In this document: piece by piece, positions 1 to 64,000 of the stretch | Layout of the letters: every line of letters begins with the position of its first letter | How positions within the stretch are numbered: position 1 is the first letter of the stretch | Assembly: GCA_035650355.1 (NCBI GenBank) | Contig: DASRHT010000056.1 | Coordinates: 23,624-87,623, forward strand | Direction: 5' to 3' | Length of the DNA: 64,000 nt | Source of the DNA: Ktedonobacteraceae bacterium | GTDB lineage: Bacteria > Chloroflexota > Ktedonobacteria > Ktedonobacterales > Ktedonobacteraceae | Notes under the pieces: model-generated | The model's input: only the letters and a program-made list of their open reading frames with translations | What the model was told of the DNA's origin: nothing | Database searches by the model: none | Position numbers and translations under genes: made by a program

Positions 1-199
1 CAAGAGACATATCGACATCGAAAGAATCAGCCTTGACATCGTGGTTCATGCCAGTAACCTTGCCAGATTTTGGCGCAATGAGTACCGTTCTGGCTCCTGC
101 TTGCTCAAGAGCCTTCCGAGGCTCGGTCATCTCGACCTGCTCAAAATCGTCGGCCACGATAATGGCTACACGCATTCCATCTAATCGATTACCTTGCAT
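1..199 (-). CDS. DJ-1/PfpI family protein, N-terminal part only (gene runs off window start)
   Basis: Reverse-strand ATG at 197-199 with GAGAGGA RBS upstream. Translation MQGNRLDGMRVAIIVADDFEQVEMTEPRKALEQAGARTVLIAPKSGKVTGMNHDV resembles the PfpI/DJ-1 N-terminus. Absent from the ORF track because there is no stop in the window. Confidence 0.65.
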   Translation of the reverse strand, partial: MQGNRLDGMRVAIIVADDFEQVEMTEPRKALEQAGARTVLIAPKSGKVTGMNHDVKADSFDVDMSL

Positions 200-340
200 A
201 ACAAAATCCTCTCTAGTTCGTCACTTTCACCAACTACACGAGTACACGTATAACCCGAAAGATAGGTGACTCAGGCATACCCAGAAGCGTTTCGCTTGGT
301 GCCTCTTCTCATCAGGCTATTGCAAGGTTTGTTTCCGGCT

Positions 341-565
341 TTAAGGCTTTCTTCTGGCGCGGCGCATCGCCATGCGTTGGGCGGGGCTGCGTCTGGATTG
401 CAGTCTAAATGGCAGGTAAGGCAGGAGCAGGTACGCGAGGAGCAGCAGGATGGCGATGATGATGATAACGCGGACGAGCAGATCAATATTGCCCACAATC
501 TCCATGCCGACCAGGATGCCCACAAGAAAGCAGATGGCTCCAAAGATGAGCTGGCGCTTCGACAT
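341..565 (-). CDS. small hydrophobic membrane protein (hypothetical)
   Basis: 74-aa ORF with strong AAGGAGAG RBS just upstream (reverse complement of 566-590). Two hydrophobic segments and a basic C-terminal tail. Confidence 0.45.
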   Translation of the reverse strand: MSKRQLIFGAICFLVGILVGMEIVGNIDLLVRVIIIIAILLLLAYLLLPYLPFRLQSRRSPAQRMAMRRARRKP

Positions 566-669
566 CGGAACTCTCCTTCTCTCCGATTTCGCCCCGGCGC
601 TCCCTTCCCGCGCTGGTTTTTCAGATGGAGAGGAGTGGAAAACCGGCGCGAGAAGAGCATGCTCCGGCG

Positions 670-1590
670 CTAGAACTGGCGGATCAACTCGACAATACGC
701 CCGAACTGTTCAATGCTTGCGACGCTCAGAGGCTCAAGCGTCACGATCAAGTGAGAGGTGCCTACGCTGGCAAAGCTGTGAAGGCGGCGCGCGATCTCTT
801 CGGGGGAGCCTGTAATGACTTTTGTCTCGCCGGCATCCTCGCCGGGAGCCAGCAGTTTCACACTTGTGCCTACTGTTAACTCGACAGCCGCAGGATCGCG
901 TCCAGCAGCCGTACAGGCTTCTTTAAAACCATCATAACGCTCCTTCACGACTCCCGGCTCCATATGCCAGGCGGTGTTCCAGGCGTCGGCATAGCGGGCC
1001 GTCAATTGCAACATGCGCGGGCGACGACCGGCGATCAGAATTGGCGGACCGTTGCGCGACGGACCGCGAGGACGCAGCACGCAATTATGTACCTGGTAAT
1101 ACTGTCCCTGAAAATCAACCCGTCCCTCGCGCAGTAGCGGTGCGATAATCTGCATCGCCTCCTCAAAGCGACCGGCGAGATGATCGAAAGGGTAGCCGAA
1201 CGCCTCATACTCCGGCTGATGCCATCCGGCGCCAAGCCCCAGGATCAGGCGCCCGCCGCTAATCTCGTCGATGGTGTCAGCCATCTTTGCCACCATCGCA
1301 GGCGGACGAAACGAGGTGCAGATAACGATGGTCCCGAGCGTAATGTGTGTTGTCACCGCTGCCAGGGCGCTGAGCATGGTAAAAACTTCCCAGATGCCCG
1401 TCTCTTCTTGCTCGGGGAAGCGATAGATCAGATGGTCGCACAGCCAGAGGGAATCTAAACCCGCACGCTCGGCAGCCTGGGCCATCTCTCGCAATTCCTG
1501 GAACGTAGGCGTCTTGCCTTGCAGACCGCCCTCCGATGTGTCCAGTACAACGCCGATTTTCATTTTATTTTCCGATGGGCTCTGGGTCAT
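670..1590 (-). CDS. LLM-class (luciferase-like) flavin/F420-dependent oxidoreductase
   Basis: 306 aa. Segments KIGVVLD...AAERAGLDSLWLCDHL...GGRLILGLGAGW are typical of luciferase-like monooxygenase family proteins. Confidence 0.8.
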   Translation of the reverse strand: MTQSPSENKMKIGVVLDTSEGGLQGKTPTFQELREMAQAAERAGLDSLWLCDHLIYRFPEQEETGIWEVFTMLSALAAVTTHITLGTIVICTSFRPPAMVAKMADTIDEISGGRLILGLGAGWHQPEYEAFGYPFDHLAGRFEEAMQIIAPLLREGRVDFQGQYYQVHNCVLRPRGPSRNGPPILIAGRRPRMLQLTARYADAWNTAWHMEPGVVKERYDGFKEACTAAGRDPAAVELTVGTSVKLLAPGEDAGETKVITGSPEEIARRLHSFASVGTSHLIVTLEPLSVASIEQFGRIVELIRQF

Positions 1591-1679
1591 GCTTTTTGCC
1601 TTTCTGTCTTCGAACGAAACGCTGAAAATAAATAGAGACTCTATTATAGCTCACTTTGCAGCAGGGCTGTGGAGTAAAG

Positions 1680-1736
1680 TGCAACTGCCGTAGCGACCTT
1701 CCATAATGAATCGGGGAGGTCGCTACGGCAGTTGCA
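1680..1736. terminator. long hairpin (18-20 bp stem) between DinB and LLM genes
   Basis: GCAACTGCCGTAGCGACC (1681-1698) pairs perfectly with GGTCGCTACGGCAGTTGC (1718-1735). It lies directly 3' of the minus-strand gene ending at 1747. The U-tract is weak. Confidence 0.4.
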
Positions 1737-1746
1737 GCTACTCTAT

Positions 1747-2232
1747 CTAAAGATCGGGGGCTGCAAGGCCGTGGGCGCCAAGCGAGAAGGAGAGCTCGCC
1801 GCCATGATGCAGATCGTGCTCGATGACATGCCAGATGACCCACTGGCGCGTGATCTCATATGGCTCCCCATCGTCTTCACCCTTGAAGACGTAGGCCAGA
1901 TCGTCCGCCGTCCAGCGCTCCAGACATTGCTGCCATGCACGGAACGTAACCTCTAAGCCATGCACCAGTTCGGCTGTAGATGGAATAGCGCCACCATGTT
2001 CCCATGCGGCAATAGCGGCCACATCTGCACCGCCTTCGCCCATAAAGCCATGCAGCCAGCTCGCTCGCGTGCGTACAATATGCTTGGCGAGCAGGCCAAT
2101 CGAGCGCAGATTGGGCGATATCTTCAGCTCCAGTTGTTCTGCCGTCAGTGGCCTGATCGCCTTCACAAGAAGGTCCTGATAGATATCCCAGCCTTGATAG
2201 TAGTACCAGGGGGAAACCGCTTGCTGTCCCAT
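1747..2232 (-). CDS. DinB family protein
   Basis: 161 aa. C-terminal WHVIEHDLHHGGELSFSLG is a DinB/YfiT-like four-helix-bundle His motif. Confidence 0.8.
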   Translation of the reverse strand: MGQQAVSPWYYYQGWDIYQDLLVKAIRPLTAEQLELKISPNLRSIGLLAKHIVRTRASWLHGFMGEGGADVAAIAAWEHGGAIPSTAELVHGLEVTFRAWQQCLERWTADDLAYVFKGEDDGEPYEITRQWVIWHVIEHDLHHGGELSFSLGAHGLAAPDL

Positions 2233-2435
2233 ATCCTATCTCTCCTCAAATAGCTTACAAAACTTTGCCATGCCTGTTCCTGTAGAACATCTATTCAAGA
2301 GTATAACACATGGGACAAGAGACGCTTACGTGAGCTTTCAGAGTTTCTACCCTCCTAAAAAAGTGGGACATCCAGGAGACATCACTTCTGCATTTTCCCT
2401 TGCTATCCACTAATGCGGACTGTTTTGATGGAATT

Positions 2436-3224
2436 TCAGGCAGTTTTTGTTTTGAGCAGGGGTTGCAATTCGTCAGGGAGCGGACGATCCTCAATCCAGG
2501 CCCGAACCGTATCTGTAAACAACTCAGGAGCTTGCAGGTTCCAGACGTGGTTCACACCCGGTACGACCATGCCCTGTGCATGCTTGAGGGACGCCACTAC
2601 TTTCTTCACCCCCTGTTTGGCAAGCGCGTTTTCTTTCCCACCGACAACCACCAGTGTTGGCGCCTCCGATGTGCGGGGCAGCAATTGAGGCAGGTCTATC
2701 AACGCCTCTATAGAGCGGCGCGTAAAGGCCGGATTGACGGCCAGCAGTAGATCCTCACAGAACATGTCGCGATAAGCTTCTGGAATGCCGAGCATTTTAG
2801 CTGATAGGCGGAACTGCTGTTCAGGGAAGATGAAGCTAAGCGGAGAGGTTGAGATCGCCAGGATCAATTTCCCCATACCCTTGCCGAGAGGAGCGGCTGC
2901 GCTCGCCACCACATGATCAACGGCTACCGGAGCGATCTGCATGATAGCCAGCGCGAGGTCCGCGCCCAATGATAGCCCGACCAGGTGCGCGCGTTTGCTG
3001 GGAACCTTCTCATCGATCAGCGCTGCCACCTGCTTTGCAGCATCTTCGAGGCGAAACGGGCCTGTATGCAGACTTTTCCCCTGCTCCGGCAAATCTGGCG
3101 CCAGGCAATAATAGTCCGGCAACCGCTCCATCTGCGGCTGCCACATCCGTCCGCTCAAGCCAGCTCCGTGCAAAAAAACAATCGCGGGCGCTGTAGGCTC
3201 CCCGCTCTCATACGTAAACAACAT
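2436..3224 (-). CDS. alpha/beta hydrolase
   Basis: 262 aa. IVFLHGAGLSGRMW oxyanion region and GLSLGA nucleophile elbow. GAGGGAG RBS upstream. Confidence 0.85.
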   Translation of the reverse strand: MLFTYESGEPTAPAIVFLHGAGLSGRMWQPQMERLPDYYCLAPDLPEQGKSLHTGPFRLEDAAKQVAALIDEKVPSKRAHLVGLSLGADLALAIMQIAPVAVDHVVASAAAPLGKGMGKLILAISTSPLSFIFPEQQFRLSAKMLGIPEAYRDMFCEDLLLAVNPAFTRRSIEALIDLPQLLPRTSEAPTLVVVGGKENALAKQGVKKVVASLKHAQGMVVPGVNHVWNLQAPELFTDTVRAWIEDRPLPDELQPLLKTKTA

Positions 3225-3263
3225 CGCGCTCCCTCGCGTTTTTTAACAAGATCGCAGTAAACG

Positions 3264-3311
3264 CCGTAGGGACCCGATTTATCGCGTCCGAGCGCGGTTT
3301 ACCGCGTTCCC
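3264..3311. repeat. REP family 2 (CCGTAGGGACCCGATTTATCGCGTCC...GCGGTTTACCGCGTTCCC)
   Basis: Imperfect palindrome GGAC-CGAT..ATCG-GTCC. Related copies at 9954-9990, 34553-34590 (reverse), 52338-52370 (reverse), 57065-57105, 57512-57552 and 61295-61342. Confidence 0.85.
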
Positions 3312-3475
3312 ATCAGTCATCATCCCTCCCAAAACCGGCACACATACCTCATTATACCTCATCCATCAGGGCGCATATGCATAACAGGGAAACATACTAT
3401 AATTGACAGCAGTTTCTTGATCATGGTGTCATGATAGAGCAGAGATAAATAAGAGCAAAGAAGGGGACAGCGACG

Positions 3476-3967
3476 ATGGAGACGGAGATAGCAGCAAATA
3501 AAGCGATTATCCGCCGATTATTTGATGAGGCGCTCAACCAGAGACATCTGGAACTGCTGGACGAGCTATTTAGCGCAGACTTTGTGGATCACTCGACCCC
3601 GCAGCAACGACCAGGACCAGAAGGCGTCAAAGATTTTTTCGTCGAAGTACATCTCCACTTTCCAGATATAAAAGTGACAATCGAAGATATGATCGCCGAA
3701 GGCAATCGAGTCGTCGTGCGTACACTATGGCACAGCACCGCCCGAAACGCCGTAGGGACCTCCCACGATGAAGCGAGGAGCTCCAGCGCGTCCGCCCAGG
3801 ATAGCAAGCCATTCATTGCAGACAGCCTGAGCGAAGCTAGCGCGTCAGCAGCGTTGGCTGCCTGGAATAGCAAGCCGTTAAACGGATCGCTGATCCAGAT
3901 CTTCCACCTGGAAAACGGGCGGATTGTGGAGGAATGGAACGAGGGGAGCGGACTGGGGGAAGCATAA
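3476..3967 (+). CDS. SnoaL-like / ester-cyclase family protein carrying an internal repeat-derived insertion
   Basis: N-terminus NKAIIRRLFDEALNQRHLELLDELFSADFVDHS and C-terminus FHLENGRIVEEWNE are ester-cyclase-like. The central ~49 aa (ARNAVGTSHDEARSS...SEASASAALAAWNSKPLNG) is encoded by repeat DNA at 3740-3886. Confidence 0.7.
   Translation: METEIAANKAIIRRLFDEALNQRHLELLDELFSADFVDHSTPQQRPGPEGVKDFFVEVHLHFPDIKVTIEDMIAEGNRVVVRTLWHSTARNAVGTSHDEARSSSASAQDSKPFIADSLSEASASAALAAWNSKPLNGSLIQIFHLENGRIVEEWNEGSGLGEA
3818..3864. repeat. GCGAAGC-core palindromic element, copy A (inside CDS)
   Basis: GCAGACAGC-CTGAGCGAAGCTAGCGCGTCAGCAGCGTT-GGCTGCCTG, flanked by direct repeats ATAGCAAGCC (3801-3810 and 3867-3876). 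Homologous copies at 53948-53993 and 54797-54844. Confidence 0.85.
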
Positions 3968-4080
3968 GCCGCTCTGTCCAAAAGGACAGCCCGTAAACTG
4001 TCCTCTCGCACAATGTGCCGGTTCCTGCTTTCGAGGTAAAGTTACCGTAGTGGAAAAGTAGAACCTCGAAAGGAAATACC

Positions 4081-4812
4081 ATGACCCGGCAATCATTTGA
4101 ACAAGCTAATGAGAAGCATAACGCACTGATTACAGGCGCGTCACGAGGGCTAGGACTTGCCCTGGCGCGGCAACTGGCAAGACATGGCTGGCATCTTTTA
4201 ATTGACGCCCGCGGGGCAGAAGCGATAGAGCAGGCGCGAGCAGAACTGGCAGAGCTGACGACGGTGATAGCCATCCCCGGCGATGTCAGTGATCCGATGC
4301 ACAGGCGGGCATTAGTAGAGGCAGCTCAGCGCATGGGCGGGCTGGATCTGCTGGTCAACAACGCCAGCATCCTGGGTCCCAGCCCACAGCCCGCATTACT
4401 GGAATACCCTCTCGAAGTGCTTGAGAAGGTCTATCGCGTCAACCTCATCGCGCCTCTGGCGCTCATTCAGGCGCTCAAGCGACACCTCAAAGCAGAGGCA
4501 AGCATTATCAACATTACCAGCGACGCAGGGATCGAGGCATATCCGGGCTGGGGCGGCTATGGCTCCAGCAAGGCCGCGCTGGAACAGCTCTCCAACGTGC
4601 TGGCCGCCGAAAATCCCGAGTACCGCGTCTACTGGGTTGATCCGGGCGATATGCGCACACAAATGCACCAGGAAGCATTTCCAGGGGAAGACATCAGCGA
4701 CCGCCCCTTGCCCGAAGAGAGCGTACCGGGGCTGCTCGCCTTGATCACAGGAACATATGCGAGCGGACGCTATGTAGCCCGTTCGCTCGCCACGCAAACA
4801 GCAGAGCAATGA
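4081..4812 (+). CDS. SDR family oxidoreductase
   Basis: 243 aa. TGASRGLG cofactor motif, NNAS, and YGSSK catalytic Tyr-x3-Lys. Confidence 0.9.
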   Translation: MTRQSFEQANEKHNALITGASRGLGLALARQLARHGWHLLIDARGAEAIEQARAELAELTTVIAIPGDVSDPMHRRALVEAAQRMGGLDLLVNNASILGPSPQPALLEYPLEVLEKVYRVNLIAPLALIQALKRHLKAEASIINITSDAGIEAYPGWGGYGSSKAALEQLSNVLAAENPEYRVYWVDPGDMRTQMHQEAFPGEDISDRPLPEESVPGLLALITGTYASGRYVARSLATQTAEQ

Positions 4813-5924
4813 CCATGATACAATCACAATTTTTAGATCCGCTTTACCGCAGCGATGCCGGGGTATACAAAAAACAAGAGCTAGATTTTATATTGCCACC
4901 CGAACTGGAGGCGCATATGCCGCCGGAGGCGCGAGGGCTGGCGCGGGACGAGGTGCGGCTGATGGTCTCGTACCGCTCAGATGATCGCGTGGTGCATACG
5001 CGTTTTCGCCAGATCGGCGACTTTCTGCAAGCCGGAGATCTGCTGGTCATCAATACCAGTGGCACAATGAAGGCCGCGCTCACCGCCCGGTGTGAGAACG
5101 GCATGCCGGTCGAGTTGCACCTCTCGACCCACCTGCCCGCCGACCTGTGGCTGGTCGAAGTGCGTACGCAGGGTGAGAAGGGAACCCGGCCCTTCTATGG
5201 GATCAAGATGGGTGAGACGCTCCAACTGGCGGAGGGGGCCAGTGCCACCCTGCATGTGCCATACCGCCATCAGGAGAATGCTCAGGGGCGGAATCGCTTG
5301 TGGATTGCCACCCTGCACCTGCCATATATGTTGCAGGAGTACCTTGCGCGCAACGGTTTCCCGATTCGTTACAGCTATGTGCCGCAGGAGTGGCCGATAG
5401 ATTACTACCAGACGGTCTACGTTTCAGAGATGGGCAGCGCGGAAATGCCATCAGCCGGGCGAGCCTTTACCACCGAACTGATCACCAGCTTGATCTCGCA
5501 TGGAGTGCAGGTTGCTCCTTTGCTTTTGCATACCGGCGTTGCCAGCCTGGAGGATCACGAGCCGCCGTACGAAGAGTATTATCGTGTCACTCCAGAGACT
5601 GCGCGCATTGTCAACACGACCAGAGCAGCCGGAAGACGGATCGTAGCCGTGGGAACAACCGTGATCCGCGCGCTTGAAACCATCACCGATGCTGACGGAG
5701 TGACGCACGCCGGCGAGGGCTGGACCAGTGTCGTCATCACACCTGAACGCGGCATACGAGCGGTCAATGGCCTTTTAACTGGATTACACGAGCCGCAGGC
5801 CACCCATCTCTTTATGCTTGAGGCGCTTGCCAGCGTAGAGCATCTCAGGAAAACCTACCAGGAAGCTATAGAGAAGGGCTATCTCTGGCACGAGTTCGGC
5901 GATCTGCATTTGCTGTTACCGTGA
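4809..5924 (+). CDS. QueA-like S-adenosylmethionine:tRNA ribosyltransferase-isomerase family protein
   Basis: 371 aa. ELDFILPPELEAHMPPEARGLARDEVRLMV and LVINTSGT resemble the QueA N-terminus, with AVGTTVIRALE toward the C-terminus. ATGA overlap with the upstream SDR gene. Confidence 0.7.
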   Translation: MTMIQSQFLDPLYRSDAGVYKKQELDFILPPELEAHMPPEARGLARDEVRLMVSYRSDDRVVHTRFRQIGDFLQAGDLLVINTSGTMKAALTARCENGMPVELHLSTHLPADLWLVEVRTQGEKGTRPFYGIKMGETLQLAEGASATLHVPYRHQENAQGRNRLWIATLHLPYMLQEYLARNGFPIRYSYVPQEWPIDYYQTVYVSEMGSAEMPSAGRAFTTELITSLISHGVQVAPLLLHTGVASLEDHEPPYEEYYRVTPETARIVNTTRAAGRRIVAVGTTVIRALETITDADGVTHAGEGWTSVVITPERGIRAVNGLLTGLHEPQATHLFMLEALASVEHLRKTYQEAIEKGYLWHEFGDLHLLLP

Positions 5925-5964
5925 CATCATCCTGCCACAGGGCAAGAGGCCCCACACGGCACCA

Positions 5965-5992
5965 GTAGGGCAACCGCGAGGGATTGCCCCTA
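5965..5992. repeat. REP family 1 (GTAGGGCAACCGCGAGGGATTGCCCCTA)
   Basis: Palindrome GGGCAA..TTGCCC bracketed by GTAG/CTA. The same type occurs at 46074-46141. Confidence 0.85.
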
Positions 5993-6075
5993 GCCAGACG
6001 CCCTGCCCGTTGGCCCATGACCCCCTCTGCCTTGTGGCGGTGCCTGCGATGGTGGATCATGGCTGGGACGGATGG

Positions 6076-6106
6076 GTAGGGGCAATGCCTTGCGCTTGCC
6101 CTGTAG
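6076..6106. repeat. REP family 1 (GTAGGGGCAATGCCTTGCGCTTGCCCTGTAG)
   Basis: Palindromic GTAGGGGCA...TGCCCT.TAC element. Similar copies at 42819-42848 and 34640-34670. Confidence 0.85.
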
Positions 6107-6189
6107 CGGTGCTCTGGACGAAGGAAGGTGTTCATCTGCATCATGTCGTCGCCACAGCAGGGGGTCACGGGGGAATGGGATAGATTTTT

Positions 6190-7218
6190 TTACTTGCGCA
6201 TTTGAATCAGGGTCATAGCCCAGGCGCTCAGTTCGGGACATTGGGAGAGATCGGTTGAACTCCATGCCTGGTCGAAGAGGCGTAACGCCGGGGGGCAGAT
6301 ATTCCACAGTGCGTCGCGCACAACGCGCCAGCGCGGAGTGTTGATCTGCTGCAAATCTTCCAATGGGAAAAGCGACTCGGCGTTGGGGGGAGTGAGCTTC
6401 TGGACGCGGGCATCGCACCATGTCAGCATCTCCGTGATGATGATCGCACCAGAGAAGCGGTCGCCATCGGGTCGCCAGTAACCGCGCCGGTCCAGAGAGC
6501 GATGCTGGTAGCCAGGAGAGCCCTGGCTGCATTGTTGAGGAATGGGACTATTGGGCATGTAGAGATTTTCCAGGTCCAGCAGCTCAACCAGGTTGAACGC
6601 GGGCATGAGCAGCACATTGCTGCCGGCGATATCCGTATGCGCCAGCGAGTGGGCCTCTAAATCCCAGAGCACCTGGGCCATCGCAATCGCCAGCTTCAAG
6701 GCGACCTGCGGCGTATAGGGTTCGTTGTCGGGACCGGTGGCGCGGTTCGCCAGGAAGCCCGCCCAGCTCTGTCCGCTCAGCCAGGGCATCAAGACCGCGT
6801 ATTCCAGGCCGGGATGGGCAGCGATCAGCGCGGGATGCGTCGCCTTCGTGAAGCAGACGCGCCTGCCCAGGCTGAGTCCGGGCAGGTGGGCGTAGGGGGC
6901 CAGCGCATTGGTCGAACGGAGGATATGTTTACCGCGAAAAGGTGTTTTGCTCACTTTCAGCGTCCAGATCTTGCCGCTCGCCACTTCGCGCAGTTGATAT
7001 ACCATCGCCTCCCCGCCCTCGATGGCAAACACTTCCTCCTGATCATCAGGAAAAAGAGGGTGTTGCACAAAAGTGAACTGGGCCGCACCTATATTCAGAG
7101 TCAGCCCCAGATGTGGGCGAAAATCTGCCACTGGTCGTTCATCCTTTTTAGTGTATTTCCACTTGACATCTTCAGGTATAGTATGTATATCCTTCCTCAA
7201 GGGGCGGCGAGAGCGCAT
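6190..7218 (-). CDS. atypical protein-kinase-like protein
   Basis: 342 aa. WTLKVSK (VAIK-like Lys), HTDIAGSNVLL (HxD..N catalytic loop), DLENLY (DFG-like) and SPGYQ (APE-like). Sits 43 bp downstream of a vWA gene on the same strand. Confidence 0.6.
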   Translation of the reverse strand: MRSRRPLRKDIHTIPEDVKWKYTKKDERPVADFRPHLGLTLNIGAAQFTFVQHPLFPDDQEEVFAIEGGEAMVYQLREVASGKIWTLKVSKTPFRGKHILRSTNALAPYAHLPGLSLGRRVCFTKATHPALIAAHPGLEYAVLMPWLSGQSWAGFLANRATGPDNEPYTPQVALKLAIAMAQVLWDLEAHSLAHTDIAGSNVLLMPAFNLVELLDLENLYMPNSPIPQQCSQGSPGYQHRSLDRRGYWRPDGDRFSGAIIITEMLTWCDARVQKLTPPNAESLFPLEDLQQINTPRWRVVRDALWNICPPALRLFDQAWSSTDLSQCPELSAWAMTLIQMRK

Positions 7219-7260
7219 GGCTATCTCGACCCGCTTGAGGTACTGAAATATCGGCGGGTG

Positions 7261-8034
7261 TTACTTTAATTGCGTGGCTGCCGAGACAGAGAAAGCCAGA
7301 CGGATCAGATCGCTATGGGTGCCTGGAAAGAACAGGGCCGCCCCCTGCTGCAAGGCGTAGTCATGACTGTTGATATTCTGCCGGTAGCTCTCAGGCAGGG
7401 GCGATGAAAGACGATAGAGGAAGCGAGCATATTCATCGACCAGGTCGTTTTCCCGCATGACTCCCCCCCAACGATGCCAGTCCCGCACCCTTTTGCGCAA
7501 CATACGCTCCCCCACATAGACATTTTCCACCAGCACCGTACCATCATCGACGCTCATCCCCTGGATACGGCGCACGAAAGGCGTAGGATCGACGGTAGAC
7601 AAGCGTCCATCGGTGAGATGGCAGACCAGAGGAGCGGGACCGCGCCGGAAGTCGTTGATGTAGGTGAGTAAGAGCCTTTCGGCGGCGGCAAACGCGGCTG
7701 CTGTATCCGTCATCCCTCCCGCGCTAATCTCCGGCATCCCCTGGCGCAGCAACGTGGGCAAATCGCAGATACCATTCAACACATCGACCACGCGAGAGCT
7801 ATAAGCGAAGAGGGCGAGTTTATAACGGCTTTGTGGAATCCCATCCCGAATGGAGCGCCGCACCATATCTTTCATTACTTCATATAATGCCTTATTTACC
7901 AGTGCGATTTTGGTTGTATCGCCGCACAACTCGTTCATTGAATCGCTGGCATCAATGAGGTAGATAATGAGAGCGGGCGTAGTTGCTGTTGCAGCGCGTG
8001 TATACATAAACGACCATCTTCCGCCAATCAGCAT
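7261..8034 (-). CDS. vWA domain-containing protein
   Basis: 257 aa. LIIYLIDASDSM is a MIDAS DxSxS motif, followed by a Rossmann-like alternation. Alternative start at 8007 (MYTRAAT). Confidence 0.8.
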   Translation of the reverse strand: MLIGGRWSFMYTRAATATTPALIIYLIDASDSMNELCGDTTKIALVNKALYEVMKDMVRRSIRDGIPQSRYKLALFAYSSRVVDVLNGICDLPTLLRQGMPEISAGGMTDTAAAFAAAERLLLTYINDFRRGPAPLVCHLTDGRLSTVDPTPFVRRIQGMSVDDGTVLVENVYVGERMLRKRVRDWHRWGGVMRENDLVDEYARFLYRLSSPLPESYRQNINSHDYALQQGAALFFPGTHSDLIRLAFSVSAATQLK

Positions 8035-8141
8035 GATTCTGGAACAAACGCCTTCCCTGAAGCCCGGCTTCTGCGTTTAATTCAGTATATAATTGGCTAG
8101 GAACGCTGTCAACTCCACTACGCCCGCTCTAAATAGAAGCC

Positions 8142-8171
8142 TTGACGCCATATCCTTGAGCAGGATATAGT
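8142..8171 (+). promoter_or_regulatory. candidate sigma-70-type promoter (TTGACG-18-TATAGT)
   Basis: TTGACG at 8142-8147 and TATAGT at 8166-8171. No plus-strand CDS follows for 540 nt. Confidence 0.3.
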
Positions 8172-8381
8172 TACTTTGTGAACATTTCCGTTACTTAGAG
8201 ACCGAGGTGAGTTGCAGTATGGCCGACATGATGGGGCCGCGTGCCAGTACCTCCTGGTACGTCTATCTCTTGAGCAAACGGGCGCTGCTCCGCTATGCAG
8301 TCGCCCAGGGCCATACTATGCCCTTTTTCAGGGAACCAACAGTCAAACCTCCCTGCTAAAGCGCAGCTAGCAGTACGCAAC

Positions 8382-8417
8382 AGCCGTGGGCGATTCGCAG
8401 CCTCACGGCTTTTTTTA
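8382..8417 (+). terminator. intrinsic-terminator-like hairpin + T7 run
   Basis: AGCCGTG (8382-8388) pairs with CACGGCT (8404-8410), followed by TTTTTTT (8411-8417). Confidence 0.45.
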
Positions 8418-8448
8418 TTGCTCCAATGAAATGCAGGCAGGAGCAAGC

Positions 8449-8624
8449 GGGGCAGGGGCAAGCCCGGCCCCTACAGGGTGTGGTCAATTGGATGGCGACA
8501 GGGCAGGGGCAAGCCCGGCCCCTACAGGGTGTGGTCAAATAGGATGGCGACAGGGGCAAGCGTGGCCCCTACAGGATGTGGTCAATAGGGTGGCGACAGG
8601 GCAGGGGCAAGCCCGGCCCCTACA
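8449..8624. repeat. tandem array (about 3.5 x 52 bp) of REP family 1 units
   Basis: Unit GGGGCAGGGGCAAGCCCGGCCCCTACAGGGTGTGGTCAATTGGATGGCGACA at 8449, 8501, 8553 (46-bp variant) and 8599 (partial). Confidence 0.9.
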
Positions 8625-8711
8625 TCTTTTCACTGCCGTGAGGCGCAGATGCATGCGTGCAGCCTTTTTATGTTTCGTGACCTCACTTTAGGCGGTGAAA
8701 GGATAGACTGT

Positions 8712-9959
8712 ATGCCGGAAAATGTGCATAGTTTTGCCAGGTGTCCGTCTGGACCGTGGAGCGTGTTGCGTAATCGCGATTACGCGTTGTTTTTCTGGGG
8801 CCAGTTGATCTCATCGGCGGGTACAGAGATGCAGGTTGTAGCTGTGGCCTGGCAGGTGTATATAGTAACGCACTCGGCGGTGGCGCTTGGCGTGATCGGC
8901 CTGATGCGGGCTATTCCGCGCCTGCTCTTCTCGCTGGTGGGCGGCGTGCTGGCCGATGTACTAGATCGGCGCAAGATGCTGATGGCGATAAACCTGACGA
9001 TGATGGGTTTTTCCGCAGTGCTTGCCTTTTGTACCAATCTCCACGTCATTAACGTGGTAATCATCTACAGCGTCATTCTGCTGAGCGCAACCGTCTCTGC
9101 CTTCGATTTCCCCACGCGTCAGGCCATCATCCCTTCGCTGGTCACGCGCGATCAGATGGCGAGCGCGCTCTCGCTCAGCGCCACCATAACGCAACTGGCA
9201 TTTATTGCCGGCCCTACTCTTGGTGGTTTCGCCATTGGCTGGCTGGGTCTGGCTGCCACTTACTGGTTTGACGTGATCTCCTATCTCGCTGTCATCGGCT
9301 CACTCTGCTTGATGGTTGTGCCGCGTGTGCCGGTGGAGAAACGGGCTCGACCAGGCTTTGGCGCGCTCTTCGATGGCATGCGCTTCTTACGTACCAGCCA
9401 GATCATCCTCTCGGTGCTGATCCTGGACTTTTGCGCCAACTTCTTTGGTGAAGCGAGCGCCATGCTGCCGGTCTATGCCCAGAATATCATGCATATTGGC
9501 CCGCAGGGGCTTGGCCTGCTGTTGGCTGCACCCGCGCTTGGTGCTGTAGCTCTTGCACCATTTACCGGCGTGTTTGCGCGTATCAAGCGTCGAGGGGTGG
9601 GGGTGATGCTAGCGCCTGTTGTCTGGGGATTGTGTATCGCGGCCTTTGGTTTCCTGCCCAATCCGCCCTGGCTCGGTGTACTTTTCCTGGCTGGCTCTGG
9701 AGCCGCGGACATGGCGAGCATAGTGCTGCGCGGCCTGATCATCCAGGCGGCCACGCCTGACGCGTATCGCGGGCGAGTTGGTGCAGTAAGCGCGATATTT
9801 GTCCTCGGCGGCCCTATGCTCGGCCAGTTTGAATCGGGCCTAATCGGCGGCCTCTTCTCCCCCACGATCTCCGTGGTCGGCGGCGGCCTTGCCTGTGTGC
9901 TTGTCTCGCTGCTGATTGCTGCCGTTGTGCCAGATCTGATCAGGGTGTCCGCTCCGTAG
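8712..9959 (+). CDS. MFS transporter
   Basis: About 415 aa with 12 hydrophobic segments. The N-terminal region (WSVLRNRDYALFFWGQLISSAGTEM) and GGVLADVLDRRKM are typical of enterobactin-exporter-like MFS. The ORF opens at 8649, but that upstream part overlaps the REP array, so ATG 8712 is preferred. Confidence 0.8.
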   Translation: MPENVHSFARCPSGPWSVLRNRDYALFFWGQLISSAGTEMQVVAVAWQVYIVTHSAVALGVIGLMRAIPRLLFSLVGGVLADVLDRRKMLMAINLTMMGFSAVLAFCTNLHVINVVIIYSVILLSATVSAFDFPTRQAIIPSLVTRDQMASALSLSATITQLAFIAGPTLGGFAIGWLGLAATYWFDVISYLAVIGSLCLMVVPRVPVEKRARPGFGALFDGMRFLRTSQIILSVLILDFCANFFGEASAMLPVYAQNIMHIGPQGLGLLLAAPALGAVALAPFTGVFARIKRRGVGVMLAPVVWGLCIAAFGFLPNPPWLGVLFLAGSGAADMASIVLRGLIIQAATPDAYRGRVGAVSAIFVLGGPMLGQFESGLIGGLFSPTISVVGGGLACVLVSLLIAAVVPDLIRVSAP

Positions 9960-9990
9960 GGACGAGATTGATCGCGTCCGCTTCAGCGCC

Positions 9991-10048
9991 CCCTTTCCCA
10001 AAACACCCATCTGGCCCCAACGAAGGCATGGCGTGTTTTGGGAAAGGG
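9991..10048. terminator. bidirectional terminator-like hairpin between convergent genes
   Basis: CCCTTTCCCAAAACAC (9991-10006) is a perfect inverted repeat of GTGTTTTGGGAAAGGG (10033-10048). Confidence 0.5.
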
Positions 10049-10098
10049 ACGCTCCCTTTCTTCAATTACATTTGTCTCCAGGTCAAGGATGGAGATCC

Positions 10099-10623
10099 TC
10101 ACCAGGTATAGAAATCGTTTGCCCCATAAGTTCCCAATGCCAGGGAAAGCTCGCCTCCGTGGTGGATCTCATGCTCTATGACATGCCAGACAATCCACTG
10201 GCGTGTATGCGGAGGCGCTTCTTCTAATCCTTGATTCCGTAGCCACGCCTGATGAGAGGCTGGAGGGGAAAAAAGCTGCTCTAGATCAGCGGATGTCCAG
10301 CGGTCCAGGGCGGAGGAGATCACATGCCAGCTCTTCTCAAACATGGCGACCAGTGAAGCAGCCTTGTACACGGTTGGCTCGTCGTTGTCCTCATCGTCGT
10401 TCCAGTCAAGGTTGGGATCTCCTTCACTCATCCAGAGGTGGAACCAGTTGAAGCGCGCCCCGAGCATATGGTCGAGAAGCTCGCCTATCGAACGCTGATG
10501 TGGTCCAAGAGGGAGGGCCAGTTGTTCAGATGAAAGCGTTGCAATGGTTTGGACCAGGGCGCGTTGATAGTGCTCCCAACCTGATTTGTAAAACGTAGCG
10601 AGGGGAGATACCTGTTCTGTCAT
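10099..10623 (-). CDS. DinB family protein
   Basis: WHVIEHEIHHGGELSLALG C-terminal motif. ATG 10623 has an AAGGAG RBS 9 nt upstream. The ORF extends to 10659. Confidence 0.8.
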   Translation of the reverse strand: MTEQVSPLATFYKSGWEHYQRALVQTIATLSSEQLALPLGPHQRSIGELLDHMLGARFNWFHLWMSEGDPNLDWNDDEDNDEPTVYKAASLVAMFEKSWHVISSALDRWTSADLEQLFSPPASHQAWLRNQGLEEAPPHTRQWIVWHVIEHEIHHGGELSLALGTYGANDFYTW

Positions 10624-10848
10624 AGCTGTCTGCTCCTTGCTTCTGTACTGCGTTCCCATCTCCAGGAACGTACGTTATTGTAGCAAGGAGCAGGGGCCGA
10701 AACTTCTTTTATTTTGCTCTTTTCCTGCATGGACAGATGCAAAAAGTGGCACGTCTTCCCGGTACGAAGGTTAGAGAAGCTTCATCGTTGACATTGTGAT
10801 GGCTGTAATGTTACCGTCAGTAATGGTAATTGTATTTGGAACAGACAA

Positions 10849-11226
10849 TTGAGGGTTTTCACCAGCCCCATATTTATGCATGAGGAGAGACGATTGGATA
10901 CGTACTACCACCCCAAAGACCTGGCACATTTTCCTGATATCGGTAAGGATGCTCCTGAATTATGGCAGAAGTTTCTGGCATGGTATAACGCTGTCTTTGC
11001 AGAAGGGGCGCTTTCGGAGCGCGAGAAGGCTCTGATTGCGCTGGCCGTTGCTCATACCGTCCAGTGCCCATATTGCATCGATGCCTATAGCTCAGCTTGC
11101 CTCGAAAAAGGTTCCGATATTGAGCAGATGACCGAGGCGATCCATGTGGCGGCGGCGATCCGCGGCGGCTCCTCGCTCGTCCACGGCGTACAGATGCGCA
11201 ACCACGTTGATAAAGTCTCGATGTAA
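10849..11226 (+). CDS. carboxymuconolactone-decarboxylase-like / arsenosugar-biosynthesis-associated peroxidase-like protein
   Basis: ALIALAVAHTVQCPYCIDAY is an AhpD-like CxxC motif. Sits immediately upstream of the ArsS-type radical SAM gene. Alternative start ATG 10876. Confidence 0.7.
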   Translation: MRVFTSPIFMHEERRLDTYYHPKDLAHFPDIGKDAPELWQKFLAWYNAVFAEGALSEREKALIALAVAHTVQCPYCIDAYSSACLEKGSDIEQMTEAIHVAAAIRGGSSLVHGVQMRNHVDKVSM

Positions 11227-11257
11227 GTACGCTTCCCCTTTCTGAGGAGTTTCTCAT

Positions 11258-12301
11258 ATGGCAAAAGTCCTTCCCACGCTGAGGAAGCAGCAGCATCCCC
11301 TTGCCGATAGCACCTATCAACGCCGACTACTGGACGATCTGTCGCTGCGTCCCTTTGCGGAAGCGGCGGCGAGCGCGGGCCATCGTCCGCTCAAGGCTGC
11401 CGGGATCAGCGTTTTGCAGCTCAACGTTGGGAAACGCTGTAATCAGACCTGTGCTCACTGCCATGTGGATGCCGGGCCTGAACGCAAGGAGGTGATGACG
11501 CGCGAGGTGCTGGAGGCGGCGCTGAACTTTCTGGCGCAGAGCGATATTCCAACGCTCGATATCACCGGAGGCGCGCCCGAGATGCATCCCGATTTCCGCG
11601 AGATCGTCGAACGCGCTACAGCTCTGGGGCGCCATGTGATGGACCGCTGCAATCTCTCCATTACACGCCTGCCCAATTACTCCTACCTGCCCGAATTTCT
11701 GGCTGAGCATCGCGTCGAGGTGGTCGCATCTCTCCCGTCCTACGCCGTCAAAACAACCGATACGCAGCGCGGCGAGGGGGTTTTTGAAGATTCGATTGCC
11801 GCCCTCCAGCATTTCAATCGCCTGGGCTACGGCAAAGAGGAGAGCGGCTTGATTCTCAACCTGGTGACCAATCCGGTGGGGGCTTTTCTCCCCGGCAACC
11901 AGCACTCTTTAGAACGCGACTGGAAGGCGCAGATGAAGAGGCGTTATGGTATAGAGTTTAATCACCTCTACACCATCACCAATATGCCGATCAGCCGCTT
12001 TCTGGATTTCCTGCTGCGCTCCGGCAATCTCGAAGCGTACCTAGAGAAGCTGGTGACGGCATTTAATCCCGCGACCGTTGAGGGCCTGATGTGTCGCACG
12101 ACGCTCTCTATCGGCTGGGATGGACGGCTCTATGATTGCGACTTCAATCAGATGCTCGACTTAGGGGTGGGGCCGCAGGCTCCCCAGACTATTTTTGAGG
12201 CAACGCCGGAAAGCCTGTCCCAACGGGTGATCCAGTTGGGACAGCATTGCTATGGCTGCACAGCCGGACTCGGCTCCAGTTGTGGAGGCGCGACCGTTTA
12301 G
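11258..12301 (+). CDS. arsS: radical SAM / Cys-rich domain protein, ArsS type
   Basis: 347 aa. CNQTCAHCH radical-SAM cluster motif and C-terminal Cys-rich tail HCYGCTAGLGSSCGGA, the position where some homologs carry Sec. Confidence 0.75.
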   Translation: MAKVLPTLRKQQHPLADSTYQRRLLDDLSLRPFAEAAASAGHRPLKAAGISVLQLNVGKRCNQTCAHCHVDAGPERKEVMTREVLEAALNFLAQSDIPTLDITGGAPEMHPDFREIVERATALGRHVMDRCNLSITRLPNYSYLPEFLAEHRVEVVASLPSYAVKTTDTQRGEGVFEDSIAALQHFNRLGYGKEESGLILNLVTNPVGAFLPGNQHSLERDWKAQMKRRYGIEFNHLYTITNMPISRFLDFLLRSGNLEAYLEKLVTAFNPATVEGLMCRTTLSIGWDGRLYDCDFNQMLDLGVGPQAPQTIFEATPESLSQRVIQLGQHCYGCTAGLGSSCGGATV

Positions 12302-13119
12302 CTGGCGATGTCCTGCCTGCGCTTGCGCCCCACAACGATCTGCCGCGTCCCTTTGCCGAACGGCCTCCAATCGTAGTCGCCATAGATGGCCTCGATGCTG
12401 AAATTGGTCGCCAGGAAGAGGAGCTGCAATTCGCGCGGGAAGAACATGTGCATGTCGAGCCTGGTCATGTAGCGTTCGTTTTCTCCGGCGCGGAAGAATT
12501 TTTCATGCGTCCAGATGATGTGCTGGAGCTGCTCAATCGGATCATACTTGCGACTGGTGTAGAGCAGCATGGTAAATTCGTCATCTGGACCTTCGATTTC
12601 GTCCTCCATATAGACGTGCGACGGGCGATTAAGCGCGTCACTCAGGTAATCAATATCGGGAATAAAAGTATCAACGACAAAGCGACCACCAGGAGCCAGG
12701 TGATCGTAAGTATTGTTAAAGGTTTCAAGCTGCTGCTCAATTTCGTAGAGGTGCGCAATAGAGTTGAAGGGAAGGAAAATCAGATCGAAGGCGCCCTTTT
12801 CGGCAAGCTGATACTTGCACATGTCGCCTTCGTGGAGGATGACGCGCTGTCGCACGGACTCGGGTTCGCGCTCTAATTTGCGAGCGTAAACGGCCAGCAT
12901 CTCTGACGAGATGTCCAGCCCTTCCAGTTGAAAATCGCCCGGTCCACGCAACAGCTCCAGACCAATTCGACCGGTGCCGCACGCCAGCTCCAGCACGCGT
13001 CGGGGCGTGTAGCGCATCACCAGTTCACGCCAGAAGGGGAGGTCCAGCTCCGATTGGCCCTGATACTCCAGGTCATAATCGCTGGGCCGCTCGTAGAACT
13101 CCCCCAGATTGTAAGACAT
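12298..13119 (-). CDS. class I SAM-dependent methyltransferase
   Basis: 273 aa. VLELACGTGRIGLEL is motif I. Its stop codon overlaps the arsS stop convergently. Confidence 0.85.
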   Translation of the reverse strand: MSYNLGEFYERPSDYDLEYQGQSELDLPFWRELVMRYTPRRVLELACGTGRIGLELLRGPGDFQLEGLDISSEMLAVYARKLEREPESVRQRVILHEGDMCKYQLAEKGAFDLIFLPFNSIAHLYEIEQQLETFNNTYDHLAPGGRFVVDTFIPDIDYLSDALNRPSHVYMEDEIEGPDDEFTMLLYTSRKYDPIEQLQHIIWTHEKFFRAGENERYMTRLDMHMFFPRELQLLFLATNFSIEAIYGDYDWRPFGKGTRQIVVGRKRRQDIAS

Positions 13120-13457
13120 ACTGTGTTACCTCATCGAGAAAAAAACCGTATAAAGTTGTGTAATAAAGAGTACAGCGGAAATACTGCTGAGCATATACCG
13201 CTGTAGAGCTTAGCACATCGGTACGGCGCTATGCAAGATATCGCAGGGGGGTGTCAGGGAGCAAAATACTTCTACCCACCTCTTGATTCTTTACTACGCC
13301 CATAGCAGAAGAATTGAGCACTCCATATCAATTTTTTTGGATGTATTCATAGAGACCTCTAATAGTGATGTACTATCATTGATATGTTGCTGTATTTATG
13401 CTACATTTTGTGGTAGAATCGATAAAATGCAGGAGGAGAGTCGTTAAGAGGTGACCA

Positions 13458-13715
13458 ATGACAAATTCATCAGAACAAACCATTTATAACCGTTTACCGG
13501 TCTTACGTGCGGAACGCGGGCTTTCTCGGCATGACCTTGCGGACATTTTAGGTATTAACTATCAAACTCTGGGCTATCTGGAGCGCGGCGAATATAGTCC
13601 CAGCCTCGAACTTGCTTTTCGCATCAGCGAGTATTTTAGCCTGCCCATCGAGGCCATTTTCTCGCGCAAGCCTTTCAAACCCTTGAGCGATGAAGTATAC
13701 GGGCGTAGAGTATAG
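13458..13715 (+). CDS. XRE-family helix-turn-helix transcriptional regulator
   Basis: 85 aa. LRAERGLSRHDLADILGINYQTLGYLERGEYSPSLELAFRIS is an HTH_3-type motif. Confidence 0.85.
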   Translation: MTNSSEQTIYNRLPVLRAERGLSRHDLADILGINYQTLGYLERGEYSPSLELAFRISEYFSLPIEAIFSRKPFKPLSDEVYGRRV

Positions 13716-13904
13716 GTATGTGATTATCTTTATGAAAGGAAAAATTCTCCTGCTGCATGGTCTAAGCTCGCCCTCGATACTCACAATGGACCTGTGACCT
13801 GCTACAATATAAGGAAGTTACCAGGCCCCCAGCAATCCTGGCGAACATTCCTTACAGGCGAAAACGATCCGAGACGAAAAACATTGTGAGAAGAGAGTAG
13901 AGAT

Positions 13905-15335
13905 ATGACTTACACCTCCATTCAAGAGGCGGCGACAGAAATACGGTCTGGCCTGATCACTCCCACCGAACTGGTGCTGGAGACACTGGAACAGATCGAT
14001 GCACACGACAACGAGATTCAGGCTTTTACCACAGTGATGCGCGAGCAGGCATTGGCGGACGCGGAGCAGGCTGAGCGCGAAATACGTACCGGACTCTATA
14101 GAAGTCCGCTGCATGGTATTCCCGTTGCGGTCAAAGATCTGGTGGCTGTTAAAGGCGTGCGTATGACGGCGGGCTCCAGGGTGCTGGCCGATCATATTGC
14201 GCAGGAAGATGCGACCGTGGTCGAGCTATTGCGCAAAAATGGCGCTATTATCATTGGCAAGACCAACACGTTCGAGTTCGCCTATGGTCCCTACTCGCCT
14301 CCAACACGCAACCCGTGGGACCTTGCTCGCACAACCGGCGGCTCCAGCGGCGGCTCGGCGGCTGCGGTTGTGGCGGGAATGTGTCTGGGAGCCATTGGCA
14401 CGGATACCGGCGGCTCGATTCGCATTCCTGCGGCGTGCTGTGGTGCGACCGGTCTGAAGCCGACCTATGGACGCGTGAGCTGCTACGGCGTCGTTCCCCT
14501 GAGCTGGTCGCTTGATCATGTTGGACCAATCGGACGTAGCGCCGAGGATTGCGCGCTGCTGTTCGACGCCATCGCTGGCTACGATCCGCGCGACCCCAAT
14601 AGCGTTTCCGGTCCGCCTCTTACCCCAGGTCGCTCGACCGCAACATTAATCGGCGGCGCAGAGAAACGCGGCCCGCTCTCGCTTCAGGGGATCAAATTGG
14701 GCGTGCCCCAGGAAGCGTTTGTGGCGCCGCTCGACCCGGAGGTGCAGCTTGCCTGGCGGGCCGCGCTCCTTGTGTTGGAGGAAGAGGGCGCGCAGGTCAT
14801 CAATGTGGATATGCCACGCCCCACGATGGAGCTGTACCGCACTATCCAGAAGCCGGAGGCTACGCTGGCTCATCTCCAAAAAGGCTGGCTCTCGGAACGC
14901 CGCGATCTCTATACCGAGAGCGTGCTTACCCGGCTTTTAGAGGGCCAGGAGATAGCTGCCGTCGATTACCTGGCTGCTCTGCACGAACGCCGCATCCTCT
15001 CCAGCCGTTTTCGGGCCATCATGCAAGATGTAGACGCCTTCATTCTGCCCACGCTGCCGGTCCCCGCGATCCTCTCGGAGCAGGCGGCGCAGGATATTGA
15101 GATCGGTGGCGTGACCGAGAACGCAACGGTAGCCTATCTGCGCCTGACCATGCCCTTCAACCTCACCGGACTCCCGACAGCCTCCTTCCCCTGTGGCTTT
15201 ACCACCAATGGCTTACCCATTGGCTTACAGGCGGCAGGCAAGCCGTTCGAGGAGGGCACCGTCCTGCGCATCGCCCATGCCTATCAGCAATTGACCGACT
15301 GGCACCGTCGGGAGGCGCCCCTGATCAAAGCTTGA
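13905..15335 (+). CDS. amidase (amidase-signature family)
   Basis: 476 aa. [11 protein letters not shown] signature and [15 protein letters not shown]. Confidence 0.9.
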
Positions 15336-15552
15336 GCGCCCTTTTAACAATACTGTCATCATCGCGTCTTTAACATGGTACCGGTTAATACAGCGTCTGT
15401 CATTTTTCTGGCACAGATGTAATGTCACCTGGCACATGGCCTCCGCTATACTTGAACTATCAGCGGTGCGCTGGGAAACAAGGGATGTGGAGCCTTCCGA
15501 GACGGCGGAAGGCGACCTGTTTCCCGCCGCCAGGTAAGAGAGGAACAACACC

Positions 15553-15726
15553 ATGTTAATCACACTTTTCGCCATCATCTTCCTTGTAAGCCTCTTCCTG
15601 GCTCTGATCGGAGGGCTGTTCTTCCATATGCGTCTGTTCCCCAAGCCCACCTACAGAACGCTGGTAGCCCGCCCTATTGAGGATGCGACTCATACCTCCC
15701 GACTGCATGCAGTCATCTTTCAGTAA
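15553..15726 (+). CDS. 57-aa hydrophobic peptide (hypothetical)
   Basis: ATG 15553 preceded by a GAGAGG RBS. MLITLFAIIFLVSLFLALIGGLFF is one TM segment. Below the ORF-track size cutoff. Confidence 0.35.
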   Translation: MLITLFAIIFLVSLFLALIGGLFFHMRLFPKPTYRTLVARPIEDATHTSRLHAVIFQ

Positions 15727-15773
15727 TGTGAACGAGGAGGAGGAGTAACCAGGAACGTTTAGTTGAGCATGTC

Positions 15774-16052
15774 TTGCGGCGTGCTACATGCCCAACTAAA
15801 CGGGCGGAAAGAGGCCCGTTCCGCTATGAGCGTGGGCTGCTTAGTCATCAATGGCGCGATGCAAAGAAGAGCACCTGGAAGCGCGAATTGTGTGCGCTTC
15901 GCTGGAATGAGATACTATCTCTTCAATCTCAGACTACTTCTAATCAAGGATACAGCCAGTTCTCCTTCTCGGTCAAAACCAGAGACGGGGACAAGATTGA
16001 CCTGAGTCTTGGGAAAGAAGAACTCGCCGAATATATTGAGCGGCACATTTGA
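15774..16052 (+). CDS. hypothetical protein
   Basis: 92-aa ORF only. No recognizable motif. Confidence 0.25.
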   Translation: MRRATCPTKRAERGPFRYERGLLSHQWRDAKKSTWKRELCALRWNEILSLQSQTTSNQGYSQFSFSVKTRDGDKIDLSLGKEELAEYIERHI

Positions 16053-16095
16053 GGTCAGTACAGTGATGGATCAAGCTGCAATGACGGCAGGCCGG

Positions 16096-16263
16096 TTATT
16101 CATGGTGATTAAAAAGAAATGCAGCCGCTAGAAAGGTGCCTACCACCATGATGCCGAGGGCCACGTACGTGTTGAAGTGGTATGAGAGCTGAGCAAAAGC
16201 GGTGCCCAGCACAAGCGCCAGCAGAAAGATGCCCGAGAGAATCACACGAGTGGGTGCGCTCAT
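16096..16263 (-). CDS. small two-TM membrane protein (hypothetical)
   Basis: ATG 16263 has a GGAAGGAGG RBS 10 nt upstream. Sequence MSAPTRVILSGIFLLALVLG...IMVVGTFLAAAFLF. Confidence 0.5.
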   Translation of the reverse strand: MSAPTRVILSGIFLLALVLGTAFAQLSYHFNTYVALGIMVVGTFLAAAFLFNHHE

Positions 16264-16410
16264 CTGTATTGTGCCTCCTTCCTGCAAAATTAAAGCTCTG
16301 CCTGTCATGATTTATACAGATAACCTGGCAATATGGCAAATCTCTGTGACTAAATAGCTATAGCTGACGTCTGTCCTGCTTTCCTGGCATGATAGAGAAA
16401 AGGGATCAGA

Positions 16411-16602
16411 ATGAAGTTCCAGATCACGTATCGTTTGACTCATCCTGAATACCTGCCGACCGTTGCTCATGCGGTTATCTCGGCTCATACCCATCAGCAG
16501 CTTGATGTCTCGTTGACCAGGCTGGCAGCTAAGTGGCGAGATCAGGGTTACGCTTTCCACGTCCTGGCGATCAGGAAACGCGGGCCATCGCGGCAGAGAT
16601 GA
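16411..16602 (+). CDS. hypothetical protein
   Basis: 63-aa ORF with a weak AAAGGGA RBS. No motif recognized. Confidence 0.3.
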   Translation: MKFQITYRLTHPEYLPTVAHAVISAHTHQQLDVSLTRLAAKWRDQGYAFHVLAIRKRGPSRQR

Positions 16603-16604
16603 CT

Positions 16605-17264
16605 TCAGCGATCCAGGCGCTTCTGCCCGTATGATTTGACCCAGAAATCGTGCAATGCCGTGGTCTCCTCCGGCGAGAGAAAAATGGGTGTGCCGAGCTG
16701 CCTGGCGATGGTGTAGATTTTCGCGTTATCCTCGAGGGCGTGGGCCGCCGAAAAGGTAGCTGCGAGATTTGCTCCCACCACCATCGCCCCGTGATTGCCC
16801 CAGATGACGGCATTGCCGTTGCCCAGTACCTGCGCGATATGTTCGGCGAATTCCGCCGTACCCGACCTCTTGTAAGGCGCAATCGGCACCTCTCCGCCCA
16901 GGCAGAGGGCAGAGTCGGCCAGGACAACCGGGATGGACTGGTAGACCACGCCAAAGGCGGTGGCATAAGGGGAATGGGTGTGCATGACGCAATGAATGTC
17001 GCTGCGTCGGCGCAAAATGCAGGTGTGCAGCGGCGTCTCGACGGTGGGTCGCCATTTGCCCTCGATCACCGCTCCATGCTGATCCACCACCACGATATCT
17101 TCTGCCGTTAGGGTCTGGTAGTCGGCCCCGCTCGGCGTGACGCAGATCAGCCCGCTCTCAAGATCGCGTGCGCTCAGGTTGCCCTGCGTGGCCTGGACAA
17201 GCTGGCTATCGTACATTTTTCCGGCGTAACGCACAACCTCGGCGCGCAAATCAGCTAATAACAT
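16605..17264 (-). CDS. class II aldolase/adducin family protein
   Basis: 219 aa. GNLSARD...ICVTPSG...VMHTHSPYATAF motifs are of L-fuculose-phosphate-aldolase type. Confidence 0.85.
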   Translation of the reverse strand: MLLADLRAEVVRYAGKMYDSQLVQATQGNLSARDLESGLICVTPSGADYQTLTAEDIVVVDQHGAVIEGKWRPTVETPLHTCILRRRSDIHCVMHTHSPYATAFGVVYQSIPVVLADSALCLGGEVPIAPYKRSGTAEFAEHIAQVLGNGNAVIWGNHGAMVVGANLAATFSAAHALEDNAKIYTIARQLGTPIFLSPEETTALHDFWVKSYGQKRLDR

Positions 17265-17356
17265 GTGTCGCTCCCTTCACAATAAAACAGGGGCAAGCTG
17301 TAGCAATCGAGTGCCGCTCGCACTGCTACCTTGCCCCTGTTCGCGCTTATCTTGAC

Positions 17357-17665
17357 CTATGCCGATTCACGGTGAGGGAGTTCTTCCCGGTGCCGCTGGC
17401 AGAGGTTGACTCCCGCCCTATCATCATATTCTACCTCCTCCTCAGATTTACAGCGAACGCACCTTCGAGGAGGCGTGAGGATGGGCGGATACCAGTTCTT
17501 CTGGAAGACCAGCGTCAGCGGCTCGCTCCCCGGAACCTGTAAGACAAGATTCCCTTCGGGATCAATGCTGGCATGCTCCGATACATCCACCTTTTTCCCC
17601 TCAGGATCAAGAGCCTGGACGTTTTTGAAAAATTTTCGGATGAATTCCTCGTATGATTGTTTCAT
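17357..17665 (-). CDS. hypothetical protein
   Basis: ORF to 17722, but its 5' part is REP DNA. ATG 17665 (MKQSYEEF) has GGAG upstream. C-terminal CVRC...C..H may bind zinc. Confidence 0.4.
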   Translation of the reverse strand: MKQSYEEFIRKFFKNVQALDPEGKKVDVSEHASIDPEGNLVLQVPGSEPLTLVFQKNWYPPILTPPRRCVRCKSEEEVEYDDRAGVNLCQRHREELPHRESA

Positions 17666-17710
17666 GACTTTGTACTCCATGTACCTCTTTGTACTGCATG
17701 CTGCCGGTGA

Positions 17711-17735
17711 GGGCAAGGGCAAGCCAGGCCCCTAC
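17711..17735. repeat. REP family 1 copy
   Basis: GGGCAAGGGCAAGCCAGGCCCCTAC. Confidence 0.8.
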
Positions 17736-17750
17736 CCGTGGCATGCTGGC

Positions 17751-17804
17751 GATCAAACAAAGGCAAGCCTGAATAATGCTGACGATCAAACAAAGGCAAG
17801 CCTG
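17751..17804. repeat. 21-bp direct repeat x2 (GATCAAACAAAGGCAAGCCTG), 33-bp period
   Basis: Copies at 17751-17771 and 17784-17804. Confidence 0.85.
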
Positions 17805-18325
17805 TGGCATATCAGCAAGGGTCGAGGTATCACGTATGGGCGCGTACTTCTTTTTTATGTGCTGTATTGTTGTGGGGGGAACAATGATTACAACCCGACC
17901 AACATACAGTTTATTCCTTGCTTCCTTCTTTATCCTATCGGTAGGAGAAAGGTGTGATTATAGCAGCCGCTTGCTTTGTGTTAACGAACGTTCCCTTCTC
18001 TAGTACCTCCCTTTCCACAAGGTAAATAACTTTTTCAAGGTATTTATGTGATGAACGCTGCAGGAAAGCTATGAATCACTCTCTAGTCCTTTTTTCTCCC
18101 TCCCCTCCCATTTTTGGAACAAGTCCTTGCGGATCGAAGTATAAATAGAACCACTTACAGCGTAGTTCTGAGGAGAGAAAGCGCGCTGCGCTACTCCTAT
18201 ACATCGGAAAGGCGCCAGGGGCATTATCGGCAAGTAGGAAGCATTTAATAGGTAATACCCGTTGTATTAGCAAATGAATTGATGGATTTCTTGATTTTTA
18301 TACTGATATATGGTAGGTTATTTAT

Positions 18326-18360
18326 GTATTAGTAATCTTATACATAAGGTTTACTAATAC
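18326..18360. promoter_or_regulatory. 10-bp inverted repeat in AT-rich region upstream of precursor genes (candidate operator)
   Basis: GTATTAGTAA (18326-18335) - 15 nt - TTACTAATAC (18351-18360). The surrounding 18280-18420 is conspicuously AT-rich compared with its flanks. Confidence 0.35.
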
Positions 18361-18425
18361 TAATAATAGTAAAGTATTAATGTGTAATGTAAAAAACAAT
18401 TGAAGTAAAATGGAGGAAATCTTTG

Positions 18426-18671
18426 ATGAGTTCTTCTGCCGTCTCGCAACTCAGTGGTATGCAAGGAGACCTGGCAAACTCCCCTGGTATGCTTGACTTG
18501 ACCGATGAGGATCTGGCTCAGGTCGCGGGGGCCGATGGGTGGTGGAATATAGAGCGCATGGGGCGCATGCGTGAAGAGTGTCGCTGTGGCCGTCGTATCC
18601 GCTTTAGCTTGACCCGCTTACGTGTGGAGTACCGGCTGGACTTCCTGCACTATAACCTGAGGGTCAACTAA
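18426..18671 (+). CDS. double-glycine(GA)-leader peptide precursor A, Arg-rich cationic core
   Basis: GGAGG at 18412-18416 and ATG at 18426 (alternative ATG 18489 would give the 15-aa leader MLDLTDEDLAQVAGA). LTDEDLAQVAGA fits the LSxxELxxIxGG/GA leader consensus. The 45-aa core DGWWNIERMGRMREECRCGRRIRF... has 11 Arg and 2 Cys. Confidence 0.65.
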   Translation: MSSSAVSQLSGMQGDLANSPGMLDLTDEDLAQVAGADGWWNIERMGRMREECRCGRRIRFSLTRLRVEYRLDFLHYNLRVN

Positions 18672-18719
18672 CCGCAACATGCAATGACTCCATTAAAGTG
18701 AGATGAAAGGAGCTTTTCC

Positions 18720-19034
18720 GTGAGCTTTTTCGATGTGACCACCAATGCGCGCCAGGGTTTCAGTATTGAACTGACAGATGAGGAGTTGAAGCTGGTGACA
18801 GGAGCCCGTGGCGGACATAACAACCACGGCAACCATAATCATCATAACCACAACAATCATCACAATCACAACAATCATCATAACCATCATAACCATCATA
18901 ACCACAACAACAATCATAACCACAACAATCATCATAACCGGCAAGTCAACCACAACAACAATAATAACAATAACTGCCATCGGCATCACCGTCACCATAA
19001 CCAGTTCTTTTGCAATAACAATGACAATGATTAG
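18720..19034 (+). CDS. double-glycine(GA)-leader peptide precursor B, His/Asn-rich core
   Basis: AAGGAG at 18707-18712 and GTG at 18720. The leader ...IELTDEELKLVTGA is paralogous to that of precursor A. The 75-aa core has about 26 His, 33 Asn and 2 Cys. Confidence 0.65.
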   Translation: MSFFDVTTNARQGFSIELTDEELKLVTGARGGHNNHGNHNHHNHNNHHNHNNHHNHHNHHNHNNNHNHNNHHNRQVNHNNNNNNNCHRHHRHHNQFFCNNNDND

Positions 19035-19087
19035 TTAATGCAAATGGGTGACCGAATAATGTCTGGCCAGTTTTGTTGATCTGGATC

Positions 19088-19118
19088 TACAAAGGCTCTC
19101 AAGGAAGGAGCCTTTGTA
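19088..19118 (+). terminator. 11-bp-stem hairpin after precursor B (possible partial terminator/attenuator)
   Basis: TACAAAGGCTC (19088-19098) pairs with GAGCCTTTGTA (19108-19118). No strong U-tract. Confidence 0.4.
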
Positions 19119-19206
19119 AGTTACCCGTTCTTGCTATATTTATTCTAAAATCTCTTTGCAATGCAATTATGCTGTATCAATACTATAGTAAAAAAGGGTG
19201 GTTGGT

Positions 19207-19791
19207 ATGTCGCATGATCGTCGTTCACTCTTTCGCGAAGATGCGATAAGGCGGTATATGCAAAGGCGGGAGAAGGATGTTTTCCCGCGCCTGGTATCTC
19301 CCCCTGTTTTTCTCTGTGCGTGGCTCCTGTTCGGGCTATTGTTGCTGGCCGGCTTAGTCGCCTGGTGGGCAGAAATTCCAACATTCGTCGATGGCTCCGG
19401 GATCGTCCTGACGCCAGAACAAACGCGCCGCTTCCCAAACGCTGCAACATCCATCCTGATTTTTTTACCGCAGGTATATGCTGCACAAATACATACAGGC
19501 CAGCCGGTCCGCATTCAGGTTGACGCCGATGAACCAGAAATTCTCAGCAGGATTGAGCATATTGAACCAGGAATTATCAGTCCCGCCGCTGCCCGTCAAC
19601 GCTATGCGCTCGATAGCGAGGAGGGGCAAGCTATCGATCAACCCTCTATTGTTATTCTGGCGCAGCCTCGGCAGAAGCTGGATTCCAGTGTATATGCAGG
19701 CAGCCTGGTTCAGGCTCAAGTCCAGGTTGGCTCGCGTCGTGTACTCTCGCTCTTTCCAGGTCTGGATGGGTTGATGTTGATAAGAGGTTAA
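19207..19791 (+). CDS. short HlyD-like (membrane-fusion/bacteriocin secretion accessory-like) protein
   Basis: N-terminal SLFREDAIRRYMQ resembles the LFRxEAL start of HlyD-family accessory proteins, followed by one TM (VFLCAWLLFGLLLLAGLVAWW). At about 195 aa it has no long coiled coil. The stop lies 3 nt before the exporter ATG. Confidence 0.5.
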   Translation: MSHDRRSLFREDAIRRYMQRREKDVFPRLVSPPVFLCAWLLFGLLLLAGLVAWWAEIPTFVDGSGIVLTPEQTRRFPNAATSILIFLPQVYAAQIHTGQPVRIQVDADEPEILSRIEHIEPGIISPAAARQRYALDSEEGQAIDQPSIVILAQPRQKLDSSVYAGSLVQAQVQVGSRRVLSLFPGLDGLMLIRG

Positions 19792-19794
19792 ACG

Positions 19795-22008
19795 ATGAAC
19801 GCAACGAAAAAGCAACGCTCAACGCTATGGGCAAGCATTCGAGGCAGGTTTCGCCGCCGCGTGCCACAGCTTATGCAGATGAACGCCGTAGAGTGTGGGG
19901 CCGCCTGCCTGGCGATGATTCTCTGCTATTATGGGCGCAAAACCAGCGTCTCGGAGATATCGGAGTATCATGGTGTTGGGCGCGACGGGCTTTCGGCCCT
20001 CTCCATTGTCAATGCGGCCCGCAGCTATGGCTTGCGCGTGAGAGCCGTCTCCGTGCAAGAGAACGACCTGCGCTTCGTGCGCCTGCCCGCCATTGTTCAC
20101 TGGCAATTCAATCACTTCCTGGTTGTTGAGCGCTGGACTCCCCGCTATGTGGATGTGGTTGACCCTGCCGCCGGTTACAAGCGCATGACGGCGGAGGAGT
20201 TTGACGAGGGCTTTACTGGCGTCATACTGATGATGGAGCCGGGCGTCCACTTTGCCCGTCGCTCGCGCCGTCCTGGTATCTCGTTGCGCGCTTATGTGGT
20301 GCAATATATAAAACAGGTGCCGCTGGTGCTGGTACAGATCATTGGCGCCTCGCTCCTGCTGCAAGTCTTTGGGCTCTCAGTACCTATCCTGACCAAAGTG
20401 GTGATAGATCAGGTGATACCACATGGGATGACTGCTATTCTGCCCTTGCTGGGTGTTGGTCTGCTGATCATGATGTTGGCCGAGCTGGTCATCGTGCTGC
20501 TGCGCGCATTCCTGTTAATCTATCTCGAAGGATGCATCGATACCCAGATCCTGCCAGGCTTTCTTGAACATCTCCTTACCCTGCCGCTGCGCTTTTTCCA
20601 GCAGCGCTCCAGCGGCGATATTATGACGCGTATCTCCAGCAATGCTGCTATTCGCGGTATTATCGGCAGCAATCTTATCTCAACCTTTCTAGATGGCAGC
20701 CTGATTATCATCTACTGGTTCATTTTGCTTTCACAATCATTTGTCTTTAGTATGATCGTGCTGGGTATTGGTTCGCTCCAGGTATTGCTGTTGCTGTGTA
20801 CGGCGTCGAAGTTTCGCGTTTTATCGAGCCGCGAACTGGAGGCGGCGGGCAAAACACAGGGCTACATGACCGAGATGCTCACGGGCATAACGACGATCAA
20901 AGCAGCCGGAGCCGAGCAGCGGGCATTCGAACGCTGGTCCAACCTGTTTTTTGAGCAACTGAACGTCACTTTGCGCATGGATTACCTTTCCTCGACCGTT
21001 AGCATCTTTATGGGAACGTTGCAGACGCTCTCTCCCCTGCTCCTACTCTGGGTCGGAACTATTGATGTGCTCAATGGCACGATGCAGATCGGCACGATGC
21101 TGGCATTGAACGCGCTGGCAACCGCATTCCTGGCCCCTCTAAGCTCGCTGGTGAGCAGCGGACAGCAATTGCAACTGGTACGTGCGCACCTCGACCGCAT
21201 CGCCGATGTAGCGGAGGCCGAGGCGGAGCAGGATGTGCAGGCGGTACGCTATCCTCCACGCCTGTCAGGAAAGATCCGGCTGGAGCATGTATGTTTTCAA
21301 TACGACGCCAACGCGCCAATGACACTGGCGGACATCAACCTGAGCCTTGAGCCGGGGCAACGCATCGCCATTGTTGGACGGACAGGCTCGGGTAAGAGCA
21401 CGCTCGGCAAACTTCTGCTGGGCTTATGCATTCCCAGCAGCGGCGAGATCTTCTATGATGATATCTCCCTGCTCGATCTCAACTACCAGGCCGTGCGTAC
21501 GCAATGCGGCGTGGTTATGCAGGATGCGAGCATTTTCAGCGGCTCGATCCGGCAAAATATCGCCTTCAATAACCCCGATACTGACATGGAGTGTGTTATC
21601 AACGCGGCGCGAGCGGCGGCGCTACACGAAGATATTGTGCAGTGGCCAATGGGATACGAGACCTTTGTGGCGGAAAGAGGCAATGCGCTCTCGGGCGGCC
21701 AGCGTCAGCGCCTGGCTATTGCCCGCGCGCTGGCCCACAACCCGGCGATCCTGCTGCTCGACGAGGCCACCAGTTCCCTGGACGTCAGCACCGAGCGTAT
21801 TGTCGAGCAAAATCTCGATGCGCTCTCATGCACCCAGATCATCATCGCCCATCGCCTGAGCACTATTCGCAACGCGGACGTCATTCTCGTACTTGATCAG
21901 GGACGAATTGTGGAGCGCGGCACGCATCAAGAGCTACTGGCAAAAAACGGCCACTACGCCGATCTCATTCATGACCAGTTGGCGCAGGAGGCACTGAAAG
22001 CGTCGTAA
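19795..22008 (+). CDS. peptidase-C39-domain ABC transporter (peptide-cleaving/exporting PCAT type)
   Basis: 737 aa. QMNAVECGAACLAMILCYYG carries the C39 catalytic Cys, with HWQFNHFLVV for the His. Six TM segments. Walker A GRTGSGKST, signature LSGGQRQR, Walker B ILLLDEATS. Confidence 0.9.
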   Translation: MNATKKQRSTLWASIRGRFRRRVPQLMQMNAVECGAACLAMILCYYGRKTSVSEISEYHGVGRDGLSALSIVNAARSYGLRVRAVSVQENDLRFVRLPAIVHWQFNHFLVVERWTPRYVDVVDPAAGYKRMTAEEFDEGFTGVILMMEPGVHFARRSRRPGISLRAYVVQYIKQVPLVLVQIIGASLLLQVFGLSVPILTKVVIDQVIPHGMTAILPLLGVGLLIMMLAELVIVLLRAFLLIYLEGCIDTQILPGFLEHLLTLPLRFFQQRSSGDIMTRISSNAAIRGIIGSNLISTFLDGSLIIIYWFILLSQSFVFSMIVLGIGSLQVLLLLCTASKFRVLSSRELEAAGKTQGYMTEMLTGITTIKAAGAEQRAFERWSNLFFEQLNVTLRMDYLSSTVSIFMGTLQTLSPLLLLWVGTIDVLNGTMQIGTMLALNALATAFLAPLSSLVSSGQQLQLVRAHLDRIADVAEAEAEQDVQAVRYPPRLSGKIRLEHVCFQYDANAPMTLADINLSLEPGQRIAIVGRTGSGKSTLGKLLLGLCIPSSGEIFYDDISLLDLNYQAVRTQCGVVMQDASIFSGSIRQNIAFNNPDTDMECVINAARAAALHEDIVQWPMGYETFVAERGNALSGGQRQRLAIARALAHNPAILLLDEATSSLDVSTERIVEQNLDALSCTQIIIAHRLSTIRNADVILVLDQGRIVERGTHQELLAKNGHYADLIHDQLAQEALKAS

Positions 22009-22023
22009 AAGGGATGAGGGGTA

Positions 22024-23175
22024 TCAGCCTCCTTTGACGTTGGACAGGTTGCCGGAGTTTTTCCCATTATCTCCGTTGCTCCCGTTCTTCCCGCCGCCGT
22101 TGCCACCTCTGCTGCCGCCTCCTCCTCCATCATTATGTCTATGGCCGTTATCATTTTTGTTGCCCTGGTCATCTTTTGGCACAACCAGGGTGATCGCATT
22201 CGTTTGCGCCGCGGTGCCATCGGAATTAAGAATGCCAATCGTATGGGGCGATTGCGTGTTCTGCCAGGGTATGACGAAAACGTAAACGCCATTTTGAAAA
22301 GAGCCTGTGTTGGTCACAACGCGATTATCAATAAGCAACTGCGCGCCATTGGAGAGATTGCTGCCGGTGAGGCTAATCATGGCCTGTTCCTGGGGATGGA
22401 AGGAGAGCACCATGAAAACGCTCTGTAGATGTGGCACGGTATCGCCCAACTGCGCCAGCCTGGCAGTCGTTTGCAGGCGCTCATCGATAGTTAACAGGGG
22501 GAGCAGCCCCCGCAACGTGGTGCGCATCTCACTGCGGGTTTGAGCCAGTTCGTCCGACAGGCGGTCCCGGTCAGCTCCGGCAGGTAATGTATTAATGATC
22601 TGGACAATCATGTCGATCTGCTGGTCTATATCCGCCAGGTCCTGGTAATAGGCTGTTGTATCGGCAGGGGTAGTCAGGCTGGTCAGCGATTTGAGGCGGT
22701 CAAGAACGATCTGGCGGCACACTTCGGCGCGATCCAGGGGGGAGTGCGCCAGGGAGATCTGTACATTTTGTTCCCAGTTCTTCACCACATACAACGGGCT
22801 GGTAGGGCCGGAAGCCTGCGCCACCGCTAACACGCCAGTTCCCAGCAGCAGGCACAGCAGCGTAATACTGGCGATAAGCAACGCGCGCCGGGGCTGCCAG
22901 GCCGGCCAGGGAAGCCAGCTCCATCGCGAGAGCGCCAACCTTTTCTGCTGTAACTGCGCATTCCGCAGCAGCAGACGTTGCTCCAGGTGCCTGGCAAAGA
23001 CAGGCGATGCTTCTAAAGAGGGTGCGGATTGTATACGATCCGCCAGCTTGACCAGTTCATCTACTTCTGGATCATTGCCGAGAGCATCGAGTAATTGGCC
23101 CTGTTGTTCCGTGTTGTGCCAAAAAGTAATCTGTTGTTCAAGCCGATCATTGAGCCGGTCAGGAAGTGGTCTCAT
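22024..23175 (-). CDS. putative anti-sigma factor (single-pass membrane protein with extracytoplasmic domain and Gly/Asn-rich tail)
   Basis: Overlaps the upstream ECF sigma gene by 17 nt. TM LLIASITLLCLLLGTGVLAVA. C-terminus KDDQGNKNDNGHRHNDGGGGGSRGGNGGGKNGSNGDNGKNSGN. Confidence 0.6.
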   Translation of the reverse strand: MRPLPDRLNDRLEQQITFWHNTEQQGQLLDALGNDPEVDELVKLADRIQSAPSLEASPVFARHLEQRLLLRNAQLQQKRLALSRWSWLPWPAWQPRRALLIASITLLCLLLGTGVLAVAQASGPTSPLYVVKNWEQNVQISLAHSPLDRAEVCRQIVLDRLKSLTSLTTPADTTAYYQDLADIDQQIDMIVQIINTLPAGADRDRLSDELAQTRSEMRTTLRGLLPLLTIDERLQTTARLAQLGDTVPHLQSVFMVLSFHPQEQAMISLTGSNLSNGAQLLIDNRVVTNTGSFQNGVYVFVIPWQNTQSPHTIGILNSDGTAAQTNAITLVVPKDDQGNKNDNGHRHNDGGGGGSRGGNGGGKNGSNGDNGKNSGNLSNVKGG

Positions 23176-23923
23176 CGTACTTCCTCCTGGTGTGAGCGTA
23201 GTGGTGCGCGTGGTTAAAGGGAAGCCTCCCTATAGCTTCGGTCTCAAAACTCTCAATAGAGCCAGTTGCAAAATTGGAGCGCGGATCATTGGGCTGCGAG
23301 TTCTTCTCTTTAAGCAAACGATGCAGGCTCTGTAACGCACGGAATTGCAAGGCTTTGACCGCATTGGCTTTCTTGCCGGTCATGCGTGCAACGGTGGCTA
23401 CATCATATCCCATAATCAAGCGACCAACCAGCACCTGTCGCTGTTCTTCCGTCAGGGCGTTAATAGCTTGAACGACAGTTTGCCATTCCGCGCGGGCCTC
23501 CGCCTGTAGGACGGGATCGGCCTCCGCTTGAGTTGTATAGCCTATTTCGTCACCTTCCCCTGAAACAGGATCGAGAGGAACAAATGCTGGCTGGTTTTCG
23601 CGTTTGCGGTAGTAGCCAGCAATGGTATTGCGTGCAATTTGTAAAAGCCAGGCAGCAAACCCTGCCGCGTCATTGGTTCTGACGCGGTGAATGCTCTCGA
23701 CCATGCTTAAAAAGACCTCCGAGGTCAGATCCTCTGCCGTAGCGCGATCTGGAACCCGAGTGGCGATGTATCCAAATATGCCAGGAAGAAACTGGCGGTA
23801 TAACGTGCTCAGAGACTCCGATTCGCCCTGCCGCGCCTGGTCGAGCAGGCGGCTAAATACAGGAGATCCATGACCTTGATCAGAAGCGCCGCCTTCGGAG
23901 GAACTCCGCCTGGAAAACATCAA
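23159..23923 (-). CDS. ECF-type RNA polymerase sigma-70 family factor
   Basis: 254 aa. Region 2 (DLTSEVFLSMVESIHRV...FAAWLLQIARN) and region 4 (LTEEQRQVLVGRLIMGYDVATVARMTGKKANAVKALQFRAL). Confidence 0.85.
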   Translation of the reverse strand: MMFSRRSSSEGGASDQGHGSPVFSRLLDQARQGESESLSTLYRQFLPGIFGYIATRVPDRATAEDLTSEVFLSMVESIHRVRTNDAAGFAAWLLQIARNTIAGYYRKRENQPAFVPLDPVSGEGDEIGYTTQAEADPVLQAEARAEWQTVVQAINALTEEQRQVLVGRLIMGYDVATVARMTGKKANAVKALQFRALQSLHRLLKEKNSQPNDPRSNFATGSIESFETEAIGRLPFNHAHHYAHTRRKYDETTS

Positions 23924-24269
23924 TCAGAGTACTCTCCTGTGAGTTGCTATCTATGATAAATGGCTGAATATGCAAAATGATTGGAGACCCGCATACCGTC
24001 TCTGCCTTGTTGCTAGTCCGGCAGGGAAAAAGATGGGGGCCCGGCAGAGGTCTCCTTATATTTAGATGCAATATTCCCCGTTGTGGTTACGGGTAAGACG
24101 CAATATGATCGATATTGCCTAATTTTGGGCAGACCGTAACCAATTTCTGGCAAAACACAACCTTACTTATGACAAGCATCGGATGGTCAGGCTGCTTATT
24201 CCCCGGTAAACAGGAGACCATTCGATACCTGAGATATTTAGCAGATGTGCCAGAGAAAGGAAACGTATT

Positions 24270-24920
24270 GTGAGAATTATTAGCACCCTCAGTACCCTGC
24301 TCAAAGGTAAGGTATTAGCAGCCATTCTTGTTGGTGTCTTCGTCGCTGGCGGAAGTGTGGCGGTGATGGCCGCTACGCCAATGGGACAAAACGCTGTTCC
24401 CCCAACCAGCAACACAGCAAAAGCTGCTGTAACCGCACATCCTACCACTGAGCCTAGACAGGAAGATAAGGGGCAAAATGATGATGGGGCAGATAAAGAC
24501 AGTAAGAATACTACTAACAACCAGACGACCGGTTGCCCTGCCCTTCCTCAAATCCAGCAACTCGCGTCCGAATTCGGTCTTAGCACTGCCGCGACCAGCA
24601 ATACTATCAAGACGATCTGCGCGCTCCATGATGGCACGTTCAAAGGGACTACCAGTGCAGGAGCCGCCGTCTCTTCCACCCGTGTCTTTGGCGTCGGTGA
24701 AATCGAGGCGTTGCTTGCCCTATCTAAATTTACGGCTACGCATAGCGGTACGAACATGACGGATGCCAACGTCCAGACGCTGCTGGCGAACGTCTTGCAG
24801 CAATGTGGCTCGAAATCGCTGATCGACTGCGTGAAGGATGTTATCCCGAATTTCCATCCGACGAATGGCAACGGCAACGGCAACGGTGATGGCGATCATG
24901 GCAATCACGGAAAATATTAG
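24270..24920 (+). CDS. secreted/membrane-anchored hypothetical protein with NGNGNGNGDGDHGNHG tail
   Basis: GTG start with an AAAGGA RBS. N-terminal TM/signal segment VLAAILVGVFVAGGSVAVMAA. Four Cys. Divergent from the ECF sigma gene. Confidence 0.55.
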   Translation: MRIISTLSTLLKGKVLAAILVGVFVAGGSVAVMAATPMGQNAVPPTSNTAKAAVTAHPTTEPRQEDKGQNDDGADKDSKNTTNNQTTGCPALPQIQQLASEFGLSTAATSNTIKTICALHDGTFKGTTSAGAAVSSTRVFGVGEIEALLALSKFTATHSGTNMTDANVQTLLANVLQQCGSKSLIDCVKDVIPNFHPTNGNGNGNGDGDHGNHGKY

Positions 24921-24985
24921 CAATAGTGGAGGAAAGAGGACAGACATATTTTTTCTTCACGTACCCTGGCACATGACGCGAACTG

Positions 24986-25013
24986 GTAGGGGCGAGGCTC
25001 GCCCTCGCCCTGC
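24986..25013. repeat. REP family 1 copy
   Basis: GTAGGGGCGAGGCTCGCCCTCGCCCTGC. Confidence 0.8.
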
Positions 25014-25150
25014 TGACCACCCGTATTGCAAACTGTACCAGTGTTGTCTTGCCTGTTCCCAGTATCCGGCCAACCTGCTCTCCTCCCCCTATAGGGAGAC
25101 TGGCTGGCCGGATCACGTCTGGCGTACTTTGACCTGTACGAATCTCTCAA

Positions 25151-26143
25151 TCACTCCTCAGACGCTTGCATGATGTCCCGCACTTCTTTCCCGACCTGCT
25201 CGACCTGGTGACGGGCGTAGCGGTGGCGCATGGTCAGAAAACTGGGGCGGCCAACCTGATTTTCGAGCATCCAGTTGCGCGCAAAGAGCCCGTTCTGTAT
25301 CTCCTGCAATACCTGGCGCATCTCCTCGCGCGTGCGCCGATTGATGAGGCGCGGACCCGCGACGTAAGCGCCATATTCGGCGGTGTCGCTGATGGCCCGG
25401 TGCATGTAGTCCATGCCGCCCTGGCATAGCAGGTCAACGACCAGCTTCACCTCATGCACACACTCGATATATGCTACTTCCGGTTGGTAGCCAGCCGCGA
25501 TCAACGTCTCGAAGCCAGCCAGCACGAGTTCGGTCATGCCTCCGCACAGCACCGCCTGCTCGCCAAAAAGATCGGTCTCGGTCTCTTCGCCGATGGTGGT
25601 GCGCAGCGCGCCCGTACGCGTGCAGCCAATCGCACGGGCGTATGCCAATGCGAGTGCCTCGGTCTGGCCGCTGGCATCCTGATGCACCGCCCAGAGGGCA
25701 AAGAGGCCGGAGCCTTTTGTATACAACCGCCGCAGCGTGTGACCAGGACCTTTGGGCGCGACCATTGCCACATCAATGTCGGCGGGAGGAACGATTTGAG
25801 AATAGTGCAGGCTGAATCCGTGGCACGTCATTAGCATTTTGCCAGGGGTTAAGCCTGGACGAATCTCGCGCTCGAATATCTCTCTGTGGTCCTGGTCTGG
25901 AGCCAGGATCATGATGATATCGGCCCGAGCCGCTGCTTCGGTGGAGGTCATCACCGCGAAGCCATCAGCCTCGGCCCGCTGACGGCTCTTGCTATCGGCA
26001 GGTAAGCCAACAATGACATCGCAGCCGCTATCCCGCAGGTTGAGCGCGTGCGCGTGCCCTTGATTGCCGTAGCCGATGGCCGCTATTCTCTTCTGTTGCA
26101 GCAAAGACAGGTTGGTGTCGGCATCATAATAGATATGCGCCAC
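25151..26143 (-). CDS. ilvC: ketol-acid reductoisomerase
   Basis: 330 aa. IAAIGYGNQGHAHALNLRDSG NADP-binding motif and overall class I KARI layout. Confidence 0.93.
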   Translation of the reverse strand: MAHIYYDADTNLSLLQQKRIAAIGYGNQGHAHALNLRDSGCDVIVGLPADSKSRQRAEADGFAVMTSTEAAARADIIMILAPDQDHREIFEREIRPGLTPGKMLMTCHGFSLHYSQIVPPADIDVAMVAPKGPGHTLRRLYTKGSGLFALWAVHQDASGQTEALALAYARAIGCTRTGALRTTIGEETETDLFGEQAVLCGGMTELVLAGFETLIAAGYQPEVAYIECVHEVKLVVDLLCQGGMDYMHRAISDTAEYGAYVAGPRLINRRTREEMRQVLQEIQNGLFARNWMLENQVGRPSFLTMRHRYARHQVEQVGKEVRDIMQASEE

Positions 26144-26171
26144 GATCCTATTTTCCTTTCATTCAGGGCTA

Positions 26172-26264
26172 CCGTAGGGGCAGGGCTAGCCCCTGCCCTG
26201 CTCGTCACTGCCCTGGTTTACCGTAGGGGCTGACAGGGCTGGCTCCTGCCCTGTTAGCCCCTAC
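26172..26264. repeat. two REP family 1 palindromes between ilvC and panB
   Basis: CCGTAGGGGCAGGGCTAGCCCCTGCCCTGC (26172-26201) and GTAGGGGCTGACAGGGC..GCCCTGTTAGCCCCTAC (26223-26264). The second contains the panB stop codon. Confidence 0.9.
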
Positions 26265-27118
26265 CGATGATCGTCTCGCTGGGCGTAGAGAGAAAGCGAT
26301 TCCGCCTCTGTTTCGTTCATATGATAGCTCTCGGCTGCCGAGGGGTATTCTCCCGATTGCACATCGGCAAAAAAGTGCTGAAGCGCCTCGGTGGCGGTAT
26401 CAAATAAACGAGCATACTGGCGGACAAACTTTGCCATCCGCGCATCGTGGAAGCCCAGCACGTCGTGGAATACCAGCACCTGCCCATCACAATGCGGCCC
26501 CGCGCCAATGCCAATGGTGGGGACCTGCACTTCTCTGGTGATCATCTGCGCCAGCACGTCGGGGATGCCTTCCAGAATAATGCTGAAGACGCCTGCGTTG
26601 GCCAGCGCGTGCGCGTCAGCCAGCAGTTCGCGCGCGGCATCCGCTTTTTTGCCCTGCACCTTAAAGCCTCCCATCGAGTGGAACGATTGCGGCGTCAGCC
26701 CCAGGTGTCCCATGACGGGGATCTCGGCTGCCAGTAGCGCCTCGATCATGGGTAAACGCTTGCGTCCGCCCTCTAATTTCACTGCGCTCACCCCGCCCTC
26801 GCGAATCAGGCGTCCGGCGTTGCGCACCGTTTCTTCTGCCGACAGATGAAAGCTCAGCCAGGGCATATCGCCGACCACCAGGGCCTGTGGTTTCGTGCGG
26901 GTCACAGCCGCGCTATGATAGACTATCGTATCGACGGTCACGGGTAGCGTATTCTCATATTCTAGTATGACCGTGCCCAAAGAGTCGCCTACCAGGATAA
27001 TATCCGCCTCAGCCCGGTCCGCGATGCGCGCTGAGGGACCATCATAAGCCGTGACCATCCTGATCCTGGGGCCGCCTTTGCGAGCCAGGATCGACGGCAC
27101 AGTGACTTTTTCTCGCAT
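26261..27118 (-). CDS. panB: 3-methyl-2-oxobutanoate hydroxymethyltransferase
   Basis: MVTAYD...ILVGDSLG...KLEGG motifs. ATG 27118 (MREKVTVPSILARK) is preferred over the longer ORF start at 27226, which would overlap panC. Confidence 0.9.
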   Translation of the reverse strand: MREKVTVPSILARKGGPRIRMVTAYDGPSARIADRAEADIILVGDSLGTVILEYENTLPVTVDTIVYHSAAVTRTKPQALVVGDMPWLSFHLSAEETVRNAGRLIREGGVSAVKLEGGRKRLPMIEALLAAEIPVMGHLGLTPQSFHSMGGFKVQGKKADAARELLADAHALANAGVFSIILEGIPDVLAQMITREVQVPTIGIGAGPHCDGQVLVFHDVLGFHDARMAKFVRQYARLFDTATEALQHFFADVQSGEYPSAAESYHMNETEAESLSLYAQRDDHR

Positions 27119-27192
27119 GATTATTCCTTTCTGATATCCCTGTGATATGAAAATGACGATGTATGGATAACAAACGAGCGACAAACAGGCAA

Positions 27193-28077
27193 TCAACGCT
27201 CTGAAACTGCAATACCGGTATCCCAACTGCCATCGGTGCGCAGTAAGAAATTATCGATTAGACGCACCTGACCAATGTTGGCGGCGATAACCAGCAGTGC
27301 CGGGGCACGCAGCGTCTCCAGAGGCGTGAAACTGCCGGGATCGCGCACCTGGGCATAATCGAGGGAAATCTCCGGTTCCGCGTCGATAACATTTATCATA
27401 GCCCGTTCCACCAGTTGGGGATCTTCCTGGAGATGCGCGTCAAAAACCTGTCGCCCGGCCTGTAATGCGCGGTAAAGCGCCGTAGCGGTCGCGCGGGACT
27501 GTGGATCGAGATAGGAGTTTCGGCTACTCATTGCCAGACCATCTGGCTCACGCACCGTTGGCATGATGATGAGTTGGACCGGGAGGTTAAGATCGGCAAC
27601 CATCCGCGTGATAACTGCAACCTGCTGGGCATCCTTTTGACCAAAATAGGCCCTGTGTGGTCGCACAAGCTCGAACAGTTTGAGTACCACCGTCGCAACG
27701 CCCCGGAAATGCCCCGGTCGATGCGTCCCCTCGCACGCCGTCGCCAGTGGACCCGTTGGCTCTACATAGGTCACGAAACCGGGCGGATAGATCTGGTTGG
27801 CGGGCGGGACAAACACATGATCCACTCTTTCAGCTTCAAGTAGTTGCAGGTCACGCGATAAATTACGAGGGTAACGTTCCAGGTCTTCCTGTGGACCAAA
27901 TTGCGTTGGATTCACAAAAATACTTGCTACCAGCCGCGAATTTTCCTTGCGTGCGCGCCGCATCAGTGAAAGATGCCCCTCATGCAGATAGCCCATCGTT
28001 GGCACAAAGCCAACGTCATCACCTGCCCACTGCCGGGACGCGCTAATCATCTCCTGAACCGTTTTAACAACTTCCAT
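27193..28077 (-). CDS. panC: pantoate--beta-alanine ligase
   Basis: GFVPTMGYLHEGHLSLM (HIGH-like) and FGQKDAQQ motifs. ATG 28077 is preferred over 28164. Confidence 0.9.
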   Translation of the reverse strand: MEVVKTVQEMISASRQWAGDDVGFVPTMGYLHEGHLSLMRRARKENSRLVASIFVNPTQFGPQEDLERYPRNLSRDLQLLEAERVDHVFVPPANQIYPPGFVTYVEPTGPLATACEGTHRPGHFRGVATVVLKLFELVRPHRAYFGQKDAQQVAVITRMVADLNLPVQLIIMPTVREPDGLAMSSRNSYLDPQSRATATALYRALQAGRQVFDAHLQEDPQLVERAMINVIDAEPEISLDYAQVRDPGSFTPLETLRAPALLVIAANIGQVRLIDNFLLRTDGSWDTGIAVSER

Positions 28078-28531
28078 GCAAAATGCGCCCCCTAAATAAA
28101 GTAACACTTCTTTTGAAGAATTGTAACCGTGGAACGTATATGTATTAGGTAAACCTAATATCAAGCAAGCAATGCTGACTTCACCCTGTTGATCATTAAT
28201 CTGGTTACCACTTTGAGATGTCAGATACCTCCGTCCATGCCTTCCTGGGGGAGATATGCGGACTACTCATTACTGATGAACGCATTCGTAATTTATCCCA
28301 TACTCAAGGTGCATGGCAAATCAAAAGGAAAGGAGCGTATCAGCGTAGATACGAGCATTGCCTGAGAGTCTGGCCTGATTATTTACGATAGCATCACCCG
28401 TGCCAACGGTGCTAAAATCCTTACCTCAGCGAGACAAGCAACTGTGACGTCGTGTACCCTTTTTTTGTCCCATCAACTATAGATGATATGGGATAAATTG
28501 GTCGATCCCTTACGAAAGGTTTTCGCTAGTT

Positions 28532-29698
28532 ATGAGCGCAAAAGGGAAAAATATGTATATACCAGGGAAAACCTTGCTGCGCGATGAGGTTCTCACTCAG
28601 CCCATTGCCTGGTATCGTACCATGCGCACCACTCATCCAGTTTATTACCATCCAGAGGACGATCTCTGGGAGGTATTTACTTATTCCGAAGTACAACGCG
28701 TACTTACAGATTACAAAACTTTCTCATCAGAATTTATTCCTGCGAACGCAATGTTGCGTCTCAGTCTTGTTCATCTTGATCCCCCCGGTCACCGGCAGTT
28801 ACGCAACCTGGTTGCCCACACATTTACCCAGCGCAGCGTGGCACGCCTGGCTCCCCGCATCGCGACGATTGTCCATGAGCTGCTTGGCAAGGTGGCCTGT
28901 AAGGGCGGGATGGACGTGGTCAACGATCTAGCCTATCCTCTGCCGGTGCGCGTCATCGCCGAAATGCTAGGAGTGCCACCAGAAGATCACGCCCGCTTCA
29001 AATGCTGGTCCGATGAGGTGATTGAGGGGGCAGGGGATATCAATGCAAAACCACACCTGGCTATGGAACAATATTTTTGTGAGATGCTGGAGCGGCGCAA
29101 AAGGGAGCCTTGTAACGATCTAATCAGCGAGCTGCTGGCTGCCCGCATCGGTGGCGAACAGCTTACCAAAGACCAGCTACTGGGTTTCTGCATGGTTCTG
29201 CTGGTGGCAGGCAATGTCACAACGACCCATTTAATTAGTAACGCTATCATCTGCCTCGACGAGCATCCTGAAGCCATGATGCAACTGCGCCAGAAGCCAG
29301 CGCTGATCCCCGACGCGATTGAAGAGATCATGCGCTACCGCTCCTCCGTACGTTTGATGACGCGGCTCGCGATCAGAGATACGGTGTTGCTGGGCCGGGA
29401 GATCAAAGCAGGCCAGATGGTTATCCCCTGGATTGCGTCCGCCAACCTTGATGAGCAGCAATTCCCCCATGCGGATGTATTTGATATTACACGCTCGCCG
29501 CATAATCACCTGGCTTTTGGCTATGGCATCCATTTCTGCCTGGGAGCGCCCTTAGCGCGTCTTGAGACGAGGATCGCCCTGGAAGCCATGCTGACCCATT
29601 TCCCGACCATGCGGCGCGTGCGCGATATCCCGCTGGAACCATTCCCGAGCCTTATTTTGAACGGGGTCAAACGCTTGCAGATCACTTTCCGATCTTAA
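28532..29698 (+). CDS. cytochrome P450
   Basis: 388 aa. FGYGIHFCLGAPLAR heme-thiolate loop, EEIMRY (ExxR), and AGNVTT I-helix. Confidence 0.92.
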   Translation: MSAKGKNMYIPGKTLLRDEVLTQPIAWYRTMRTTHPVYYHPEDDLWEVFTYSEVQRVLTDYKTFSSEFIPANAMLRLSLVHLDPPGHRQLRNLVAHTFTQRSVARLAPRIATIVHELLGKVACKGGMDVVNDLAYPLPVRVIAEMLGVPPEDHARFKCWSDEVIEGAGDINAKPHLAMEQYFCEMLERRKREPCNDLISELLAARIGGEQLTKDQLLGFCMVLLVAGNVTTTHLISNAIICLDEHPEAMMQLRQKPALIPDAIEEIMRYRSSVRLMTRLAIRDTVLLGREIKAGQMVIPWIASANLDEQQFPHADVFDITRSPHNHLAFGYGIHFCLGAPLARLETRIALEAMLTHFPTMRRVRDIPLEPFPSLILNGVKRLQITFRS

Positions 29699-29727
29699 CA
29701 ATACTCCTTCGTGGTCACCTCCTTACG

Positions 29728-29766
29728 CGAGAGCCACTACCGTTTGGGCGACGGTGGTGGCTCTCG
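29728..29766 (+). terminator. hairpin 3' of P450 gene
   Basis: CGAGAGCCACTACCG (29728-29742) pairs with CGGTGGTGGCTCTCG (29752-29766) with one mismatch. Confidence 0.45.
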
Positions 29767-29898
29767 TGCTTCACTCAATACTTGACTTTGCAATAGCAAT
29801 ATGTTATATGACTAATAGCTAATAGCAATATTCTAAGCTAAACAGAAAATGAAGCTGGAGAGGCGCGACGTTATCCTAAAATTTGAAGGAGCCAAAAA

Positions 29899-30201
29899 AT
29901 GAAGTCCATAAAACTACTTATCGGTCTGGGGTTTATCGTTGCGGGTTTTGTTATCGGCGGGCTCATCCCTATTGGTAGAGGGAATGCGGCTCTTATCGGT
30001 ACCCTCGTGGGTATTGTCGCCTGCTGCCTGTTAATTGATTACAAGAAGAAGCTGCCGACTACCTACACATTGACCCAGGCTCACCAGGACAACGACGGCA
30101 TCAACGAGCAGGCGATTGAAAACGCCACTCTCAAAGCGCGAGAGGCTGCTATGCGTGGCGGTCAGCTTCAAGGAGAACGTATACCGTTTAGCAGGCTCTA
30201 A
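29899..30201 (+). CDS. small membrane protein (hypothetical)
   Basis: GAAGGAG RBS. Two TM segments (LLIGLGFIVAGFVIGGLI and LIGTLVGIVACCLLI). Confidence 0.55.
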   Translation: MKSIKLLIGLGFIVAGFVIGGLIPIGRGNAALIGTLVGIVACCLLIDYKKKLPTTYTLTQAHQDNDGINEQAIENATLKAREAAMRGGQLQGERIPFSRL

Positions 30202-30205
30202 GTGG

Positions 30206-31504
30206 CTACGGTTGATCAGCCCGGGCATGCTCAAACGCTGGATAGACTGGGAGCTGTTGCGCATACGCGGGCCAGCGTTCGCGTAATGTGGCTGCCATTG
30301 TTTGAAACAAGGAGCCGAGCGCTTCCAGATAACCATACTCTGCGGTAGTCTGGGCAAAACGCTCAAAACGGGCCAGGATGCGTTGGCGCATTTTGTAAGG
30401 TTCCCAATAGCGATCTCCGGTTGGGAACTGGGCAACGGCATCGAACTGGCAAAGCAGCAGCACCCAGTAGGCGCAGGCATGCACCAGTCCTCTGGCGAAA
30501 CGCTGGTCATCCATAGATTGCGGGCACGCTGCGACTAATTCTGCTCGATACGCCTGCTCAATGCGCAGAACCAATGAGTGCGGCAACGTCATCGCCTCCC
30601 AGCAGGTAGGAAAGGAGATGCGTGCATACACGATATCGAGAAGCGCGTGCCGATAGTCCCCATTCTCAAAATCAATCAGCCTGGCAACATTTCCGGTCAT
30701 CAGACAGTTCCCGCCGGGACAGGGATCTCCGTGCGTATATGCCAGGAATGGACCCGGCGCATAAAGAGCCTGAATGACCGTCTCCAGGTCTGCGGCTGCG
30801 GCGCGCGATATGGTGAGAGAGAGCGCGTCGGCTGCCTGGCGCAAGACAAAGCGCATCCAGTGGAAGCTGGCGAAACCCGCCTGCCTGACCTCCTCCGGTA
30901 GCGTCTGCACCAGCTTTTCGTATGTCTCGTGATTGCGTTGCCAGTGGGGAACCCATCCCCAGGAAGGCCGATGGGGCGCAATGGCTTCACGGATATCCCT
31001 GAACTTTGCCTCTTTGCCCATCGTGCTGGCATGTAATCTCCCCAGCACCGCTGCCCACAGCAAAAGCGCCTCTTCTGCCTGGCGCGGATCTTTCCCTTTG
31101 AGAACAGAACCGAGATCCTTTTTGGTTTTGAGGTCTTCCATCACAAGAAGATCCGCCGGGCAATCCGGCGTCGCGCGCCTTGCTGCATAGAAACGCGGAA
31201 CGATGAGTGTGTCACTGGCAACTTCATTGAGAAACTGTAGCCCGGCCCAATCATTGAAAAAGCGGTAACGGGTCGATGGATAGCTTGCGTCTTTAGCCTC
31301 GTCCATCTCATTGGCGGGCAGTCGTTTGACGATCAGGCTGCTTCCCAGTTCAGCCGGTCCTGCGCGCACAACAAAACGGCAAATATTGGGGCGGTCCGGT
31401 ATCCGGTGCGGACGAGCCAGCGATACAGGCGCATGGTAGGTATTTGCAAGTAACTCCTCCACTTGTCGGCGTAACTGTGCGGTCTCGCGTCGATGCAGTA
31501 TCAT
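30206..31504 (-). CDS. phosphotransferase (APH/choline-kinase-like) family protein
   Basis: 432 aa. YTHGDPCPGGNCLM (HGD..N catalytic loop) and LIDFENGDY (DFx metal-binding). Confidence 0.7.
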   Translation of the reverse strand: MILHRRETAQLRRQVEELLANTYHAPVSLARPHRIPDRPNICRFVVRAGPAELGSSLIVKRLPANEMDEAKDASYPSTRYRFFNDWAGLQFLNEVASDTLIVPRFYAARRATPDCPADLLVMEDLKTKKDLGSVLKGKDPRQAEEALLLWAAVLGRLHASTMGKEAKFRDIREAIAPHRPSWGWVPHWQRNHETYEKLVQTLPEEVRQAGFASFHWMRFVLRQAADALSLTISRAAAADLETVIQALYAPGPFLAYTHGDPCPGGNCLMTGNVARLIDFENGDYRHALLDIVYARISFPTCWEAMTLPHSLVLRIEQAYRAELVAACPQSMDDQRFARGLVHACAYWVLLLCQFDAVAQFPTGDRYWEPYKMRQRILARFERFAQTTAEYGYLEALGSLFQTMAATLRERWPAYAQQLPVYPAFEHARADQP

Positions 31505-31518
31505 GTTCTCTCCCGGTT

Positions 31519-32160
31519 TTACGGCTTGTCGATGCCCAATCTCGCCGCCACATCAGGTGCGGTCACAGGATAAACCTGTTCGCGAGGGGTAACTAGCTGC
31601 TGATAATCATGCGCCTGAACATGTTGATATTGCTGGCGAACAAAATCGGAGATATCCTCAATCTCGATAATCCATTCGCGGGCGTACCGTGCCAGCACCG
31701 GACCACGCATTCCGAGTTGGATGGCGCGCCGTTCCATCTTTGCCCCGACCGGATCATGATCGGGGTCCCATTGCAATCGCACGGATGATTGCTCAACCGC
31801 TTGCTTCCATGCTTCCTCGCTCGCATACGTCTCCGCCACATAGTGCGAATGAACCGCCTCCGCCAGCAAGCTATCAAAAGCGGATCGTTTGAGCCGCACC
31901 GCCAACGTCACCTCCTGCCCCTCTTTACTCCCCCAACCGCTTCTGTACATCATCCATAGAAAATTCGGTTTCACCCAGGACATCCGCGAAAGAGAAAACT
32001 CGCCTCCAAAATATCCATGCCGGGCCGCGAAATGCCCAATCGCGGGCCGGTATGCCTGATAGACAATAATCGAGTCGTCATCATACTGCGCCAGAATGTG
32101 GCGACCCGTACGGGGCCAGCGGGCGAGTTGGGTGAGATAAGGTTCGGTGGTAAGATGCAT
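31519..32160 (-). CDS. DUF4291-like protein
   Basis: 213 aa. ILAQYDDDSIIVYQAYRP and SRMSWVKPNFLWMMYRSGW match my recollection of DUF4291. No known function. Confidence 0.6.
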   Translation of the reverse strand: MHLTTEPYLTQLARWPRTGRHILAQYDDDSIIVYQAYRPAIGHFAARHGYFGGEFSLSRMSWVKPNFLWMMYRSGWGSKEGQEVTLAVRLKRSAFDSLLAEAVHSHYVAETYASEEAWKQAVEQSSVRLQWDPDHDPVGAKMERRAIQLGMRGPVLARYAREWIIEIEDISDFVRQQYQHVQAHDYQQLVTPREQVYPVTAPDVAARLGIDKP

Positions 32161-32233
32161 TCACATTGCCTCTTTACAAAAGTAATCTTCAACGCTTAGT
32201 AAAGCCATTACTTCTTTCTATACCGCTGCTGCT

Positions 32234-32659
32234 TTACTCATTGGGTGTCTGGAACTGAAAGAAGGAAGCATCGACTACCTGAGCCCACTCCCCCTCGTGT
32301 TTTTCATAGACGGAAACCCAGGCGCACCGGAACGAGAAGTCTCGTTCCTCCGAAAGCGCCACTTCCTGAGAAGCTTGTACGCGTATCTCCCCAATCACCC
32401 ATGCCATGCTGGCATCCGCGGAGAGATGAATGATTGGGGCCGTTATCTCATGGATGGCAGCAAAATGCGTTCGCCGGAAATACTGATCGATGGCAGGCAA
32501 CGCTTCCTCTTTGCTACGAAGCCGGATTCCTCCAGCGCGGACATCATACCACTGGGAGGCATATGCCGCCAGAAACGCTCCAGCGTCTTTCTCCAAATGG
32601 GCTTGCAAAGCAGTTCTGTGCAGTTGCAAGAGCCTGGCTTTTTCTTGCTCGCTGTTCAT
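32234..32659 (-). CDS. NTF2-like / SnoaL-DUF4440 family protein
   Basis: 141 aa, cone-like alpha+beta pattern. No catalytic motif identified. Confidence 0.5.
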   Translation of the reverse strand: MNSEQEKARLLQLHRTALQAHLEKDAGAFLAAYASQWYDVRAGGIRLRSKEEALPAIDQYFRRTHFAAIHEITAPIIHLSADASMAWVIGEIRVQASQEVALSEERDFSFRCAWVSVYEKHEGEWAQVVDASFFQFQTPNE

Positions 32660-32871
32660 ACGGTCTCCTCTGCACCTGTGTTCTCAACCAGGAACATCTC
32701 TCTTCTCCAGATGAGTGAAAGATGGATTGCTGAGAATCAGTATCTCACAAAAAGCAAGTGACTGGCACCATGATCATAAGCAGGCGCAGCCATATGAACA
32801 ATCCCGTTTCATTGAGCAATTTACTGATCAGCTTGTCCTCAAAGCTGTGTCTGAGCCAGACAATACTGGCG

Positions 32872-32935
32872 ATTAAAAATCCCTCCTGACTTAGATCGAG
32901 TTGTTCTGTTTCTAACTCAATCTAAGCCAGGAGGG
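32872..32935 (-). terminator. intrinsic terminator of the 32990-34177 gene
   Basis: CCCTCCTGACTTAGAT..ATCTAAGCCAGGAGGG long stem (32881-32935), followed on the minus strand by ATTTTTAATC. Confidence 0.6.
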
Positions 32936-32989
32936 GTTTTGTCAGATCATCCATCCCTTTTGTCAAGTTCGGGATGACCCGCCACCCTA

Positions 32990-34177
32990 TTAATTGGCGC
33001 TGAGTACGTCCAGGGTATTGGTATTGTCGTCGGTAAAAAAGACCTTGAGATTGCCTTGCTGATCTTTTACTGCGCCGATGCCGAAGAGGGCTGAGCCGTT
33101 GCCATTGGCGGGATCGACCGGCACGTTATCCAATTGACGCACACCGATGGCCTTGCTGTGTGCCATGTCCACTTCCACCAGGTTGTTGTCGTTGAGATTG
33201 ACGACCAGCACAGCATTAGTATCAAGCGGATTGAGAGCGAAGCCGCCGGGAGTGTTGAGAGGCTTGCCCTGAAATACTGTCATGCCCTTGTCGGTTGATT
33301 TGTTGGCTGTGGTATTGAGTGTGGTACTATTGGGAAAGGCGGCGATGCGGTTATTGGCAGGATCGAGCGCGAGCAGCACATCGTTGTGTTGGTGGCCCTG
33401 AATGGTCAGCGAGGGGGTCCAGATCAGGCCGATCTTCGTTTTCTCAACCATTTTGGTCAACTGGCCAACCTGGAATACCTTGAAGGTGAGCTTGCCATTG
33501 ACAACGACGAGATCAATGCGGTCAATCGTGGCATCTAAGGCATTGCTGGCGAAGAAAGACGCGATTGAGCCATCGATAGGATTTTTGCGCCCCTGATTAA
33601 ACGCCATACCCCAGGGATGGTTGAAGAGAGGGTTGGTCAGGGTGAATTCAACCGTGCCATTGGGGCGGAAGACTTGTACGTTATTGCCAGCAAGATTGGC
33701 GACCCAATCAGTGCCGGTCGTGGTATTGATGGCCTGCATGGCAGGTCCTTTGGTGTTAGCGTCGGGCGTGTTGAAGATATGGGCCGGCCCTTTGGCGTTC
33801 GGGAAGCGCACAATGACGCCGCCATCATGATTATTGCCAATATCGGTGACCACAACATCGCCAGTCTTCAGACCGTTGGACAGATTTGATGCGGGAGTAT
33901 TGGCGGGAACAATAGCGATTCCATAAGGATTGGGGTCAACGGGGACTGTTTTGCCATTGGCATCGATAACAAACGCGGTACTGCCCACTTCTGAGATGCG
34001 CGTCAAGCCAGCGATATGGATGACTGCATTATCTCGATCATGGTTGTTGCCTTTAGCGGCGGCCCAGGGTACGTAGCCACGGAACTGGCTGGCGAAGGCT
34101 GGAATGATTGAGAATGCCATTACAGCAACCAGGAGTATTGCGCTGGCAATCAGGGCTAGCAGATTTCGCTTGATCAT
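32990..34177 (-). CDS. secreted repeat protein, probably beta-propeller (hypothetical)
   Basis: ATG 34177 gives the signal-like N-terminus MIKRNLLALIASAILLVAVMAFSIIPAFA. Recurrent NN..V..F/D motifs. The longer ORF start at 34294 is unlikely. Confidence 0.55.
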   Translation of the reverse strand: MIKRNLLALIASAILLVAVMAFSIIPAFASQFRGYVPWAAAKGNNHDRDNAVIHIAGLTRISEVGSTAFVIDANGKTVPVDPNPYGIAIVPANTPASNLSNGLKTGDVVVTDIGNNHDGGVIVRFPNAKGPAHIFNTPDANTKGPAMQAINTTTGTDWVANLAGNNVQVFRPNGTVEFTLTNPLFNHPWGMAFNQGRKNPIDGSIASFFASNALDATIDRIDLVVVNGKLTFKVFQVGQLTKMVEKTKIGLIWTPSLTIQGHQHNDVLLALDPANNRIAAFPNSTTLNTTANKSTDKGMTVFQGKPLNTPGGFALNPLDTNAVLVVNLNDNNLVEVDMAHSKAIGVRQLDNVPVDPANGNGSALFGIGAVKDQQGNLKVFFTDDNTNTLDVLSAN

Positions 34178-34700
34178 GCAAGATTTCCTACTTTCTTTCA
34201 CTTCTGCGTTTGGATGCCTCCCTAAAAGGGGGAAGCATCTGTGAGTATAGGGCGGGGAGTCACCGCCGATACTTGTAGGCGCCGATAAAGGCAAGAGTAT
34301 CTGTAAGCGTGCGAACTCGATTAGAAGAGTAGCATGGAAAATAGCGTGTCATCATACATTGGCGCAAGTTTAATGAAAAAGTACCAATACGTGGTTGAGA
34401 AGTCTTAACCGTAAAAATCGCTCAATAGAGAAATGGTAACTCTTTCTCAGGGGATTGAAAAAACGAGACAGCGATTACGTGAGCGTTGATGCTCAACCTC
34501 GTTGGACGCGGAATTCATTGGAGAAGCCACATCGATGCTGGTGCAAAGATAGGCGCTAAAGCGGACGCGGTAAACCAGGTCGGTACGGTAATGGCGGCGT
34601 TTCAGGTGGAAGAGTTAGGGGCAAGGGGTGGCGTGGGGATGGGCGGGGGCCTTGCGCTTGCCCTGCGGATTAGGAGGGGGCTTGTCCTTAGGAAAAGGGC

Positions 34701-34754
34701 TTGACAGCAGTGAGTATTGGTATTATCCTCTTTACTAAATGGTCATTTAGTAAA
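34701..34754 (+). promoter_or_regulatory. candidate promoter plus 24-bp palindromic operator
   Basis: TTGACA at 34701-34706 and TATCCT at 34724-34729. Palindrome TTTACTAAATG-GT-CATTTAGTAAA at 34731-34754. Confidence 0.4.
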
Positions 34755-34895
34755 CTGATTGGTGCTGCTTTGAAAGTATACCGCGCTCCAACGCTCCCAC
34801 GATGAAGCGGGGAGTGACAGGGCAACCGCAAGGGATATCTTGCAATTCCGCCTGCCAACGCTCCTACGATCAATCGGGGAGCTACCGCGTCTAGC

Positions 34896-34921
34896 AGGGC
34901 AGGGGCAAGCCCTGCCCCTAC
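34896..34921. repeat. REP family 1 copy between operator and tetR-family gene
   Basis: AGGGCAGGGGCAAGCCCTGCCCCTAC. Confidence 0.85.
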
Positions 34922-34979
34922 GGCGGGCGGCAAAGAAGGCCCCTACGGAGCGCGGCATCGAAGTAGAAGGGAATACGGT

Positions 34980-35624
34980 GTGGCAAAGAACGGCTCGGAT
35001 CACTTTTCGTCGGCTCTTGACCGGGAAACGCGGCGGCAGATCCTTAAAGTTGCCGAGGAACTTTTTCTTGCTCGCGGCTATAAAGGCGTCTCGATGAAGG
35101 ATGTCGCAGAGGCGGTTCAGGTCACGCCCGCAGCCCTCTATTACCATTTTCCGCAGGGCAAGGAAGACCTCTTTATGAGTACGATCCAGGCCCTGTTCGA
35201 AGAATGGGCGGCAGGCGTCTCGCGCGCCATCGCGCCCGCTCAGGAGATTCGCGAACGCTTGCAATTGCTTACCGAGTACTTGCTGACGCTGCCGGTCAAC
35301 CATTTTCCAACTCTGGCACAGGATGCGCACGAACATATGAAGGACCGCGAGAAACAGCGCGCCATCTTTCACCAGTTGCGCGAGATGTTTATGCGCCAGA
35401 TCATTGACGTTTTTCAACAGGCAAAGGACGCTGGCGAGATCCGTGCCGATATCTCCATTCCTGTGCTGGCCAACATGTACCAGGGCATGATCATTGCATC
35501 ATTGCAACAGAAGCATATCTCAGCCAAAAAAGCTGAAGTTGTAGAGGTATCGGAACTGTCCGCGACGCTTATTTCAGTACTATTGGATGGCATCAAACAG
35601 CCCGTGCAACCAGATAGCTTTTAA
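34980..35624 (+). CDS. TetR/AcrR family transcriptional regulator
   Basis: 214 aa. RRQILKVAEELFLARGYKGVSMKDVAEAVQVTPAALYYHF is a TetR_N HTH. Confidence 0.9.
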   Translation: MAKNGSDHFSSALDRETRRQILKVAEELFLARGYKGVSMKDVAEAVQVTPAALYYHFPQGKEDLFMSTIQALFEEWAAGVSRAIAPAQEIRERLQLLTEYLLTLPVNHFPTLAQDAHEHMKDREKQRAIFHQLREMFMRQIIDVFQQAKDAGEIRADISIPVLANMYQGMIIASLQQKHISAKKAEVVEVSELSATLISVLLDGIKQPVQPDSF

Positions 35625-35648
35625 ATACGTATTAGTTTTTAAATCTAA

Positions 35649-35668
35649 CTTATTAAACGTTTAGTAAG
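35649..35668. promoter_or_regulatory. second operator-like palindrome upstream of RND gene
   Basis: CTTATTAAAC/GTTTAGTAAG (one mismatch) shares the TTTAGTAA half-site with 34731-34754. Confidence 0.4.
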
Positions 35669-35706
35669 TCCGGCACACGGAGGATATTCAGAAGGAGCAT
35701 ACTATT

Positions 35707-38700
35707 ATGTCCTTTCTTTCCAGGTTAAGCCTGGCGAATAAAAGTATCGTGGCCCTTGCCACTATCGCGATTCTGCTCTTTGGCGCGGTCGTGATCCCTT
35801 CTCTCAAACGGGAGCTGCTGCCGTCGATAGCCTTTCCCGCCGTCTCTGTTGTCAGCGTCTACCCTGGCGCTTCCCCTGCCAGCGTTGAGCAAGATGTGAC
35901 CAATCCGCTGGAAAAAAACTTTCAGGGTATCGCAGGACTTCAGCAGCTCACATCCTTTTCCAATGAGGGCGTCTCGATCATTATTGCCGAATATGATTTT
36001 AATACTGATCTGGATAAAGCCAGCCAGAATTTGACCCAACTGATCAGCAAAACGCAATCAAGCCTGCCCGCCAATGTCACGCCGCAGGTTCAAACATTCA
36101 ATATTTCAGATCAGCCGATCATTCGCCTGGCTGTGACCTCTTCCGCCAATCAGCAGGATCTGGCAACGCAGCTCAATCAGAATGTCGTTCCGGTGTTGCA
36201 GGGCATTGATGGCGTCGCCAATGTCACCCTCACGGGGGTACGCAATCAGATCGTGACGGTGGCGCTTGATCTGAAGAAGTTGCAGGATAACGGGTTGAGC
36301 GTCACCCAGGTCCAGGGCGCGCTCCAGGCCAATAACCTGACGCTGCCGGCGGGCGAGGTCAACAACAACGACCAGACCGTAGCCATACGCGTTGGCAACA
36401 CCCTGAACTCGCTCGACGATCTGAAAAATCTGGTCGTCGGCTTGCACACCTCCATACCGGCAGGCGTGGGTGGGGGAACAACGATCCCGGGTATTCCTGG
36501 TAGAACGGGACAGGGCGCATTTAACGTTGCACCATCCGCTCCACCCACTCCCGTCAGGCTCAAGGATGTGGCGACGGTGACGCAAGATCTGGCTCCCTCC
36601 ACCACATTGACCCGTACCAACGGCAAGCCGAGCCTGGGCCTTTTAATCACCAAGACCTCCAGCGGCAATACTGTTACCATCTCGCAAGCGATCAACGACA
36701 AGCTACCGGACCTGGAAAAGCAGCTCGGCTCCGATGCGAAAATCACGGTCATTTCGGACCAGGCTCCCACCATTCAGTCCTCTATTAACGATCTGGTGCG
36801 GGAGGGGCTGGTCGGAGCCGGCTTTGCCATTCTCGTCATCCTGCTTTTCCTGCTCTCGATCCGCTCGACGCTGGTGACGGCCATCTCTATTCCCCTTTCG
36901 GTTGTGATTGCTTTGATCGGGCTGTGGGTTGGCAACTATTCGCTAAACGTGCTGACGCTGGGCGGGCTGACGATTGCCATCGGGCGCGTGGTTGACGACT
37001 CGATTGTCGTGCTGGAGAACATTTATCGCCATATGCATCTTGGCGAAGACAAGCTCACCGCTGTGCTCCAGGGGGTGCGCGAGGTCGCCGGAGCGATTAC
37101 CGCTTCGACCATCACCACCGTCGCGGTCTTTCTGCCCATCGCCTTTACCACCGGCATCGTGGGCGAATTTTTCCAGCCGTTCTCCATCGCCGTGACGGTT
37201 GCCCTGCTGGCCTCGCTCTTCGTGGCCCTGACCATCATTCCCGTACTGGCCTACTGGTTTATGAAACCGCCAAAGCGGCGTCAGGAGCAAAATGGACATG
37301 AGCGGCTCACGATTTTGGAGCGGGCGTACATTCCTCTAGTGCGCACGGTGACGCGTTTTCGCGTGCTGACGCTGCTCGTGGCCTTGCTGCTGCTCGTCGG
37401 CACCTTCTCGCTCTACCCTTTCCTGGAGACCAACCTCTTCGGCAATGCGACGCAGAATACGTTCAGCATCAATCTTCAGCTCCCTGCCAGTAGCAGCCTG
37501 GAGCGCACCGACGCTGCCGCACAAAAAGTCGAGAATGTGTTAGCGGGCATCCAGGGGATTCAGACGTATCAGGTGACGGTGGGATCGAATGGTTCCGTCT
37601 TGTCCCTGTCGTCCAGCGGCTCCAATAGCGCCTCTTTCGCCGTGACGACCGATCCCAACGCCGATCAAAATGCGATCCAGCAGAAAGTGCGCGATCAGCT
37701 TAAAAACCTGACCGATATCGGCACCTTTACCCTTTCCAGCCAGGGAGGAGGCGGCAATAACTCGGCTATTGCCGTCAACGTCCAGGCGAACGACGATCAG
37801 ACGTTGCGCCAGGCCACGCAGCAGGTGTTCAACGCCGTCTCGCAGGCTCCTGATCTAACCGACGTGACAAGCTCTCTCACCGATGCTGCACCATTGATAG
37901 ATGTGCGTGTGGACGCTCAAAAGGCTGCCAGTCACGGCATGACTGCCGCGCAGGTTGGTCAGACCTTGCGCGACATCTATACCGGCACAACCGTGACCCA
38001 TGTGACACTGAATGGGACGCTACAGGATGTCGATCTCAAATTGGGCACGCCCGCGAACACCGTTCAGGGCATCCAGGATATGCTCATTCCCACCACGACC
38101 GGCAATGTGCGGCTCGGCGATCTGGCCGATGTCACTCAGACCACCGGCCCCACGCAGATAACGCATATCGCCACTAACCGGACCGCGACGATCAACGCCA
38201 CCGTTACCAGTCAGAACGTCGGAGCTGTCAGCATTGATGTACAGAACCGCGTCAACAAATTGAGCCTGCCGAGCGGCGCCACCGTTTCGCTGGGTGGCGT
38301 GACGACTCAGCAGCAGCAGGCATTCCAGAGCCTGGGACTGGCCCTGCTGGCGGCGATAGTGCTGGTCTATGTCGTCATGGTCGCGACCTTCCGCAGCTTA
38401 TTGCAGCCGTTGATTCTGATGATCGCGATCCCCTTCGCGGCTACTGGCTCCATTCTGCTGTTGCTGGCGACGCATACCGCGCTGGGTCTGCCCTCGCTGA
38501 TCGGCGTATTGATGCTGGTCGGGATTGTCGTCACCAACGCCATTGTCTTACTCGACCTGGTTAATCAGTATCGCAACCGGGGGTTGGATGCGCGTGCAGC
38601 CGTAGTCGAGGGGGGCCGTCGCCGCGTTCGCCCCATCCTGATGACGGCCATCGCCACGATCCTGGCCCTGATCCCGATGGCGCTCAACCTCGGCGGCTCC

Positions 38701-39003
38701 AGCGGCTTCTTATCCGGCCCTCTCGCCATCGTGGTGATCGGCGGGTTAACGTCATCGACCTTCCTGACGTTGCTCATCGTGCCCACGCTTTACGTCATCG
38801 TAGAAGATATCCGCGAGCGTTCGCGCCGCAAGCAGCCGGCAGTCGTCGGCCAGAACGGAGCGGTTGTGGTTGAAAGCGATCTGCAAAGGGCGCTCATGCT
38901 GGAGGAGGAATACCGCCAGCTCAAGCAGGAAGTCGAATCCCTGCGTCAAGAGCGCGACGTTCTCAAAAAGGCCATCGCCATCTTCTCGCGCGGCAATATG
39001 TGA
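35707..39003 (+). CDS. RND-superfamily efflux permease (AcrB/HAE-type) with C-terminal coiled-coil extension
   Basis: 1098 aa, 12 TM segments and two large loops. RLELLPSIAFPAVSVVSVYPGASP and GLTIAIGRVVDDSIVVLENI are typical. The last ~45 aa resemble the IS3 OrfA leucine zipper. Confidence 0.9.
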   Translation: MSFLSRLSLANKSIVALATIAILLFGAVVIPSLKRELLPSIAFPAVSVVSVYPGASPASVEQDVTNPLEKNFQGIAGLQQLTSFSNEGVSIIIAEYDFNTDLDKASQNLTQLISKTQSSLPANVTPQVQTFNISDQPIIRLAVTSSANQQDLATQLNQNVVPVLQGIDGVANVTLTGVRNQIVTVALDLKKLQDNGLSVTQVQGALQANNLTLPAGEVNNNDQTVAIRVGNTLNSLDDLKNLVVGLHTSIPAGVGGGTTIPGIPGRTGQGAFNVAPSAPPTPVRLKDVATVTQDLAPSTTLTRTNGKPSLGLLITKTSSGNTVTISQAINDKLPDLEKQLGSDAKITVISDQAPTIQSSINDLVREGLVGAGFAILVILLFLLSIRSTLVTAISIPLSVVIALIGLWVGNYSLNVLTLGGLTIAIGRVVDDSIVVLENIYRHMHLGEDKLTAVLQGVREVAGAITASTITTVAVFLPIAFTTGIVGEFFQPFSIAVTVALLASLFVALTIIPVLAYWFMKPPKRRQEQNGHERLTILERAYIPLVRTVTRFRVLTLLVALLLLVGTFSLYPFLETNLFGNATQNTFSINLQLPASSSLERTDAAAQKVENVLAGIQGIQTYQVTVGSNGSVLSLSSSGSNSASFAVTTDPNADQNAIQQKVRDQLKNLTDIGTFTLSSQGGGGNNSAIAVNVQANDDQTLRQATQQVFNAVSQAPDLTDVTSSLTDAAPLIDVRVDAQKAASHGMTAAQVGQTLRDIYTGTTVTHVTLNGTLQDVDLKLGTPANTVQGIQDMLIPTTTGNVRLGDLADVTQTTGPTQITHIATNRTATINATVTSQNVGAVSIDVQNRVNKLSLPSGATVSLGGVTTQQQQAFQSLGLALLAAIVLVYVVMVATFRSLLQPLILMIAIPFAATGSILLLLATHTALGLPSLIGVLMLVGIVVTNAIVLLDLVNQYRNRGLDARAAVVEGGRRRVRPILMTAIATILALIPMALNLGGSSGFLSGPLAIVVIGGLTSSTFLTLLIVPTLYVIVEDIRERSRRKQPAVVGQNGAVVVESDLQRALMLEEEYRQLKQEVESLRQERDVLKKAIAIFSRGNM

Positions 39004-39012
39004 TAGGAACAA

Positions 39013-39468
39013 GTGACTCATGTGAGGTTAAAAAGCTCTCTCATGAGACCATTAAGGAATGCCCACAAGTCCCGCCAGGATTTGTGGGCATATTTGGCGA
39101 GGCGCTACCACAACCTATTGTTGCTTTCGTGGATGTGTGTTATTATGCTCCTGCTACTGCTGTGGATCGCGCTTGCTTTTGTGAGGATCAGGTTAATGAG
39201 TCCAATGATCATAACGTATATCGGATTTGTTGTCGCTATTTTGATTTTGCTCTGGGGTGTGCTCGTAGTGAGCCGGAGATATTTATGGCGCGGAAACTCT
39301 CGTCCTGAGGCTGCGGATGTGTGGATTCCCTTGAAACCCAATGAGCTTCATCCTTTGAACGAACCTGTGTCGGATGAGGATGAACCTGATAAAGAAGCTC
39401 TCAAAATAGACTTGCATACACGGGCGCAACAAAACGGCCACTATTCTGAAAGCAAAAAGAGTTTGTAA
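39013..39468 (+). CDS. membrane protein (hypothetical)
   Basis: 151-aa ORF with two TM segments and an acidic C-terminus. No motif recognized. Confidence 0.4.
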   Translation: MTHVRLKSSLMRPLRNAHKSRQDLWAYLARRYHNLLLLSWMCVIMLLLLLWIALAFVRIRLMSPMIITYIGFVVAILILLWGVLVVSRRYLWRGNSRPEAADVWIPLKPNELHPLNEPVSDEDEPDKEALKIDLHTRAQQNGHYSESKKSL

Positions 39469-39550
39469 AGATCGTCGTTCGTCATGCGGAAAAACTGGCG
39501 TTGATGTATGCGCTCTGGGTGAAAGCAGCATACATCATTCTTCTCTATAC

Positions 39551-40171
39551 TCACTCTCTGGGTTCTTCAAACAGGCGCGTCACTTCCGCCAGTACGTCGT
39601 CTACGTTGAGTTCGGCCTGATGCGCGCTCTCATCCCGCCTGATGGCCGTCAATGGTTCGGTCGAGGCCATCGGATCGTCGTCTAGCGGCATATGCTGAAA
39701 ATATTCCCATTCGCAGGCTTGCAGAGCCTCTTCTACAGAACTATTACTGTAGAGAATGCGCGACAGTAAGGTATGATACATCCCCACCGTTTGCATCATG
39801 GCACTACAGGCCAGGCGGAATTGCTCAAAACTAATCCGGCCAGCAGCCAGAGGAATAGCCTCTTCCAGCCGCACTTCCCCATCGTTCAGATCAAGCCCGA
39901 ACTTGCCCATAGCGATGCGATAGTTCACCGCCATCAACGCTTCGAGGCATTGCAGCCGTTTCTTTGTCGTCACCACGTCAATATGTGGCACAATCAGCAC
40001 CAGTTTCCGTAGCTCTCCTCGCTGTTGAAAACATACGACCATCTGCCACTGCTCCAGGTTATTATGAAAGATCAGTTTGACGGTTTCTTGCTTATGATCG
40101 ATATGCACAACTTTTAAGTTCATCTGAAGCAGGTATTCTCCAATGTGCGATATGCCAAACTTATCAGTCAT
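39551..40171 (-). CDS. hypothetical protein (possibly YbjN / secretion-chaperone-like fold)
   Basis: ATG 40171 (MTDKFGISHIGEYL). Assignment rests on weak recollection of the pattern only. Confidence 0.4.
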   Translation of the reverse strand: MTDKFGISHIGEYLLQMNLKVVHIDHKQETVKLIFHNNLEQWQMVVCFQQRGELRKLVLIVPHIDVVTTKKRLQCLEALMAVNYRIAMGKFGLDLNDGEVRLEEAIPLAAGRISFEQFRLACSAMMQTVGMYHTLLSRILYSNSSVEEALQACEWEYFQHMPLDDDPMASTEPLTAIRRDESAHQAELNVDDVLAEVTRLFEEPRE

Positions 40172-40323
40172 GAAGGGTTCCTTCTCTGCATAAGCTATCG
40201 ATAGCATAGAAGACGAGAAAGCTGCTATGGTGATAACGCTTCCCTCTCCATCTATACTATACCATAAATGTTCTACCCATACTATTTATGAGGCCCACGG
40301 TCGCCTGGCTTTCCTGCATAAGC

Positions 40324-41418
40324 TCACAGGCGGATGCGCGCCATTGCTTGCTTGTATGCTTCGTGATCGAGCCGGAAGGCATCTGCGTTAGTGCCCCGTT
40401 CCCCAGCTAGAAAGTTCGCCAGTAATTGTGCTGGTACAACGGTGAGCAGCGGCGTAAGCTCTTCGGGAAAATCGGGTTCGATGGAGAGAGGGAAACTGCT
40501 CCAGCCTTCGCCCTTCAATAAAGCTGCTGTTGGCTCGTCGGGCGCGTCACCGATCAGCCAGACGCGTGAACCGATCTCATTGAGCGCCAGGAGCAGATCG
40601 GCCATGCGTGGCTGAGCCGGTCCTTTCACGTTGATCGGAATAAGCAGATCACTGGCTTCGAAGGCCACCAGTGGCCCGTGAATCGCCTGTTCTAGCTCAA
40701 AGCCTTCTGCGGTGACGTAGGCCGCTTCTTTGGCTTTAAGAGCGCCTTCCGGAGCCGTAATCGCGTTTGGTCCCGCTCCTATGAAATAGAGACGCCGTCG
40801 TTGCTGTACGGCCTCCTGTGCGATTGTTTGTACTTCCGCCTCGCGTGCCAGGCTACGCTCCATCAAGGACGGCATCAGGCTCAGCCCCTCTTCCAGCCGC
40901 CGGGCCTGTTGCTCATTTCCGGTGAGCTTTGCCAGTTGGATCGCGATCTGGGCCACGCGGGTCAACGTCGCGGTGTAGCTGATGGAGTGGGTCGAAGATA
41001 GCTCCTGCTCCACCGTCTCCAGCGTGATATCAGCTCCAGCCATTTTTGAGTTTTTCCCGGTAATCCCAATCACCGGAACCTTTTCCTCTTTGGCGCGCTG
41101 TAAGGCCAGGCCGCCCTGCTGCTTGTTGCCGCGATGGCTAATCACGATGACGACATCATTTTTATGAAGGGGGCGCGGATACTGTACCAGTTCAAAGGAG
41201 CGAACCGCCCAGGCTTCGGCTCCCGCAGCTCGCAGGATATATTCACCGACGGTTGCAGCGTGAAAGCTGGTGCCAATGCCTGCCAGCAGAACGCGGCCCG
41301 CCTGTGCTATCTGTTTTGCTGCCTGCTCTGCCCCGTCCCAATCTTGCAGCAGGCCCCGAATCGCCTCTGGCTGGGCATGAATGGATTGGTAAAGCCTGGT
41401 GGGTGTCTCAGCCGTCAT
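40324..41418 (-). CDS. SIS (sugar isomerase) two-domain protein, GlmS-C/FrlB-like
   Basis: 364 aa. LLAGIGTSFHAA and VIVISHRGN are SIS motifs. There is no glutaminase domain. Confidence 0.8.
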   Translation of the reverse strand: MTAETPTRLYQSIHAQPEAIRGLLQDWDGAEQAAKQIAQAGRVLLAGIGTSFHAATVGEYILRAAGAEAWAVRSFELVQYPRPLHKNDVVIVISHRGNKQQGGLALQRAKEEKVPVIGITGKNSKMAGADITLETVEQELSSTHSISYTATLTRVAQIAIQLAKLTGNEQQARRLEEGLSLMPSLMERSLAREAEVQTIAQEAVQQRRRLYFIGAGPNAITAPEGALKAKEAAYVTAEGFELEQAIHGPLVAFEASDLLIPINVKGPAQPRMADLLLALNEIGSRVWLIGDAPDEPTAALLKGEGWSSFPLSIEPDFPEELTPLLTVVPAQLLANFLAGERGTNADAFRLDHEAYKQAMARIRL

Positions 41419-41458
41419 ATATCATCCTTTTCTAGCTGATCCATAAGTTCATCTAAAG

Positions 41459-41484
41459 TATATTTTTAGCATGCTAAAAATATA
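41459..41484. promoter_or_regulatory. perfect 26-bp palindrome in divergent intergenic region
   Basis: TATATTTTTAGCATGCTAAAAATATA equals its own reverse complement. Confidence 0.5.
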
Positions 41485-41734
41485 ACATATCTATCACCTT
41501 TTGGCCACAGCCAAAAGGAGGGAAAAAAGGGAGAATAGCACAGCCAAAAGGGTTGTAGATACCGGGCGGCGTGACTATCTGCCTGTCTGGAGCGTATATT
41601 ACATATAATACACTCTTGCGCTACTACTTTTTTCCGGTAGTATTTGTGTCAGGTTGTGCGGGTTGCTTTGTTCTACGTCCAGAGATCATAAAAGGGGTCG
41701 TTGCCATATTTTTTAAGGGAGAAGGAGCATACTC

Positions 41735-42796
41735 ATGACGGGATTAGCGCATAATCAGGCTCCTGGTTATCAGGTTATGGATATGCAACAAATGACGTTT
41801 GAAGAGCGGGTCCAGCTTGGAGCTGAGAACGCTGTACGCTGTATGGGCGTCACCGAAAAGGACCGCGTTTTTATTTTAACCGACTACTATCGCGAAGGGA
41901 TTGCGCGGCGTGTTGCCGCGGCTGCCCTTGCGCGTCATGCCGCTGTGACGGTACGTTTTCTGGAGCACTATGGCTCTCGTCCCCTCACCGTTTTCAGCGA
42001 CGAGCTACGCAACGAACTGCTCCAGGCTCACCCTACCGTCACTTTTTATATCGCCACCGCTCAGCCGGGTGAGATCGCGTTTCGTATCCCCTTGCTGCCC
42101 TTCCTCGCAAAAGAGCTGAAGGTGCGTCATGGGCATATGATTGGTATTGACGAGAACTTAATGGCCGAGGGAATGTGCGCGGATTATGACGAAGTATTTA
42201 CCTTGACCAACCAGGTCTATGAGCTTGTGCGCCAGGCAAAGACCATTCATGTAACTTCGGCTAAAGGGAGCGACGTTACCGCCACCTTCCACGAGCACTG
42301 GCACTGGATACCCTGTCACGGACGCTATCACGAGCAGGGGAAATGGGGGAATCTGCCCGAAGGCGAGGTTTTTACAGCGCCTGCAACAGTTGACGGCGTG
42401 CTGGTCTGCGACGTGCTGGGCGATTATTTTTCTGAAAAGTATGGTGTGCTGACAACGCCCCTGGTGCTGAGAGTAAAGGATGGCTACGTTACCGAAGTCA
42501 CGAGCGAGAATAAGGCCCTGGCGCAGGAGGTACACGATTATCTCTTCTCGGTCCCTAATGGCAATCGCGCGGGCGAGTTCGCCATTGGAACGCTAACCAG
42601 CTTGAAACGGCTGGTCGGGAATTTGCTGCAAGATGAAAAGATGCCCGGCCTGCATGTTGCCTTTGGCAATCCTTATCCAGAATTTACTGGCGCTGATTGG
42701 AACGCCGCCATCCATGTGGATGTGATCCCGTACTGCTGCACCATCGAAATCGATGGTCGCGTCATTATGCGCGACGGAGAATTTCTGCTCGGATAG
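41735..42796 (+). CDS. M29-family aminopeptidase (AmpS/aminopeptidase T-like)
   Basis: 353 aa. NLPEGEVFTAP, GEFAIGT and LHVAFG motifs. Confidence 0.75.
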   Translation: MTGLAHNQAPGYQVMDMQQMTFEERVQLGAENAVRCMGVTEKDRVFILTDYYREGIARRVAAAALARHAAVTVRFLEHYGSRPLTVFSDELRNELLQAHPTVTFYIATAQPGEIAFRIPLLPFLAKELKVRHGHMIGIDENLMAEGMCADYDEVFTLTNQVYELVRQAKTIHVTSAKGSDVTATFHEHWHWIPCHGRYHEQGKWGNLPEGEVFTAPATVDGVLVCDVLGDYFSEKYGVLTTPLVLRVKDGYVTEVTSENKALAQEVHDYLFSVPNGNRAGEFAIGTLTSLKRLVGNLLQDEKMPGLHVAFGNPYPEFTGADWNAAIHVDVIPYCCTIEIDGRVIMRDGEFLLG

Positions 42797-42818
42797 ACGT
42801 TCATCTTTATAGAAAAGC

Positions 42819-42848
42819 GTAGGGGCAGCGCCTTGCGCCTGCCCTCTA
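42819..42848. repeat. REP family 1 copy
   Basis: GTAGGGGCAGCGCCTTGCGCCTGCCCTCTA. Confidence 0.85.
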
Positions 42849-42943
42849 AATTAGCGTTGTAGAGATTCTGTGCCGATTATATAATCAGGATCTCCAGAGG
42901 CTGCGCTTGTCTCTAGTAGGGGGAGCAAGAGAGGAGCTGAGGC

Positions 42944-44665
42944 GTGACTATATCCAGGGGACAACATCTCATTGGCAAGGTCTTGGGCTCATGCGTCTTA
43001 GAAAAACTGCTGGGTTATGGCGGCTCCAGCGCCGTGTTTCTTGCCCAGCAACGGCAGCCGGAACGGAAAGTGGCGGTCAAGGTCTTTCTTCCTCGTGCGG
43101 CTATGGATGCGCGTATGCAGCGCGAGTTTTACCGCCGTTTCCTGCGCGAGGCCGATGCCGCCAGCAAGCTTGATCACCCCAGTATTTTGCCGATTTACTC
43201 CTATGGCGAACAGGACGGCCTGCCCTATATTGTCATGCCCTACATGCCCGGGGGAACGCTGGGGGAGTATATTGCTCAACGCGGCCCGCTTTCCTTAGAG
43301 GAGGTGCAATGGTATCTTGAGCAGGTGGCGGCTGCCCTGGATTATGCCCATGAACATGGGTGCGTCCACTGCGATGTGAAGCCTGCTAATATGCTGCTGG
43401 ACGATGAGGGGCATCTCATGCTCTCGGACTTTGGCATTGCCCGTGTGACACAAACGGGAGAAGATGGCAGACCAGCAGGCGTCAAAAGTTCCGAGGCGCT
43501 GGTCGGAACCCCTGACTATATCTCGCCTGAACAGGCGCTAGGGCGACCGCTTGATGGCCGCTCTGACGTGTATTCGCTGGGCATTACCCTCTTTTATTTG
43601 CTGGCGAAACAATTCCCGTTTAAAGCCGATTCAACGCTTGCCCTTGCTCTCTTACATGTGCATGAGCCTCCGCCGTCTCTGGCGTTGTTGCGGGCAGATG
43701 TGACGCCTGCCATTGACCGCGTCATCCACAAAGCTCTGGCGAAGGAGCCGGAGGGACGCTTTCAATCGGCAAGCGCCTTCATTAAGGCATTTGCCGAGGC
43801 CGTCGCCGCCGCGAGACAGGAAGCAAAAGCAACCAGCCATGATGGGCAGGCGAAAATAGTAGCAGGCTTGCCACGCGACACCTCTGAGGCTCAGCGCGTA
43901 TTTATGCCATTTAAGCCTGTGGTAAAAGTCAAGCCCGTTGCTACTTACAAAGCCAATCCTGCTCATATCATGCGCTTTGCGGGGATTGTGTTTTTGATCC
44001 TGCTGCTGATCGGCACTACCAGCTTCGCCGTGCGATCCATTATGACGCAGATCCTGGCTGGTCGAGCTGGCGCAACAGCCGGAGCGCAGACTTCGATTGT
44101 GACAGGCATCAATAATCCCGAGGTCGATCAACTGAGCAATCGTACGAACTGGCCGCTCAGCAGCACATTTTTCTATGATACTCCGCAGAACCATTATCAT
44201 ATTCTCAATAAATCGGAGAAAAATGTTGCGCTCGCATTCTACACCGATCATCAGTTTAGCAATTTTCGCCTCAACGTTACGATTCAGGAAGTCCGCAACG
44301 CGACCGATGGCGCAGGCTATTATGGCGTCGTCTTCCGCTCTGCCGCCGATCAAACCCACTATTACCTCTTTGAAGTCAGTAGAGAGATGGGGGGCCAGTA
44401 TGCCTTCTGGCTCTACGATGGACAGTGGAAGTCCATCGCTACCGGCCCCGCCCCTATGTTGCAGGCCGATCCTGGGAAAAGCAATATGCTCACCATAGAA
44501 GCGAATAAAAACACCTTTACCTTCCAGATCAATGGTCAGCCGGTGCATGCTCCCATCACCGATACCTCGAACGCCCCTCTGACAACGGGACAGATTGGCC
44601 TGTATGTTGAAGACAATGGCGCCGAGGTGGCATTCTGGCACCTCTTTATCGATCCCCTGTCTTGA
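42944..44665 (+). CDS. serine/threonine protein kinase with TM and extracytoplasmic lectin/DUF1080-like domain
   Basis: 573 aa. VAVKVF, HCDVKPANMLL, DFGIA and GTPDYISPE motifs. TM IMRFAGIVFLILLLIGTTSFAV. The C-terminal ~190 aa are beta-rich. Confidence 0.9.
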   Translation: MTISRGQHLIGKVLGSCVLEKLLGYGGSSAVFLAQQRQPERKVAVKVFLPRAAMDARMQREFYRRFLREADAASKLDHPSILPIYSYGEQDGLPYIVMPYMPGGTLGEYIAQRGPLSLEEVQWYLEQVAAALDYAHEHGCVHCDVKPANMLLDDEGHLMLSDFGIARVTQTGEDGRPAGVKSSEALVGTPDYISPEQALGRPLDGRSDVYSLGITLFYLLAKQFPFKADSTLALALLHVHEPPPSLALLRADVTPAIDRVIHKALAKEPEGRFQSASAFIKAFAEAVAAARQEAKATSHDGQAKIVAGLPRDTSEAQRVFMPFKPVVKVKPVATYKANPAHIMRFAGIVFLILLLIGTTSFAVRSIMTQILAGRAGATAGAQTSIVTGINNPEVDQLSNRTNWPLSSTFFYDTPQNHYHILNKSEKNVALAFYTDHQFSNFRLNVTIQEVRNATDGAGYYGVVFRSAADQTHYYLFEVSREMGGQYAFWLYDGQWKSIATGPAPMLQADPGKSNMLTIEANKNTFTFQINGQPVHAPITDTSNAPLTTGQIGLYVEDNGAEVAFWHLFIDPLS

Positions 44666-44930
44666 ATCTGATCCTCTCTTTCTCCATACAAAAGGGGAAA
44701 TCTCCTGTGTTGTTGCTCATCAGCGCCAATTGATTATTTTTCTTATTGCGAATTACTTGCAATTACGAAATTTAGATGGTATGCTTTTACTTGTCGCAGG
44801 ATGTGCTGATAGCACCGTGTAATAGCTTTTCAGCATGTTAATTGCAGATGAGTCCACAACTGAGGTGTTTTGTATACAGATAGAGTTTTGCTAGTCTTCA
44901 AGCGTATCGTTGCGCCTTGCAGGAGGGTTT

Positions 44931-46037
44931 ATGAGCAGTAACTTTGGTATTTCGGCAATCTCGCGTGTTTTTAGTGATAGCTCGAAAGATTTGCGTACCA
45001 AGATCATCGGGATATATATCCTCCTGATTGCCTTCAACATGCTTGCCTGGGCGCTTGCCATTGTTGGCTTTGCGACGCAATACCCTGCGCTGCTCGGCAC
45101 CGCGCTGCTGGCTTACACTTTTGGGCTGCGTCACTCTGTTGATGCAGACCATATTTCAGCGATTGACAATGTAACCCGTAAGTTGATGCAGGAGGAGAAG
45201 CGACCGGTTGCTGTGGGCTTTTTCTTCTCGCTAGGTCACTCCACCATTGTTGTGGCGTTGACTATTGCTATTGCGCTCGCAGCTACTTTTATCGAAGGGA
45301 GCATTCCTGCGCTTAAAAATGCCGGTGGCTTGATTGGTACATCGGTTTCGGCGCTCTTCCTCTTTTTGATCGCGATCATCAATATGCTGGTGCTCTGGGA
45401 AATCTTCGCGGCCTTTCAGAAAGTGAAGCGAGGAGAAGAGTATAACGATCAATCGCTGGATGAGTTTTTGAACCAGCGCGGGCTGATGGGGCGTTTCTTC
45501 CGTCCGTTACTCAGAATCGTCGATTCTAGCTGGAAAATGTACCTGGTGGGTTTGCTCTTTGGCCTGGGCTTTGATACCGCAACAGAAGTTGGCATTCTGA
45601 GCATTTCGGCGGCAGAAGCCAGCAAAGGCTTGCCCATTCTCTTTATCCTCATCTTCCCGGCATTATTCACGGCTGGCATGTGCTTGCTGGATACTACAGA
45701 CGGCATTTTAATGCTGGGTGCCTATGGCTGGGCGTTTGTTAAGCCGGTGCGCAAGCTCTATTATAACCTGAACATTACCCTGGTCTCCGTCCTGGTGGCT
45801 CTGGTAATTGGCGCTATTGAGGTGCTCAGTATTATCGCGATGGAGTTTAATCTGAGCGGTGGCATCTGGGGTAGGCTTGGCAATCTGGATTTTGGCATCC
45901 TCGGCGGCGTTATCATCGGACTATTCGTTGTAAGCTGGATAGTTTCGACCATCATCTACAAGGTGAAAAAATACGATGATATCGAGGTCAACGTCGCGCC
46001 TCAGCCTAAAGAACTGGTTAGCAGCGGTGGTCAGTAG
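44931..46037 (+). CDS. NiCoT (HoxN/HupN/NixA) family nickel/cobalt transporter
   Basis: RHSVDADHISAIDNVTR signature (HxxDADHI), LGFDTATEV, and 8 TM segments. AGGAGGG RBS before ATG 44931 (the ORF opens at 44910). Confidence 0.85.
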   Translation: MSSNFGISAISRVFSDSSKDLRTKIIGIYILLIAFNMLAWALAIVGFATQYPALLGTALLAYTFGLRHSVDADHISAIDNVTRKLMQEEKRPVAVGFFFSLGHSTIVVALTIAIALAATFIEGSIPALKNAGGLIGTSVSALFLFLIAIINMLVLWEIFAAFQKVKRGEEYNDQSLDEFLNQRGLMGRFFRPLLRIVDSSWKMYLVGLLFGLGFDTATEVGILSISAAEASKGLPILFILIFPALFTAGMCLLDTTDGILMLGAYGWAFVKPVRKLYYNLNITLVSVLVALVIGAIEVLSIIAMEFNLSGGIWGRLGNLDFGILGGVIIGLFVVSWIVSTIIYKVKKYDDIEVNVAPQPKELVSSGGQ

Positions 46038-46064
46038 GGGGCAGGCGCGAGGCACTGCCCCTAC
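46034..46064. repeat. REP family 1 copy containing the NiCoT stop codon
   Basis: GTAGGGGGCAGGCGCGAGGCACTGCCCCTAC. TAG at 46035-46037 is the stop codon. Confidence 0.9.
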
Positions 46065-46073
46065 AGAAGATTG

Positions 46074-46141
46074 GTAGGGGCAATCCCTCGCGGTTGCCCA
46101 GCCTCTACGCTACAATGGTCAATCTCTCACGGTTGCCCCTA
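46074..46141. repeat. REP family 1 pair containing the ABC-F stop codon
   Basis: GGTAGGGGCAATCCCTCGCGGTTGCCC ... CTCACGGTTGCCCCTA. The reverse complement of 46139-46141 is TAG. Confidence 0.85.
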
Positions 46142-47746
46142 TGCCCTTTCTAACAATTTGTCATATTTTGTGTCGTATGGCGCGAGACGTCCTTCAGGCA
46201 TGAACAGGAGCGTGTCCGGCTTCAGGTGACGGACGAACTCGAGGTCGTGGGTGACGGCGATGATAGTGCCGTTGTAGCTGCCCAGCGCTTCACCAATGAT
46301 GTTACGAGACATAGCATCAAGGTGCGTGCTTGGCTCGTCGAGCACTAACAGGTTAGGGCCGTCGAGCACCATCTTTGCCAGCGCCAGGCGCGTTTTCTCG
46401 CCTCCGCTGAGCGTCCCGATCTGCTGAAAGGCGCGGTCGCCGCTGAACAGGAAACGTCCGAGGATGCCTCTGACACGCTTCGGATCGTCCGGCAGGATCG
46501 CGCTGGCCTCATGAAACACGGTGTTTTCATAATCAAGCCCCTCGTTCTCCTGCGCGTAATAGCCGATGCGTACGCGATCACCCATAATGACCTTGCCCGC
46601 GTTAAGCGGCGTGATATCGAGCAGCGTGCGCAGGAGCGTCGTTTTACCAGCTCCGTTCAGCCCGACAATGACAAGACGCTGTTTGCGCTCAATATGGAAG
46701 CTGATATTGTGGAAAATCTCCTTGTTGCCGTAACGCTTGCTCAGATGTTCCGCGCGGATGACGAGCTGGCTGCTCTGCTGGCGTACCGGAAAGTCGATTT
46801 TGATGCGGCGACTCTGCTGGGGGAGCTGTGGCTTGCTCGCCTCCAACGTCGCGATGCGCTTATCGACTGCGATACGCTGGCTCACACGCGTTGCACCGTA
46901 GCCGCGCAACCTGTCGGAGGTTTTGCGCAGGCGTGCGATCTCTCGCTCCTGGAACTTCTTTGTGCGTTCCATCAATGCCAGCGCGTCACCTGTGACAGTC
47001 AGGTAGTTGGAGTAGGTGCCGCGATACTCTTCCAGTTTGTGGGTGAACTCGTTGAGGCGCAGCACTTTATTGATGCTGCGGTCAAGCAGGTCCAGGTCGT
47101 GCGAGATGATGAGCAATGCCCCGCTATAGCTCTCCAGAAATTCCATCAGCCACGCGGTCGCCTCAACATCCAGGAAGTTCGTCGGCTCGTCGAGCAGCAG
47201 CAGGTCGGGCGACTGGAACAATAAACGCACCAGGGCGAGCTTGGTTTTTTGCCCGCCGCTCAGCGTGCTAACCGCGCGATCCAGCGTTACACCGCCGATA
47301 TTCAGTCCGTCGATAAGCTGTTCGCTGCGGGCATCGGCGTCGTAGTAGCCTAGTTGTTCAAGCTTATCCTGCGTCTGGGCGAAATGGTCCAGCAGGGTCG
47401 GCAGGCTGCTATTGCCCGCCTCAGCGATTTTTACCGCCAGGGCCTCATATTGCCGGATGACCGTATCAAGTCCAGTGCTGCTGTAGATGAAGTCGCGTAC
47501 CGTGCTACCCTCGGCGACGGTGGTTTCATGCGCGACGTCCTGTGACAGGTAGCCGAAACTGCGTGGCCGCATCACCGTACCGCCATCTGGCTCCTGCAAG
47601 CCCGCGATAATTTTGAGCAGAGAACTTTTGCCTGCGCCGTTGACCCCGATCAGACCGGCTTTCTCGCCAGGTGCGACGGTGAATGAGACATCGTCCAGGA
47701 TCAGGCGTGGCTCATAGGAAAGCATAATATGATTAACCTGTAGCAT
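46139..47746 (-). CDS. ABC-F family ATPase (two ABC domains, no TM)
   Basis: 535 aa. GVNGAGKSS and GLNGAGKTT Walker A motifs. LSGGQKTKL and LSGGEKTRL signatures. Confidence 0.9.
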   Translation of the reverse strand: MLQVNHIMLSYEPRLILDDVSFTVAPGEKAGLIGVNGAGKSSLLKIIAGLQEPDGGTVMRPRSFGYLSQDVAHETTVAEGSTVRDFIYSSTGLDTVIRQYEALAVKIAEAGNSSLPTLLDHFAQTQDKLEQLGYYDADARSEQLIDGLNIGGVTLDRAVSTLSGGQKTKLALVRLLFQSPDLLLLDEPTNFLDVEATAWLMEFLESYSGALLIISHDLDLLDRSINKVLRLNEFTHKLEEYRGTYSNYLTVTGDALALMERTKKFQEREIARLRKTSDRLRGYGATRVSQRIAVDKRIATLEASKPQLPQQSRRIKIDFPVRQQSSQLVIRAEHLSKRYGNKEIFHNISFHIERKQRLVIVGLNGAGKTTLLRTLLDITPLNAGKVIMGDRVRIGYYAQENEGLDYENTVFHEASAILPDDPKRVRGILGRFLFSGDRAFQQIGTLSGGEKTRLALAKMVLDGPNLLVLDEPSTHLDAMSRNIIGEALGSYNGTIIAVTHDLEFVRHLKPDTLLFMPEGRLAPYDTKYDKLLERA

Positions 47747-48341
47747 TATATAGTTATCCTTTGTGTGCTTCTTTCAGGGTTAGACAGTCATACATCAAGG
47801 TAGCGAACGCCTGGCTATGCGTGTGCTACGTGTGCGCGAGAGATGGGCATATTTGCTCTCGCGCGGGCAATTGCGGTACGGGAAGCACACGGTGCCGTGG
47901 AACAATCGGTAGCAGCGAGAGGATCGATGCCCGGCGACACACGCCTTCCATGCAAAGGGGCAACCTGTCTGGTGCCTTGAGAGGAGGAATTAGACTGAGA
48001 AGATGCGCAAACTAACGGAATCCGCCACTCGCTCGATCTGGATCGAGTGAGCAAGTAATTGCATCACGCCTTTTTCCTGCCGCATAAGCCCGGCGTGGGT
48101 CACTTATGCGGCTGAGCCAATTGTGAGCAGAAATTCCCGTAACATGTCTTTGTTCCTCGATATTGCTGAAGTTATGTCAAATCTGTGAGCAATGGTAACA
48201 TTACGGGCGCGTAAAGTCAAGGTTTGTACCTGCGCTTTCGCTCATCGCAAGTGCGTTCGTGTGAAGAAAACAGCAGAATCAGCGTATTCCTGGTGAGGAA
48301 ACAGAGAATTGGGGCAGTACATTGATGCGATAGGAGTAAAT

Positions 48342-49781
48342 ATGCAGCAGGGACAATATTTTTCGCAAGATAGCAGCCTTTTCAGATGGTTGTTAGCAAC
48401 CCGGCAGGGGGCGCGCCTTCCTGCGAGGCGTGTGCTGCTATTCGCTGGGATCATTATTGTGCTGTTAGCAGGGGGGATACTGGCCTGGCCTGGTATCCGT
48501 GACAGGCTATTCGCTCCGCCCGTTCAGCCGCAGCTATCTCAGCAGACGGTTATGTTTGGCGTTGATGCGCAGCATACGCACGCCATTCCCGCGGAACACA
48601 CGCTCACGCCGCAAACGGTCTCCCATCTCGTTGCCGATTGGACCTCGTCTCCGACCGGAGGCAGCCTCTTCTCTTCGCCAGTGATCGCGGATGCAACGGT
48701 CTTTGTTGGTTCGCTTGATGGCCGTCTGTATGCTTACAGGAGTACGGGCTGCGCTCGATCTTTCTGCGCTCCTCTATGGACCTCAACTCAAACGGGAGCG
48801 CGCATTTTTTCCTCTCCCGCCGTTTCGAATGGCGTCGTCTATATCGGCTCGTACGATGGCAGGCTGTATGCGTTTAAAGCGGAGGGATGCGGCCATGCCA
48901 TCTGTTCCCCGTTGTGGACCTCAATTGACGTACATAGTCCGGTCAGTTCGTCACCGACGATTGGGCAAGGAGTTATCTATTTCAATACGGATGCAGGCGT
49001 ACTCTATGCGTTCCGGGCAACGGGCTGCGGTGCGAATGTCTGTTCTCCGCTATGGTTTTCAGCCGCGATGCGTACCCCTTGCGGTCAAGCAAACTGCTTT
49101 CCAGTTCCCACCTCTTCAGATACGCATGATGGCTTCTCCTCTTCCCCTGCCCTGCTGAATGGGGTGGTTTATGCAGGTTCTTTTGATGGGCGGCTTTATG
49201 CCTTTGACGCGAGCGGCTGCGCCAGTTATCCCTGCACACCACGCTGGTATACCACACCTGCTCAAGGTACGGTTACTGCTTCGCCAGCTATTGCGGCCAA
49301 TACTGTCTTTGTGAGTTCGAATGATGGCGTCCTTTCCGCTTTTGACGCTTGGGGATGCGCTCATGCGCCCTGCTCGCCGCTGTGGTCGTCGAATTCGATG
49401 ACTGTCCCGCTGGCATCCTCACCGGCTGTCGTCAGCAATGTCGTCTACATCGGCTCCTGGGATCATCGATTGTATGCCTTCAGTGCCAGCGGTTGTGGCA
49501 AGCCTGTGTGTCAACCATTGTGGAGCTCGATAGCGACCGATAGCATCATCGAATCTTCTCCGACGGTAGCGGGAGGCGTGGTGTATATCGGTTCGGTGGA
49601 TGAGCATTTGTACGCCTTCAACGCGTCGGGCTGTCCGACCTCTCCGTGCTCACCTCTCTGGACCTCGCCAGCGCTTGGAGAGAGCATCGAGTCCTCGGCG
49701 ACGGTAGCTAATGGAGCGGTATACGTCGCTTCACTTGACCATAAGCTCTATGCGTTCCACTTGCCATCTGGCGGCTCGTAA
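48342..49781 (+). CDS. PQQ-like beta-propeller repeat protein, membrane-anchored
   Basis: AGGAG RBS before ATG 48342. TM LLFAGIIIVLLAGGILAW. Seven repeats of G.(V/I)Y.GS.DG.LYAF...GC....C.PLW. Confidence 0.8.
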   Translation: MQQGQYFSQDSSLFRWLLATRQGARLPARRVLLFAGIIIVLLAGGILAWPGIRDRLFAPPVQPQLSQQTVMFGVDAQHTHAIPAEHTLTPQTVSHLVADWTSSPTGGSLFSSPVIADATVFVGSLDGRLYAYRSTGCARSFCAPLWTSTQTGARIFSSPAVSNGVVYIGSYDGRLYAFKAEGCGHAICSPLWTSIDVHSPVSSSPTIGQGVIYFNTDAGVLYAFRATGCGANVCSPLWFSAAMRTPCGQANCFPVPTSSDTHDGFSSSPALLNGVVYAGSFDGRLYAFDASGCASYPCTPRWYTTPAQGTVTASPAIAANTVFVSSNDGVLSAFDAWGCAHAPCSPLWSSNSMTVPLASSPAVVSNVVYIGSWDHRLYAFSASGCGKPVCQPLWSSIATDSIIESSPTVAGGVVYIGSVDEHLYAFNASGCPTSPCSPLWTSPALGESIESSATVANGAVYVASLDHKLYAFHLPSGGS

Positions 49782-49795
49782 GGCCGTGTATCTCC

Positions 49796-50890
49796 TCAGG
49801 GAATTGGATGCGCCTGGAAAAAGTTCCATATAATCGCCTGGAAAGGGCGACCTGCGAGCGGGCCAGGCCAGGAGTGGCCGCCTCCTTCGATACGATAATG
49901 CACAATTGCGGTTCCATCCTGGCAACCGGTCCACTGCTCGCCCATCACCTGAGGAGTGTGCAGAAAGACCTGGGGAGCAGGATTGCAGCCGTCGCGCCCG
50001 GCCCATTCCTGCAACCATTGAGGGATCGGCGGCAGCGGCCATGACGGGTCCAGGTCGGGAGAGAAGCCGTTATACGGTAAAAGTGCGTCAGCGGTACCAT
50101 GAATATTAAGGACTGATATTGGTCGGCTTGGATGACAGCCACCGGGGATCGTATAAAAGTTGCCGGAAACCGGAGCCACCGCCGCAATGCGATTCGCCAG
50201 GCGGCATGAAAGCATATTGCTCATCCCACCCCCGCTGGAAAAGCCGGTGGCGAAGATGCGATGTGGATCGATACAGAACTTGTTTTGCAGATCATCAAGC
50301 ATAAGATTTACAGCGTGAACGTCATCGATCCCATAATCAATCGGGCCGACATCGGCCCAGAAGGTCTGTCCAGTAATGGCATCAGGCAATCCCTGTCCAT
50401 AGACAACAATGAAGTTGTCTTGCTCTGCAAGAGCCGTGAAGCCCGAGTTACGATCTTCGCCGGCAGCAGTGCCGCCAGCGCCGTGAAGATAGAGGACAAG
50501 AGGGGTAGGAAGATTATTATGGTAAGCGGAGGGTATATGGACGCGATAGAGACGGGTATGTTGATCCAGCGCCTCCGCCGGATTGACGGCAAAGGTTTGA
50601 TCGGCACTCGTCCCCGGCGTTACCGGAGAGGCGTGTCCACACCCCTGTGAAGCTGTCAGACGATTCGCGAGGGCGCTGTTGCTATGAGAGGCAGGTCGAG
50701 CGAGCAGGGGCGAGGAGAAGCCAGAGCCAGCGAGAAAAATGCAGCATCCTAGCATAATGCTGGCCCAAAGACCACTGTATCCGCTAAATAATTTGCGTAT
50801 CGCACCGATGCGAGCGCCTGTCATGGGACGTCTGGGCATTCTTGTAGCACGTATAAGCTTCTCTCCCATTGCATGCATGAAAGGAAACAA
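49796..50890 (-). CDS. PHB-depolymerase-family / LpqC-like secreted esterase
   Basis: LVLYLHGAGGTA and GFSSGGGMS nucleophile elbow. Signal/TM segment near the N-terminus. Confidence 0.7.
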   Translation of the reverse strand: MFPFMHAMGEKLIRATRMPRRPMTGARIGAIRKLFSGYSGLWASIMLGCCIFLAGSGFSSPLLARPASHSNSALANRLTASQGCGHASPVTPGTSADQTFAVNPAEALDQHTRLYRVHIPSAYHNNLPTPLVLYLHGAGGTAAGEDRNSGFTALAEQDNFIVVYGQGLPDAITGQTFWADVGPIDYGIDDVHAVNLMLDDLQNKFCIDPHRIFATGFSSGGGMSNMLSCRLANRIAAVAPVSGNFYTIPGGCHPSRPISVLNIHGTADALLPYNGFSPDLDPSWPLPPIPQWLQEWAGRDGCNPAPQVFLHTPQVMGEQWTGCQDGTAIVHYRIEGGGHSWPGPLAGRPFQAIIWNFFQAHPIP

Positions 50891-50978
50891 GAAGGCAGAA
50901 TTTCTGCTGGTTTATTTGCTACAGTATTTACGTTCTCGTGAGGGAAAAATTCACAACCTCTGTTTGAGACTGGACCGG

Positions 50979-51686
50979 TTATCTCACCCAGATGGGCATT
51001 TCTTCGTGGTCGATGCCAAAGTGATGGGCAACTTCGTGCAGCACCGTTTTGCGTACCTGGTCGCGAATGCGCTGCGCGTCACCGTGGCAGTAGTATTCGA
51101 TGTTATCTTGATAGATGGTAATGCGTTTGGGGAAAAGCGATTGCTGGTATCCTTCGCCGGTGATGGAAACTCCCTGATAGAGTCCCAGCAAGATATGCCC
51201 TTCTTCTGTGCCGACGCGCTCCAGCGTCTCTTCGTCTGGCTTGCTCTCTATCAGCACCGCCACATTCTGCATATAGTCGTGGAACTCTGCGGGGATTGAG
51301 GCCAGCGCCTCCTGCACGAGCAGCTCAAATGGTGTGAGGGCAGAGGGCTCTGGCTCGTTGTCCTCTGCCTGATTTTCATCGGCGAGCTCGTCTGGCTCCG
51401 CATCTTCTTCAGCTTCCACGTCTTTGCCTTCATCTGTCAATGTTTGGAGGAATTTTGACACGCGAGAATTTTTCTCTAGCAGGACGACGCCGAACGTGCC
51501 GAAGACGAGCATGCCTAAGAGGAGCAGCAATTGTACGAATTCGCTAGAAGAGCTGTTGAGGAAGACGGCAAGCAGGATAGCCGCGATCAAAAAGCTCACA
51601 ACGGCGAAGAAGGGGCGCGCGCCAGCTTCTCCTCTGATGTCTGCATATTCATCTGGCTCATCATCGCCTGTGCTTTTCTGCTGCAT
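50979..51686 (-). CDS. zincin-like metallopeptidase family protein (DUF1025-type) with N-terminal membrane/acidic extension
   Basis: C-terminal VLHEVAHHFGIDHEEM (HExxH). Two N-terminal TM segments and a Glu/Asp-rich linker. Confidence 0.65.
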   Translation of the reverse strand: MQQKSTGDDEPDEYADIRGEAGARPFFAVVSFLIAAILLAVFLNSSSSEFVQLLLLLGMLVFGTFGVVLLEKNSRVSKFLQTLTDEGKDVEAEEDAEPDELADENQAEDNEPEPSALTPFELLVQEALASIPAEFHDYMQNVAVLIESKPDEETLERVGTEEGHILLGLYQGVSITGEGYQQSLFPKRITIYQDNIEYYCHGDAQRIRDQVRKTVLHEVAHHFGIDHEEMPIWVR

Positions 51687-51767
51687 AGCGTATCTCCGGC
51701 CCGCACATGAAAGCGCATGATTTTTATTAAAACCATCTATTATTGTAGACGTGTTCGCGAGGTGGAA

Positions 51768-52148
51768 TCAAATTTCAGAAAGGTTTTCCTCAAAAATCAG
51801 GATATTGCGAAAAGGATCACAGAGCCAAAATCCTTTCGTCCCCCAGGATGTCGCCTGGATCGGAGACCTAAGAGCGCCAGTTGGCAAATACTGCTGATAC
51901 AATCCCTCGATATTGGTGACGCCAATATAACACACTCTGCACCCCTCCTGTGGTGGTTTGTGTGCGGGATCGGAGACATTGAATTGCAAAGCAATCCCAT
52001 CCCGTTCGATAATGGCAAATCCCTCGTCGTGGTAGGAGGTCGCAAAGCCGAGTTGTCCATAAAAGGCCAGAGCTTGCTCCATATCCCCGACCAGAAAACG
52101 GGGAGCCACTGAATCGAGGGTGGGCTGCTGTTCTTGGGATGCTGACAT
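51768..52148 (-). CDS. VOC (glyoxalase/bleomycin-resistance) family protein
   Basis: VGDMEQALAFYGQLGF...GFWLCDPFRNILIF. ATG 52148 is preferred (the ORF extends to 52187). Confidence 0.7.
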   Translation of the reverse strand: MSASQEQQPTLDSVAPRFLVGDMEQALAFYGQLGFATSYHDEGFAIIERDGIALQFNVSDPAHKPPQEGCRVCYIGVTNIEGLYQQYLPTGALRSPIQATSWGTKGFWLCDPFRNILIFEENLSEI

Positions 52149-52756
52149 ACGTTCCTGTTCCTTTCTGCTGCAAATACTGGTATTCATGTGAAGGTATTCT
52201 TCCGAACGTACCGAGAAACGGCAACGCGAGCTTTTCTTTTTCTCCCTCCAGTTTACAAAATATTGATGGGAAAAGCCAGGCGGGAGCGGCTTTTCCAGGG
52301 AACGCGTCTTGTCATCTTCCAGACAAGGATGAGCGCTGAAGCGGACGCGATCAATCGGGTCGGTACGAAGATTGAAGCGTTTGAGGCGCGATCAATGTAT
52401 GCGTGACGTTTGCCATTAGGAGCTGAATGCCAGGAATAATGAGGTTGCGGTTCTTGCAGGCGGGATCAGGGCTGTAGCGGTAGGCATCGAGGGCGGCTAC
52501 CCAGTAGATTGCTCCGCTGGCGAATACCACGGCGTTTGATGGGGCGATATAGATGATGTGCCTGCCTCAAGTCCTGCGTATACAGCAGGAAGCGGCGATG
52601 CTGAGTAATACGGCCAGTGTGGTTGCGCTTATCAGCACAACGGCTTTCATCTCAATATATTTGCTCTTTTTTTGGCTTCATCACAATATCCTGTGTTTTC
52701 TCTTGCTATCTTTCAGAATAGAGATAGCAAAAAAATTTGCAACATCCCGGCTACCG

Positions 52757-53035
52757 AAAATCTGCTCAGGGTTTCTCAAAAGTCGCTGCACGCGCTGACT
52801 CCTCGCGCCTTCGGCGCTCACAGGGAGAGGAAGGTGCTGGCGGTGGGCGCAGCCCACCGCCAGCACCTTCCTCTCGAACGGCTCGCTTGCGAGCCGTTCT
52901 GTCTGAAAAGACCACTTTTGCGAAGCCCTGAGCAGATTTTCAGGGCTTCGCAAAAGTCGCTGCACGCTCTGACGGCTCGCTTGCGAGCCGTTCTGTCTGA
53001 AAAGGCCACTTTTGAGAAGCCCTGAAAATCTGCTG
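52757..53035. repeat. nested/composite palindromic repeat block
   Basis: An 84-bp hairpin unit (52941-53024) is duplicated at 52767-52930, where it carries an 80-bp insert. Perfect 17-bp inverted repeat 52914-52930 / 52941-52957. Perfect 15-bp inverted repeat 52757-52771 / 52927-52941. Confidence 0.85.
52827..52873. repeat. perfect 22-bp-stem palindrome
   Basis: GAGGAAGGTGCTGGCGGTGGGC-GCA-GCCCACCGCCAGCACCTTCCTC. Confidence 0.9.
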
Positions 53036-53043
53036 AAAAAGGC

Positions 53044-53073
53044 TTGACAAAAAAGATGAAAGCGTGGTATATC
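53044..53073 (+). promoter_or_regulatory. candidate promoter of the lys leader (TTGACA-18-TGgTATATC)
   Basis: TTGACA at 53044-53049 and extended -10 TGGTATATC at 53065-53073. T-box Stem I starts about 25 nt downstream. Confidence 0.5.
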
Positions 53074-53097
53074 TTTGACAGCAGAAATATAGACAAA

Positions 53098-53390
53098 AGC
53101 TTTGAAGGGACGAGTAGCAGTTCCCGTGGCTTCCAGAGAGTGGGCGGCTGGTGGAAAGCCCATAGTACACAAACTGCGAAAAAGAACCCTAAGCTGCGAG
53201 AAGAAATCGCGAGACGCGAGAGTAGAACTGCGCCGGACGCCTCCGTAATCGGGCACGCTGGTAGGGGTACATTACGATGGCCCATACCCACTGAGGTTGA
53301 CGCCGTGAGGCATCAGCGAATGAAGGTGGTACCACAAGAGTAAATAACGCTCTTTGTCCTTCCCAAGAGGATAAAGGGCTTTTTTGTTGG
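53098..53390 (+). promoter_or_regulatory. T-box riboswitch leader 1, Lys (AAA) specifier
   Basis: Stem I: GAAGGGACGAGTA, AGAGAG bulge, GGTGGAAAG distal loop. GCAGTT pairs with AACTGC, then GAA-AAA-G (codon 53181-53183). T-box sequence AATGAAGGTGGTACCACAAGAG at 53319-53340. Terminator 53349-53386 plus T6. Confidence 0.8.
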
Positions 53391-53483
53391 CCTGAATCGA
53401 GTCGCCATAAGAGCGTGCCTGATTCTGAGTGTCTTCACCCTTTCGTAGCGCAGTTCGCGCGGCTTTGCCGCGCAAGGAGGGTT

Positions 53484-53532
53484 GTGTGAGTTGTGGAAAT
53501 ATGCGCTTCGCGCATATTTCCACAACTCACAC
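53484..53532. repeat. perfect 23-bp-stem hairpin between the two T-boxes
   Basis: GTGTGAGTTGTGGAAATATGCGC-TTC-GCGCATATTTCCACAACTCACAC. Confidence 0.9.
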
Positions 53533-53632
53533 AGAAGAGCATCGCAGACGCGAGATCCGGTCGCTCATGCAGGGAATCAGGTACACACTAAAACAACATA
53601 TATATAAACCACAATTGCATAGTGAAAAGCTG

Positions 53633-53910
53633 TGAAGGGACGAGTAACGGGAACTGCGGCATGCAGAGAGCGGACGGCAGGTGAAAGGTCCGTATGCGCA
53701 ACCCGTGAAAAAAAACCGGATGCTGCCAGAAGAAATCGCGAGATGCGAGAGTAGAACTGCGCCGGCTTGCTCCCCGTGACCGGAGCGCGTACTAACTGCT
53801 GTACGTTTGAGGTCGATGCTGCGAGGCATCGGCGAATGAAGGTGGTACCACGAGAGCAATGATCGCTCTTCGTCCTTCCAATGTTGGAGGATGAAGAGCA
53901 TTTTTATTTG
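53633..53910 (+). promoter_or_regulatory. T-box riboswitch leader 2, Lys (AAA) specifier
   Basis: GAAGGGACGAGTA, AGAGAG, GGTGAAAGG. ACGGG pairs with CCCGT, then GAA-AAA-A (codon 53710-53712). AATGAAGGTGGTACCACGAGAG at 53835-53856. Terminator GCTCTTCGTCCT..AGGATGAAGAGC plus ATTTTTATTT (53865-53910). Confidence 0.8.
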
Positions 53911-53947
53911 GTTCAGTTGAAATTTGTCTACACATAATACTTCGATT

Positions 53948-53993
53948 CCGCACTCCTGAGCGAAGCTAGCGCGTTAGCAGCGTTGGAGCGCGG
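53948..53993. repeat. GCGAAGC-core palindromic element, copy B (lysW 5' UTR)
   Basis: CCGCACTC-CTGAGCGAAGCTAGCGCGTTAGCAGCGTT-GGAGCGCGG. Confidence 0.85.
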
Positions 53994-54026
53994 AAAGTTT
54001 AAGGGTAGTAAAGGAGAAAAACGAAC

Positions 54027-54188
54027 ATGGCACAGTGTCCCGAATGCGAAGCCGAGATGAGCCTGCAAGGTCTGATGATTGGCGAGATTATCTACTGTCC
54101 CGACTGTAATGCGGAACTGGAGGTGCTGAACCTGGAACAGCCCCAGGTGGGGCTGGCTCCGCAGGTCGAAGAAGATTGGGGAGAATAA
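54027..54188 (+). CDS. lysW: alpha-aminoadipate/glutamate carrier protein LysW
   Basis: 53 aa, below the ORF-track cutoff. MAQCPECEAEM...YCPDCNAEL zinc ribbon and C-terminal EEDWGE tail. AAGGAG RBS. Confidence 0.88.
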   Translation: MAQCPECEAEMSLQGLMIGEIIYCPDCNAELEVLNLEQPQVGLAPQVEEDWGE

Positions 54189-54262
54189 GCAGAATTTTGA
54201 TATTCCGCCAGCTTGAACGATAGCATACGGCTGTATTCAAGCTGGCAAGGAGAGTAACGACG

Positions 54263-55192
54263 ATGCGTTTAGCTATTCTAACATCCCGCATTCGTGTGGA
54301 AGAGAAGTTGTTGATCGAGGCCATGCGGAGGCGCGCTATCGATTTTGATGTGATCGATGATGAAGAACTGCTCTTTGATCTCGCCCGGCCTGATGAGCGC
54401 TGGCGAGCGTACGATGCTGTGCTTTGTCGCAGCGTGAGCCAGTCGCGCGGGCTGGCGGCGCTGCACATCCTGGAGCACATGGGCATTATCGTCTTTAATT
54501 CGGCGGCGGTGACTGCACGCTGTAATGACAAGTTGCTCACGACGCTGGCACTCATGCGCGCGGGCGTTCCCACTCCTCGCACGATGCTGGCATTCGATGC
54601 GCAGCGAGCCGTGCAGGGAATTGAAGAGCTGGGCTATCCGGTTGTGCTCAAGCCCGTGACAGGTTCCTGGGGGCGGCTGCTGGCGCGCATTAATGATCGC
54701 GATGCGGCTGAAGCGGTGCTTGAGCATCAGGAGACGCTTGGCTCGTACCAGCACCACATTCACTATATTCAGCAGTATATCGCCAAGCAATTCGTTGCAG
54801 ACGACCTGAGCGAAGCTAGCTGCGAGAGCGGCGTTGGTCGTCTGAATAGCAAGCTACAACGCGATATTCGCGCCTTCGTCGTGGGTGATCGTACGATCTG
54901 CGCCATCTATCGCACCAGCGAACATTGGGTTACCAATACCGCACGCGGCGCGGTTGCCAGCAATTGCCCCATCTCTGCCGAACTGGATCGCCTCTGCACG
55001 CAGGCGGCGCAGGCGGTGGGCGGCGGTATCCTGGCAATCGATGTACTGGAGGACCCGGAGCGGGGCCTGCTGGTCAACGAGATCAATGCGACGATGGAGT
55101 TTCGCAATAGCATCGCGCCAACGGGCGTCGATATCCCTGATGCGATGCTGGATTATGTGCTGAGCCATGTGCGGGAAGGAGTGGCGCTATGA
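54263..55192 (+). CDS. lysX: RimK-type ATP-grasp ligase LysX (alpha-aminoadipate--LysW ligase) with 23-codon repeat insertion
   Basis: MRLAILTSRIRVEEKLLIEA..., GYPVVLKPVTGSWGR, and RDIRAFVVGDRTICAIYR. The extra segment FVADDLSEASCESGVGRLNSKLQ is encoded by 54791-54859. Confidence 0.88.
   Translation: MRLAILTSRIRVEEKLLIEAMRRRAIDFDVIDDEELLFDLARPDERWRAYDAVLCRSVSQSRGLAALHILEHMGIIVFNSAAVTARCNDKLLTTLALMRAGVPTPRTMLAFDAQRAVQGIEELGYPVVLKPVTGSWGRLLARINDRDAAEAVLEHQETLGSYQHHIHYIQQYIAKQFVADDLSEASCESGVGRLNSKLQRDIRAFVVGDRTICAIYRTSEHWVTNTARGAVASNCPISAELDRLCTQAAQAVGGGILAIDVLEDPERGLLVNEINATMEFRNSIAPTGVDIPDAMLDYVLSHVREGVAL
54797..54844. repeat. GCGAAGC-core palindromic element, copy C (inside lysX)
   Basis: GCAGACGAC-CTGAGCGAAGCTAGCTGCGAGAGCGGCGTT-GGTCGTCTG with a perfect 9-bp stem, followed by AATAGCAAGC as in copy A. 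Confidence 0.9.
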
Positions 55193-56250
55193 GTCAATTG
55201 CGCGTCGCTATTGTCGGCGGATCGGGCTATACAGGCGGCGAGCTGATCCGCCTGCTGCTCTTCCATCCTCAGGTTGAACTGGCGCAGGTGGCATCAAGCA
55301 GCCATGCGGGGCAGTACGTCCATAGCGTCCATCCCAACCTGCGCACGCTCTGCACGCTCAGATTTTGTCATCCAGACGACCTGACGTCATGTGATACGTT
55401 GTTTCTATGTTTGCCGCATGGCGTATCCAGCCAGGATATTGAGCGTTACCGCGGCATTGCCACACGCGTGATCGATCTTTCGGCTGACTTCCGCTTGCGT
55501 TCCGCCGCGCTCTATCAACGCTGGTACGGTGCGCCCCACAACAGGCCGGACCTACTGGCAGAGGCGGTCTATGGCCTGCCCGAACTGCATCGTGAGGAAC
55601 TGCCGGACGCGACGTTTGTCAGTGGCACTGGCTGCATGGCGACCGCCGCTATTCTGGGGCTGGCTCCCCTCTATCGCAGCGGCATCGTCAACATCGCCAT
55701 CCCGCTCGTCGTAGAAGCCAAAGTCGGCTCTTCGGCTGCTGGAGCAACGCCGGGGGCTGGCAGCCATCATCCCGATAGAAGCGGGGCCGTGCGCTCATTT
55801 CAGCCAACCGGCCATCGTCACAGCGCCGAACTGATTCAGGAGCTTGGCACTATCTCCGGTGGCGAGCTTCAGCAGCCCGTCGCCTTCTCCGCCACGGCCA
55901 TTGAACTGGTGCGCGGCGTGCTGATCACGGCTCATGTCTTTGTGCGCGAAAGCCTGGATGAACGCATGCTCTGGCGCATCTATCGCGCAGCCTATCAGCG
56001 CGAACCGTTTATCCGCCTGGTCAAAGAGCGCAGTGGCATCTATCGCTATCCTGAGCCAAAGATCCTGGCGGGCAGCAATTTCTGCGATATCGGCTTTGAA
56101 TACGACGGCGAGCAGCGACGCGTGGTGGTGATGGCGGCTCTGGATAACCTGATGAAGGGCGCGGCAGGCAACGGCGTGCAGGCACTCAATAGCATGTATG
56201 GCTGGGATGAGACGCTTGGATTGAGCTTCCCTGGCCTGCATCCCATCTAA
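55189..56250 (+). CDS. lysY: [LysW]-aminoadipate-6-phosphate reductase (ArgC-like) LysY
   Basis: 353 aa. VAIVGGSGYTGGELIRLL and an ArgC-family catalytic Cys region. ATGA overlap with lysX. Confidence 0.85.
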   Translation: MSQLRVAIVGGSGYTGGELIRLLLFHPQVELAQVASSSHAGQYVHSVHPNLRTLCTLRFCHPDDLTSCDTLFLCLPHGVSSQDIERYRGIATRVIDLSADFRLRSAALYQRWYGAPHNRPDLLAEAVYGLPELHREELPDATFVSGTGCMATAAILGLAPLYRSGIVNIAIPLVVEAKVGSSAAGATPGAGSHHPDRSGAVRSFQPTGHRHSAELIQELGTISGGELQQPVAFSATAIELVRGVLITAHVFVRESLDERMLWRIYRAAYQREPFIRLVKERSGIYRYPEPKILAGSNFCDIGFEYDGEQRRVVVMAALDNLMKGAAGNGVQALNSMYGWDETLGLSFPGLHPI

Positions 56251-56262
56251 AAGGAGCAGACG

Positions 56263-57060
56263 ATGACGCTTGTTGTAAAGATTGGCGGCGGAGCTGGCAT
56301 CGCCACATCGAACATTGTACGCGAGATTGCCCGCTATAGAGCGCAAGGGCAACAGATCGTGTTGCTGCATGGCGGCTCCGACCTCACCAATACGCTCTCT
56401 GAGCAGATGGGGCATGCCGTGCGCACGATTACTTCGCCGACGGGTATGACCAGTCGCTACACCGATAGCGAGACCTTGCGCATCTTCGCGATGGCGACGG
56501 CGGGGCAGATCAACACCGAACTGGTGGCGCTTTTGCAGCAGCAGGGGGTCAACGCACTTGGCCTCGCTGGTGTGGATGGGCGCTTGCTGGTGGGACGACG
56601 CAAGGCCATTGTGCGCTCGGTAACGCCGGATGGTCGCACGCAGATCTTGCGCGATGACTATACCGGCCAGGTTGAGCAGGTCAATGGCGAACTTTTAAGG
56701 CAATTGCTCGATATGGGCTATACTCCCGTGATTGCCCCACTGGCCTTGAGCTACGAGGGCGAGCGCCTCAACGTCGATGGGGACCGCGCCGCCGCTGCCG
56801 TCGCCTCAGCCTTGCAAGCCGACGCGCTGGTAATTATGACCAACGTGCCAGGTCTGCTCGCCGATCCACACAATCCCGCCACGCTCATTCGCACCATTCC
56901 AGCACAGCAGCTTGCTGAATACATGGATTACGCCCGGGGCCGCATGCGCAAGAAATTGCTAGGAGCGCAAGAAGCCCTGCGTGGAGGCGTCCCGCACGTC
57001 TATATCGGCTGTGACTCGCTGGCGGCGGTTCTTAGTGGGGAAGGAACGGTGATTGCGTAA
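56263..57060 (+). CDS. lysZ: [LysW]-aminoadipate kinase (ArgB-like) LysZ
   Basis: 265 aa. VVKIGGGAG, VLLHGGS and the amino-acid-kinase fold pattern. Confidence 0.85.
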   Translation: MTLVVKIGGGAGIATSNIVREIARYRAQGQQIVLLHGGSDLTNTLSEQMGHAVRTITSPTGMTSRYTDSETLRIFAMATAGQINTELVALLQQQGVNALGLAGVDGRLLVGRRKAIVRSVTPDGRTQILRDDYTGQVEQVNGELLRQLLDMGYTPVIAPLALSYEGERLNVDGDRAAAAVASALQADALVIMTNVPGLLADPHNPATLIRTIPAQQLAEYMDYARGRMRKKLLGAQEALRGGVPHVYIGCDSLAAVLSGEGTVIA

Positions 57061-57064
57061 GATT

Positions 57065-57552
57065 TCGTAGGGTCCCGCTTTAGCGCGACCGGCGCGATTT
57101 ATCGCGTTCCCCACGAGAAAACACGGTTTCACCATCGAACTGATGATGCTCAGCACCGCATTTGCATTTGTCGTACAGGATGATTTTGAAGAGAAAGCGA
57201 CACGGGTGATTTTGGGAAAGCGAGCTGATTGTGGACAGAGTGGCTTGCACCGTCCTGCTTGTACGGATGAGGCCAGATGGAAAGCGAGCTGATTGTGGAC
57301 AAAATGGCTTGCACCGTCCTGCTTGTAGGCATGAGGCCAGATGGAAAGCGAGCTGATTGTGGACAAAATGGCTTGCAACAGGGATATTTTCGTGGGGACG
57401 AGCTGATTGCGAATGGAGCGGATCATAGCATGATGATTTTAATTTGGGATAACCATATTGGTAACGGTTGGGCATTGAGGGCGAGATTTGAGGGTTGCGA
57501 AGGGTGGGTAGGCGATAAATCGCGCCGGTCGCGCTAAAGCGGGACCCTACGA
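57065..57552. mobile_element. MITE-like non-autonomous element with 41-bp perfect terminal inverted repeats
   Basis: 57065-57105 (TCGTAGGGTCCCGCTTTAGCGCGACCGGCGCGATTTATCGC) is the exact reverse complement of 57512-57552. No credible ORF inside. Sits between lysZ and lysJ. Confidence 0.65.
57216..57420. repeat. 63-bp tandem repeat, about 3 copies, inside the MITE-like element
   Basis: GGAAAGCGAGCTGATTGTGGACA(A/G)A(A/G)TGGCTTGCACCGTCCTGCTTGTA..GATGAGGCCAGAT recurs at 57216, 57279 and 57342. Confidence 0.9.
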
Positions 57553-57594
57553 GGGTTACGACGAAGGTTGCGTTGATATAGAAAGGAAAGACAC

Positions 57595-60180
57595 ATGACT
57601 AACATCATAGATCTGGAGAATACCTACACCAGCGGGGTGTACAGCAAGCGCCCGGTGGCGATTGTGCGCGGGGCGAAGGCGACGCTATGGGATGATGAGG
57701 GGCGAGCGTATATTGATTGCGCGGCGGGGCATGGCGTGGCTAATATCGGGCATGGACGTTCTGAGATAGCGGCTGCGTTGTCGGCTCAAGCGCTGCGGCT
57801 GGTGACGTGCCCCGAAATTCTCTATAACGATACGCGTGCTCACTTGCTGGAACGGCTCGTCCGTCTGACGCCGGAGGGACTTGATCGGGTGTTTCTGTGC
57901 AATAGCGGGACGGAGGCGATTGAGGGGGCGCTCAAGCTCGCTCGTCTGGTGACGGGACGGACGGGGATTGTGGCGACGTTGCGCGGCTTTCATGGACGCA
58001 GCATGGGCGCGCTTTCAGCAACGTGGGAGCCGCATTATCGCGAGCCATTCGCGCCGCTGGTGCCAGGGGTGACGCATATTCGTTACAACAATCTGGCTGC
58101 GGCTGAAAATGCCATCACTGAAGAGACGGCTGCCGTACTGATCGAGCTGGTGCAGGGCGAGGGCGGTGTGCATATCGCGACGGATGACTATATTCATGGG
58201 CTGGCGAGGCTGTGTCGCGAGCGGGGCGCGCTGCTGATTGTCGATGAGGTGCAGACTGGCTTTGGGCGCACCGGTCGCCTCTTCGCCTGCAACCATTATG
58301 ATCTATCGCCTGACATCCTCTGCCTCGCCAAATCGCTGGCCGGCGGCGTACCGATGGGGGCGATCTGCCTGGGGCCGCGCGTGACCGAGAGCGGGCGCAT
58401 CAGCAAAGGCGTGCATGGCAGCACCTTTGGCGGCAATCCGCTGGCCTGCGCTGCTGCACTGGCAACGCTCGACATTATCGAGAGAGAGGCGTTGCCGCAG
58501 AGGAGCGCCGAACTGGGTGCGTATGCTCTGGAGCGGTTGCGCGCATTGCAATCGCCGCTCATTCGCGAGGTGCGTGGTTGCGGTCTGATGATCGGCATCG
58601 AACTAACGCGGCGCGTCCAACCTTATCTTGAGACATTATGTGAACGCGGCATTCTCGCGCTGCCTGCCGGTCCCAACGTCCTGCGCCTCCTGCCCCCGTT
58701 AGTGATCGAACGGGAACAGCTAGATCATGTGCTGGACGTTGTGGCGGAACTATTGCAGGAGGGGGCGCGTGTAGGGGCAGGGCTTGCCCCTGCCCAGCCC
58801 CCTGACGTTGTGGAGGAACTATTGCAGGGGGCTGCGCGTGTAGGGGCAGGGCTTGCCCCTGCCCAGCCCGTTTCCCCTATCCCAGATGCGCCCGCCCAGG
58901 GTACATGCCTGCTACCCAGCAGGGCGGGGGCAAGCCCCGCCCCTACAGAAAACAGGGAGATCGCGTTACTGCATGGGATGCTGACCATTCCGAGCTATTC
59001 CGGTCAGGAGGGGGCGCTGGCGCATTATCTGGTTGAGCAGGCGCAGCAGATGGGGTTGCATGCATATGTGGATGAGGCTGGTAATTTTGTTGCCAGCACG
59101 ACGGAAAGCCATGCAAGTGAGCAACCGTTGGTTCTGCTGGGGCATATGGATACCGTGCGGGGCCATGTTCCGATCAGGTTCGAGGATGGCAAGCTGTATG
59201 GGCGCGGCGCGGTCGATGCTAAGGGGCCGTTGGCAGCGTTTATCTGTGCGGCGGCTCGCATCGCTCATTCGGGGGCAACGCAACGGCCCGTGATTGTGAT
59301 CGGTGCGGTCGAGGAGGAGGCGGCGACGTCGCGGGGCGCGCGTGCGGTGGTGGCGCGGTATCAGCCGGTGGGCTGCGTGATTGGCGAGCCGAGTGGGAGC
59401 CAGGCTGTGACGATTGGCTACAAGGGCCGCTTGCTGGTCGAATGCCATGTGACGCGTCCGCTGGCCCACACTGCCGGTCCGCTGCCATTCAGTTGCGAGG
59501 TGGCGACGACCTTCTGGGAGCGTGTGCGTACACACGCCGACGCATGGAACCGGCGTCATGCCAGTGGTGCGGACAGTAGAGGCTTTATGGCTCTTACGCC
59601 TTCTTTACGCAACATCAATAGCGTGCAGGATGGGCTTGAAGAGCAGACGCGGCTATTGATCGGCTATCGGTTGCCGCCAAATTGCGATATAGTAGAGATA
59701 CGCACGCAGCTAAGCGATTGGGCCGATGAGCTTGACCTGCGCCTGATGTTTTCGGGGGAAGAGGCCGCGTTCCAGACGACGCGCACAACGCCACTGGCGC
59801 GGGCCTTCATCGGCGCTATTCGAGCGAGCGGCGGGCAGCCAGGCTTCAAGTATAAAACGGGTACGTCGGATATGAATGTCGTGGGTCCGGTATGGTTCCA
59901 ACATGCGCAATTTCAGTATCCTCAAACGGATCGTGCTTTGGCACCGGCTCTCACCGCTCCTGAGGGAGAGTATACTCATGAAACCTTGAGGAGTCAAGCG
60001 GAGATGCGTAGGGGACCGAACATCATTGCATATGGGCCAGGAGACTCGCGCCTGGATCACACTCCTCAGGAGCATATCGAGCTTAGCGAGTATCTCCAGG
60101 CTATCGATGTGCTTGAACATGTACTGATGGGCGTTGCAGCGCAGAGGGAGATAGGTCATGAGATCGCCAGCTATTCTTGA
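57595..60180 (+). CDS. lysJ-lysK: fusion of LysJ ([LysW]-aminoadipate semialdehyde aminotransferase, class III) and LysK ([LysW]-lysine hydrolase, M20/ArgE-like)
   Basis: 861-aa single ORF. N-terminal ~395 aa carry DEVQTGFGRTG and LAKSLAGGVPMGA. The linker LQEGARVGAGLAPAQPPDVVEELLQGAARVGAGLAPAQP...RAGASPAPT is encoded by REPs. The C-terminal part carries LLGHMDTV, GRGAVDAKGP and YGPGDSRLDHTPQEHIEL. Confidence 0.8.
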   Translation: MTNIIDLENTYTSGVYSKRPVAIVRGAKATLWDDEGRAYIDCAAGHGVANIGHGRSEIAAALSAQALRLVTCPEILYNDTRAHLLERLVRLTPEGLDRVFLCNSGTEAIEGALKLARLVTGRTGIVATLRGFHGRSMGALSATWEPHYREPFAPLVPGVTHIRYNNLAAAENAITEETAAVLIELVQGEGGVHIATDDYIHGLARLCRERGALLIVDEVQTGFGRTGRLFACNHYDLSPDILCLAKSLAGGVPMGAICLGPRVTESGRISKGVHGSTFGGNPLACAAALATLDIIEREALPQRSAELGAYALERLRALQSPLIREVRGCGLMIGIELTRRVQPYLETLCERGILALPAGPNVLRLLPPLVIEREQLDHVLDVVAELLQEGARVGAGLAPAQPPDVVEELLQGAARVGAGLAPAQPVSPIPDAPAQGTCLLPSRAGASPAPTENREIALLHGMLTIPSYSGQEGALAHYLVEQAQQMGLHAYVDEAGNFVASTTESHASEQPLVLLGHMDTVRGHVPIRFEDGKLYGRGAVDAKGPLAAFICAAARIAHSGATQRPVIVIGAVEEEAATSRGARAVVARYQPVGCVIGEPSGSQAVTIGYKGRLLVECHVTRPLAHTAGPLPFSCEVATTFWERVRTHADAWNRRHASGADSRGFMALTPSLRNINSVQDGLEEQTRLLIGYRLPPNCDIVEIRTQLSDWADELDLRLMFSGEEAAFQTTRTTPLARAFIGAIRASGGQPGFKYKTGTSDMNVVGPVWFQHAQFQYPQTDRALAPALTAPEGEYTHETLRSQAEMRRGPNIIAYGPGDSRLDHTPQEHIELSEYLQAIDVLEHVLMGVAAQREIGHEIASYS
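58735..58872. repeat. 69-bp in-frame tandem duplication (x2), each copy carrying a REP family 1 palindrome
   Basis: GACGTTGTGG(C/A)GGAACTATTGCAGG...GTAGGGGCAGGGCTTGCCCCTGCCCAGCCC at 58735 and 58804. REP cores at 58771-58795 and 58840-58864. Confidence 0.9.
58921..58946. repeat. REP family 1 copy (opposite orientation) in the lysJ-lysK linker
   Basis: AGGGCGGGGGCAAGCCCCGCCCCTAC. Confidence 0.85.
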
Positions 60181-61300
60181 TTCGACATTGCGCGAGGGGG
60201 AGCAGTTCGTGGGCGCTTACTTCACCCTTGAGCAACGCCTGAGCATCGTGCGGCTGCTGGACGCTATCGGCGTGGAGTTGATTGAGGTGCCTTCGCCGAT
60301 TGCTTCGCCGGAGACGCAGGGTGCCGTACAGGCCATTTGCAAAGCTGGTTTGCGCGCTCGCATCGTCGCGCACGTTCGCTGCATGGAGGCTGACGTGCAG
60401 GCTGCCCTGGCGACGCCCGTGTATGGGCTGAATCTCTTCTATGGCACCTCAAGCGAGCTGCGCAGCTATAGTCATGGCCGCGACATCGATCAGGTCATCG
60501 TCGCTGCGGTTCCGCTGATCTGCTCTATTCGCGCCGCCGGTCGGTACGTGCGTTTCTCGGCAGAGGATGCCTTTCGCAGCGATCTGGTAGACCTGCTAAC
60601 GGTCTTTGACGCGGTGGTGGAGGCAGGCGTGCAGCGGATCGGGCTGCCGGATACTGTCGGCATCGCGACTCCTCGTCAGGTGGAGCACCTCGTGCGCCTC
60701 TGCGCTGAACGCTATCCCAACGTCGGCATTGAGTTTCATGGGCATAACGATACCGGTTGTGCGATTGCTAACACCGTCGCGGCGCTGGAGAGTGGCGCGG
60801 ATTGCCTTGACGTGACCGTGCTAGGCATTGGTGAGCGCAACGGCATCGCCTCGCTTAGCGGCCTGGTGGCGCAACTCTATTCGCACCATCCCGAACTACT
60901 GGCAGCGTACGACCTGACCCGTCTCGTCGAGCTTGATCAGTACGTGGCGCGGTGCCTCAATCTGACCATTCCCTTTAATATCCCGATCACCGCTCCAGGC
61001 GCTTTTACGCATAGAGCAGGTGTGCATACCAGAGCCATCCTGCAAAATCCGCGCGCGTACGAGGCGCTCGATCCGGGCGATTTTGGCCTGGAGCGGCAGA
61101 TCGATATCGGCTCTCGTTTCACCGGACGCCACGCCGTCGCCCATCGCGCGGCCATCCTGGGGTTCAGATTGAGCAACGAGGAAATCGCCAATCTCACCAG
61201 CGCGCTCAAGGCCAGAGCCGAGCGGGGCGCGCTCAACCTGGAAGAGGTCGATGCTTTTATGCGAGAGTGGCATGCATCCATTCATGCCGTAATTCCGTAG
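60158..61300 (+). CDS. hcs: homocitrate synthase (LeuA/HCS family, no LeuA regulatory domain)
   Basis: 380 aa. ILDSTLREGEQ, HGHNDTGCAIAN, and context with lysW-Z. Overlaps the lysJ-lysK end by 23 nt. Confidence 0.8.
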   Translation: MRSPAILDSTLREGEQFVGAYFTLEQRLSIVRLLDAIGVELIEVPSPIASPETQGAVQAICKAGLRARIVAHVRCMEADVQAALATPVYGLNLFYGTSSELRSYSHGRDIDQVIVAAVPLICSIRAAGRYVRFSAEDAFRSDLVDLLTVFDAVVEAGVQRIGLPDTVGIATPRQVEHLVRLCAERYPNVGIEFHGHNDTGCAIANTVAALESGADCLDVTVLGIGERNGIASLSGLVAQLYSHHPELLAAYDLTRLVELDQYVARCLNLTIPFNIPITAPGAFTHRAGVHTRAILQNPRAYEALDPGDFGLERQIDIGSRFTGRHAVAHRAAILGFRLSNEEIANLTSALKARAERGALNLEEVDAFMREWHASIHAVIP

Positions 61301-61342
61301 GGACCCGATTTATCGCGTCCGGCGCGATTTATCGCGTTCCCC
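61295..61342. repeat. REP family 2 copy containing the hcs stop codon
   Basis: CCGTAGGGACCCGATTTATCGCGTCCGGCGCGATTTATCGCGTTCCCC. TAG at 61298-61300 is the stop. Confidence 0.9.
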
Positions 61343-61365
61343 AACATTAAAAGAAGGAGCCAATC

Positions 61366-62616
61366 ATGGGAACGCTAACGGAAGAGATTTTTAGTTACAA
61401 GCTGGGTCGCGCGGTTCACGAGGGGGAGACGGTGGTGGTGGATGTCGATCATGTGATGAGCCATGATACTTCGACGCCACTGGCAATCAAGGCTTTTCGC
61501 GAACTGACGCGGCACACTAACGGGCGCGTCTTCGCTGCCGACCGCTCGCATATCGTGTTCGATCATATTATTCCCGCCGCTACCATCGCCGCTGCGACCC
61601 TGCATCGCGATATTCGCGGTTTTGCGAGCGAGCAGGGGATAGCGGTCTTGCAAGAGGGCATCTGTCACCAGGTCATGCCGGAGCGCGGCTTTGTGATCCC
61701 CGGCTCGATCATCGTTGGCGGCGACAGTCATACCTGCACCTATGGCGCGCTGGGAGCCTTCGCCACCGGCATGGGTTCGACCGATATAGCCGTGGCCTAT
61801 GCCACCGGACGCACCTGGTTTCGCGTCCCCTCCACGATCAATGTGCATCTCACCGGGACGCTGCCCTTCGGCGTCTATGCCAAAGATATGACCCTGGAGA
61901 TCGTGCGCCAGGTCGGCGTGGACGGAGCTAATTATCGCGCCATCGAGTACACGGGGGAAGTTGTTGAGCGCATGTCCGTGAGCGAACGCTTCACCTTCTG
62001 CAATATGGCGATTGAGATGGGCGGAAAGGCTGGCCTGATTGCGCCCGATGCGATTACGCAGGAATGGCTCAAGGGGCGAACTGAGCGCGAATATCCCATG
62101 CTGGCCGCGCATAACCCGCAATACGAGCGCGTCATAGAGATCGATGTGTCGAAGCTGCCGCCGCTCATCGCCTGTCCGCCTGATGTCAATAATGTCGCGG
62201 CGGTAACAGAGGTCGAAGATGTCAAAATCGATCAGGTCTTTCTTGGCACCTGCACCAATGGGCGGCTTGATGATCTGGCTATCGCTGCCAAGCTGCTGCA
62301 AGGGCGGACGATTCATCCGAGCTTGCGCATGGTGGTGATTCCGGCTTCGCGCGAGGTGTATCTGGAGGCGATGAGGCTTGGCTACCTGGAAACATTCGTC
62401 CAGGCGGGTGCGTCCGTGGGGACGCCTGGCTGCGGTCCCTGCATTGGTCGGCATATGGGCGTGCTGGCCCCAGGAGAGCGCGCGCTCACGACGATGAACC
62501 GCAACTTCACCGGACGCATGGGCGACCCGACGGCTGAAATCTATCTCGGTAGCCCCGCCACAGTTGCCGCGACCGCGCTGACCGGTCATATCACCGACCC
62601 GCGCACGTTTCTTTAG
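61366..62616 (+). CDS. hacA: homoaconitase / 3-isopropylmalate dehydratase large subunit
   Basis: 416 aa. VGGDSHTCTYGALGAF, and GTCTNGR plus GCGPCIG Fe-S ligand motifs. Confidence 0.88.
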   Translation: MGTLTEEIFSYKLGRAVHEGETVVVDVDHVMSHDTSTPLAIKAFRELTRHTNGRVFAADRSHIVFDHIIPAATIAAATLHRDIRGFASEQGIAVLQEGICHQVMPERGFVIPGSIIVGGDSHTCTYGALGAFATGMGSTDIAVAYATGRTWFRVPSTINVHLTGTLPFGVYAKDMTLEIVRQVGVDGANYRAIEYTGEVVERMSVSERFTFCNMAIEMGGKAGLIAPDAITQEWLKGRTEREYPMLAAHNPQYERVIEIDVSKLPPLIACPPDVNNVAAVTEVEDVKIDQVFLGTCTNGRLDDLAIAAKLLQGRTIHPSLRMVVIPASREVYLEAMRLGYLETFVQAGASVGTPGCGPCIGRHMGVLAPGERALTTMNRNFTGRMGDPTAEIYLGSPATVAATALTGHITDPRTFL

Positions 62617-62637
62617 AAGGGAAGGGAGAATACTACC

Positions 62638-63129
62638 ATGAGCCGTATCTGGATGCTTGGCGATAATGTCAATACCGATGTGATCATTCCTGGGCGCTAT
62701 AATATCACGACCGACCGGACGGAACTGGCGCGTCATTGTCTCTGCGAAGTCCTGCCACAGTTCCCGCAGCAGGTGCAGGCGGGCGATGTGATTATGGCGG
62801 GGCATAATTTCGGCTGCGGGTCGTCGCGCGAGCATGCTCCGATTGCGATTGCGGGCTGTGGCGTACAGGTAGTCATCGCACGCAGCTTTGCCCGCATTTT
62901 CTATCGCAACGCCGTCAATATCGGCCTGCCCGTGCTGATCTGCGAGGATGCTGTGCTGGCAAGCTCGGATGGCGACGAGATCAGCGTCGATCTGGAGACG
63001 GGCGTCATTCGCAACCTGACAACGGAGCGCAGCTTCCAGGCAGAGCCGCTCAATCCCTTTGTGGCGCGCATTGTGGCTGCGGGCGGGATTATCAATTATG
63101 TCATTGCACAGGGAGGAACGTTGCAATGA
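62638..63129 (+). CDS. hacB: homoaconitase / 3-isopropylmalate dehydratase small subunit
   Basis: 163 aa. LGDNVNTDVIIPGRY and NFGCGSSREHAP. Confidence 0.88.
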   Translation: MSRIWMLGDNVNTDVIIPGRYNITTDRTELARHCLCEVLPQFPQQVQAGDVIMAGHNFGCGSSREHAPIAIAGCGVQVVIARSFARIFYRNAVNIGLPVLICEDAVLASSDGDEISVDLETGVIRNLTTERSFQAEPLNPFVARIVAAGGIINYVIAQGGTLQ

Positions 63130-64000
63130 ATCATCGCATGTTTCAATCGCCGCCCCATGTGTGCGTGATTGGGGGCGATGATGCCGCACCGGAGGCCATG
63201 CGCCCCACGGTGGCGCTCTTGCGCGAACTGGTGCCTGCTATTCGCTTTGTGGAGACGCCAGGCGGGCGCGAGGCGCAGGAGCGTTACGGCGAACCGTTTC
63301 CGGCAGAGGTACAGGCCGCCATCGATGCCGCCGATTGCACCCTCTTTGGCGCGACGGGAGGACCGAGCAGGCCGATTTTGTGGTATCTGCGCTGGAACAA
63401 GGAGACCTATATCAACGTGCGGCCCGTGCGCTGGTCGCCTGGGTACCGCAGCCCGATGGCGCATCCAGAGCGCATCGATTATGTCATCGCCCGCGACAAC
63501 CTGGAGGGCATGTACCCGCCGCGCGAGGGCGATATTGTGGAACTGGCGAGCCTTGCCAGCAGCGCGACGTGGTGGCAGGCTCCTCCCGTTGACAAGGCGG
63601 GAACGTATGCTTTACGCGTTGTGACCGATGAGCAGATGCAGCGCCTGGCTCAGGCTGCCTGCGAACTGGCATTGCAGCGCCAGGCCGAAGGCTATCCCGG
63701 TCGCGTCACTCTCGGCGCGAAGTACTCGATCATGCCGCGTACCGATGGGCGTTTTCGCACGCTGGTGCGGGATACCGTCAGCCAGTACCCCAGCTTGAGC
63801 TATCAGGAATATCTCATTGACGATCTGGGCCGTCGCATGGTTGCTGCGCCGGAGACGCTCGATGTTGTCGTGCTTTCCAACGAGCATGGCGACATCCTGG
63901 CAGACGTTGCCAGCGGCACCATCGGCGGCCTCGGCCTCTGCCCAAGCGCCTGCTATGGCGAGGATTACGCGTATTTCGAGCCGGTGCATGGTTCCGCGCC
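63126..64000 (+). CDS. hicdh: homoisocitrate/isopropylmalate dehydrogenase family protein (3' end beyond window)
   Basis: ATG 63126 overlaps the hacB stop (ATGA). The frame is open to the window end and so is not in the ORF track. Sequence VCVIGGDDAAPE..., ARDNLEGMY, NEHGDILADVASG and FEPVHGSA. Confidence 0.8.
   Translation, partial: MNHRMFQSPPHVCVIGGDDAAPEAMRPTVALLRELVPAIRFVETPGGREAQERYGEPFPAEVQAAIDAADCTLFGATGGPSRPILWYLRWNKETYINVRPVRWSPGYRSPMAHPERIDYVIARDNLEGMYPPREGDIVELASLASSATWWQAPPVDKAGTYALRVVTDEQMQRLAQAACELALQRQAEGYPGRVTLGAKYSIMPRTDGRFRTLVRDTVSQYPSLSYQEYLIDDLGRRMVAAPETLDVVVLSNEHGDILADVASGTIGGLGLCPSACYGEDYAYFEPVHGSA

What the first reader, a model, noticed from the sequence alone, without database searches (positions are those of the whole stretch)
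18807..19034. Predicted exported core peptide that is about 79% His + Asn
After the GA cleavage site the 75-aa core reads RGGHNNHGNHNHHNHNNHHNHNNHHNHHNHHNHNNNHNHNNHHNRQVNHNNNNNNNCHRHHRHHNQFFCNNNDND. By my count it holds about 26 His, 33 Asn and 2 Cys in a C-x12-C arrangement. It is encoded almost entirely by CAY/AAY codons and includes three perfect tandem copies of CATCATAAC (18876-18902), so its length should be prone to slippage. I know of cytoplasmic His-rich Ni/Zn storage proteins (Hpn-type) and of His-rich host peptides (histatins). I do not know of a bacterial double-glycine-exported peptide of this composition. Hypotheses, all inference: a secreted Ni/Zn/Cu-chelating peptide (a ribosomal metallophore or metal-withholding antimicrobial), a pH-switchable membrane-active peptide, or an Asn-rich self-assembling surface/amyloid peptide.
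Basis: partly seen in the sequence, partly recalled or inferred. Interest (0 to 1): 0.9.

Follow-up and report, generated by a model that had tools for sequence, protein, structure and literature searches.

The report
Secreted histidine-rich peptide missed by annotation
A soil Ktedonobacterium carries a real, conserved small gene for a peptide that is about one-third histidine and sits beside a bacteriocin-type exporter that should cut and pump it out; I found no description of such a peptide, its job (most likely binding metals outside the cell) is untested, and every public gene call I examined reads the locus on the wrong strand.

Summary
ORF 18720-19034 (+) encodes a 29-aa double-glycine-type leader ending in GA, followed by a 75-aa core with 26 His, 33 Asn and 2 Cys. 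The Cys spacing is C-x11-C, not C-x12-C.

It is a real gene in this frame. Orthologues in five further Ktedonobacterial lineages keep the GTG/ATG start, the leader and a C-terminal Cys loop. All length changes are in frame. Substitutions are mostly synonymous only in the His/Asn frame.

The gene lies in a cassette: Arg-rich companion precursor, His-rich precursor, short HlyD-like protein, and a C39-peptidase ABC exporter. No modifying enzyme is nearby.

Across lineages His stays at 33-39%, while Asn (11-46%) is replaced by Gln or Arg. The selected property is therefore histidine, not asparagine.

Best reading: an exported, unmodified, disordered poly-His peptide that binds transition metals. 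An acid-switched polycationic antimicrobial is a close rival.

Gene callers call the antisense Val/Met ORF in every assembly examined, so the peptide is missing from the protein databases searched. The family is small: six lineages whose exporters, where recovered, are 87-98% identical.

Function is untested. It is a new variant of a known export system.

The parts
18291..18319 (+). Promoter-like site TTGATT-17 nt-TAGGTT upstream of the two-precursor operon
   Evidence: Conserved in all 7 aligned lineages. Coordinates. It was not among the sites listed by the consensus scan. Function is inferred.
18329..18357 (.). Conserved inverted repeat TTAGTAATCTTAT-N2/3-ATAAGgTTTaCTAA just downstream of the promoter-like site; candidate operator or 5'UTR hairpin
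   Evidence: Nearly invariant across lineages. The RNA fold is not better than shuffled sequence (z = -0.22), so a DNA operator is the likelier role. No known box was matched; that comparison was made by eye only.
18426..18671 (+). Companion precursor (81 aa): leader ...LDLTDEDLAQVAGA, then a 45-aa Arg-rich core DGWWNIERMGRMREECRCGRRIRFSLTRLRVEYRLDFLHYNLRVN
   Evidence: homologues P0001-P0006. The C-terminal 27 aa are conserved and alternate hydrophobic and polar residues. The AF2 model has low confidence (pLDDT 46).
18706..18712 (+). Shine-Dalgarno AAAGGAG of the His/Asn precursor
   Evidence: The translated sequence upstream of the start (ERSF[PST]) is conserved in L001, L023 and L031. The antisense ORF has no comparable site (read from the sequence).
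18720..18806 (+). Leader of the His/Asn precursor: MSFFDVTTNARQGFSIELTDEELKLVTGA (double-glycine type, GA at -2/-1)
   Evidence: L-12, E-8, L-7, V-4, G-2 and A-1 fit the published pattern (own knowledge). TIGR01847 aligns to residues 17-28 at 12.9 bits, below the 15.7 cut-off. AF2 places a helix at 20-26.
18807..19034 (+). Predicted mature core (75 aa plus stop): 35% His, 44% Asn
   Evidence: Orthologues: L001 4928..5245, L023 1820..2146, L026 924..1262, L031 2063..2368, L032 1732..2004.
18834..18939 (+). Imperfect tandem-repeat tract (periods 18 and 54 nt; includes 3 x CATCATAAC at 18876-18902)
   Evidence: This is where the between-lineage in-frame indels and His/Asn swaps fall.
18975..19013 (+). 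Conserved C-terminal Cys loop CHRHHRHHNQFFC, followed by an acidic tail NNNDND
   Evidence: There are two Cys in all six lineages: C-x11-C in four and C-x9-C in L031 and L032. The shared motif is C[HQ]R[HQ]...NQxFC[NE][ND]. AF2 predicts a beta-hairpin at 85-89/95-99 around Cys86 and Cys98, at low confidence.
19089..19117 (+). Stem-loop ACAAAGGCTC-N9-GAGCCTTTGT between the precursor genes and the export genes
   Evidence: The stem is invariant while the loop varies in sequence and length in 6 lineages. It forms in the MFE fold. No T-run follows it, so a role as partial terminator or mRNA stabiliser is inferred.
19207..19791 (+). Short (194 aa) HlyD-like accessory protein with an N-terminal membrane anchor
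   Evidence: Weak match to TIGR01843 type_I_hlyD (E = 1.4e-4, residues 94-184). No Pfam family. Called as 194 aa in public assemblies.
19795..22008 (+). Peptidase-containing ABC transporter (PCAT), 737 aa
   Evidence: Peptidase_C39 3.8e-34, ABC_membrane 2.8e-32, ABC_tran 3.7e-31. The catalytic-Cys motif QMNAVECGAACL is present. The best NCBIfam match is NHLM_micro_ABC1 at 670.9 bits, below the 853.3 cut-off.
18693..18998 (-). Antisense Val/Met/Ile-rich ORF: a by-product of the CAY/AAY codons, and the ORF that public gene calls report at this locus
   Evidence: Gene calls at L033 4268..4573(-), L034 3266..3577(-), L023 1793..2110(-) and L026 963..1223(-). P0010-P0012 are these miscalls. This frame has 3 synonymous against 21 non-synonymous changes.
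22024..23923 (-). Convergent neighbours: anti-sigma-like protein (DUF5667) and ECF sigma factor. Membership in the system is uncertain.
   Evidence: best NCBIfam hit is the BldN family at 123 bits, below the 206 cut-off. Adjacency is kept in L026, L032 and L033, but these genomes are close relatives.

Best explanation
The gene is real and is read in the His/Asn frame. It is the second of two (in one lineage three) precursor genes of an enzyme-free double-glycine export cassette.

Proposed mechanism:
1. The 104-aa precursor is recognised through its leader (MSFFDV...ELTDEELKLVTGA) by the C39 peptidase domain of the adjacent ABC transporter.
2. It is cut after Gly-Ala and pumped out with the help of the short HlyD-like protein.
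3. The released 75-aa peptide is unmodified and largely disordered. It is a long tract of His spaced by Asn, ending in a small, probably disulfide-closed, Cys-x11-Cys hairpin with an acidic tail.
4. Outside the cell the roughly 26 imidazoles act as a multivalent ligand for divalent transition metals (Zn, Ni, Cu, Co).
5. The peptide therefore sequesters metal at the cell surface or in the surroundings. This could deprive competitors, buffer excess, or capture scarce metal. The conserved Cys hairpin may serve as a recognition handle.

Shown: the frame, the conservation, the cassette architecture, the absence of tailoring enzymes, and the conserved His fraction.
Strongly inferred: cleavage and export.
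Inferred from composition and analogy only: metal binding.
Speculative: which biological use the metal binding serves.
For: Real gene in this frame:
- It has a ribosome-binding site and a GTG start.
- Five further lineages keep the start, leader and stop, with lengths of 104, 105, 108, 112, 101 and 90 aa, all in frame.
- Window vs L001: substitutions by codon position are 6/1/18. Synonymous to non-synonymous counts are 16:8 in this frame, 5:16 in the Thr/Ile frame and 3:21 in the antisense Val/Met frame. Window vs L023 gives 19:5, 3:19 and 3:21.

Export:
- The leader fits the double-glycine pattern and resembles the neighbouring precursor's leader.
- A PCAT with an intact C39 Cys motif and a HlyD-like protein lie immediately downstream.
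- Paralogous Ktedonobacterial PCAT loci also carry pairs of GG-leader peptides.

No modification: no tailoring enzyme lies between the class II aldolase gene (16605) and the sigma factor gene (23923).

Histidine is the selected feature:
- His is 33-39% in all six lineages, while Asn ranges 11-46%, Gln 1-19% and Arg 4-11%.
- A paralogue with the same leader (P0007) is His/Arg-rich (30% His).

Metal binding by such tracts:
- The Q/H-rich Orb2 domain binds Ni and other transition metals at micromolar affinity through its His residues (PMC5618238).
- Hpn and Hpn-2 are His-rich Ni-binding proteins (PMC4671568).
- The (His-Asn)6 '6xHN' sequence is a commercial metal-affinity tag (own knowledge; its use with Ni resin is seen in PMC6560410).

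AF2 on the single sequence gives no secondary structure in the His/Asn tract and a hairpin around the two Cys, at low confidence.
Against: - No metal-uptake system, metal-responsive regulator or recognisable metal-regulator box lies in or next to the cassette.
- The only metal transporter in the window (NicO, 44910-46037) is 26 kb away.
- No return route for a metal-loaded peptide is visible, so a true metallophore cycle is unsupported.
- Multi-peptide PCAT cassettes are classically bacteriocin loci.
- The cargo peptides diverge much faster than the exporter: PCAT 87-98% identical, companion 56-85% identical. That pattern fits antagonism.
- At pH 5 the core would carry about +26 charge. A polycation mechanism needs no metal.
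- The family spans only close relatives, so conservation arguments are shallow.
- Metal binding was not and cannot be tested here.
Confidence: 0.4

Rival explanations
1. Acid-switched polycationic antimicrobial, acting alone or as a two-peptide bacteriocin with the Arg-rich companion. At neutral pH the core is nearly uncharged. In acidic soil the His residues protonate, and the peptide becomes a strong polycation that binds and disrupts anionic envelopes of competitors (bacteria or fungi), in a histatin-like or polylysine-like way. Any metal binding would be secondary or would potentiate the activity.
For: - The cassette (two precursors, HlyD-like protein, PCAT, no enzymes) is the standard class II bacteriocin layout, and sister PCAT loci carry peptide pairs.
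- Calculated charge of the core is +4 at pH 7, +15 at pH 6 and +26 at pH 5; the companion is +5.
- The cargo diverges faster than the exporter.
- The paralogue P0007 is His/Arg-rich and resembles histatin in composition (the comparison to histatin 5 is own knowledge).
Against: - No immunity gene or small membrane protein is called or visible in the cassette.
- The His/Asn core has no hydrophobic or amphipathic segment apart from QFF.
- Asn or Gln spacers add nothing to a charge mechanism.
- Two conserved Cys and a conserved C-terminal module suggest specific recognition rather than bulk charge.
Confidence: 0.27
2. Developmental or matrix peptide. The secreted His plus Asn/Gln-rich peptide and the amphipathic beta-strand companion self-assemble (amyloid, coacervate or metal-cross-linked gel) on the mycelial or spore surface of this actinomycete-like bacterium, under control of the neighbouring BldN-like ECF sigma factor.
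For: - Asn and Gln are the interchangeable spacers. Q/N-rich tracts are prion-like, and Ni binding drives aggregation of the Q/H-rich Orb2 domain (PMC5618238).
- The companion's conserved C-terminus alternates hydrophobic and polar residues over three strand-length segments.
- The best NCBIfam hit of the adjacent ECF sigma factor is the BldN family. In Streptomyces BldN drives the aerial-hypha sheath proteins (own knowledge).
Against: - The sigma match is sub-threshold (123 bits against a 206 cut-off), and the genes are convergent, not co-oriented.
- Adjacency is known only among close relatives.
- In L032, and in the paralogue P0007, Asn is partly or largely replaced by Arg/Asp/Glu, which does not favour amyloid.
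- The operon's conserved promoter-like site is sigma-70-like, not ECF-like.
Confidence: 0.13
3. Secreted signalling peptide (pheromone) processed by the PCAT, as ComC and BlpC are in streptococci.
For: PCATs export peptide pheromones as well as bacteriocins (own knowledge). A sigma/anti-sigma pair lies next to the exporter.
Against: - A 75-aa low-complexity core with variable length and sequence is a poor specific ligand.
- No histidine kinase/response regulator pair is in the cassette.
Confidence: 0.05
4. Not a secreted product. The tract would instead be translated in another frame or from the antisense strand (Thr/Ile or Val/Met ORFs, as public annotation has it), or it would be a His/Asn-codon-sensing regulatory leader ORF for the export genes, or a non-coding repeat.
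For: - The antisense and +2 frames are open.
- Gene callers choose the antisense ORF in every assembly examined.
- A stem-loop follows the ORF.
Against: - Openness of those frames is automatic for CAY/AAY codons.
- Substitutions are mostly non-synonymous in them: 3:21 and 5:16, against 16:8 in the His/Asn frame.
- All indels are multiples of 3.
- Only the sense ORF has a ribosome-binding site, a conserved double-glycine-type leader and a conserved Cys loop.
- The stem-loop lacks a T-run, and 104 codons is far longer than known attenuator leaders.
Confidence: 0.03

Closest known systems
Unmodified double-glycine-leader peptides exported by peptidase-containing ABC transporters (class II bacteriocins and class II microcins, e.g. 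colicin V/CvaAB, two-peptide lactococcin G; pheromones ComC/BlpC)
   Same: - The leader carries the L-12/E-8/L-7/V-4/G-2/A-1 pattern.
- A PCAT with an intact C39 domain and a HlyD-like accessory protein lie directly downstream.
- Two precursors sit in tandem.
- There are no tailoring enzymes.
   Different: - The core is 79% His+Asn, hydrophilic and low in complexity. Known cores are Gly/Ala/Ser-rich, hydrophobic or amphipathic.
- No immunity gene was found.
- The leader scores below the TIGR01847 cut-off, and the PCAT scores below every NCBIfam equivalog cut-off.
- Antimicrobial activity is unknown.
Hpn and Hpn-2 (Hpn-like) of gastric Helicobacter
   Same: Small, very His-rich peptides. Hpn-2 is His+Gln-rich, like the L031 orthologue. 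They bind Ni (PMC4671568; PMC8704837 listed).
   Different: Hpn proteins are cytoplasmic, have no export leader, and serve urease and hydrogenase maturation. There is no sequence homology. Here a cleavable export leader and a dedicated exporter are present.
Histatin 5 and other His-rich host-defence peptides
   Same: Secreted, disordered, His-rich and cationic at low pH. Their activity is modulated by Zn and Cu (own knowledge). The paralogue P0007 (His/Arg-rich) is closest in composition.
   Different: They are eukaryotic, exported by the Sec pathway, 24 aa long, and rich in Lys/Arg with no Asn tract. This core has 26 His in 75 aa with amide spacers and a Cys loop.
Ribosomal peptide metallophores: bufferins and methanobactins
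   Same: Gene-encoded peptides that act outside the cytoplasm by chelating a transition metal (PMC11626156).
   Different: Those need tailoring enzymes (MNIO/DUF692 and partners) that turn Cys into heterocycle/thioamide ligands, and bufferins use Sec signal peptides. Here there is no enzyme, the presumed ligands are plain imidazoles, and export is by a PCAT.
Secreted protein zinc scavengers (ZepA of Anabaena; Pra1 of Candida)
   Same: Exported polypeptides that handle extracellular Zn. ZepA has a flexible His-containing N-terminus (PMC10957091; PMC3386192 listed).
   Different: Those are folded proteins with Sec signals, are Zur-regulated, and are linked to uptake systems. None of these features is seen here.
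Synthetic (His-Asn)6 '6xHN' affinity tag; Q/H-rich domain of Drosophila Orb2
   Same: The same alternating His/amide chemistry. They are used for or shown to bind Ni/Co (own knowledge for the tag; PMC5618238, for Orb2).
   Different: One is an engineered tag and the other an intracellular eukaryotic amyloid domain. Both are analogies only.

Membership tests
Double-glycine-leader cargo of a peptidase-containing ABC transporter | Leader with conserved hydrophobic residues at -4, -7 and -12, an acidic residue at -8, and Gly at -2 with Gly/Ala/Ser at -1 | tested here: met
   The leader ...IELTDEELKLVTGA|R has L-12, E-8, L-7, V-4, G-2 and A-1. This is conserved in all six lineages and shared with the companion's leader. 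The pattern itself is recalled from the literature (own knowledge).
Double-glycine-leader cargo of a peptidase-containing ABC transporter | Curated leader HMM (TIGR01847 bacteriocin_sig) at or above its cut-off | tested here: not met
   12.9 bits against a 15.7 cut-off (E = 0.14). The alignment covers the expected residues 17-28. There is no hit when the full-length protein is scanned.
Double-glycine-leader cargo of a peptidase-containing ABC transporter | Adjacent ABC transporter with a catalytically competent N-terminal C39 peptidase domain | tested here: met
   Peptidase_C39 E = 3.8e-34 on residues 25-150, with the Cys motif NAVECGAACL. The gene starts 761 nt downstream of the precursor's stop, on the same strand.
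Double-glycine-leader cargo of a peptidase-containing ABC transporter | Demonstrated cleavage after the GG/GA site, and export | not testable with these tools
   This needs an in vitro protease assay or peptidomics.
Class II (unmodified) bacteriocin / class II microcin | Dedicated immunity gene in the locus | tested here: not met
   No small membrane-protein gene is called or evident between 17357 and 22008 in the window or its orthologous loci. Absence is from ORF inspection only.
Class II (unmodified) bacteriocin / class II microcin | Antimicrobial activity of the mature peptide | not testable with these tools
The core lacks the hydrophobic or amphipathic character of known members.
RiPP (post-translationally modified peptide) | Tailoring enzyme(s) co-located with the precursor | tested here: not met
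   Pfam and NCBIfam scans of all neighbours from 16605 to 23923 give only a class II aldolase, a hypothetical protein, the HlyD-like protein, the PCAT, the anti-sigma protein and the sigma factor. The radical-SAM/methyltransferase pair at 11258-13119 is 5.3 kb away, and the genes beyond the aldolase differ in the L024/L025 lineage.
Hpn-type histidine-rich metal-storage proteins | Cytoplasmic location (no export signal) and sequence relatedness to Hpn | tested here: not met
   An export leader is present. There is no homologue in 5.8 billion protein clusters or in the PDB. Only the compositional resemblance holds.
Ribosomal peptide metallophores (bufferins, methanobactins) | MNIO/DUF692-type modifying enzyme and Cys-derived heterocyclic ligands | tested here: not met
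   There is no such enzyme in the 64-kb window. The family description is from PMC11626156.
ATCUN (amino-terminal Cu/Ni) motif peptides | His at position 3 of the mature N-terminus | tested here: not met
   If cleavage is after GA, the window peptide starts RGGH, with His at position 4. L026 and L032 start WGH, which meets the motif. L001, L023 and L031 do not. The motif is therefore not a conserved feature.

The most novel reading that the evidence does not exclude
This is a new class of secreted metal-binding agent: a gene-encoded, enzyme-free poly-histidine peptide exported by a bacteriocin-type PCAT. Soil Ktedonobacteria would use it to capture or withhold Zn, Ni or Cu outside the cell, making it a 'ribosomal metallophore' that needs no tailoring chemistry. 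Such peptides would have escaped notice because gene callers systematically read their CAY/AAY-rich genes on the wrong strand, so more of them may lie hidden next to other PCATs.
Probability: 0.3. Interest if true: 0.85.

Novelty: new variant of a known kind. Interest (0 to 1): 0.66.

Why it matters
If the peptide binds metals outside the cell, it would be, as far as my searches show, the first unmodified, PCAT-exported peptide metal chelator. It would link two fields that rarely meet: bacteriocin export and metal homeostasis. It would also be a natural counterpart of the laboratory His/His-Asn affinity tags.

If it is instead an acid-switched polycation, it would be a bacterial analogue of histatins, from a phylum valued as an untapped source of natural products.

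Either way the case exposes a concrete blind spot. In every public assembly examined the gene is annotated as a hydrophobic antisense ORF. The real product is therefore absent from a 15-billion-protein collection, and homology searches with it return nothing. Six-frame, composition-aware scanning of PCAT neighbourhoods could uncover more low-complexity secreted peptides.

The limits are clear. The family is tiny and confined to close relatives, and no functional claim has been tested.

Tried and rejected
1. Homology search with the full precursor returned no hit at E <= 0.01. An exact look-up of the product found nothing on record, and the PDB gave nothing. The reason is the antisense gene calls, not absence of relatives.
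2. A leader-profile search (A3) found only the His/Arg paralogue P0007 and two unrelated-core peptides, P0008 and P0009. The context of P0009 showed no further His-rich genes.
3. I used the antisense ORF as a query to fish out miscalled homologues. This worked but found only three clusters, all from lineages already in hand. The family is therefore small.
4. Thr/Ile frame and antisense Val/Met frame: rejected on substitution patterns.
5. His/Asn-codon attenuator leader: rejected because of length, the conserved export-type leader and Cys loop, and the lack of a T-run after the stem-loop.
6. RiPP: rejected because no tailoring enzyme is in the conserved cassette.
7. Rapid slippage or contingency locus: not supported, because the DNA is identical across most independent assemblies of each lineage.
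8. Known RNA families in the conserved non-coding blocks: none found.
9. Metal-regulator boxes (Fur/Zur/NikR/IdeR) in the conserved inverted repeat: compared by eye only, with no convincing match.
10. AF2 models were of too low confidence (pLDDT 46 and 57) to justify fold searches.
11. The NicO Ni/Co transporter was considered as a partner and set aside because it lies 26 kb away with unrelated genes between.
12. Literature searches combining double-glycine or PCAT or microcin or Ktedonobacter with histidine-rich or His-rich found nothing relevant.
Full report
**1. The observation**

The sequence is as described. ORF 18720..19034 (+) starts with GTG, 7 nt after an AAAGGAG ribosome-binding site, and encodes 104 aa.

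After the Gly-Ala at residues 28-29, the 75-aa core has 26 His, 33 Asn, 4 Arg, 3 Gly, 2 Cys, 2 Gln, 2 Phe, 2 Asp and 1 Val. His+Asn is 78.7%, and 59 of the 75 codons are CAY or AAY.

CATCATAAC occurs three times in perfect tandem at 18876-18902. Tandem Repeats Finder reports imperfect 18-nt and 54-nt periodicities over 18834-18939.

There is one correction. The two Cys are 11 residues apart, not 12.

The composition is an extreme outlier. Among all stop-free 75-aa windows in the six frames of the 64-kb window, His+Asn averages 0.062 (sd 0.041). The best value outside this locus is 0.227.

**2. Is it a gene, and in which frame?**

CAY/AAY codons automatically leave the +2 frame (Thr/Ile) and the in-register antisense frame (Val/Met/Ile) open. 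Open reading frames therefore prove nothing here, and the question had to be settled by comparison with relatives.

Finding relatives:
- The exporter gene placed the window in Ktedonobacteria. The best match is a Ktedonosporobacter sp. MAG with a 98% identical exporter (L001).
- Protein searches with the peptide itself returned nothing.
- Orthologues appeared when I translated loci directly. I fetched these through the exporter (L001) and through the neighbouring companion peptide: P0001-P0006, Logan contigs L023-L030 and JGI contigs L031 and L032.

This gives six lineages: window (= L033), L001 (= L034, L035), L023, the L026 group, L031 and L032.

What the orthologues share:
- A GTG or ATG start.
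- The leader, MSFFD[VF]...ELTDE[ED]L..VTGA.
- A stop after an acidic tail.
- Lengths of 104, 105, 108, 112, 101 and 90 aa. Every indel is a multiple of three.

Substitution patterns, as synonymous: non-synonymous counts:

| Comparison | His/Asn frame | Thr/Ile frame | Antisense Val/Met frame |
|---|---|---|---|
| window vs L001 | 16:8 | 5:16 | 3:21 |
| window vs L023 | 19:5 | 3:19 | 3:21 |

Between window and L001, changes fall 6/1/18 on codon positions 1/2/3.

The His/Asn frame is the one under purifying selection.

**3. Why the databases are blind to it**

In every assembly for which gene calls were available, the caller chose the antisense ORF:
- L023 1793..2110(-)
- L026 963..1223(-)
- L033 4268..4573(-)
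- L034 3266..3577(-)

I turned this into a search method. An exhaustive HMMER search of 1.84 billion representative proteins with the window's antisense ORF found three clusters, P0010-P0012. These map back onto the window, the L031 lineage and L032.

So the family is represented in public protein collections only by spurious hydrophobic 'proteins'. It is also small.

**4. Anatomy of the locus**

The conserved cassette, in order:
- A promoter-like site TTGATT-17-TAGGTT (18291-18319).
- An almost invariant 13-bp inverted repeat (18329-18357).
- The companion precursor (18426-18671). Its leader ends in ...LDLTDEDLAQVAGA. Its 45-aa Arg-rich core has a conserved C-terminus, GRRIRFSLTRLRVEYRLDFLHYNLRVN, that alternates hydrophobic and polar residues.
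- The His/Asn precursor.
- A stem-loop (19089-19117). Its stem is invariant and its loop variable in six lineages.
- A 194-aa HlyD-like protein (19207-19791; weak TIGR01843 match).
- A 737-aa ABC transporter with an N-terminal C39 peptidase domain that retains the catalytic-Cys motif. Its best NCBIfam model is the NHLP-type peptidase/permease/ATPase, below cut-off.

No tailoring enzyme lies between the class II aldolase gene (16605-17264) and the convergent anti-sigma/ECF-sigma pair (22024-23923). The genes beyond the aldolase differ between lineages.

Paralogous PCAT loci elsewhere in Ktedonobacteria also carry two tandem double-glycine peptides, usually Gly/Ser/Ala-rich. This cassette is therefore a divergent member of a lineage-typical two-peptide export module.

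The leader matches the classical double-glycine pattern position by position. It scores just under the cut-off of the curated 15-column HMM: 12.9 against 15.7 bits.

**5. What is conserved in the core**

| Lineage | His | Asn | Gln | Arg |
|---|---|---|---|---|
| window | 35% | 44% | 3% | 5% |
| L001 | 36% | 43% | 3% | 5% |
| L023 | 35% | 46% | 3% | 4% |
| L026 | 33% | 44% | 1% | 4% |
| L032 | 37% | 25% | 4% | 11% |
| L031 | 39% | 11% | 19% | 8% |

(all)

- The His fraction is nearly constant, while its partner residue drifts between Asn, Gln and Arg.
- The L026 lineage carries an extra paralogue with the same leader. Its 30-aa core, WGEQKNPPDHDHHHRHRHRRHHRRHERDER, is His/Arg-rich.
- All six orthologues end in a two-Cys module, C[HQ]R[HQ]...NQxFC[NE][ND].., with 9 or 11 residues between the Cys, followed by an acidic tail.
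- Single-sequence AF2 gives a leader helix, no secondary structure across the His/Asn tract, and a hairpin bracketing Cys86 and Cys98. The mean pLDDT is only 57.

The selected features are therefore high His density, hydrophilic amide or basic spacers, and a small, probably disulfide-closed, C-terminal hairpin. Asn as such is not essential.

**6. Evolutionary tempo**

Exporters of these lineages are 87-98% identical. Companion peptides are only 56-85% identical. The His-rich cores differ by many swaps and indels.

Cargo evolves faster than machinery. Within a lineage, however, the gene is identical in most independent assemblies. That argues against a hypermutable contingency repeat.

**7. How it most likely works**

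Shown:
- It is a real gene in the His/Asn frame.
- It sits in an enzyme-free double-glycine export cassette.
- High His density is conserved.

Strongly inferred from the established biology of PCATs (own knowledge; consistent): the C39 domain cuts after Gly-Ala, and the transporter, together with the HlyD-like protein, releases an unmodified 75-aa peptide.

Inferred from chemistry and analogy: a disordered chain with about 26 imidazoles is a multivalent ligand for Zn, Ni, Cu and Co.
- Q/H-rich Orb2 binds such metals at micromolar affinity through its His residues (PMC5618238).
- Hpn and Hpn-2 are His- and His/Gln-rich Ni-binding proteins (PMC4671568).
- (His-Asn)6 is a commercial metal-affinity tag (own knowledge; one search shows its use).

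I therefore rank 'secreted metal-sequestering peptide' first, at 0.40.

The weak points of this reading:
- No metal transporter, metal-responsive regulator or uptake route lies in or beside the cassette.
- The only metal transporter in the window, NicO at 44910-46037, is 26 kb away.
- The layout and fast cargo divergence are those of antagonistic peptides.

The main rival, at 0.27, is an acid-switched polycation. The calculated charge is +4 at pH 7 and +26 at pH 5. The peptide would act alone or with the +5 companion, in a histatin-like way. The lack of an immunity gene and of any hydrophobic segment counts against a classical bacteriocin.

A developmental or matrix role is ranked at 0.13. It draws on the Q/N-type spacers, the companion's strand-like pattern, and the neighbouring ECF sigma factor. 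That factor's best NCBIfam hit is the BldN family, at 123 bits against a 206 cut-off.

Signalling (0.05) and 'not this product' (0.03) are minor.

**8. Comparison with what is known**

The system works like a class II double-glycine export system and meets that system's structural criteria: leader pattern, adjacent active C39-ABC transporter and accessory protein. It fails the curated leader HMM cut-off, and no immunity gene was found.

The cargo resembles Hpn/Hpn-2, histatins, the HN tag and Orb2 in composition only. It shares no homology with any protein in 5.8 billion clusters or in the PDB.

It differs from the known ribosomal metallophores. Bufferins (PMC11626156) and methanobactins need tailoring enzymes. 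It also differs from secreted zinc-handling proteins such as ZepA (PMC10957091).

Full-text searches found nothing relevant that combines double-glycine, PCAT, microcin or Ktedonobacter with histidine-rich or His-rich.

**9. Verdict**

The function remains open, but it is narrowed to histidine-based chemistry.

I file it as a new variant of a known kind: PCAT cargo of unprecedented composition.

Reasons for high interest:
- The composition is extreme.
- The gene is conserved under purifying selection.
- It is systematically mis-annotated.
- It points to a testable new way for bacteria to deploy metal-binding or pH-switched peptides.

Reasons for restraint:
- The family is narrow, with exporters at least 87% identical.
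- No functional claim has been tested.

Interest: 0.66.

Noticed in passing
L026 1652-1855 (also L024 6695-6898, L025 6910-7113, L027 2303-2506): One lineage has a third precursor between the His/Asn gene and the HlyD-like gene. It has the same MSFFDVT.NA.Q leader, but its core is a 30-aa His/Arg/acidic peptide, WGEQKNPPDHDHHHRHRHRRHHRRHERDER (P0007). It looks like a duplicate of the His-rich gene that kept His and changed the partner residues. The window has no room for it, since only 164 nt separate the stop codon from the first start of the HlyD-like ORF (19198).
   Followed up: partly
L011 349-618; P0008, P0009 (L037 451-732): Other double-glycine peptides, L011 from a Dictyobacter MAG and P0008/P0009 from metagenome assemblies of unknown organism, start with His-containing low-complexity tracts followed by ordinary cores. 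L011 (leader ends AGG) begins RHSHSHGHRHSHGRSHGHQGG..., P0009 (leader ends VTGA) begins WGGFGHFRHFGRFGHFRHFRHFGG..STAIAISSVAIAG, and P0008 (leader ends VTGA) begins WGHFGSFGSFGHFGSFG... His-rich N-terminal segments may be a recurrent theme in cargo peptides of this kind.
   Followed up: partly
window 18011-18100: A 90-nt non-coding block (CTTTCCACAAGGTAAATAAC...TCCTTTTTTCTCCC) is almost invariant in six of seven aligned lineages and absent in L032. It lies between the divergent 102-121-aa hypothetical gene and the precursor operon. There is no Rfam match, and its function is unknown.
   Followed up: partly
window 18291-18357: A conserved sigma-70-like promoter, TTGATT-17-TAGGTT, is followed directly by a 13-bp inverted repeat, TTAGTAATCTTAT..ATAAGgTTTaCTAA. 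This is a candidate operator for an unidentified regulator of the peptide operon. It does not fold better than shuffled sequence as RNA.
   Followed up: partly
window 18426-18671: The companion peptide core is strongly basic (+5). Its conserved C-terminal 27 residues form three runs of strictly alternating hydrophobic and polar residues, the pattern of an amphipathic beta-sheet. Its Cys count varies between lineages (2, 2, 2, 2, 1, 1). The AF2 model had too low a confidence (pLDDT 46) to use.
   Followed up: partly
window 22024-23923 (-): An ECF sigma factor lies here whose best NCBIfam hit is the BldN (aerial-mycelium) family, below cut-off. Next to it is an anti-sigma-like protein (weak DUF5667 match) ending in a Gly/Asn-rich tail, ...NDNGHRHNDGGGGGSRGGNGGGKNGSNGDNGKNSG. 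The pair is convergent with the exporter gene, and the adjacency is kept in L026, L032 and L033.
   Followed up: partly
window 44910-46037 (+): A NicO/HoxN-type high-affinity Ni/Co transporter (Pfam NicO, E = 3.5e-102) lies 26 kb from the His-rich peptide gene. Unrelated genes lie between them, so no link is shown.
   Followed up: no
window 11258-13119: A radical-SAM protein with a DUF3641 C-terminal domain sits next to a convergent SAM methyltransferase. This pairing is reminiscent of organo-arsenic metabolism genes (own knowledge). The genes beyond the aldolase differ in the L024/L025 lineage, so this pair is not part of the conserved peptide cassette.
   Followed up: no
window 54263-60180: A run of LysX-like ATP-grasp, semialdehyde dehydrogenase, amino-acid kinase and an aminotransferase-M20 peptidase fusion. 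It looks like a carrier-protein (LysW-type) lysine/arginine biosynthesis cluster.
   Followed up: no
window 35707-39003 (+): A 1098-aa AcrB/RND-family transporter in what is presumed to be a single-membrane Chloroflexi bacterium. It was not examined further.
   Followed up: no

Follow-up and report, generated by a model that had tools for sequence, protein, structure and literature searches.

The DNA analysed here (the window, a stretch of 64 kb in all) belongs to a Ktedonobacteraceae genome assembled from a metagenome, that of a soil bacterium of the class Ktedonobacteria. A promoter on its forward strand is followed by two consecutive leader regions with the anatomy of T-boxes, here called T-box A and T-box B, and by genes for lysine biosynthesis through α-aminoadipate and the amino-group carrier protein LysW.

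53044–53073, + strand: promoter, with −35 TTGACA at 53044–53049, an 18-nt spacer, −10 TATATC at 53068–53073 and TG at 53065–53066 (extended −10)
53093–53390, + strand: T-box A, the first predicted lysine T-box leader (RF00230), with Stem I at about 53093–53194, a Stem II/III region, antiterminator and terminator
53391–53622, + strand: A–B spacer, aligned with related loci L002 and L003
53623–53910, + strand: T-box B, the second predicted lysine T-box leader (RF00230 and Stem I model R1)
54027–54188, + strand: lysW, 53-aa amino-group carrier protein (TIGR01206, 57.5 bits, cut-off 53.2), with the ribosome-binding site AAAGGAG just upstream
54263–55192, + strand: lysX, [LysW]-aminoadipate ligase (TIGR02144, 325.7 bits, cut-off 275.6)
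55189–56250, + strand: lysY, ArgC-type reductase (TIGR01850, an argC equivalog, 383 bits)
56263–57060, + strand: lysZ, [LysW]-aminoadipate kinase (NF010659, 332.4 bits, cut-off 223)
57595–60180, + strand: lysJ–lysK fusion of 861 aa, transaminase plus [LysW]-lysine hydrolase (profile matches)
60158–61300, + strand: homocitrate synthase (best match TIGR02146, 387 bits, below the equivalog cut-off of 413.55)
61366–62616, + strand: homoaconitase large subunit (TIGR01343, hacA family, 555.7 bits)
62638–63129, + strand: homoaconitase small subunit, hacB (TIGR02087, 203 bits)
63126–64000, + strand: presumed homoisocitrate dehydrogenase of the isocitrate/isopropylmalate dehydrogenase family (PF00180 Iso_dh, E 1.3e-44)

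These profile matches bear out what an earlier reading made from the letters alone (the sequence-only reading) had proposed, namely that a LysW-type α-aminoadipate operon lies downstream of the leaders. Four of the matches, those of LysW, LysX, LysZ and the LysK portion of the fusion, exceed the respective equivalog cut-offs; together with the homocitrate synthase, homoaconitase and Iso_dh-family genes further downstream, they point to the lysine-specific branch of the pathway. The LysK part (residues 453–767) matches NF003367 with 366.5 bits (cut-off 363); the LysJ part (residues 3–389) matches NF042418 and TIGR00707, passing the latter, an argD-family model, and falling below the LysJ equivalog cut-off. 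The lysX product has a 100% identical counterpart in a Ktedonobacteraceae metagenome-assembled genome. The start of the Iso_dh-family gene overlaps the hacB stop codon and the gene runs past the window end; a 2-oxoadipate aminotransferase gene (lysN) was not found within the window.

Matches to the T-box family

Comparison of the window with RF00230 in E-value mode gave two significant full-length matches (model positions 1–219 in both cases), T-box A at 53093–53364 (86.4 bits, E 4.6e-19) and T-box B at 53623–53880 (69.2 bits, E 1.2e-14), which places two complete T-boxes in series within about 10 nt of where the sequence-only reading had put them. The Rfam scan of the whole window at the gathering threshold returned zero matches because the operational cut-off of RF00230 in Rfam 15 is 93 bits, above both matches; the E-value scans identify this result as something other than a true negative. 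Three orthologues of these leaders (L046 A, L015 A and L072) do reach the gathering score, and a model of Stem I (R1) gave 125.7 bits for T-box A and 117.4 bits for T-box B. The Stem II/III region aligns to RF00230 with insertions and some non-canonical pairs. The E-value scan found no third T-box within the 64-kb window and the Rfam scan no other riboswitch; the model of the lysine-binding L-box (RF00168) matched nothing in the window at E ≤ 0.001 and nothing at 52900–54100 at E ≤ 10. Most leaders of this group score below the Rfam 15 gathering threshold and are therefore missed by annotation pipelines that use it.

The comparison set comprised 80 related loci, with 94 homologous leaders upstream of lysW or lysX. 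Given these leaders in other genomes and the covarying helices described below, the features of the window lie far beyond chance. The promoter, which the sequence-only reading had called good, precedes both T-boxes (TTGACA-N18-TATATC) and is conserved in sequence and position in the related loci, all 44 of those examined carrying TTGACA-17/18-TATAxx 25–40 nt 5′ of T-box A, although the TATATC site does not pass the strict −10 rule of the promoter scan.

Specifier codons and alternative helices

The elements on which tRNA recognition and the choice between alternative helices would depend are located as follows.

53178–53186, + strand: 3′ side of the T-box A specifier loop, with GAA at 53178–53180, a variable base at 53181, probable codon AAG at 53182–53184, the purine A at 53185 and an extra A at 53186
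53322–53362, + strand: T-box A antiterminator with a 7-nt bulge, UGGUACC (UGGU at 53327–53330), folding at −9.2 kcal/mol
53349–53385, + strand: T-box A intrinsic terminator, a 13-bp stem at 53349–53379 followed by TTTTTT; terminator form −21.2 kcal/mol
53707–53715, + strand: 3′ side of the T-box B specifier loop, with GAA at 53707–53709, one base at 53710, AAA at 53711–53713 and purines at 53714–53715
53838–53878, + strand: T-box B antiterminator, with UGGU at 53843–53846; −13.1 kcal/mol
53865–53909, + strand: T-box B terminator, a stem at 53865–53899 followed by ATTTTTATTT; terminator form −27.3 kcal/mol

The Stem I elements proposed from the sequence (AGUA, AGAGAG and the GGUG.AA distal loop) are all present, as is the T-box sequence AAUGAAGGUGGUACCAC in both copies. 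Across 84 aligned leaders, compensatory changes were found in 15 of the 17 predicted Stem I pairs; AGAGA is invariant, and GAGTA and GGTG.AA are invariant or at least 90% conserved at nearly all positions. The T-box A specifier lies between covarying upper and lower Stem I helices. In the window, the specifier loops read GAAAAAG (T-box A) and GAAAAAA (T-box B), strings that by themselves allow more than one register, and the choice between registers comes from the relatives. The base directly after the S-turn GAA is variable (A in 49, T in 26, C in 5 and G in 4 of the 84 leaders), and the register GAA-N-NNN-R yields a lysine codon in all 94 lysW leaders (AAG in 58, AAA in 36), followed by A in 71 and by G in 12 of 84. 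Reading the triplet directly behind GAA (register 0) is ruled out, as 26 leaders would then present the stop codon UAA, five CAA and four GAA. The lysine specificity proposed by the sequence-only reading (GAA-AAA-purine) thus stands, with the register shifted one base further 3′, to GAA-N-AAR-purine. Of the AAA codon that it gave to both copies, the assignment holds for T-box B, which has AAA whatever the register owing to its A run, whereas T-box A most likely presents AAG (53182–53184), as judged from the alignment.

A specifier for an amino acid other than lysine could still be entertained for T-box A: its 3′ loop strand, GAAAAAGAA, has 9 nt instead of 8 and permits AAA, AAG or AGA, with AGA (Arg) being the triplet obtained by counting back from the lower helix; 46 of 84 leaders have AGA in frame just before the last loop base, and LysW-type systems make ornithine or arginine in some archaea. 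However, 36 leaders have AAA in place of AAG, a change that is synonymous for lysine but, were AGA the codon, would turn an Arg codon into a Lys codon; register 0 founders on its stop codons, and the homocitrate synthase, homoaconitase, Iso_dh-family gene and aminoadipate-specific lysZ mark the lysine branch. We regard a non-lysine specifier as extremely improbable. The extra base has a practical side, since rules that read the triplet right behind GAA would call UAA, CAA or GAA for such leaders and not lysine.

The intrinsic terminators had been predicted together with the T-boxes; a terminator scan located both, and folding recovered both alternatives in each leader, the terminator form being the more stable one in T-box A and in T-box B. 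The two forms compete for a shared strand: the 5′ arm of the T-box A terminator is the 3′ strand of its antiterminator. Among 55 leaders, the antiterminator helix is paired in 97.0% of alignment cells, with compensatory changes, and the terminator helix in 97.5%, compared with 42–68% when the 3′ partner was slid by 1–3 columns. A three-way covariation, G-C-G to A-U-A, ties the antiterminator to the terminator.

The bulge that would receive the tRNA 3′ end carries UGGU in both window leaders and in 62 of the 70 leaders of relatives scored by pattern; UGGC, unable to pair with A73, occurs in eight leaders and in the A copies of the Dictyobacter type. No tRNA gene was found in the window, and no tRNA-Lys gene of Ktedonobacteria in the 60 loci scanned (L002–L061, which include all the Ktedonobacteria). 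The sole tRNA-Lys in those loci, tRNA-Lys(CUU) of an Anaerolineae locus (L058), has discriminator A. By analogy with this tRNA, UGGU and AAG would fit a partner with discriminator A and anticodon CUU.

Two probable checkpoints in series

The leader precedes lysW in all Ktedonobacteria for which upstream sequence is available, including the cultured Ktedonobacter, Dictyobacter and Thermogemmatispora, and mostly occurs in two copies. The tandem arrangement is conserved in 37 loci, and single copies occur in four Ktedonobacteria loci (L013, L016, L018 and L035) and in 11 more distantly related Chloroflexota loci, most of them labelled Thermomicrobiales; among the 80 related loci, those of Dormibacterota, Anaerolineae and Phycisphaerae lack the leader. 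In most cases an A copy has its nearest relatives among the A copies of other genomes and a B copy among their B copies, which indicates that the duplication is old and that both copies were kept. For most of the class, the tandem is the ancestral state, A being orthologous to A and B to B.

This conservation bears on the possibility that only one copy works, the other being a duplicate in decay that regulates nothing. The single-copy loci show that one copy is sufficient, and T-box B scores lower against Rfam than T-box A (69 versus 86 bits). Yet codon, AGAGA bulge, distal loop, UGGU, antiterminator and terminator with its U-tract are kept in both copies, the A and B types are each conserved as orthologues across genera, covarying pairs come from both, and a dead copy with an intact terminator would block expression. 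We consider a decaying duplicate very improbable.

The A–B spacer of the window, at 233 nt, is the longest found, the median among relatives being 46 nt (37 tandem loci), and about 190 nt of it are absent from the close relative L003. It contains a perfect 24-bp hairpin at 53483–53533 (−44.4 kcal/mol, z = −8.8). This hairpin was ruled out as a terminator, no T-run following it on either strand, and its microRNA matches in Rfam are of a generic long-hairpin kind, far below the gathering score. The spacer contains no credible gene, merely short unannotated open reading frames on both strands. A spacer of this length with such a hairpin is unusual and might influence elongation, or the stability of the RNA, between the switches.

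The unusual length of the spacer could also mean that T-box B has a promoter of its own, in which case each switch would control a transcript population partly distinct from that of the other and the two would not be strictly serial. The best promoter-like site, GGTACA-17-TATAAA, ends about 21 nt before T-box B, and close relatives carry a conserved CCACAATTGCATA motif ahead of T-box B. Against this, the window's spacer yielded no site in the promoter scan, the short spacers of relatives have a median best promoter score of 7.0 (near background) as opposed to 10.5 upstream of T-box A, and every transcript would still be gated by T-box B. A second promoter is, in our judgement, highly unlikely.

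Leader anatomy, alternative helices with their covariation, a single promoter, operon content and class-wide conservation can all be read from the DNA. We conclude that the locus very probably comprises two T-box riboswitches of class I (transcriptional), arranged in series and each specific for tRNA-Lys, that gate a nine-gene α-aminoadipate/LysW operon. The established T-box mechanism would then supply tRNA binding, sensing of the charging state and multiplicative action of the two copies. Starting from the one conserved promoter (about 53080), polymerase would transcribe T-box A, whose Stem I would offer AAG to the anticodon while the AGAGA bulge and the GGUGGAA loop dock the tRNA elbow. The free 3′ end (ACCA) of an uncharged tRNA-Lys could pair with UGGU and stabilize the weak antiterminator, letting polymerase pass the terminator at 53349–53385; with charged tRNA-Lys, the more stable terminator would form and the transcript would end. 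Transcripts that read through would meet a second test at T-box B (AAA, UGGU and the terminator at 53865–53909), and lysW would be reached solely by those passing both checkpoints. Read-through should thus be roughly the product of two probabilities, so that basal expression would stay low and the operon would respond more steeply as tRNA-Lys charging falls.

The differing codons of the window raise the question of whether T-box A (AAG) reads tRNA-Lys(CUU) and T-box B (AAA) reads tRNA-Lys(UUU), forming an AND gate across isoacceptors. Mixed codons recur in L002 and in about 10 of the 37 tandem loci, and AAG is far more frequent here (58/94) than among the lysine T-boxes of TBDB (22/170). But the A/B pairs are AAG/AAG in 17 loci, AAA/AAA in 10, AAG/AAA in 9 and AAA/AAG in one, and the same codon in both copies at 27 of the 37 loci means that isoacceptor splitting cannot explain why the tandem is conserved. 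Moreover, tRNA-Lys(UUU) usually reads AAG by wobble. We therefore think an isoacceptor gate unlikely.

For the two serial checkpoints, a more speculative role than sharpening the response is that of a specificity amplifier that makes a lysine T-box workable at all. Lysine shares a mixed codon box with asparagine, the lysK T-box of Bacillus cereus is partly induced by uncharged tRNA-Asn, and such cross-talk has been proposed as the reason why lysine T-boxes are rare (PMC2916919). With two successive checkpoints, discrimination against the near-cognate tRNA-Asn would be squared; the preference for AAG over AAA (58 versus 36) might serve the same discrimination, and mixed-codon pairs such as that of the window might poll both tRNA-Lys isoacceptors. 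We offer this role tentatively and rate it as rather unlikely.

Relation to known regulatory systems

The leaders share with class I T-boxes (RF00230; for example, Bacillus subtilis tyrS and glyQS) the AGUA/GAA S-turn specifier loop, the AGAGA bulge, the GGUGNAA distal loop, a region that aligns to Stems II and III, the UGGN bulge and an antiterminator that competes with an intrinsic terminator, and differ from typical members in their lysine specificity, the extra variable base between GAA and the codon and their Chloroflexota host. Lysine is the rarest T-box specificity class (170 of 23,535 in TBDB). The lysine T-boxes known so far, on lysK/lysS of the B. cereus group, Clostridium beijerinckii and Symbiobacterium and on the lysine permease gene BH0807 of B. 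halodurans, are single, sit on a tRNA synthetase or transporter gene and occur sporadically (four species for LysRS), whereas the Ktedonobacteria leader precedes a whole biosynthetic operon and is conserved across the lineage. Experiments have shown that the B. cereus lysK T-box responds to uncharged tRNA-Lys (PMC2916919; PMC2494555). A specificity that is the rarest elsewhere is thus the rule in one class of Chloroflexota, and the cultured Ktedonobacter racemifer, Dictyobacter and Thermogemmatispora are available for testing.

Tandem T-boxes as such, which the sequence-only reading had thought uncommon, are well known in Bacillota (trp operon, ilv–leu, thrS/thrZ and met transporters), where two sensor–terminator units likewise share one leader and one promoter; the present pair differs in its amino acid (lysine), in its α-aminoadipate/LysW pathway and in its phylum. 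One published rationale, given in a 2025 survey of tandem riboswitches, is that read-through takes two uncharged tRNAs (PMC12452182). Table 2 of that survey, which covers enriched cases, gives T-box pairs in Bacillota only and no lysine genes, and the entries listed in its supplement include a Ktedonobacterales genome with thrS only (PMC12452182). The purpose of tandem T-boxes was described as an open question in a 2020 review (PMC7583486), for which singles (the 11 distant loci), doubles (Ktedonobacteria) and pairs with the same or mixed codons form a natural series.

The sequence-only reading knew of no tRNA-Lys-sensing tandem T-box on a LysW operon, and none of the papers searched connects T-boxes with lysW, aminoadipate or Ktedonobacter, although earlier T-box surveys may list a lysine T-box on a Chloroflexi lysX. 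The rows listed of the RegPrecise-based survey contain no lysine T-box in Chloroflexi, and the 'lysW/lysX' named in T-box survey papers are unrelated transporter genes.

With the L-box (RF00168), which acts on diaminopimelate-pathway genes and lysine transporters, the leader shares RNA-level feedback on lysine supply through transcription attenuation; unlike the L-box, which binds free lysine, it would read the charging of tRNA-Lys. The α-aminoadipate lysine cluster of Thermus thermophilus is reportedly under leader-peptide attenuation (Tsubouchi et al. 2005). Pathway, signal (availability of charged tRNA-Lys) and outcome (transcription termination in the leader) would be the same in both, but Thermus senses by ribosome stalling on leader-peptide lysine codons, whereas here the tRNA would bind the RNA directly and no credible leader ORF exists. 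A Thermus-like leader peptide was ruled out because just one ATG-led frame runs through the leader, and its start at 53059 falls between −35 and −10, inside the promoter, so that it would not be on the transcript. The T-box regulon would thereby gain a whole pathway, the LysW route to lysine being placed under tRNA-Lys charging instead of an L-box or a Thermus leader peptide. The T-box mechanism itself is known; its use on the LysW pathway, with the rare lysine specificity and conservation throughout the class, appears in no paper covered by the search.

Tandem T-box leaders and the downstream lysine operon

The sequence-only reading had described two complete T-boxes in series, behind a good promoter and ahead of a LysW-type alpha-aminoadipate operon, and had proposed a covariance-model scan with RF00230 as a check. 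The described features are present at 53044-54026, and Rfam 15 in E-value mode yielded two significant matches, T-box A and T-box B, each covering model positions 1-219. A whole-window Rfam 15 scan at the gathering threshold returned zero matches because the RF00230 gathering score is set at 93 bits. In the E-value scan, neither a third T-box nor a lysine riboswitch was found across the 64-kb window. By all testable sequence and structure criteria both leaders are T-box family members, and the pair is an instance of the known tandem T-box arrangement. As 3 of about 27 leaders from 15 tested loci reach the Rfam cut-off (the Ktedonobacter racemifer A copy among them), some of these leaders may well already be held in automated databases.

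Features of the leader and operon (window coordinates; genes assigned with NCBIfam/Pfam, terminators by terminator scan)
53044-53073, promoter, TTGACA ... TATAxx, conserved across loci
53093-53364, T-box A, 86.4 bits, E 4.6e-19
53349-53379, terminator of T-box A, then TTTTTT
53623-53880, T-box B, 69.2 bits, E 1.2e-14
53865-53899, terminator of T-box B, then ATTTTTATTT
54027-54188, lysW
54263-55192, lysX
55189-56250, lysY
56263-57060, lysZ ([LysW]-aminoadipate kinase model)
57595-60180, lysJ-lysK fusion, 861 aa
60158-61300, homocitrate synthase
61366-62616, homoaconitase large subunit
62638-63129, homoaconitase small subunit
63126 to window end, Iso_dh-family gene, presumed homoisocitrate dehydrogenase

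The gene set is that of the lysine-specific alpha-aminoadipate pathway, in agreement with the earlier assignment. The genes upstream of the leader (Zincin_1 and glyoxalase-like) sit on the opposite strand, and the operon thus has its own promoter. In the fused gene, a low-complexity linker in which the motif VGAGLAPAQP is duplicated connects the lysJ (transaminase) and lysK ([LysW]-lysine hydrolase) parts. Biosynthetic enzymes tend to economise on their own product, and the operon proteins (54027-64000) are consistent with this in being lysine-poor, with 0.5-1.9% K and 33 Lys codons in 2800 (AAG 24, AAA 9); most other long ORFs in the window are richer, typically 2-4% K. A 488-nt element lying between lysZ and lysJ-lysK (57065-57552), with 47-nt inverted repeats at its ends (96% complementary) and three tandem 64-nt repeats in its interior, looks like a MITE-like insertion inside the operon. 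No other copy of its terminal repeat was found in the window or in 80 related loci, including L002, a locus whose LysX is 97% identical, and an 86-aa ORF within the repeats (57277-57537) had no Pfam match.

Mutually exclusive structures and the lysine specifier

Folding of the alternatives, also proposed in the earlier reading, revealed a classic mutually exclusive pair in both copies: an antiterminator bearing a 7-nt UGGUACC bulge (-9.2 and -13.1 kcal/mol for T-box A and T-box B) shares its 3′ strand with the terminator and is weaker than the terminator form (-21.2 and -27.3 kcal/mol). Across 84 Stem I sequences, RNAalifold detected compensatory changes in 15 of 17 predicted pairs. When the two helices were defined from T-box A and scored over 55 leaders, 97.0% of antiterminator cells and 97.5% of terminator cells were paired, and sliding the 3′ partner by 1-3 columns dropped pairing to 42-68%. 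In the shared strand, a single column shows covariation with each of the two partners it can pair with: most leaders have G-C-G, and seven, T-box A of the window among them, have A-U-A. This provides direct comparative evidence for both structures.

The sequence-only reading had placed the specifier directly after the S-turn GAA, as GAA-AAA-purine with Lys codon AAA. Among 84 leaders, the base immediately 3′ of GAA varies (A 49, T 26, C 5, G 4), the following three bases are AAG in 48 and AAA in 35, and a purine (A 71, G 12) then precedes the lower helix. Because the earlier register would read UAA in 26, CAA in 5 and GAA in 4 leaders, the correct register is GAA-N-AAR-R. From the sequence, the predicted specifier is therefore AAG in T-box A (53182-84) and AAA in T-box B (53711-13); as both encode lysine, the lysine specificity stands and only the register was amended. 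Model-guided alignment gave AAG in 58 and AAA in 36 of 94 leaders. An AGA (Arg) specifier is conceivable in T-box A because an extra A precedes the helix; this reading does not hold for the 36 leaders of AAA type and is at odds with the operon content. Compared with two lysine checkpoints in series, a specifier other than lysine fits the comparative data less well, as does a model in which the two copies, reading AAG and AAA, sense different tRNA-Lys isoacceptors.

Both window copies carry a UGGU bulge; of 70 relatives' leaders scored by pattern, 62 have UGGU and 8 have UGGC. A U in the last position is complementary to a discriminator A, and the sole Chloroflexota tRNA-Lys gene recovered, from the non-Ktedonobacterial locus L058 (anticodon CTT), ends ...GGCTC-A. 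That gene (318-393, in an Anaerolineae MAG) lies about 240 nt upstream of a lysW that carries no T-box, an odd juxtaposition of tRNA and pathway. Dictyobacter-type A copies (for example L004, L008, L010 and L015) have the bulge GGUGGCAAC in place of GGUGGUACC; neither this nor the UGGC of eight other leaders pairs with discriminator A, which raises the question of whether those genomes encode a tRNA-Lys bearing G73 or can accommodate the mismatch.

Conservation, promoter and spacer

The window LysX is 100% identical to the protein of a Ktedonobacteraceae MAG. A LysX-based search with one genome per GTDB species gave 80 loci, which were searched with an HMM from the two window leaders, a T-box core pattern and a Stem I covariance model (R1) built from 84 aligned leaders. 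Combined, these revealed 94 Stem I elements of T-boxes, every one of which closely precedes lysW/lysX and lies on the coding strand. Nearly all Ktedonobacteria carry two tandem copies, including the cultured Ktedonobacter racemifer and K. robiniae, as well as Ktedonospora, Dictyobacter, Tengunoibacter and Thermogemmatispora. Single copies occur in a few Ktedonobacteria (L013, L016, L018, L035) and in eleven more distant Chloroflexota loci (L051-54, 56, 62, 65, 69-72), mostly labelled Thermomicrobiales or Sphaerobacteraceae, with L051 and L052 labelled Ktedonobacterales. No T-box was found in the Dormibacterota, Anaerolineae or Phycisphaerae loci, in L066 (labelled Saccharimonadales) or in L055 (unclassified bacterium). 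A copies are, in most genomes, nearest to the A copies of other genomes and B copies to B copies, which indicates an old duplication with both members retained. Some pairs have been homogenised: in Ktedonobacter and Ktedonospora the two copies share 86-90% identity within the genome. That one copy is dead fits these data less well than two working checkpoints. Separately, a different, low-scoring T-box Stem I lies between two tRNA-Ala genes in L037 (2484-2601, minus strand); its sequence diverges from the lys leader, and its specifier loop, GAACUCA, probably presents CUC (Leu).

The promoter noted earlier is conserved in every locus: TTGACA, 17-18 nt and TATAxx, usually preceded by TG, end 25-40 nt before T-box A. 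The median best promoter score was 10.5 there versus 7.0 in A-B spacers, where nothing comparable was found across loci; a second promoter within the spacer accordingly fits less well than a single transcript traversing both leaders. The spacer has a median of 46 nt, and the window's (53391-53622), at 233 nt, is the longest. About 190 nt of it are missing from the close relative L003, among them a perfect 24-bp hairpin (53483-53533, -44 kcal/mol, z = -8.8) that no U-tract follows; read-through of T-box A would always include this segment in the transcript. We treat this segment as an inserted palindromic repeat module, outside the switch, of the kind found at 52750-53040. There, upstream of the promoter, stacked palindromic modules with direct repeats (59 and 41 nt), inverted repeats (18-30 nt) and a perfect 24-bp hairpin (52825-52875) represent REP/MITE-like elements of the sort usual in repeat-rich genomes. 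Immediately before many A and B copies across loci stands the short conserved motif ACAAC(T/C)G(C/A)ATA (CCACAATTGCATA at 53610-53625 before T-box B), apparently part of the duplicated unit.

Proposed serial antitermination and known T-boxes

Two tRNA-Lys-dependent antitermination checkpoints in series are the best-supported explanation of this anatomy. Uncharged tRNA-Lys would stabilise the antiterminator of T-box A and then that of T-box B, and polymerase would reach lysW only afterwards. By analogy with the established T-box mechanism and with reasoning on tandem T-boxes (PMC12452182), the leaders would bind tRNA, sense its charging state and behave multiplicatively as a pair. Lys/Asn cross-talk has been proposed as the reason for the rarity of Lys T-boxes (PMC2916919); we consider it unlikely that the serial arrangement amplifies discrimination against tRNA-Asn (Asn and Lys codons lie in one codon box).

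No T-box specificity is less common than lysine, which accounts for 170 of 23,535 entries in TBDB (AAA 148, AAG 22), and only four species have documented T-box control of LysRS (PMC2916919). Among the RegPrecise rows for Chloroflexi that were examined, none listed a Lys T-box, and a full-text search, covering part of the comparative T-box literature, returned nothing relevant linking a T-box to lysW, aminoadipate or Ktedonobacter. A 2025 survey found enriched tandem cases in Bacillota only, with trp, branched-chain amino acids, thrS, hom/thrB/thrC (threonine synthesis), amino-acid/methionine ABC transporters and thiamine genes as targets (PMC12452182). The mechanism itself is not new; the combination of features is unusual, and its useful aspects are the target pathway, class-wide conservation, AAG use and a natural series of single and double copies.

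What the first reader, a model, noticed from the sequence alone, without database searches (positions are those of the whole stretch)
54791..54859. In-frame 69-bp palindromic element inside lysX, with family members inside another CDS and in the lysW 5' UTR
LysX reads ...YIQQYIAKQ-[FVADDLSEASCESGVGRLNSKLQ]-RDIRAFVVGDR. As I recall them, homologs go almost directly from the YI.EY..K segment to RDIR.FVVG. The extra 23 codons are a hairpin element: a 9-bp perfect stem CAGACGACC/GGTCGTCTG around a CTGAGCGAAGCTAGC core, which contains the very stable GCGAAGC mini-hairpin sequence. Copy A (3818-3864) is in-frame in a SnoaL-like gene and flanked by 10-bp direct repeats ATAGCAAGCC. Copy B (53948-53993) is noncoding. 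The stems differ between copies but stay complementary (GACAGC/GCTGCC, CACTC/GGAGCG, GACGAC/GTCGTC), which suggests the structure is under selection. In-frame palindromic insertions are known from Rickettsia (RPEs). I do not know them from this lineage.
Basis: partly seen in the sequence, partly recalled or inferred. Interest (0 to 1): 0.65.

Follow-up and report, generated by a model that had tools for sequence, protein, structure and literature searches.

The report
In-frame palindromic mobile element family
A 66-base hairpin-forming piece of selfish DNA, present in dozens of copies but only in Ktedonobacteria, has landed in frame inside the lysine-biosynthesis gene lysX and many other genes, where it is carried as an extra surface loop; it is a new family of an already known kind of element.

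Summary
Three copies in the window share the exact 15-mer CTGAGCGAAGCTAGC, against 0.26 expected by chance.

The lysX copy is a net 66-nt, 22-codon insertion at 54788-54853. More than 150 diverse LysX/ArgX homologues lack it, as do relatives 86-89% identical in protein. Three relatives also lack the lysW-leader copy. A sister genome about 92% identical to the window carries two further in-frame copies in lysJ-lysK where the window is empty.

The family has more than 100 copies in 12 species-level genomes, all Ktedonobacterales. The copies form a covarying hairpin:
- variable arms;
- a conserved CCTGAGC...CGTTGG junction;
- an apical region with a G-N-A mini-hairpin and a GNNA hairpin, where GTAG-type REPs or further copies often nest.

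Subfamily-1 copies lie directly 3' of (A/G)(G/C)CAAG and end in ATAGCAAG. In genes they are in frame, in either orientation: LysX, LysJ-K, GH31, PEP carboxylase, MutS-like and others.

lysX stays under purifying selection (dN/dS 0.07). In a confident model the insert is the only disordered loop.

Verdict: a new family of small, non-autonomous palindromic mobile elements, analogous to Rickettsia RPEs and intragenic REPs. How it moves is inferred, not shown.

The parts
54788..54853 (+). lysX copy (copy C). A net 66-nt in-frame insertion encoding QFVADDLSEASCESGVGRLNSK.
   Evidence: Empty alleles L048/L049 read ..GCCAAA|CCACAG.., against the window's ..GCCAAG[66 nt]CTACAA... The PDB and homologue alignments break at residues 175|198.
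54798..54805 (+). 5' arm of stem P1 (CAGACGAC). Pairs with 54837-54844.
   Evidence: Covariation in the 55-copy alignment: columns 20-25 with 59-64. The MFE fold shows the same stem.
54837..54844 (+). 3' arm of stem P1 (GTCGTCTG).
54806..54837 (+). Apical core CTGAGC-GAAGCTAGC-TGCGAGAGCG-GCGTTGG. P2 is the mini-hairpin AGC-GAA-GCT at 54809-54817. P3 is the hairpin GC-TGC-GAGA-GCG-GC at 54819-54832.
   Evidence: Identical in 55 copies, though these were found by an exact-pattern search. P3 covaries. The middle base of the P2 loop varies as G-N-A in the arm-anchored sample.
54263..55192 (+). lysX (LysW-2-aminoadipate ligase, ATP-grasp), 309 aa, intact.
3811..3876 (+). Copy A (subfamily 1), in frame in a SnoaL-like ORF. 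It ends in ATAGCAAGCC (3867-3876), which repeats the 5' flank at 3801-3810.
   Evidence: PDB 3k0z aligns to query 26-88 and 130-155 with contiguous chain residues, so about 41 residues are extra.
3752..3800 (+). GTAG-headed REP-type block: GTAGGGAC.., with the nested hairpin CTCCCACGATGAAGCGAGGAG (repeat family D6). It sits directly 5' of copy A and is also in frame in the SnoaL-like ORF.
   Evidence: The same hairpin family is nested inside other copies of the element.
53940..54008 (+). Copy B (subfamily 2: CTTCGATTCCGCACTC..core..GAGCGCGGAAAGTTTAAGGGTAG). Non-coding, in the lysW leader.
   Evidence: The site is empty in L049, L050 and L051. It lies between the T-box terminator and the lysW Shine-Dalgarno sequence.
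59124..59125 (+). Empty site in the fused lysJ-lysK ORF. Sister genome L015 has a 66-nt in-frame copy here (FLADDLSEASCESGVGHLDSKM).
59193..59194 (+). Empty site GGCAAG|CTGTAT in lysJ-lysK. L015 has a 69-nt in-frame copy here (QFFAESLSEASHGSGVDLRHSR).
34790..34975 (-). Degenerate nested composite. Subfamily-2 arms enclose GTAG REPs, a second arm pair and D6 hairpins. GCGTTGG is kept; the canonical 5' half of the core is missing.

Best explanation
This is a copy of a small (about 64-70 nt), non-autonomous, hairpin-forming mobile DNA element. The family is specific to Ktedonobacterales.

Shown:
- The element has been inserted recently and repeatedly; related genomes differ in filled and empty sites.
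- It consists of variable but complementary arms, a conserved junction (CCTGAGC ... CGTTGG), and an apical region that readily accepts further palindromes.
- Subfamily-1 copies sit immediately 3' of (A/G)(G/C)CAAG and themselves end in ATAGCAAG(CC).
- Copies inside genes are those that fall in a stop-free frame. They are translated as roughly 22 extra residues in loops, leaving the host protein under purifying selection.

Inferred:
- The element is selfish and is moved in trans by an enzyme encoded elsewhere in the genome.
- Most likely it moves as a folded single strand, handled by an HUH-type (RAYT / IS200-IS605-like) nuclease. That enzyme would cut after the GCAAG at the element's 3' end and after a GCAAG in the target, leaving no true target duplication.
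- I put about 0.4 on this last step.
- In sense orientation the target ..C-AAG| sets the frame: AAG is a Lys codon, followed by C[AC]A-TTC.., which reads through as ..F-x-A-D-x-L-S-E-A-S..
For: Mobility:
- lysX is filled in the window, L015 and L051, and empty in L048, L049 and L050.
- The leader copy B is absent from L049, L050 and L051.
- Two copies in L015 lysJ-lysK are absent from the window, at about 92% synteny.
- The GH31 gene is filled in L052 and empty in L053, and L053 has another copy, in antisense, elsewhere in the same gene.

Family and range:
- 52 exact-core copies lie in 47 loci of 10 assemblies, all Ktedonobacterales or labelled 'Chloroflexia'.
- The covariance model found 67 hits in 361 kb.
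- An arm-anchored scan added about 25 loci and 2 assemblies.
- There are no hits in viral contigs.

Structure:
- 92% of cells pair, against 27-45% when the partners are slid.
- 166 cells carry a change on both sides, against 58 in shuffles.

Target:
- Five empty sites carry one CAAG-like motif exactly at the junction.
- 19 of 46 arm-anchored copies have CAAG at positions -6 to -3 of the 5' flank.
- Tandem arrays have a single GCAAGCC between units (L148).

DNA-level events:
- GTAG REPs, or further copies of the element, are nested in the apical region.
- One copy is nested inside another in L047.

Tolerance in proteins:
- The hosts are real domain proteins (Pfam).
- lysX has dN/dS 0.066.
- In the AlphaFold model the insert is the only low-confidence stretch, between strands 167-171 and 199-207, and TM is 0.96 to 3vpd.
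- The same loop carries unrelated natural inserts of 4-12 residues in 5 distant homologues.
Against: - No transposase or HUH gene was linked to the element. The small ORFs of the window have no such Pfam hit.
- The direct repeats could equally be a genuine 5-6 bp target-site duplication made by a DDE transposase. An own-versus-cross flank test gave only a modest signal (p about 0.02-0.04).
- The bases next to the insertion differ from the empty alleles more than background divergence predicts. In lysX, 4 of 12 nt differ against 6-7% overall. The same holds upstream of the first L015 copy. A clean cut-and-join does not explain this.
- The lysX insert is present in the more distant L051 but absent from L048, which is as close to the window as L015 is. 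This needs loss, allelic recombination or repeated insertion.
- The identity of the core in the first sample is partly an effect of how the copies were found.
Confidence: 0.8

Rival explanations
1. It is a classical MITE: a deletion derivative of an insertion sequence. A DDE transposase would bind the two inverted arms as double-stranded terminal repeats, cut and paste the element, and leave a 5-6 bp target-site duplication at a preferred GCAAG(C) target.
For: - The size and the inverted repeats fit.
- Direct repeats flank many copies: 10 nt perfect in copy A; ATGTAC and ACGCAC in the orthologous pair L008/L013; CTTGCT on both sides of the antisense GH31 copy, against a single one in the empty site.
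- Own flanks match slightly better than flanks of other copies.
- Arms that co-evolve with a cognate transposase would imitate stem covariation.
Against: - The outer and middle parts of the arms differ completely between subfamilies, while the inner junction is constant. This is the reverse of usual terminal-inverted-repeat conservation, and would need many cognate transposases.
- The 'duplication' has nearly the same sequence in most subfamily-1 copies, and it resembles the element's own 3' end even where the 3' flank differs.
- Subfamily 2 shows little or no duplication.
- No parent insertion sequence with these ends was seen among 46 arm-anchored hits; the 3 copies without a 3' arm look truncated.
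Confidence: 0.25
2. The conserved three-way junction is a functional RNA (a cis-regulator, protein-binding motif or small ribozyme) that acts in transcripts. The repeat family exists because the RNA module is useful or self-propagating.
For: - Stems P1 and P3 covary.
- The loops are of GNA and GNNA type.
- G.U pairs outnumber A.C on the + strand in P3, 10 against 2.
- Copy B lies in a transcribed leader.
- Copies in genes are mostly in sense orientation, about 11 against 4.
Against: - No Rfam family matches, even at E = 10.
- Over all pairs, G.U 24 against A.C 19 shows no clear strand.
- RNA folding z-scores are ordinary, and better on the - strand for two of the three copies.
- Intergenic copies are not co-oriented with genes: between tandem genes, 4 are sense and 10 antisense, by crude gene calls.
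- Antisense copies sit deep inside PEP carboxylase, MutS-like, reverse-transcriptase and GH31 genes.
- The apical 'core' is often replaced by REPs.
- All sense copies in genes are in the one open frame, so they are read through rather than removed.
Confidence: 0.07
3. The mobile unit is only the ~31-nt core, which invades the tips of hairpins already present (REPs and other palindromes). On this view the differing 'arms' are captured host hairpins, not compensatory evolution.
For: - The apical region is clearly a hot spot for nested insertions.
- L025 has a core-less hairpin with identical arms next to a full copy.
- The nest at window 34790-34975 has arms without the canonical core.
Against: - Arms and core travel together. 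Each arm type recurs at many unrelated loci with the core: 23 of 25 and 9 of 10 arm matches.
- The filled-versus-empty comparisons show the whole 66-69 nt arriving at once at sites with no prior hairpin.
- Only one core-less arm pair was found in 425 kb.
Confidence: 0.08
4. The 22 residues are an adaptive or ancestral LysX feature, a lineage-specific functional loop, and not selfish DNA.
For: - The insert is kept in three genomes, with only one change, a synonymous one, between the window and L015.
- The loop naturally varies in a few distant homologues.
Against: - The same DNA occurs in non-coding DNA and in unrelated genes, in both orientations.
- The closest LysX homologues lack it.
- The model gives it low confidence, with no defined structure.
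Confidence: 0.02

Closest known systems
Rickettsia palindromic elements (RPE-1 to RPE-8; Ogata et al. 2000, from my own knowledge; RPE-1 insertions in ORFs are mentioned in PMC3733652)
   Same: - Short palindromic repeats.
- Inserted in frame in housekeeping genes as well as in non-coding DNA.
- Translated as extra surface segments without inactivating the protein.
- Restricted to one lineage, with no transposase of their own.
   Different: - No sequence similarity, and a different phylum.
- About 66 nt here, against roughly 100-150 nt.
- This family has a defined insertion motif (GCAAG), a conserved junction with variable covarying arms, and frequent nesting with REPs.
REP / REPIN elements with their RAYT transposases, including REPs inside ORFs (PMC3733652; PMC3116915)
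   Same: - Short imperfect palindromes in many copies.
- Singly, in tandem or nested.
- G.T pairs in the stems.
- Some lie inside genes and encode 20-30 residues (PMC3733652).
- Mobilised in trans by an HUH tyrosine transposase.
- GTAG-type REPs co-exist with this element in the window and nest inside it.
   Different: - The element has no GTAG or CGTC head.
- It is longer than a REP (20-40 nt).
- Its conserved part is internal, not at one end.
- It is common between divergent genes and inside genes, rather than downstream of genes.
- No RAYT gene has been linked to it.
Bacterial MITEs (for example Correia/NEMIS, the cyanobacterial MITEs and Coxiella QMITEs; reviews PMC10969869, PMC2229807, PMC5896051 seen in search lists only)
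   Same: Small, non-autonomous, with inverted-repeat ends, sometimes direct repeats at the flanks, occasional in-frame insertions, and effects on neighbouring genes.
   Different: - No parent insertion sequence is known.
- The flanking repeat is nearly constant in sequence and equals the element's own 3' end.
- The terminal parts of the arms are not the most conserved part.
IS200/IS605-family derivatives (palindrome-associated transposable elements) and other HUH substrates (from my own knowledge)
   Same: - Insertion immediately 3' of a specific 4-5 nt motif.
- No true target duplication.
- Hairpins are the recognised structure.
- Excision and insertion are strand-specific.
   Different: - Those elements have separate, unlike hairpins at the left and right ends, and unlike cleavage motifs.
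- Here one long hairpin spans the whole element, and the flank motif and the end motif are the same.
- Nothing here was tested biochemically.

Membership tests
Rickettsia palindromic elements (RPE) | Sequence homology to one of the RPE families; occurrence in Rickettsia | tested here: not met
   All 47 + 39 loci that carry the element are Ktedonobacterales or 'Chloroflexia' MAGs. I did not align it against RPE consensus sequences; size and host differ.
Rickettsia palindromic elements (RPE) | Palindromic repeat inserted in frame in protein-coding genes without disrupting them | tested here: met
   LysX, LysJ-K, GH31, PEP carboxylase, MutS-like, SnoaL and others. lysX has dN/dS 0.066 and an intact predicted fold.
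REP / REPIN | 20-40 nt imperfect palindrome with a conserved GTAG or CGTC tetranucleotide at one end | tested here: not met
   The element is 64-70 nt and begins (A/C)TTC. No GTAG or CGTC head appears in the alignment. Other families in the same window do have GTAG heads.
REP / REPIN | Cognate RAYT gene flanked by the repeats (REPtron) | tested here: inconclusive
   None in the window. None between inverted pairs in L031, L033 or L039. A tblastn with Y1 transposases found nothing in 425 kb. No whole genome was searched.
MITE | Small, non-coding, with terminal inverted repeats | tested here: met
   64-70 nt, with arms of 8 to about 20 nt that are inverted complements.
MITE | Target-site duplication of fixed length and variable sequence | tested here: inconclusive
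   Direct repeats are present, but they are nearly constant in sequence within subfamily 1 (GCAAG..) and weak in subfamily 2. The own-versus-cross flank test gave p about 0.02-0.04.
MITE | A full-length insertion sequence with the same ends exists | tested here: inconclusive
   The arm-anchored scan gave 46 copies. Only 3 lacked a nearby 3' arm, and these look truncated. No complete genome was searched.
IS200/IS605-type (HUH, single-strand) elements | Insertion 3' of a specific short motif, without target duplication | tested here: inconclusive
   Five empty sites and 19 of 46 flanks have CAAG at the junction. This is compatible, but a sequence-specific duplication cannot be excluded.
IS200/IS605-type (HUH, single-strand) elements | Cleavage and strand transfer by a Y1 HUH transposase on folded single-stranded DNA; bias towards the lagging strand | not testable with these tools
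   Needs biochemistry, or complete genomes with known replication origins.
Known structured RNA families (Rfam 15) | Match to a covariance model | tested here: not met
   No match at gathering score over the window. No match at E up to 10 over 53900-54900.

The most novel reading that the evidence does not exclude
The conserved junction and apical module (CCTGAGC / G-N-A mini-hairpin / GNNA hairpin / CGTTGG) has been kept across a dozen Ktedonobacterales species while the arms were replaced by compensating changes. It could be the recognition or catalytic centre of a mobility system not yet described. Two forms are conceivable. One is a hairpin element whose single fold serves as both ends for an unknown single-strand nuclease or recombinase, with target choice set by the element itself. 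The other is a small self-processing RNA that is copied back into DNA.
Probability: 0.12. Interest if true: 0.75.

Novelty: new member of a known kind. Interest (0 to 1): 0.45.

Why it matters
Ktedonobacteria have very large genomes, and their repeat content is essentially undescribed. I found no paper on this family or on any small repeat of the class.

This family, together with the GTAG REPs that nest in it, inserts into central metabolic and repair genes. It lengthens proteins by about 22 residues per copy, sometimes two or three copies per gene.

That matters in three practical ways:
- Annotation. Proteins come out longer, HMM alignments split in two, and 'novel loops' appear.
- Protein engineering. 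The copies form a natural map of loops that tolerate insertions.
- Strain typing. Closely related genomes differ in which sites are filled.

The family also offers a clean system of filled and empty sites for asking how such hairpin elements choose their targets, and whether they can leave again.

Tried and rejected
1. Rfam at gathering score and at E up to 10: no family covers the element.
2. First AlphaFold run, with 14 near-identical sequences: pLDDT 43, unusable. Replaced by a run with 69 diverse homologues.
3. Searching the protein database with the element-encoded peptide. This cost one search.
4. Looking for a transposase between inverted pairs of copies. L039 holds glycosyltransferase-9-like genes, L033 a response regulator, and L031 a small protein that is not a transposase.
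5. Pfam on ten small ORFs of the window: DinB, CMD, glyoxalase or nothing; no HUH or DDE enzyme.
This is a weak test and would miss RAYTs.
7. Hammerhead, pistol and twister-type cores compared by eye: rejected. CUGA is followed by GC, not N-G-A, and Rfam is silent.
8. A 'guide' pairing between the 5' arm (CTTGC) and the GCAAG end: suggestive in some copies (L014 has CTTAC with GTAAG), but not consistent across the alignment, so I make no claim.
9. Translational bypass or splicing of the insert: rejected. All sense copies in genes lie in the single open frame, and the measured insertion lengths are multiples of three.
10. Viral contigs: no copy.
Full report

Yes. The 15-mer CTGAGCGAAGCTAGC occurs exactly three times, at 3827, 53956 and 54806, all on the + strand. 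The expectation is 0.26 matches even with two mismatches allowed.

An alignment of the three copies shows about 65 nt in common: a 5' arm, a 31-32 nt core ending in GCGTTGG, and a 3' arm complementary to the first.

The lysX stem (54798-54806 with 54836-54844) is perfect. Copies A and B each have one A.C mismatch. Copy A is flanked by ATAGCAAGCC at 3801-3810 and 3867-3876.

Folding energies are not remarkable on their own, with z between +0.3 and -2.8 depending on copy, strand and parameter set. The lysX copy does fold, as DNA or as RNA, into the three-way junction P1/P2/P3.

**2. Is the lysX segment an insertion?**

Yes.
- Solved LysX structures (3vpd, 1uc8) align to query residues 3-175 and 198-300, and their own residues 174|175 are contiguous.
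- The best 120 homologues are Ktedonobacteraceae LysX of about 287 aa. Only the window's own protein and one other (P0002, 315 aa) are longer.
- Proteins 86-89% identical read ..YIQQYIAKP-QRDIR...
- Of 150 diverse cluster representatives, nearly all match in two stretches that break at 175|197-199.
- In a 69-sequence alignment, 63 of 68 homologues have the short K-P-G-R-D-I-R-type loop. Five distant ones have unrelated extras of 4-12 residues, so the loop tolerates insertions naturally.
- At DNA level the empty alleles read GCCAAA|CCACAG (L048, L049). The window reads GCCAAG[CAATTC...AATAGCAAG]CTACAA. The net gain is 66 nt, at 54788-54853.

lysX is not decaying.
- Against the sister genome that shares the insert, dN/dS is 0.066 at dS 0.23. 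The only change inside the insert is synonymous.
- An AlphaFold model built on the diverse alignment has pLDDT 93.8 and pTM 0.91. Its only low-confidence stretch (56-68) is the insert, between strands 167-171 and 199-207.
- The model superposes on T. thermophilus LysX with a target-normalised TM-score of 0.96 and rmsd 1.3 A.

**3. The family**

A scan of one genome per species (185,579 species) for CTGAGCGAAGCTAGC-N8-10-GCGTTGG gave 47 loci with 52 copies in ten assemblies. All are Ktedonobacterales, or MAGs labelled 'Chloroflexia'. About 0.2 matches were expected by chance (my estimate from pattern length and database size). Viral contigs gave none.

The window is syntenic, at about 92% identity, with one of these genomes: Ktedonosporobacter sp. 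SMAG_U9905, locus L015.

A covariance model built from the 55 copies found only the three copies in the window at a significant score. It found 67 hits in 361 kb of loci, 16 of them with altered cores.

The first sample fixed the core by construction. I therefore ran a second scan anchored on subfamily-1 arms (ATTCNTTNCAGACNNCCTGAGC). It returned 39 Ktedonobacterales loci and 8 scattered chance hits. The 46 copies break down as follows:
- 13 have the canonical core.
- About 13 differ by one or two bases. Notably the P2 loop reads G-A/G/T/C-A.
- 12 carry a GTAG-headed REP hairpin (GTAGCTCCCCGATTCATCGTGGGAG) in place of P2, in either orientation.
- 5 carry another copy of the family nested after GAAGC.
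- 3 are truncated.
- CGTTGG is kept in almost all.

The constant parts are therefore the junction, CCTGAGC ... CGTTGG. The apical part is modular, and the arms differ by subfamily and by lineage.

**4. Structure**

On the 55-copy alignment the proposed pairs hold in 92.4% of cells, against 27-45% when the partners are slid. There are 166 cells with changes on both sides, against 58 in shuffles. The variation lies in P1 (six pairs with several pair types each) and in P3. P2 never varies in that sample.

G.T pairs outnumber A.C pairs only slightly overall, 24 against 19. In P3 the count is 10 against 2. The P3 loops are GNNA.

This shows selection for complementarity. It does not say whether the folded molecule is RNA, single-stranded DNA or a cruciform. 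Co-evolving terminal repeats could imitate part of the signal.

**5. Evidence that it moves, and where it lands**

Filled and empty alleles:
- lysX: as described in section 2.
- Leader copy B: absent from three relatives, which read ..ACACAATGT|TAGAAGGAGG...
- L015 lysJ-lysK: two extra in-frame copies of 66 and 69 nt. The window is empty there, at 59124|59125 and at GGCAAG|CTGTAT near 59193.
- GH31 glucosidase: filled in L052 (GGCAAG[CCATTC..AGCAAG]ACAATG) and empty in L053 (GGCAAA|ACAATG).
- GH31, second site: L053 has an antisense copy elsewhere in the gene. Its empty site in L052 has a single CTTGCT (= AGCAAG), and the filled site has one on each side.

Subfamily-1 copies thus lie directly 3' of (A/G)(G/C)CAAG and end in ATAGCAAG(CC). 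Of the arm-anchored copies, 19 of 46 have CAAG at -6 to -3 of the 5' flank. Tandem arrays have one GCAAGCC between units (L148, period 64 nt).

In all four sense-strand gene insertions the AAG is a lysine codon. That places the element in its only stop-free sense frame (..F-x-A-D-x-L-S-E-A-S..).

Subfamily 2, to which copy B belongs, has different ends (TAC|TTCGA ... CAAAGTA|G). Its flank again resembles its own 3' end.

**6. Hosts**

Pfam confirms that copies lie inside real domains:
- GH31 TIM barrel;
- type I phosphodiesterase;
- PEP carboxylase, MutS domain V, a group II intron reverse transcriptase and the second GH31 site (all four antisense);
- the C-terminal tails of an epimerase and of two histidine kinases;
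- SnoaL, LysX and the LysJ-LysK fusion.

In the SnoaL-like protein about 41 residues are extra. They come from a GTAG-REP block (3752-3800) followed by copy A.

I count about 11 independent sense insertions in genes and 4 antisense. The stop-free frames alone would predict a ratio of 1:2. The target motif makes that null model unreliable, so I give the bias little weight.

Intergenic copies are not co-oriented with neighbouring genes. Between tandem genes 4 are sense and 10 antisense; 16 lie between divergent genes and 5 between convergent genes. These rest on crude gene calls.

**7. What it is and how it works**

The evidence fits a selfish, non-autonomous, hairpin-forming DNA element. Copies survive in genes only when they land in frame in permissive loops.

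RNA-level function is not supported:
- Rfam gives no match.
- Copies occur in both orientations.
- The apical module is often replaced by REPs.
- Copies in genes are read through.

For the mechanism of movement I favour a single-strand, HUH-type reaction of the RAYT or IS200/IS605 kind, at about 0.4. The reasons:
- The element is essentially one hairpin with a short 3' tail ending in the same motif as the target.
- The 'repeat' is nearly constant in sequence.
- Tandem arrays follow naturally if each copy offers a new target.
- GTAG REPs, the substrates of RAYTs, share the genome and nest in the hairpin tip.

None of this is demonstrated. No candidate enzyme was found. A DDE-type MITE with a sequence-specific duplication remains a serious rival, at about 0.25.

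**8. Unexplained**

- The bases next to the insertions differ from the empty alleles more than background divergence predicts. In lysX the empty alleles read AAA CCA CAG CGT against AAG..CTA CAA CGC, in relatives 93-94% identical. Upstream of the first L015 lysJ-lysK copy, 9 of 18 nt differ.
- The lysX insert is present in the more distant L051, there with a REP nested in its core and still in frame. It is absent from L048, which is as close to the window as L015 is. This needs loss, allelic recombination or repeated insertion.

**9. Comparison and novelty**

The phenomenon is known. Examples are Rickettsia RPEs, REPs inside ORFs that encode 20-30 residues in several phyla (PMC3733652), and in-frame MITEs.

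This family shares no defining sequence feature with them: it has no GTAG or CGTC head, no known parent insertion sequence and no RPE homology. It comes from a class whose repeats are undescribed in the literature I could search.

I file it as a new member of a known kind. Three features are of some specialist interest: the conserved junction with covarying arms across about a dozen species, the fixed GCAAG landing site, and the nesting with REPs.

Noticed in passing
window 53093-53364 and 53623-53880 (+): Two tandem T-box leaders lie upstream of lysW. They score 86.4 and 69.2 bits (E 6e-19 and 2e-14), both below Rfam's gathering score of 93, so the default scan missed them. The second ends in a terminator at 53865-53899 followed by a T run. 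A T-box-controlled LysW-pathway operon in Ktedonobacteria may be worth a look; I did not read the specifier codon.
   Followed up: partly
window 58735-58869 (+), inside ORF 57595-60180: Two tandem 69-nt units, each containing the GTAG REP GTAGGGGCAGGGCTTGCCCCTGCCC, lie in frame in the linker of a fused LysJ (aminotransferase) - LysK (M20 peptidase) protein. They are translated as ..ARVGAGLAPAQP.. twice. The fusion itself is shared by relatives: L049 has an 806-aa protein with PF00202 and PF01546.
   Followed up: partly
window, many sites (e.g. 8448-8641, 26174-26258, 58771-58871, 3264-3290, 61295-61343): There are several families of GTAG-headed REP-like palindromes (repeat finder D2, D5, D7, D8, D17), singly and in clusters. 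No RAYT gene was seen in the window.
   Followed up: no
window 34790-34975 (- strand): A Russian-doll nest of palindromes. Subfamily-2 arms enclose a REP, a second arm pair, another REP and two D6 hairpins. It lies downstream of ORF 34746-35417, which has no Pfam hit.
   Followed up: partly
window 57215-57406: Three tandem 64-nt units (94% and 64% identity to the first) lie in the spacer between lysZ and lysJ-lysK. Their nature is unknown.
   Followed up: no
window 18816-18992 (ORF 18720-19031): A repeat with 9-nt periodicity (CAT AAC CAC ..) encodes a His/Asn-rich low-complexity stretch.
   Followed up: no
L033:5581-5651: The 3' end of one copy (..TTTCAAGGAGG) supplies a perfect Shine-Dalgarno sequence 8 nt before the probable ATG of a response-regulator gene. 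These elements may therefore rewire translation starts.
   Followed up: no
L051:3518-3618 (lysX of a metagenome relative, P0002): The same lysX insertion carries a REP hairpin (CTCCCGCGATGAATCGGGGAGCTAC) nested in its core. LysX becomes 315 aa and is still in frame: a second-generation insertion inside the first.
   Followed up: partly
L148:409-590 and L001:2257-2406, L005:1841-1960, L025:816-960: The element occurs in tandem arrays of 2-3 units, with a 64-66 nt period. In L001 the array lies within the C-terminal tail of an epimerase. In L025 a full copy is followed by a core-less hairpin with the same arms.
   Followed up: partly
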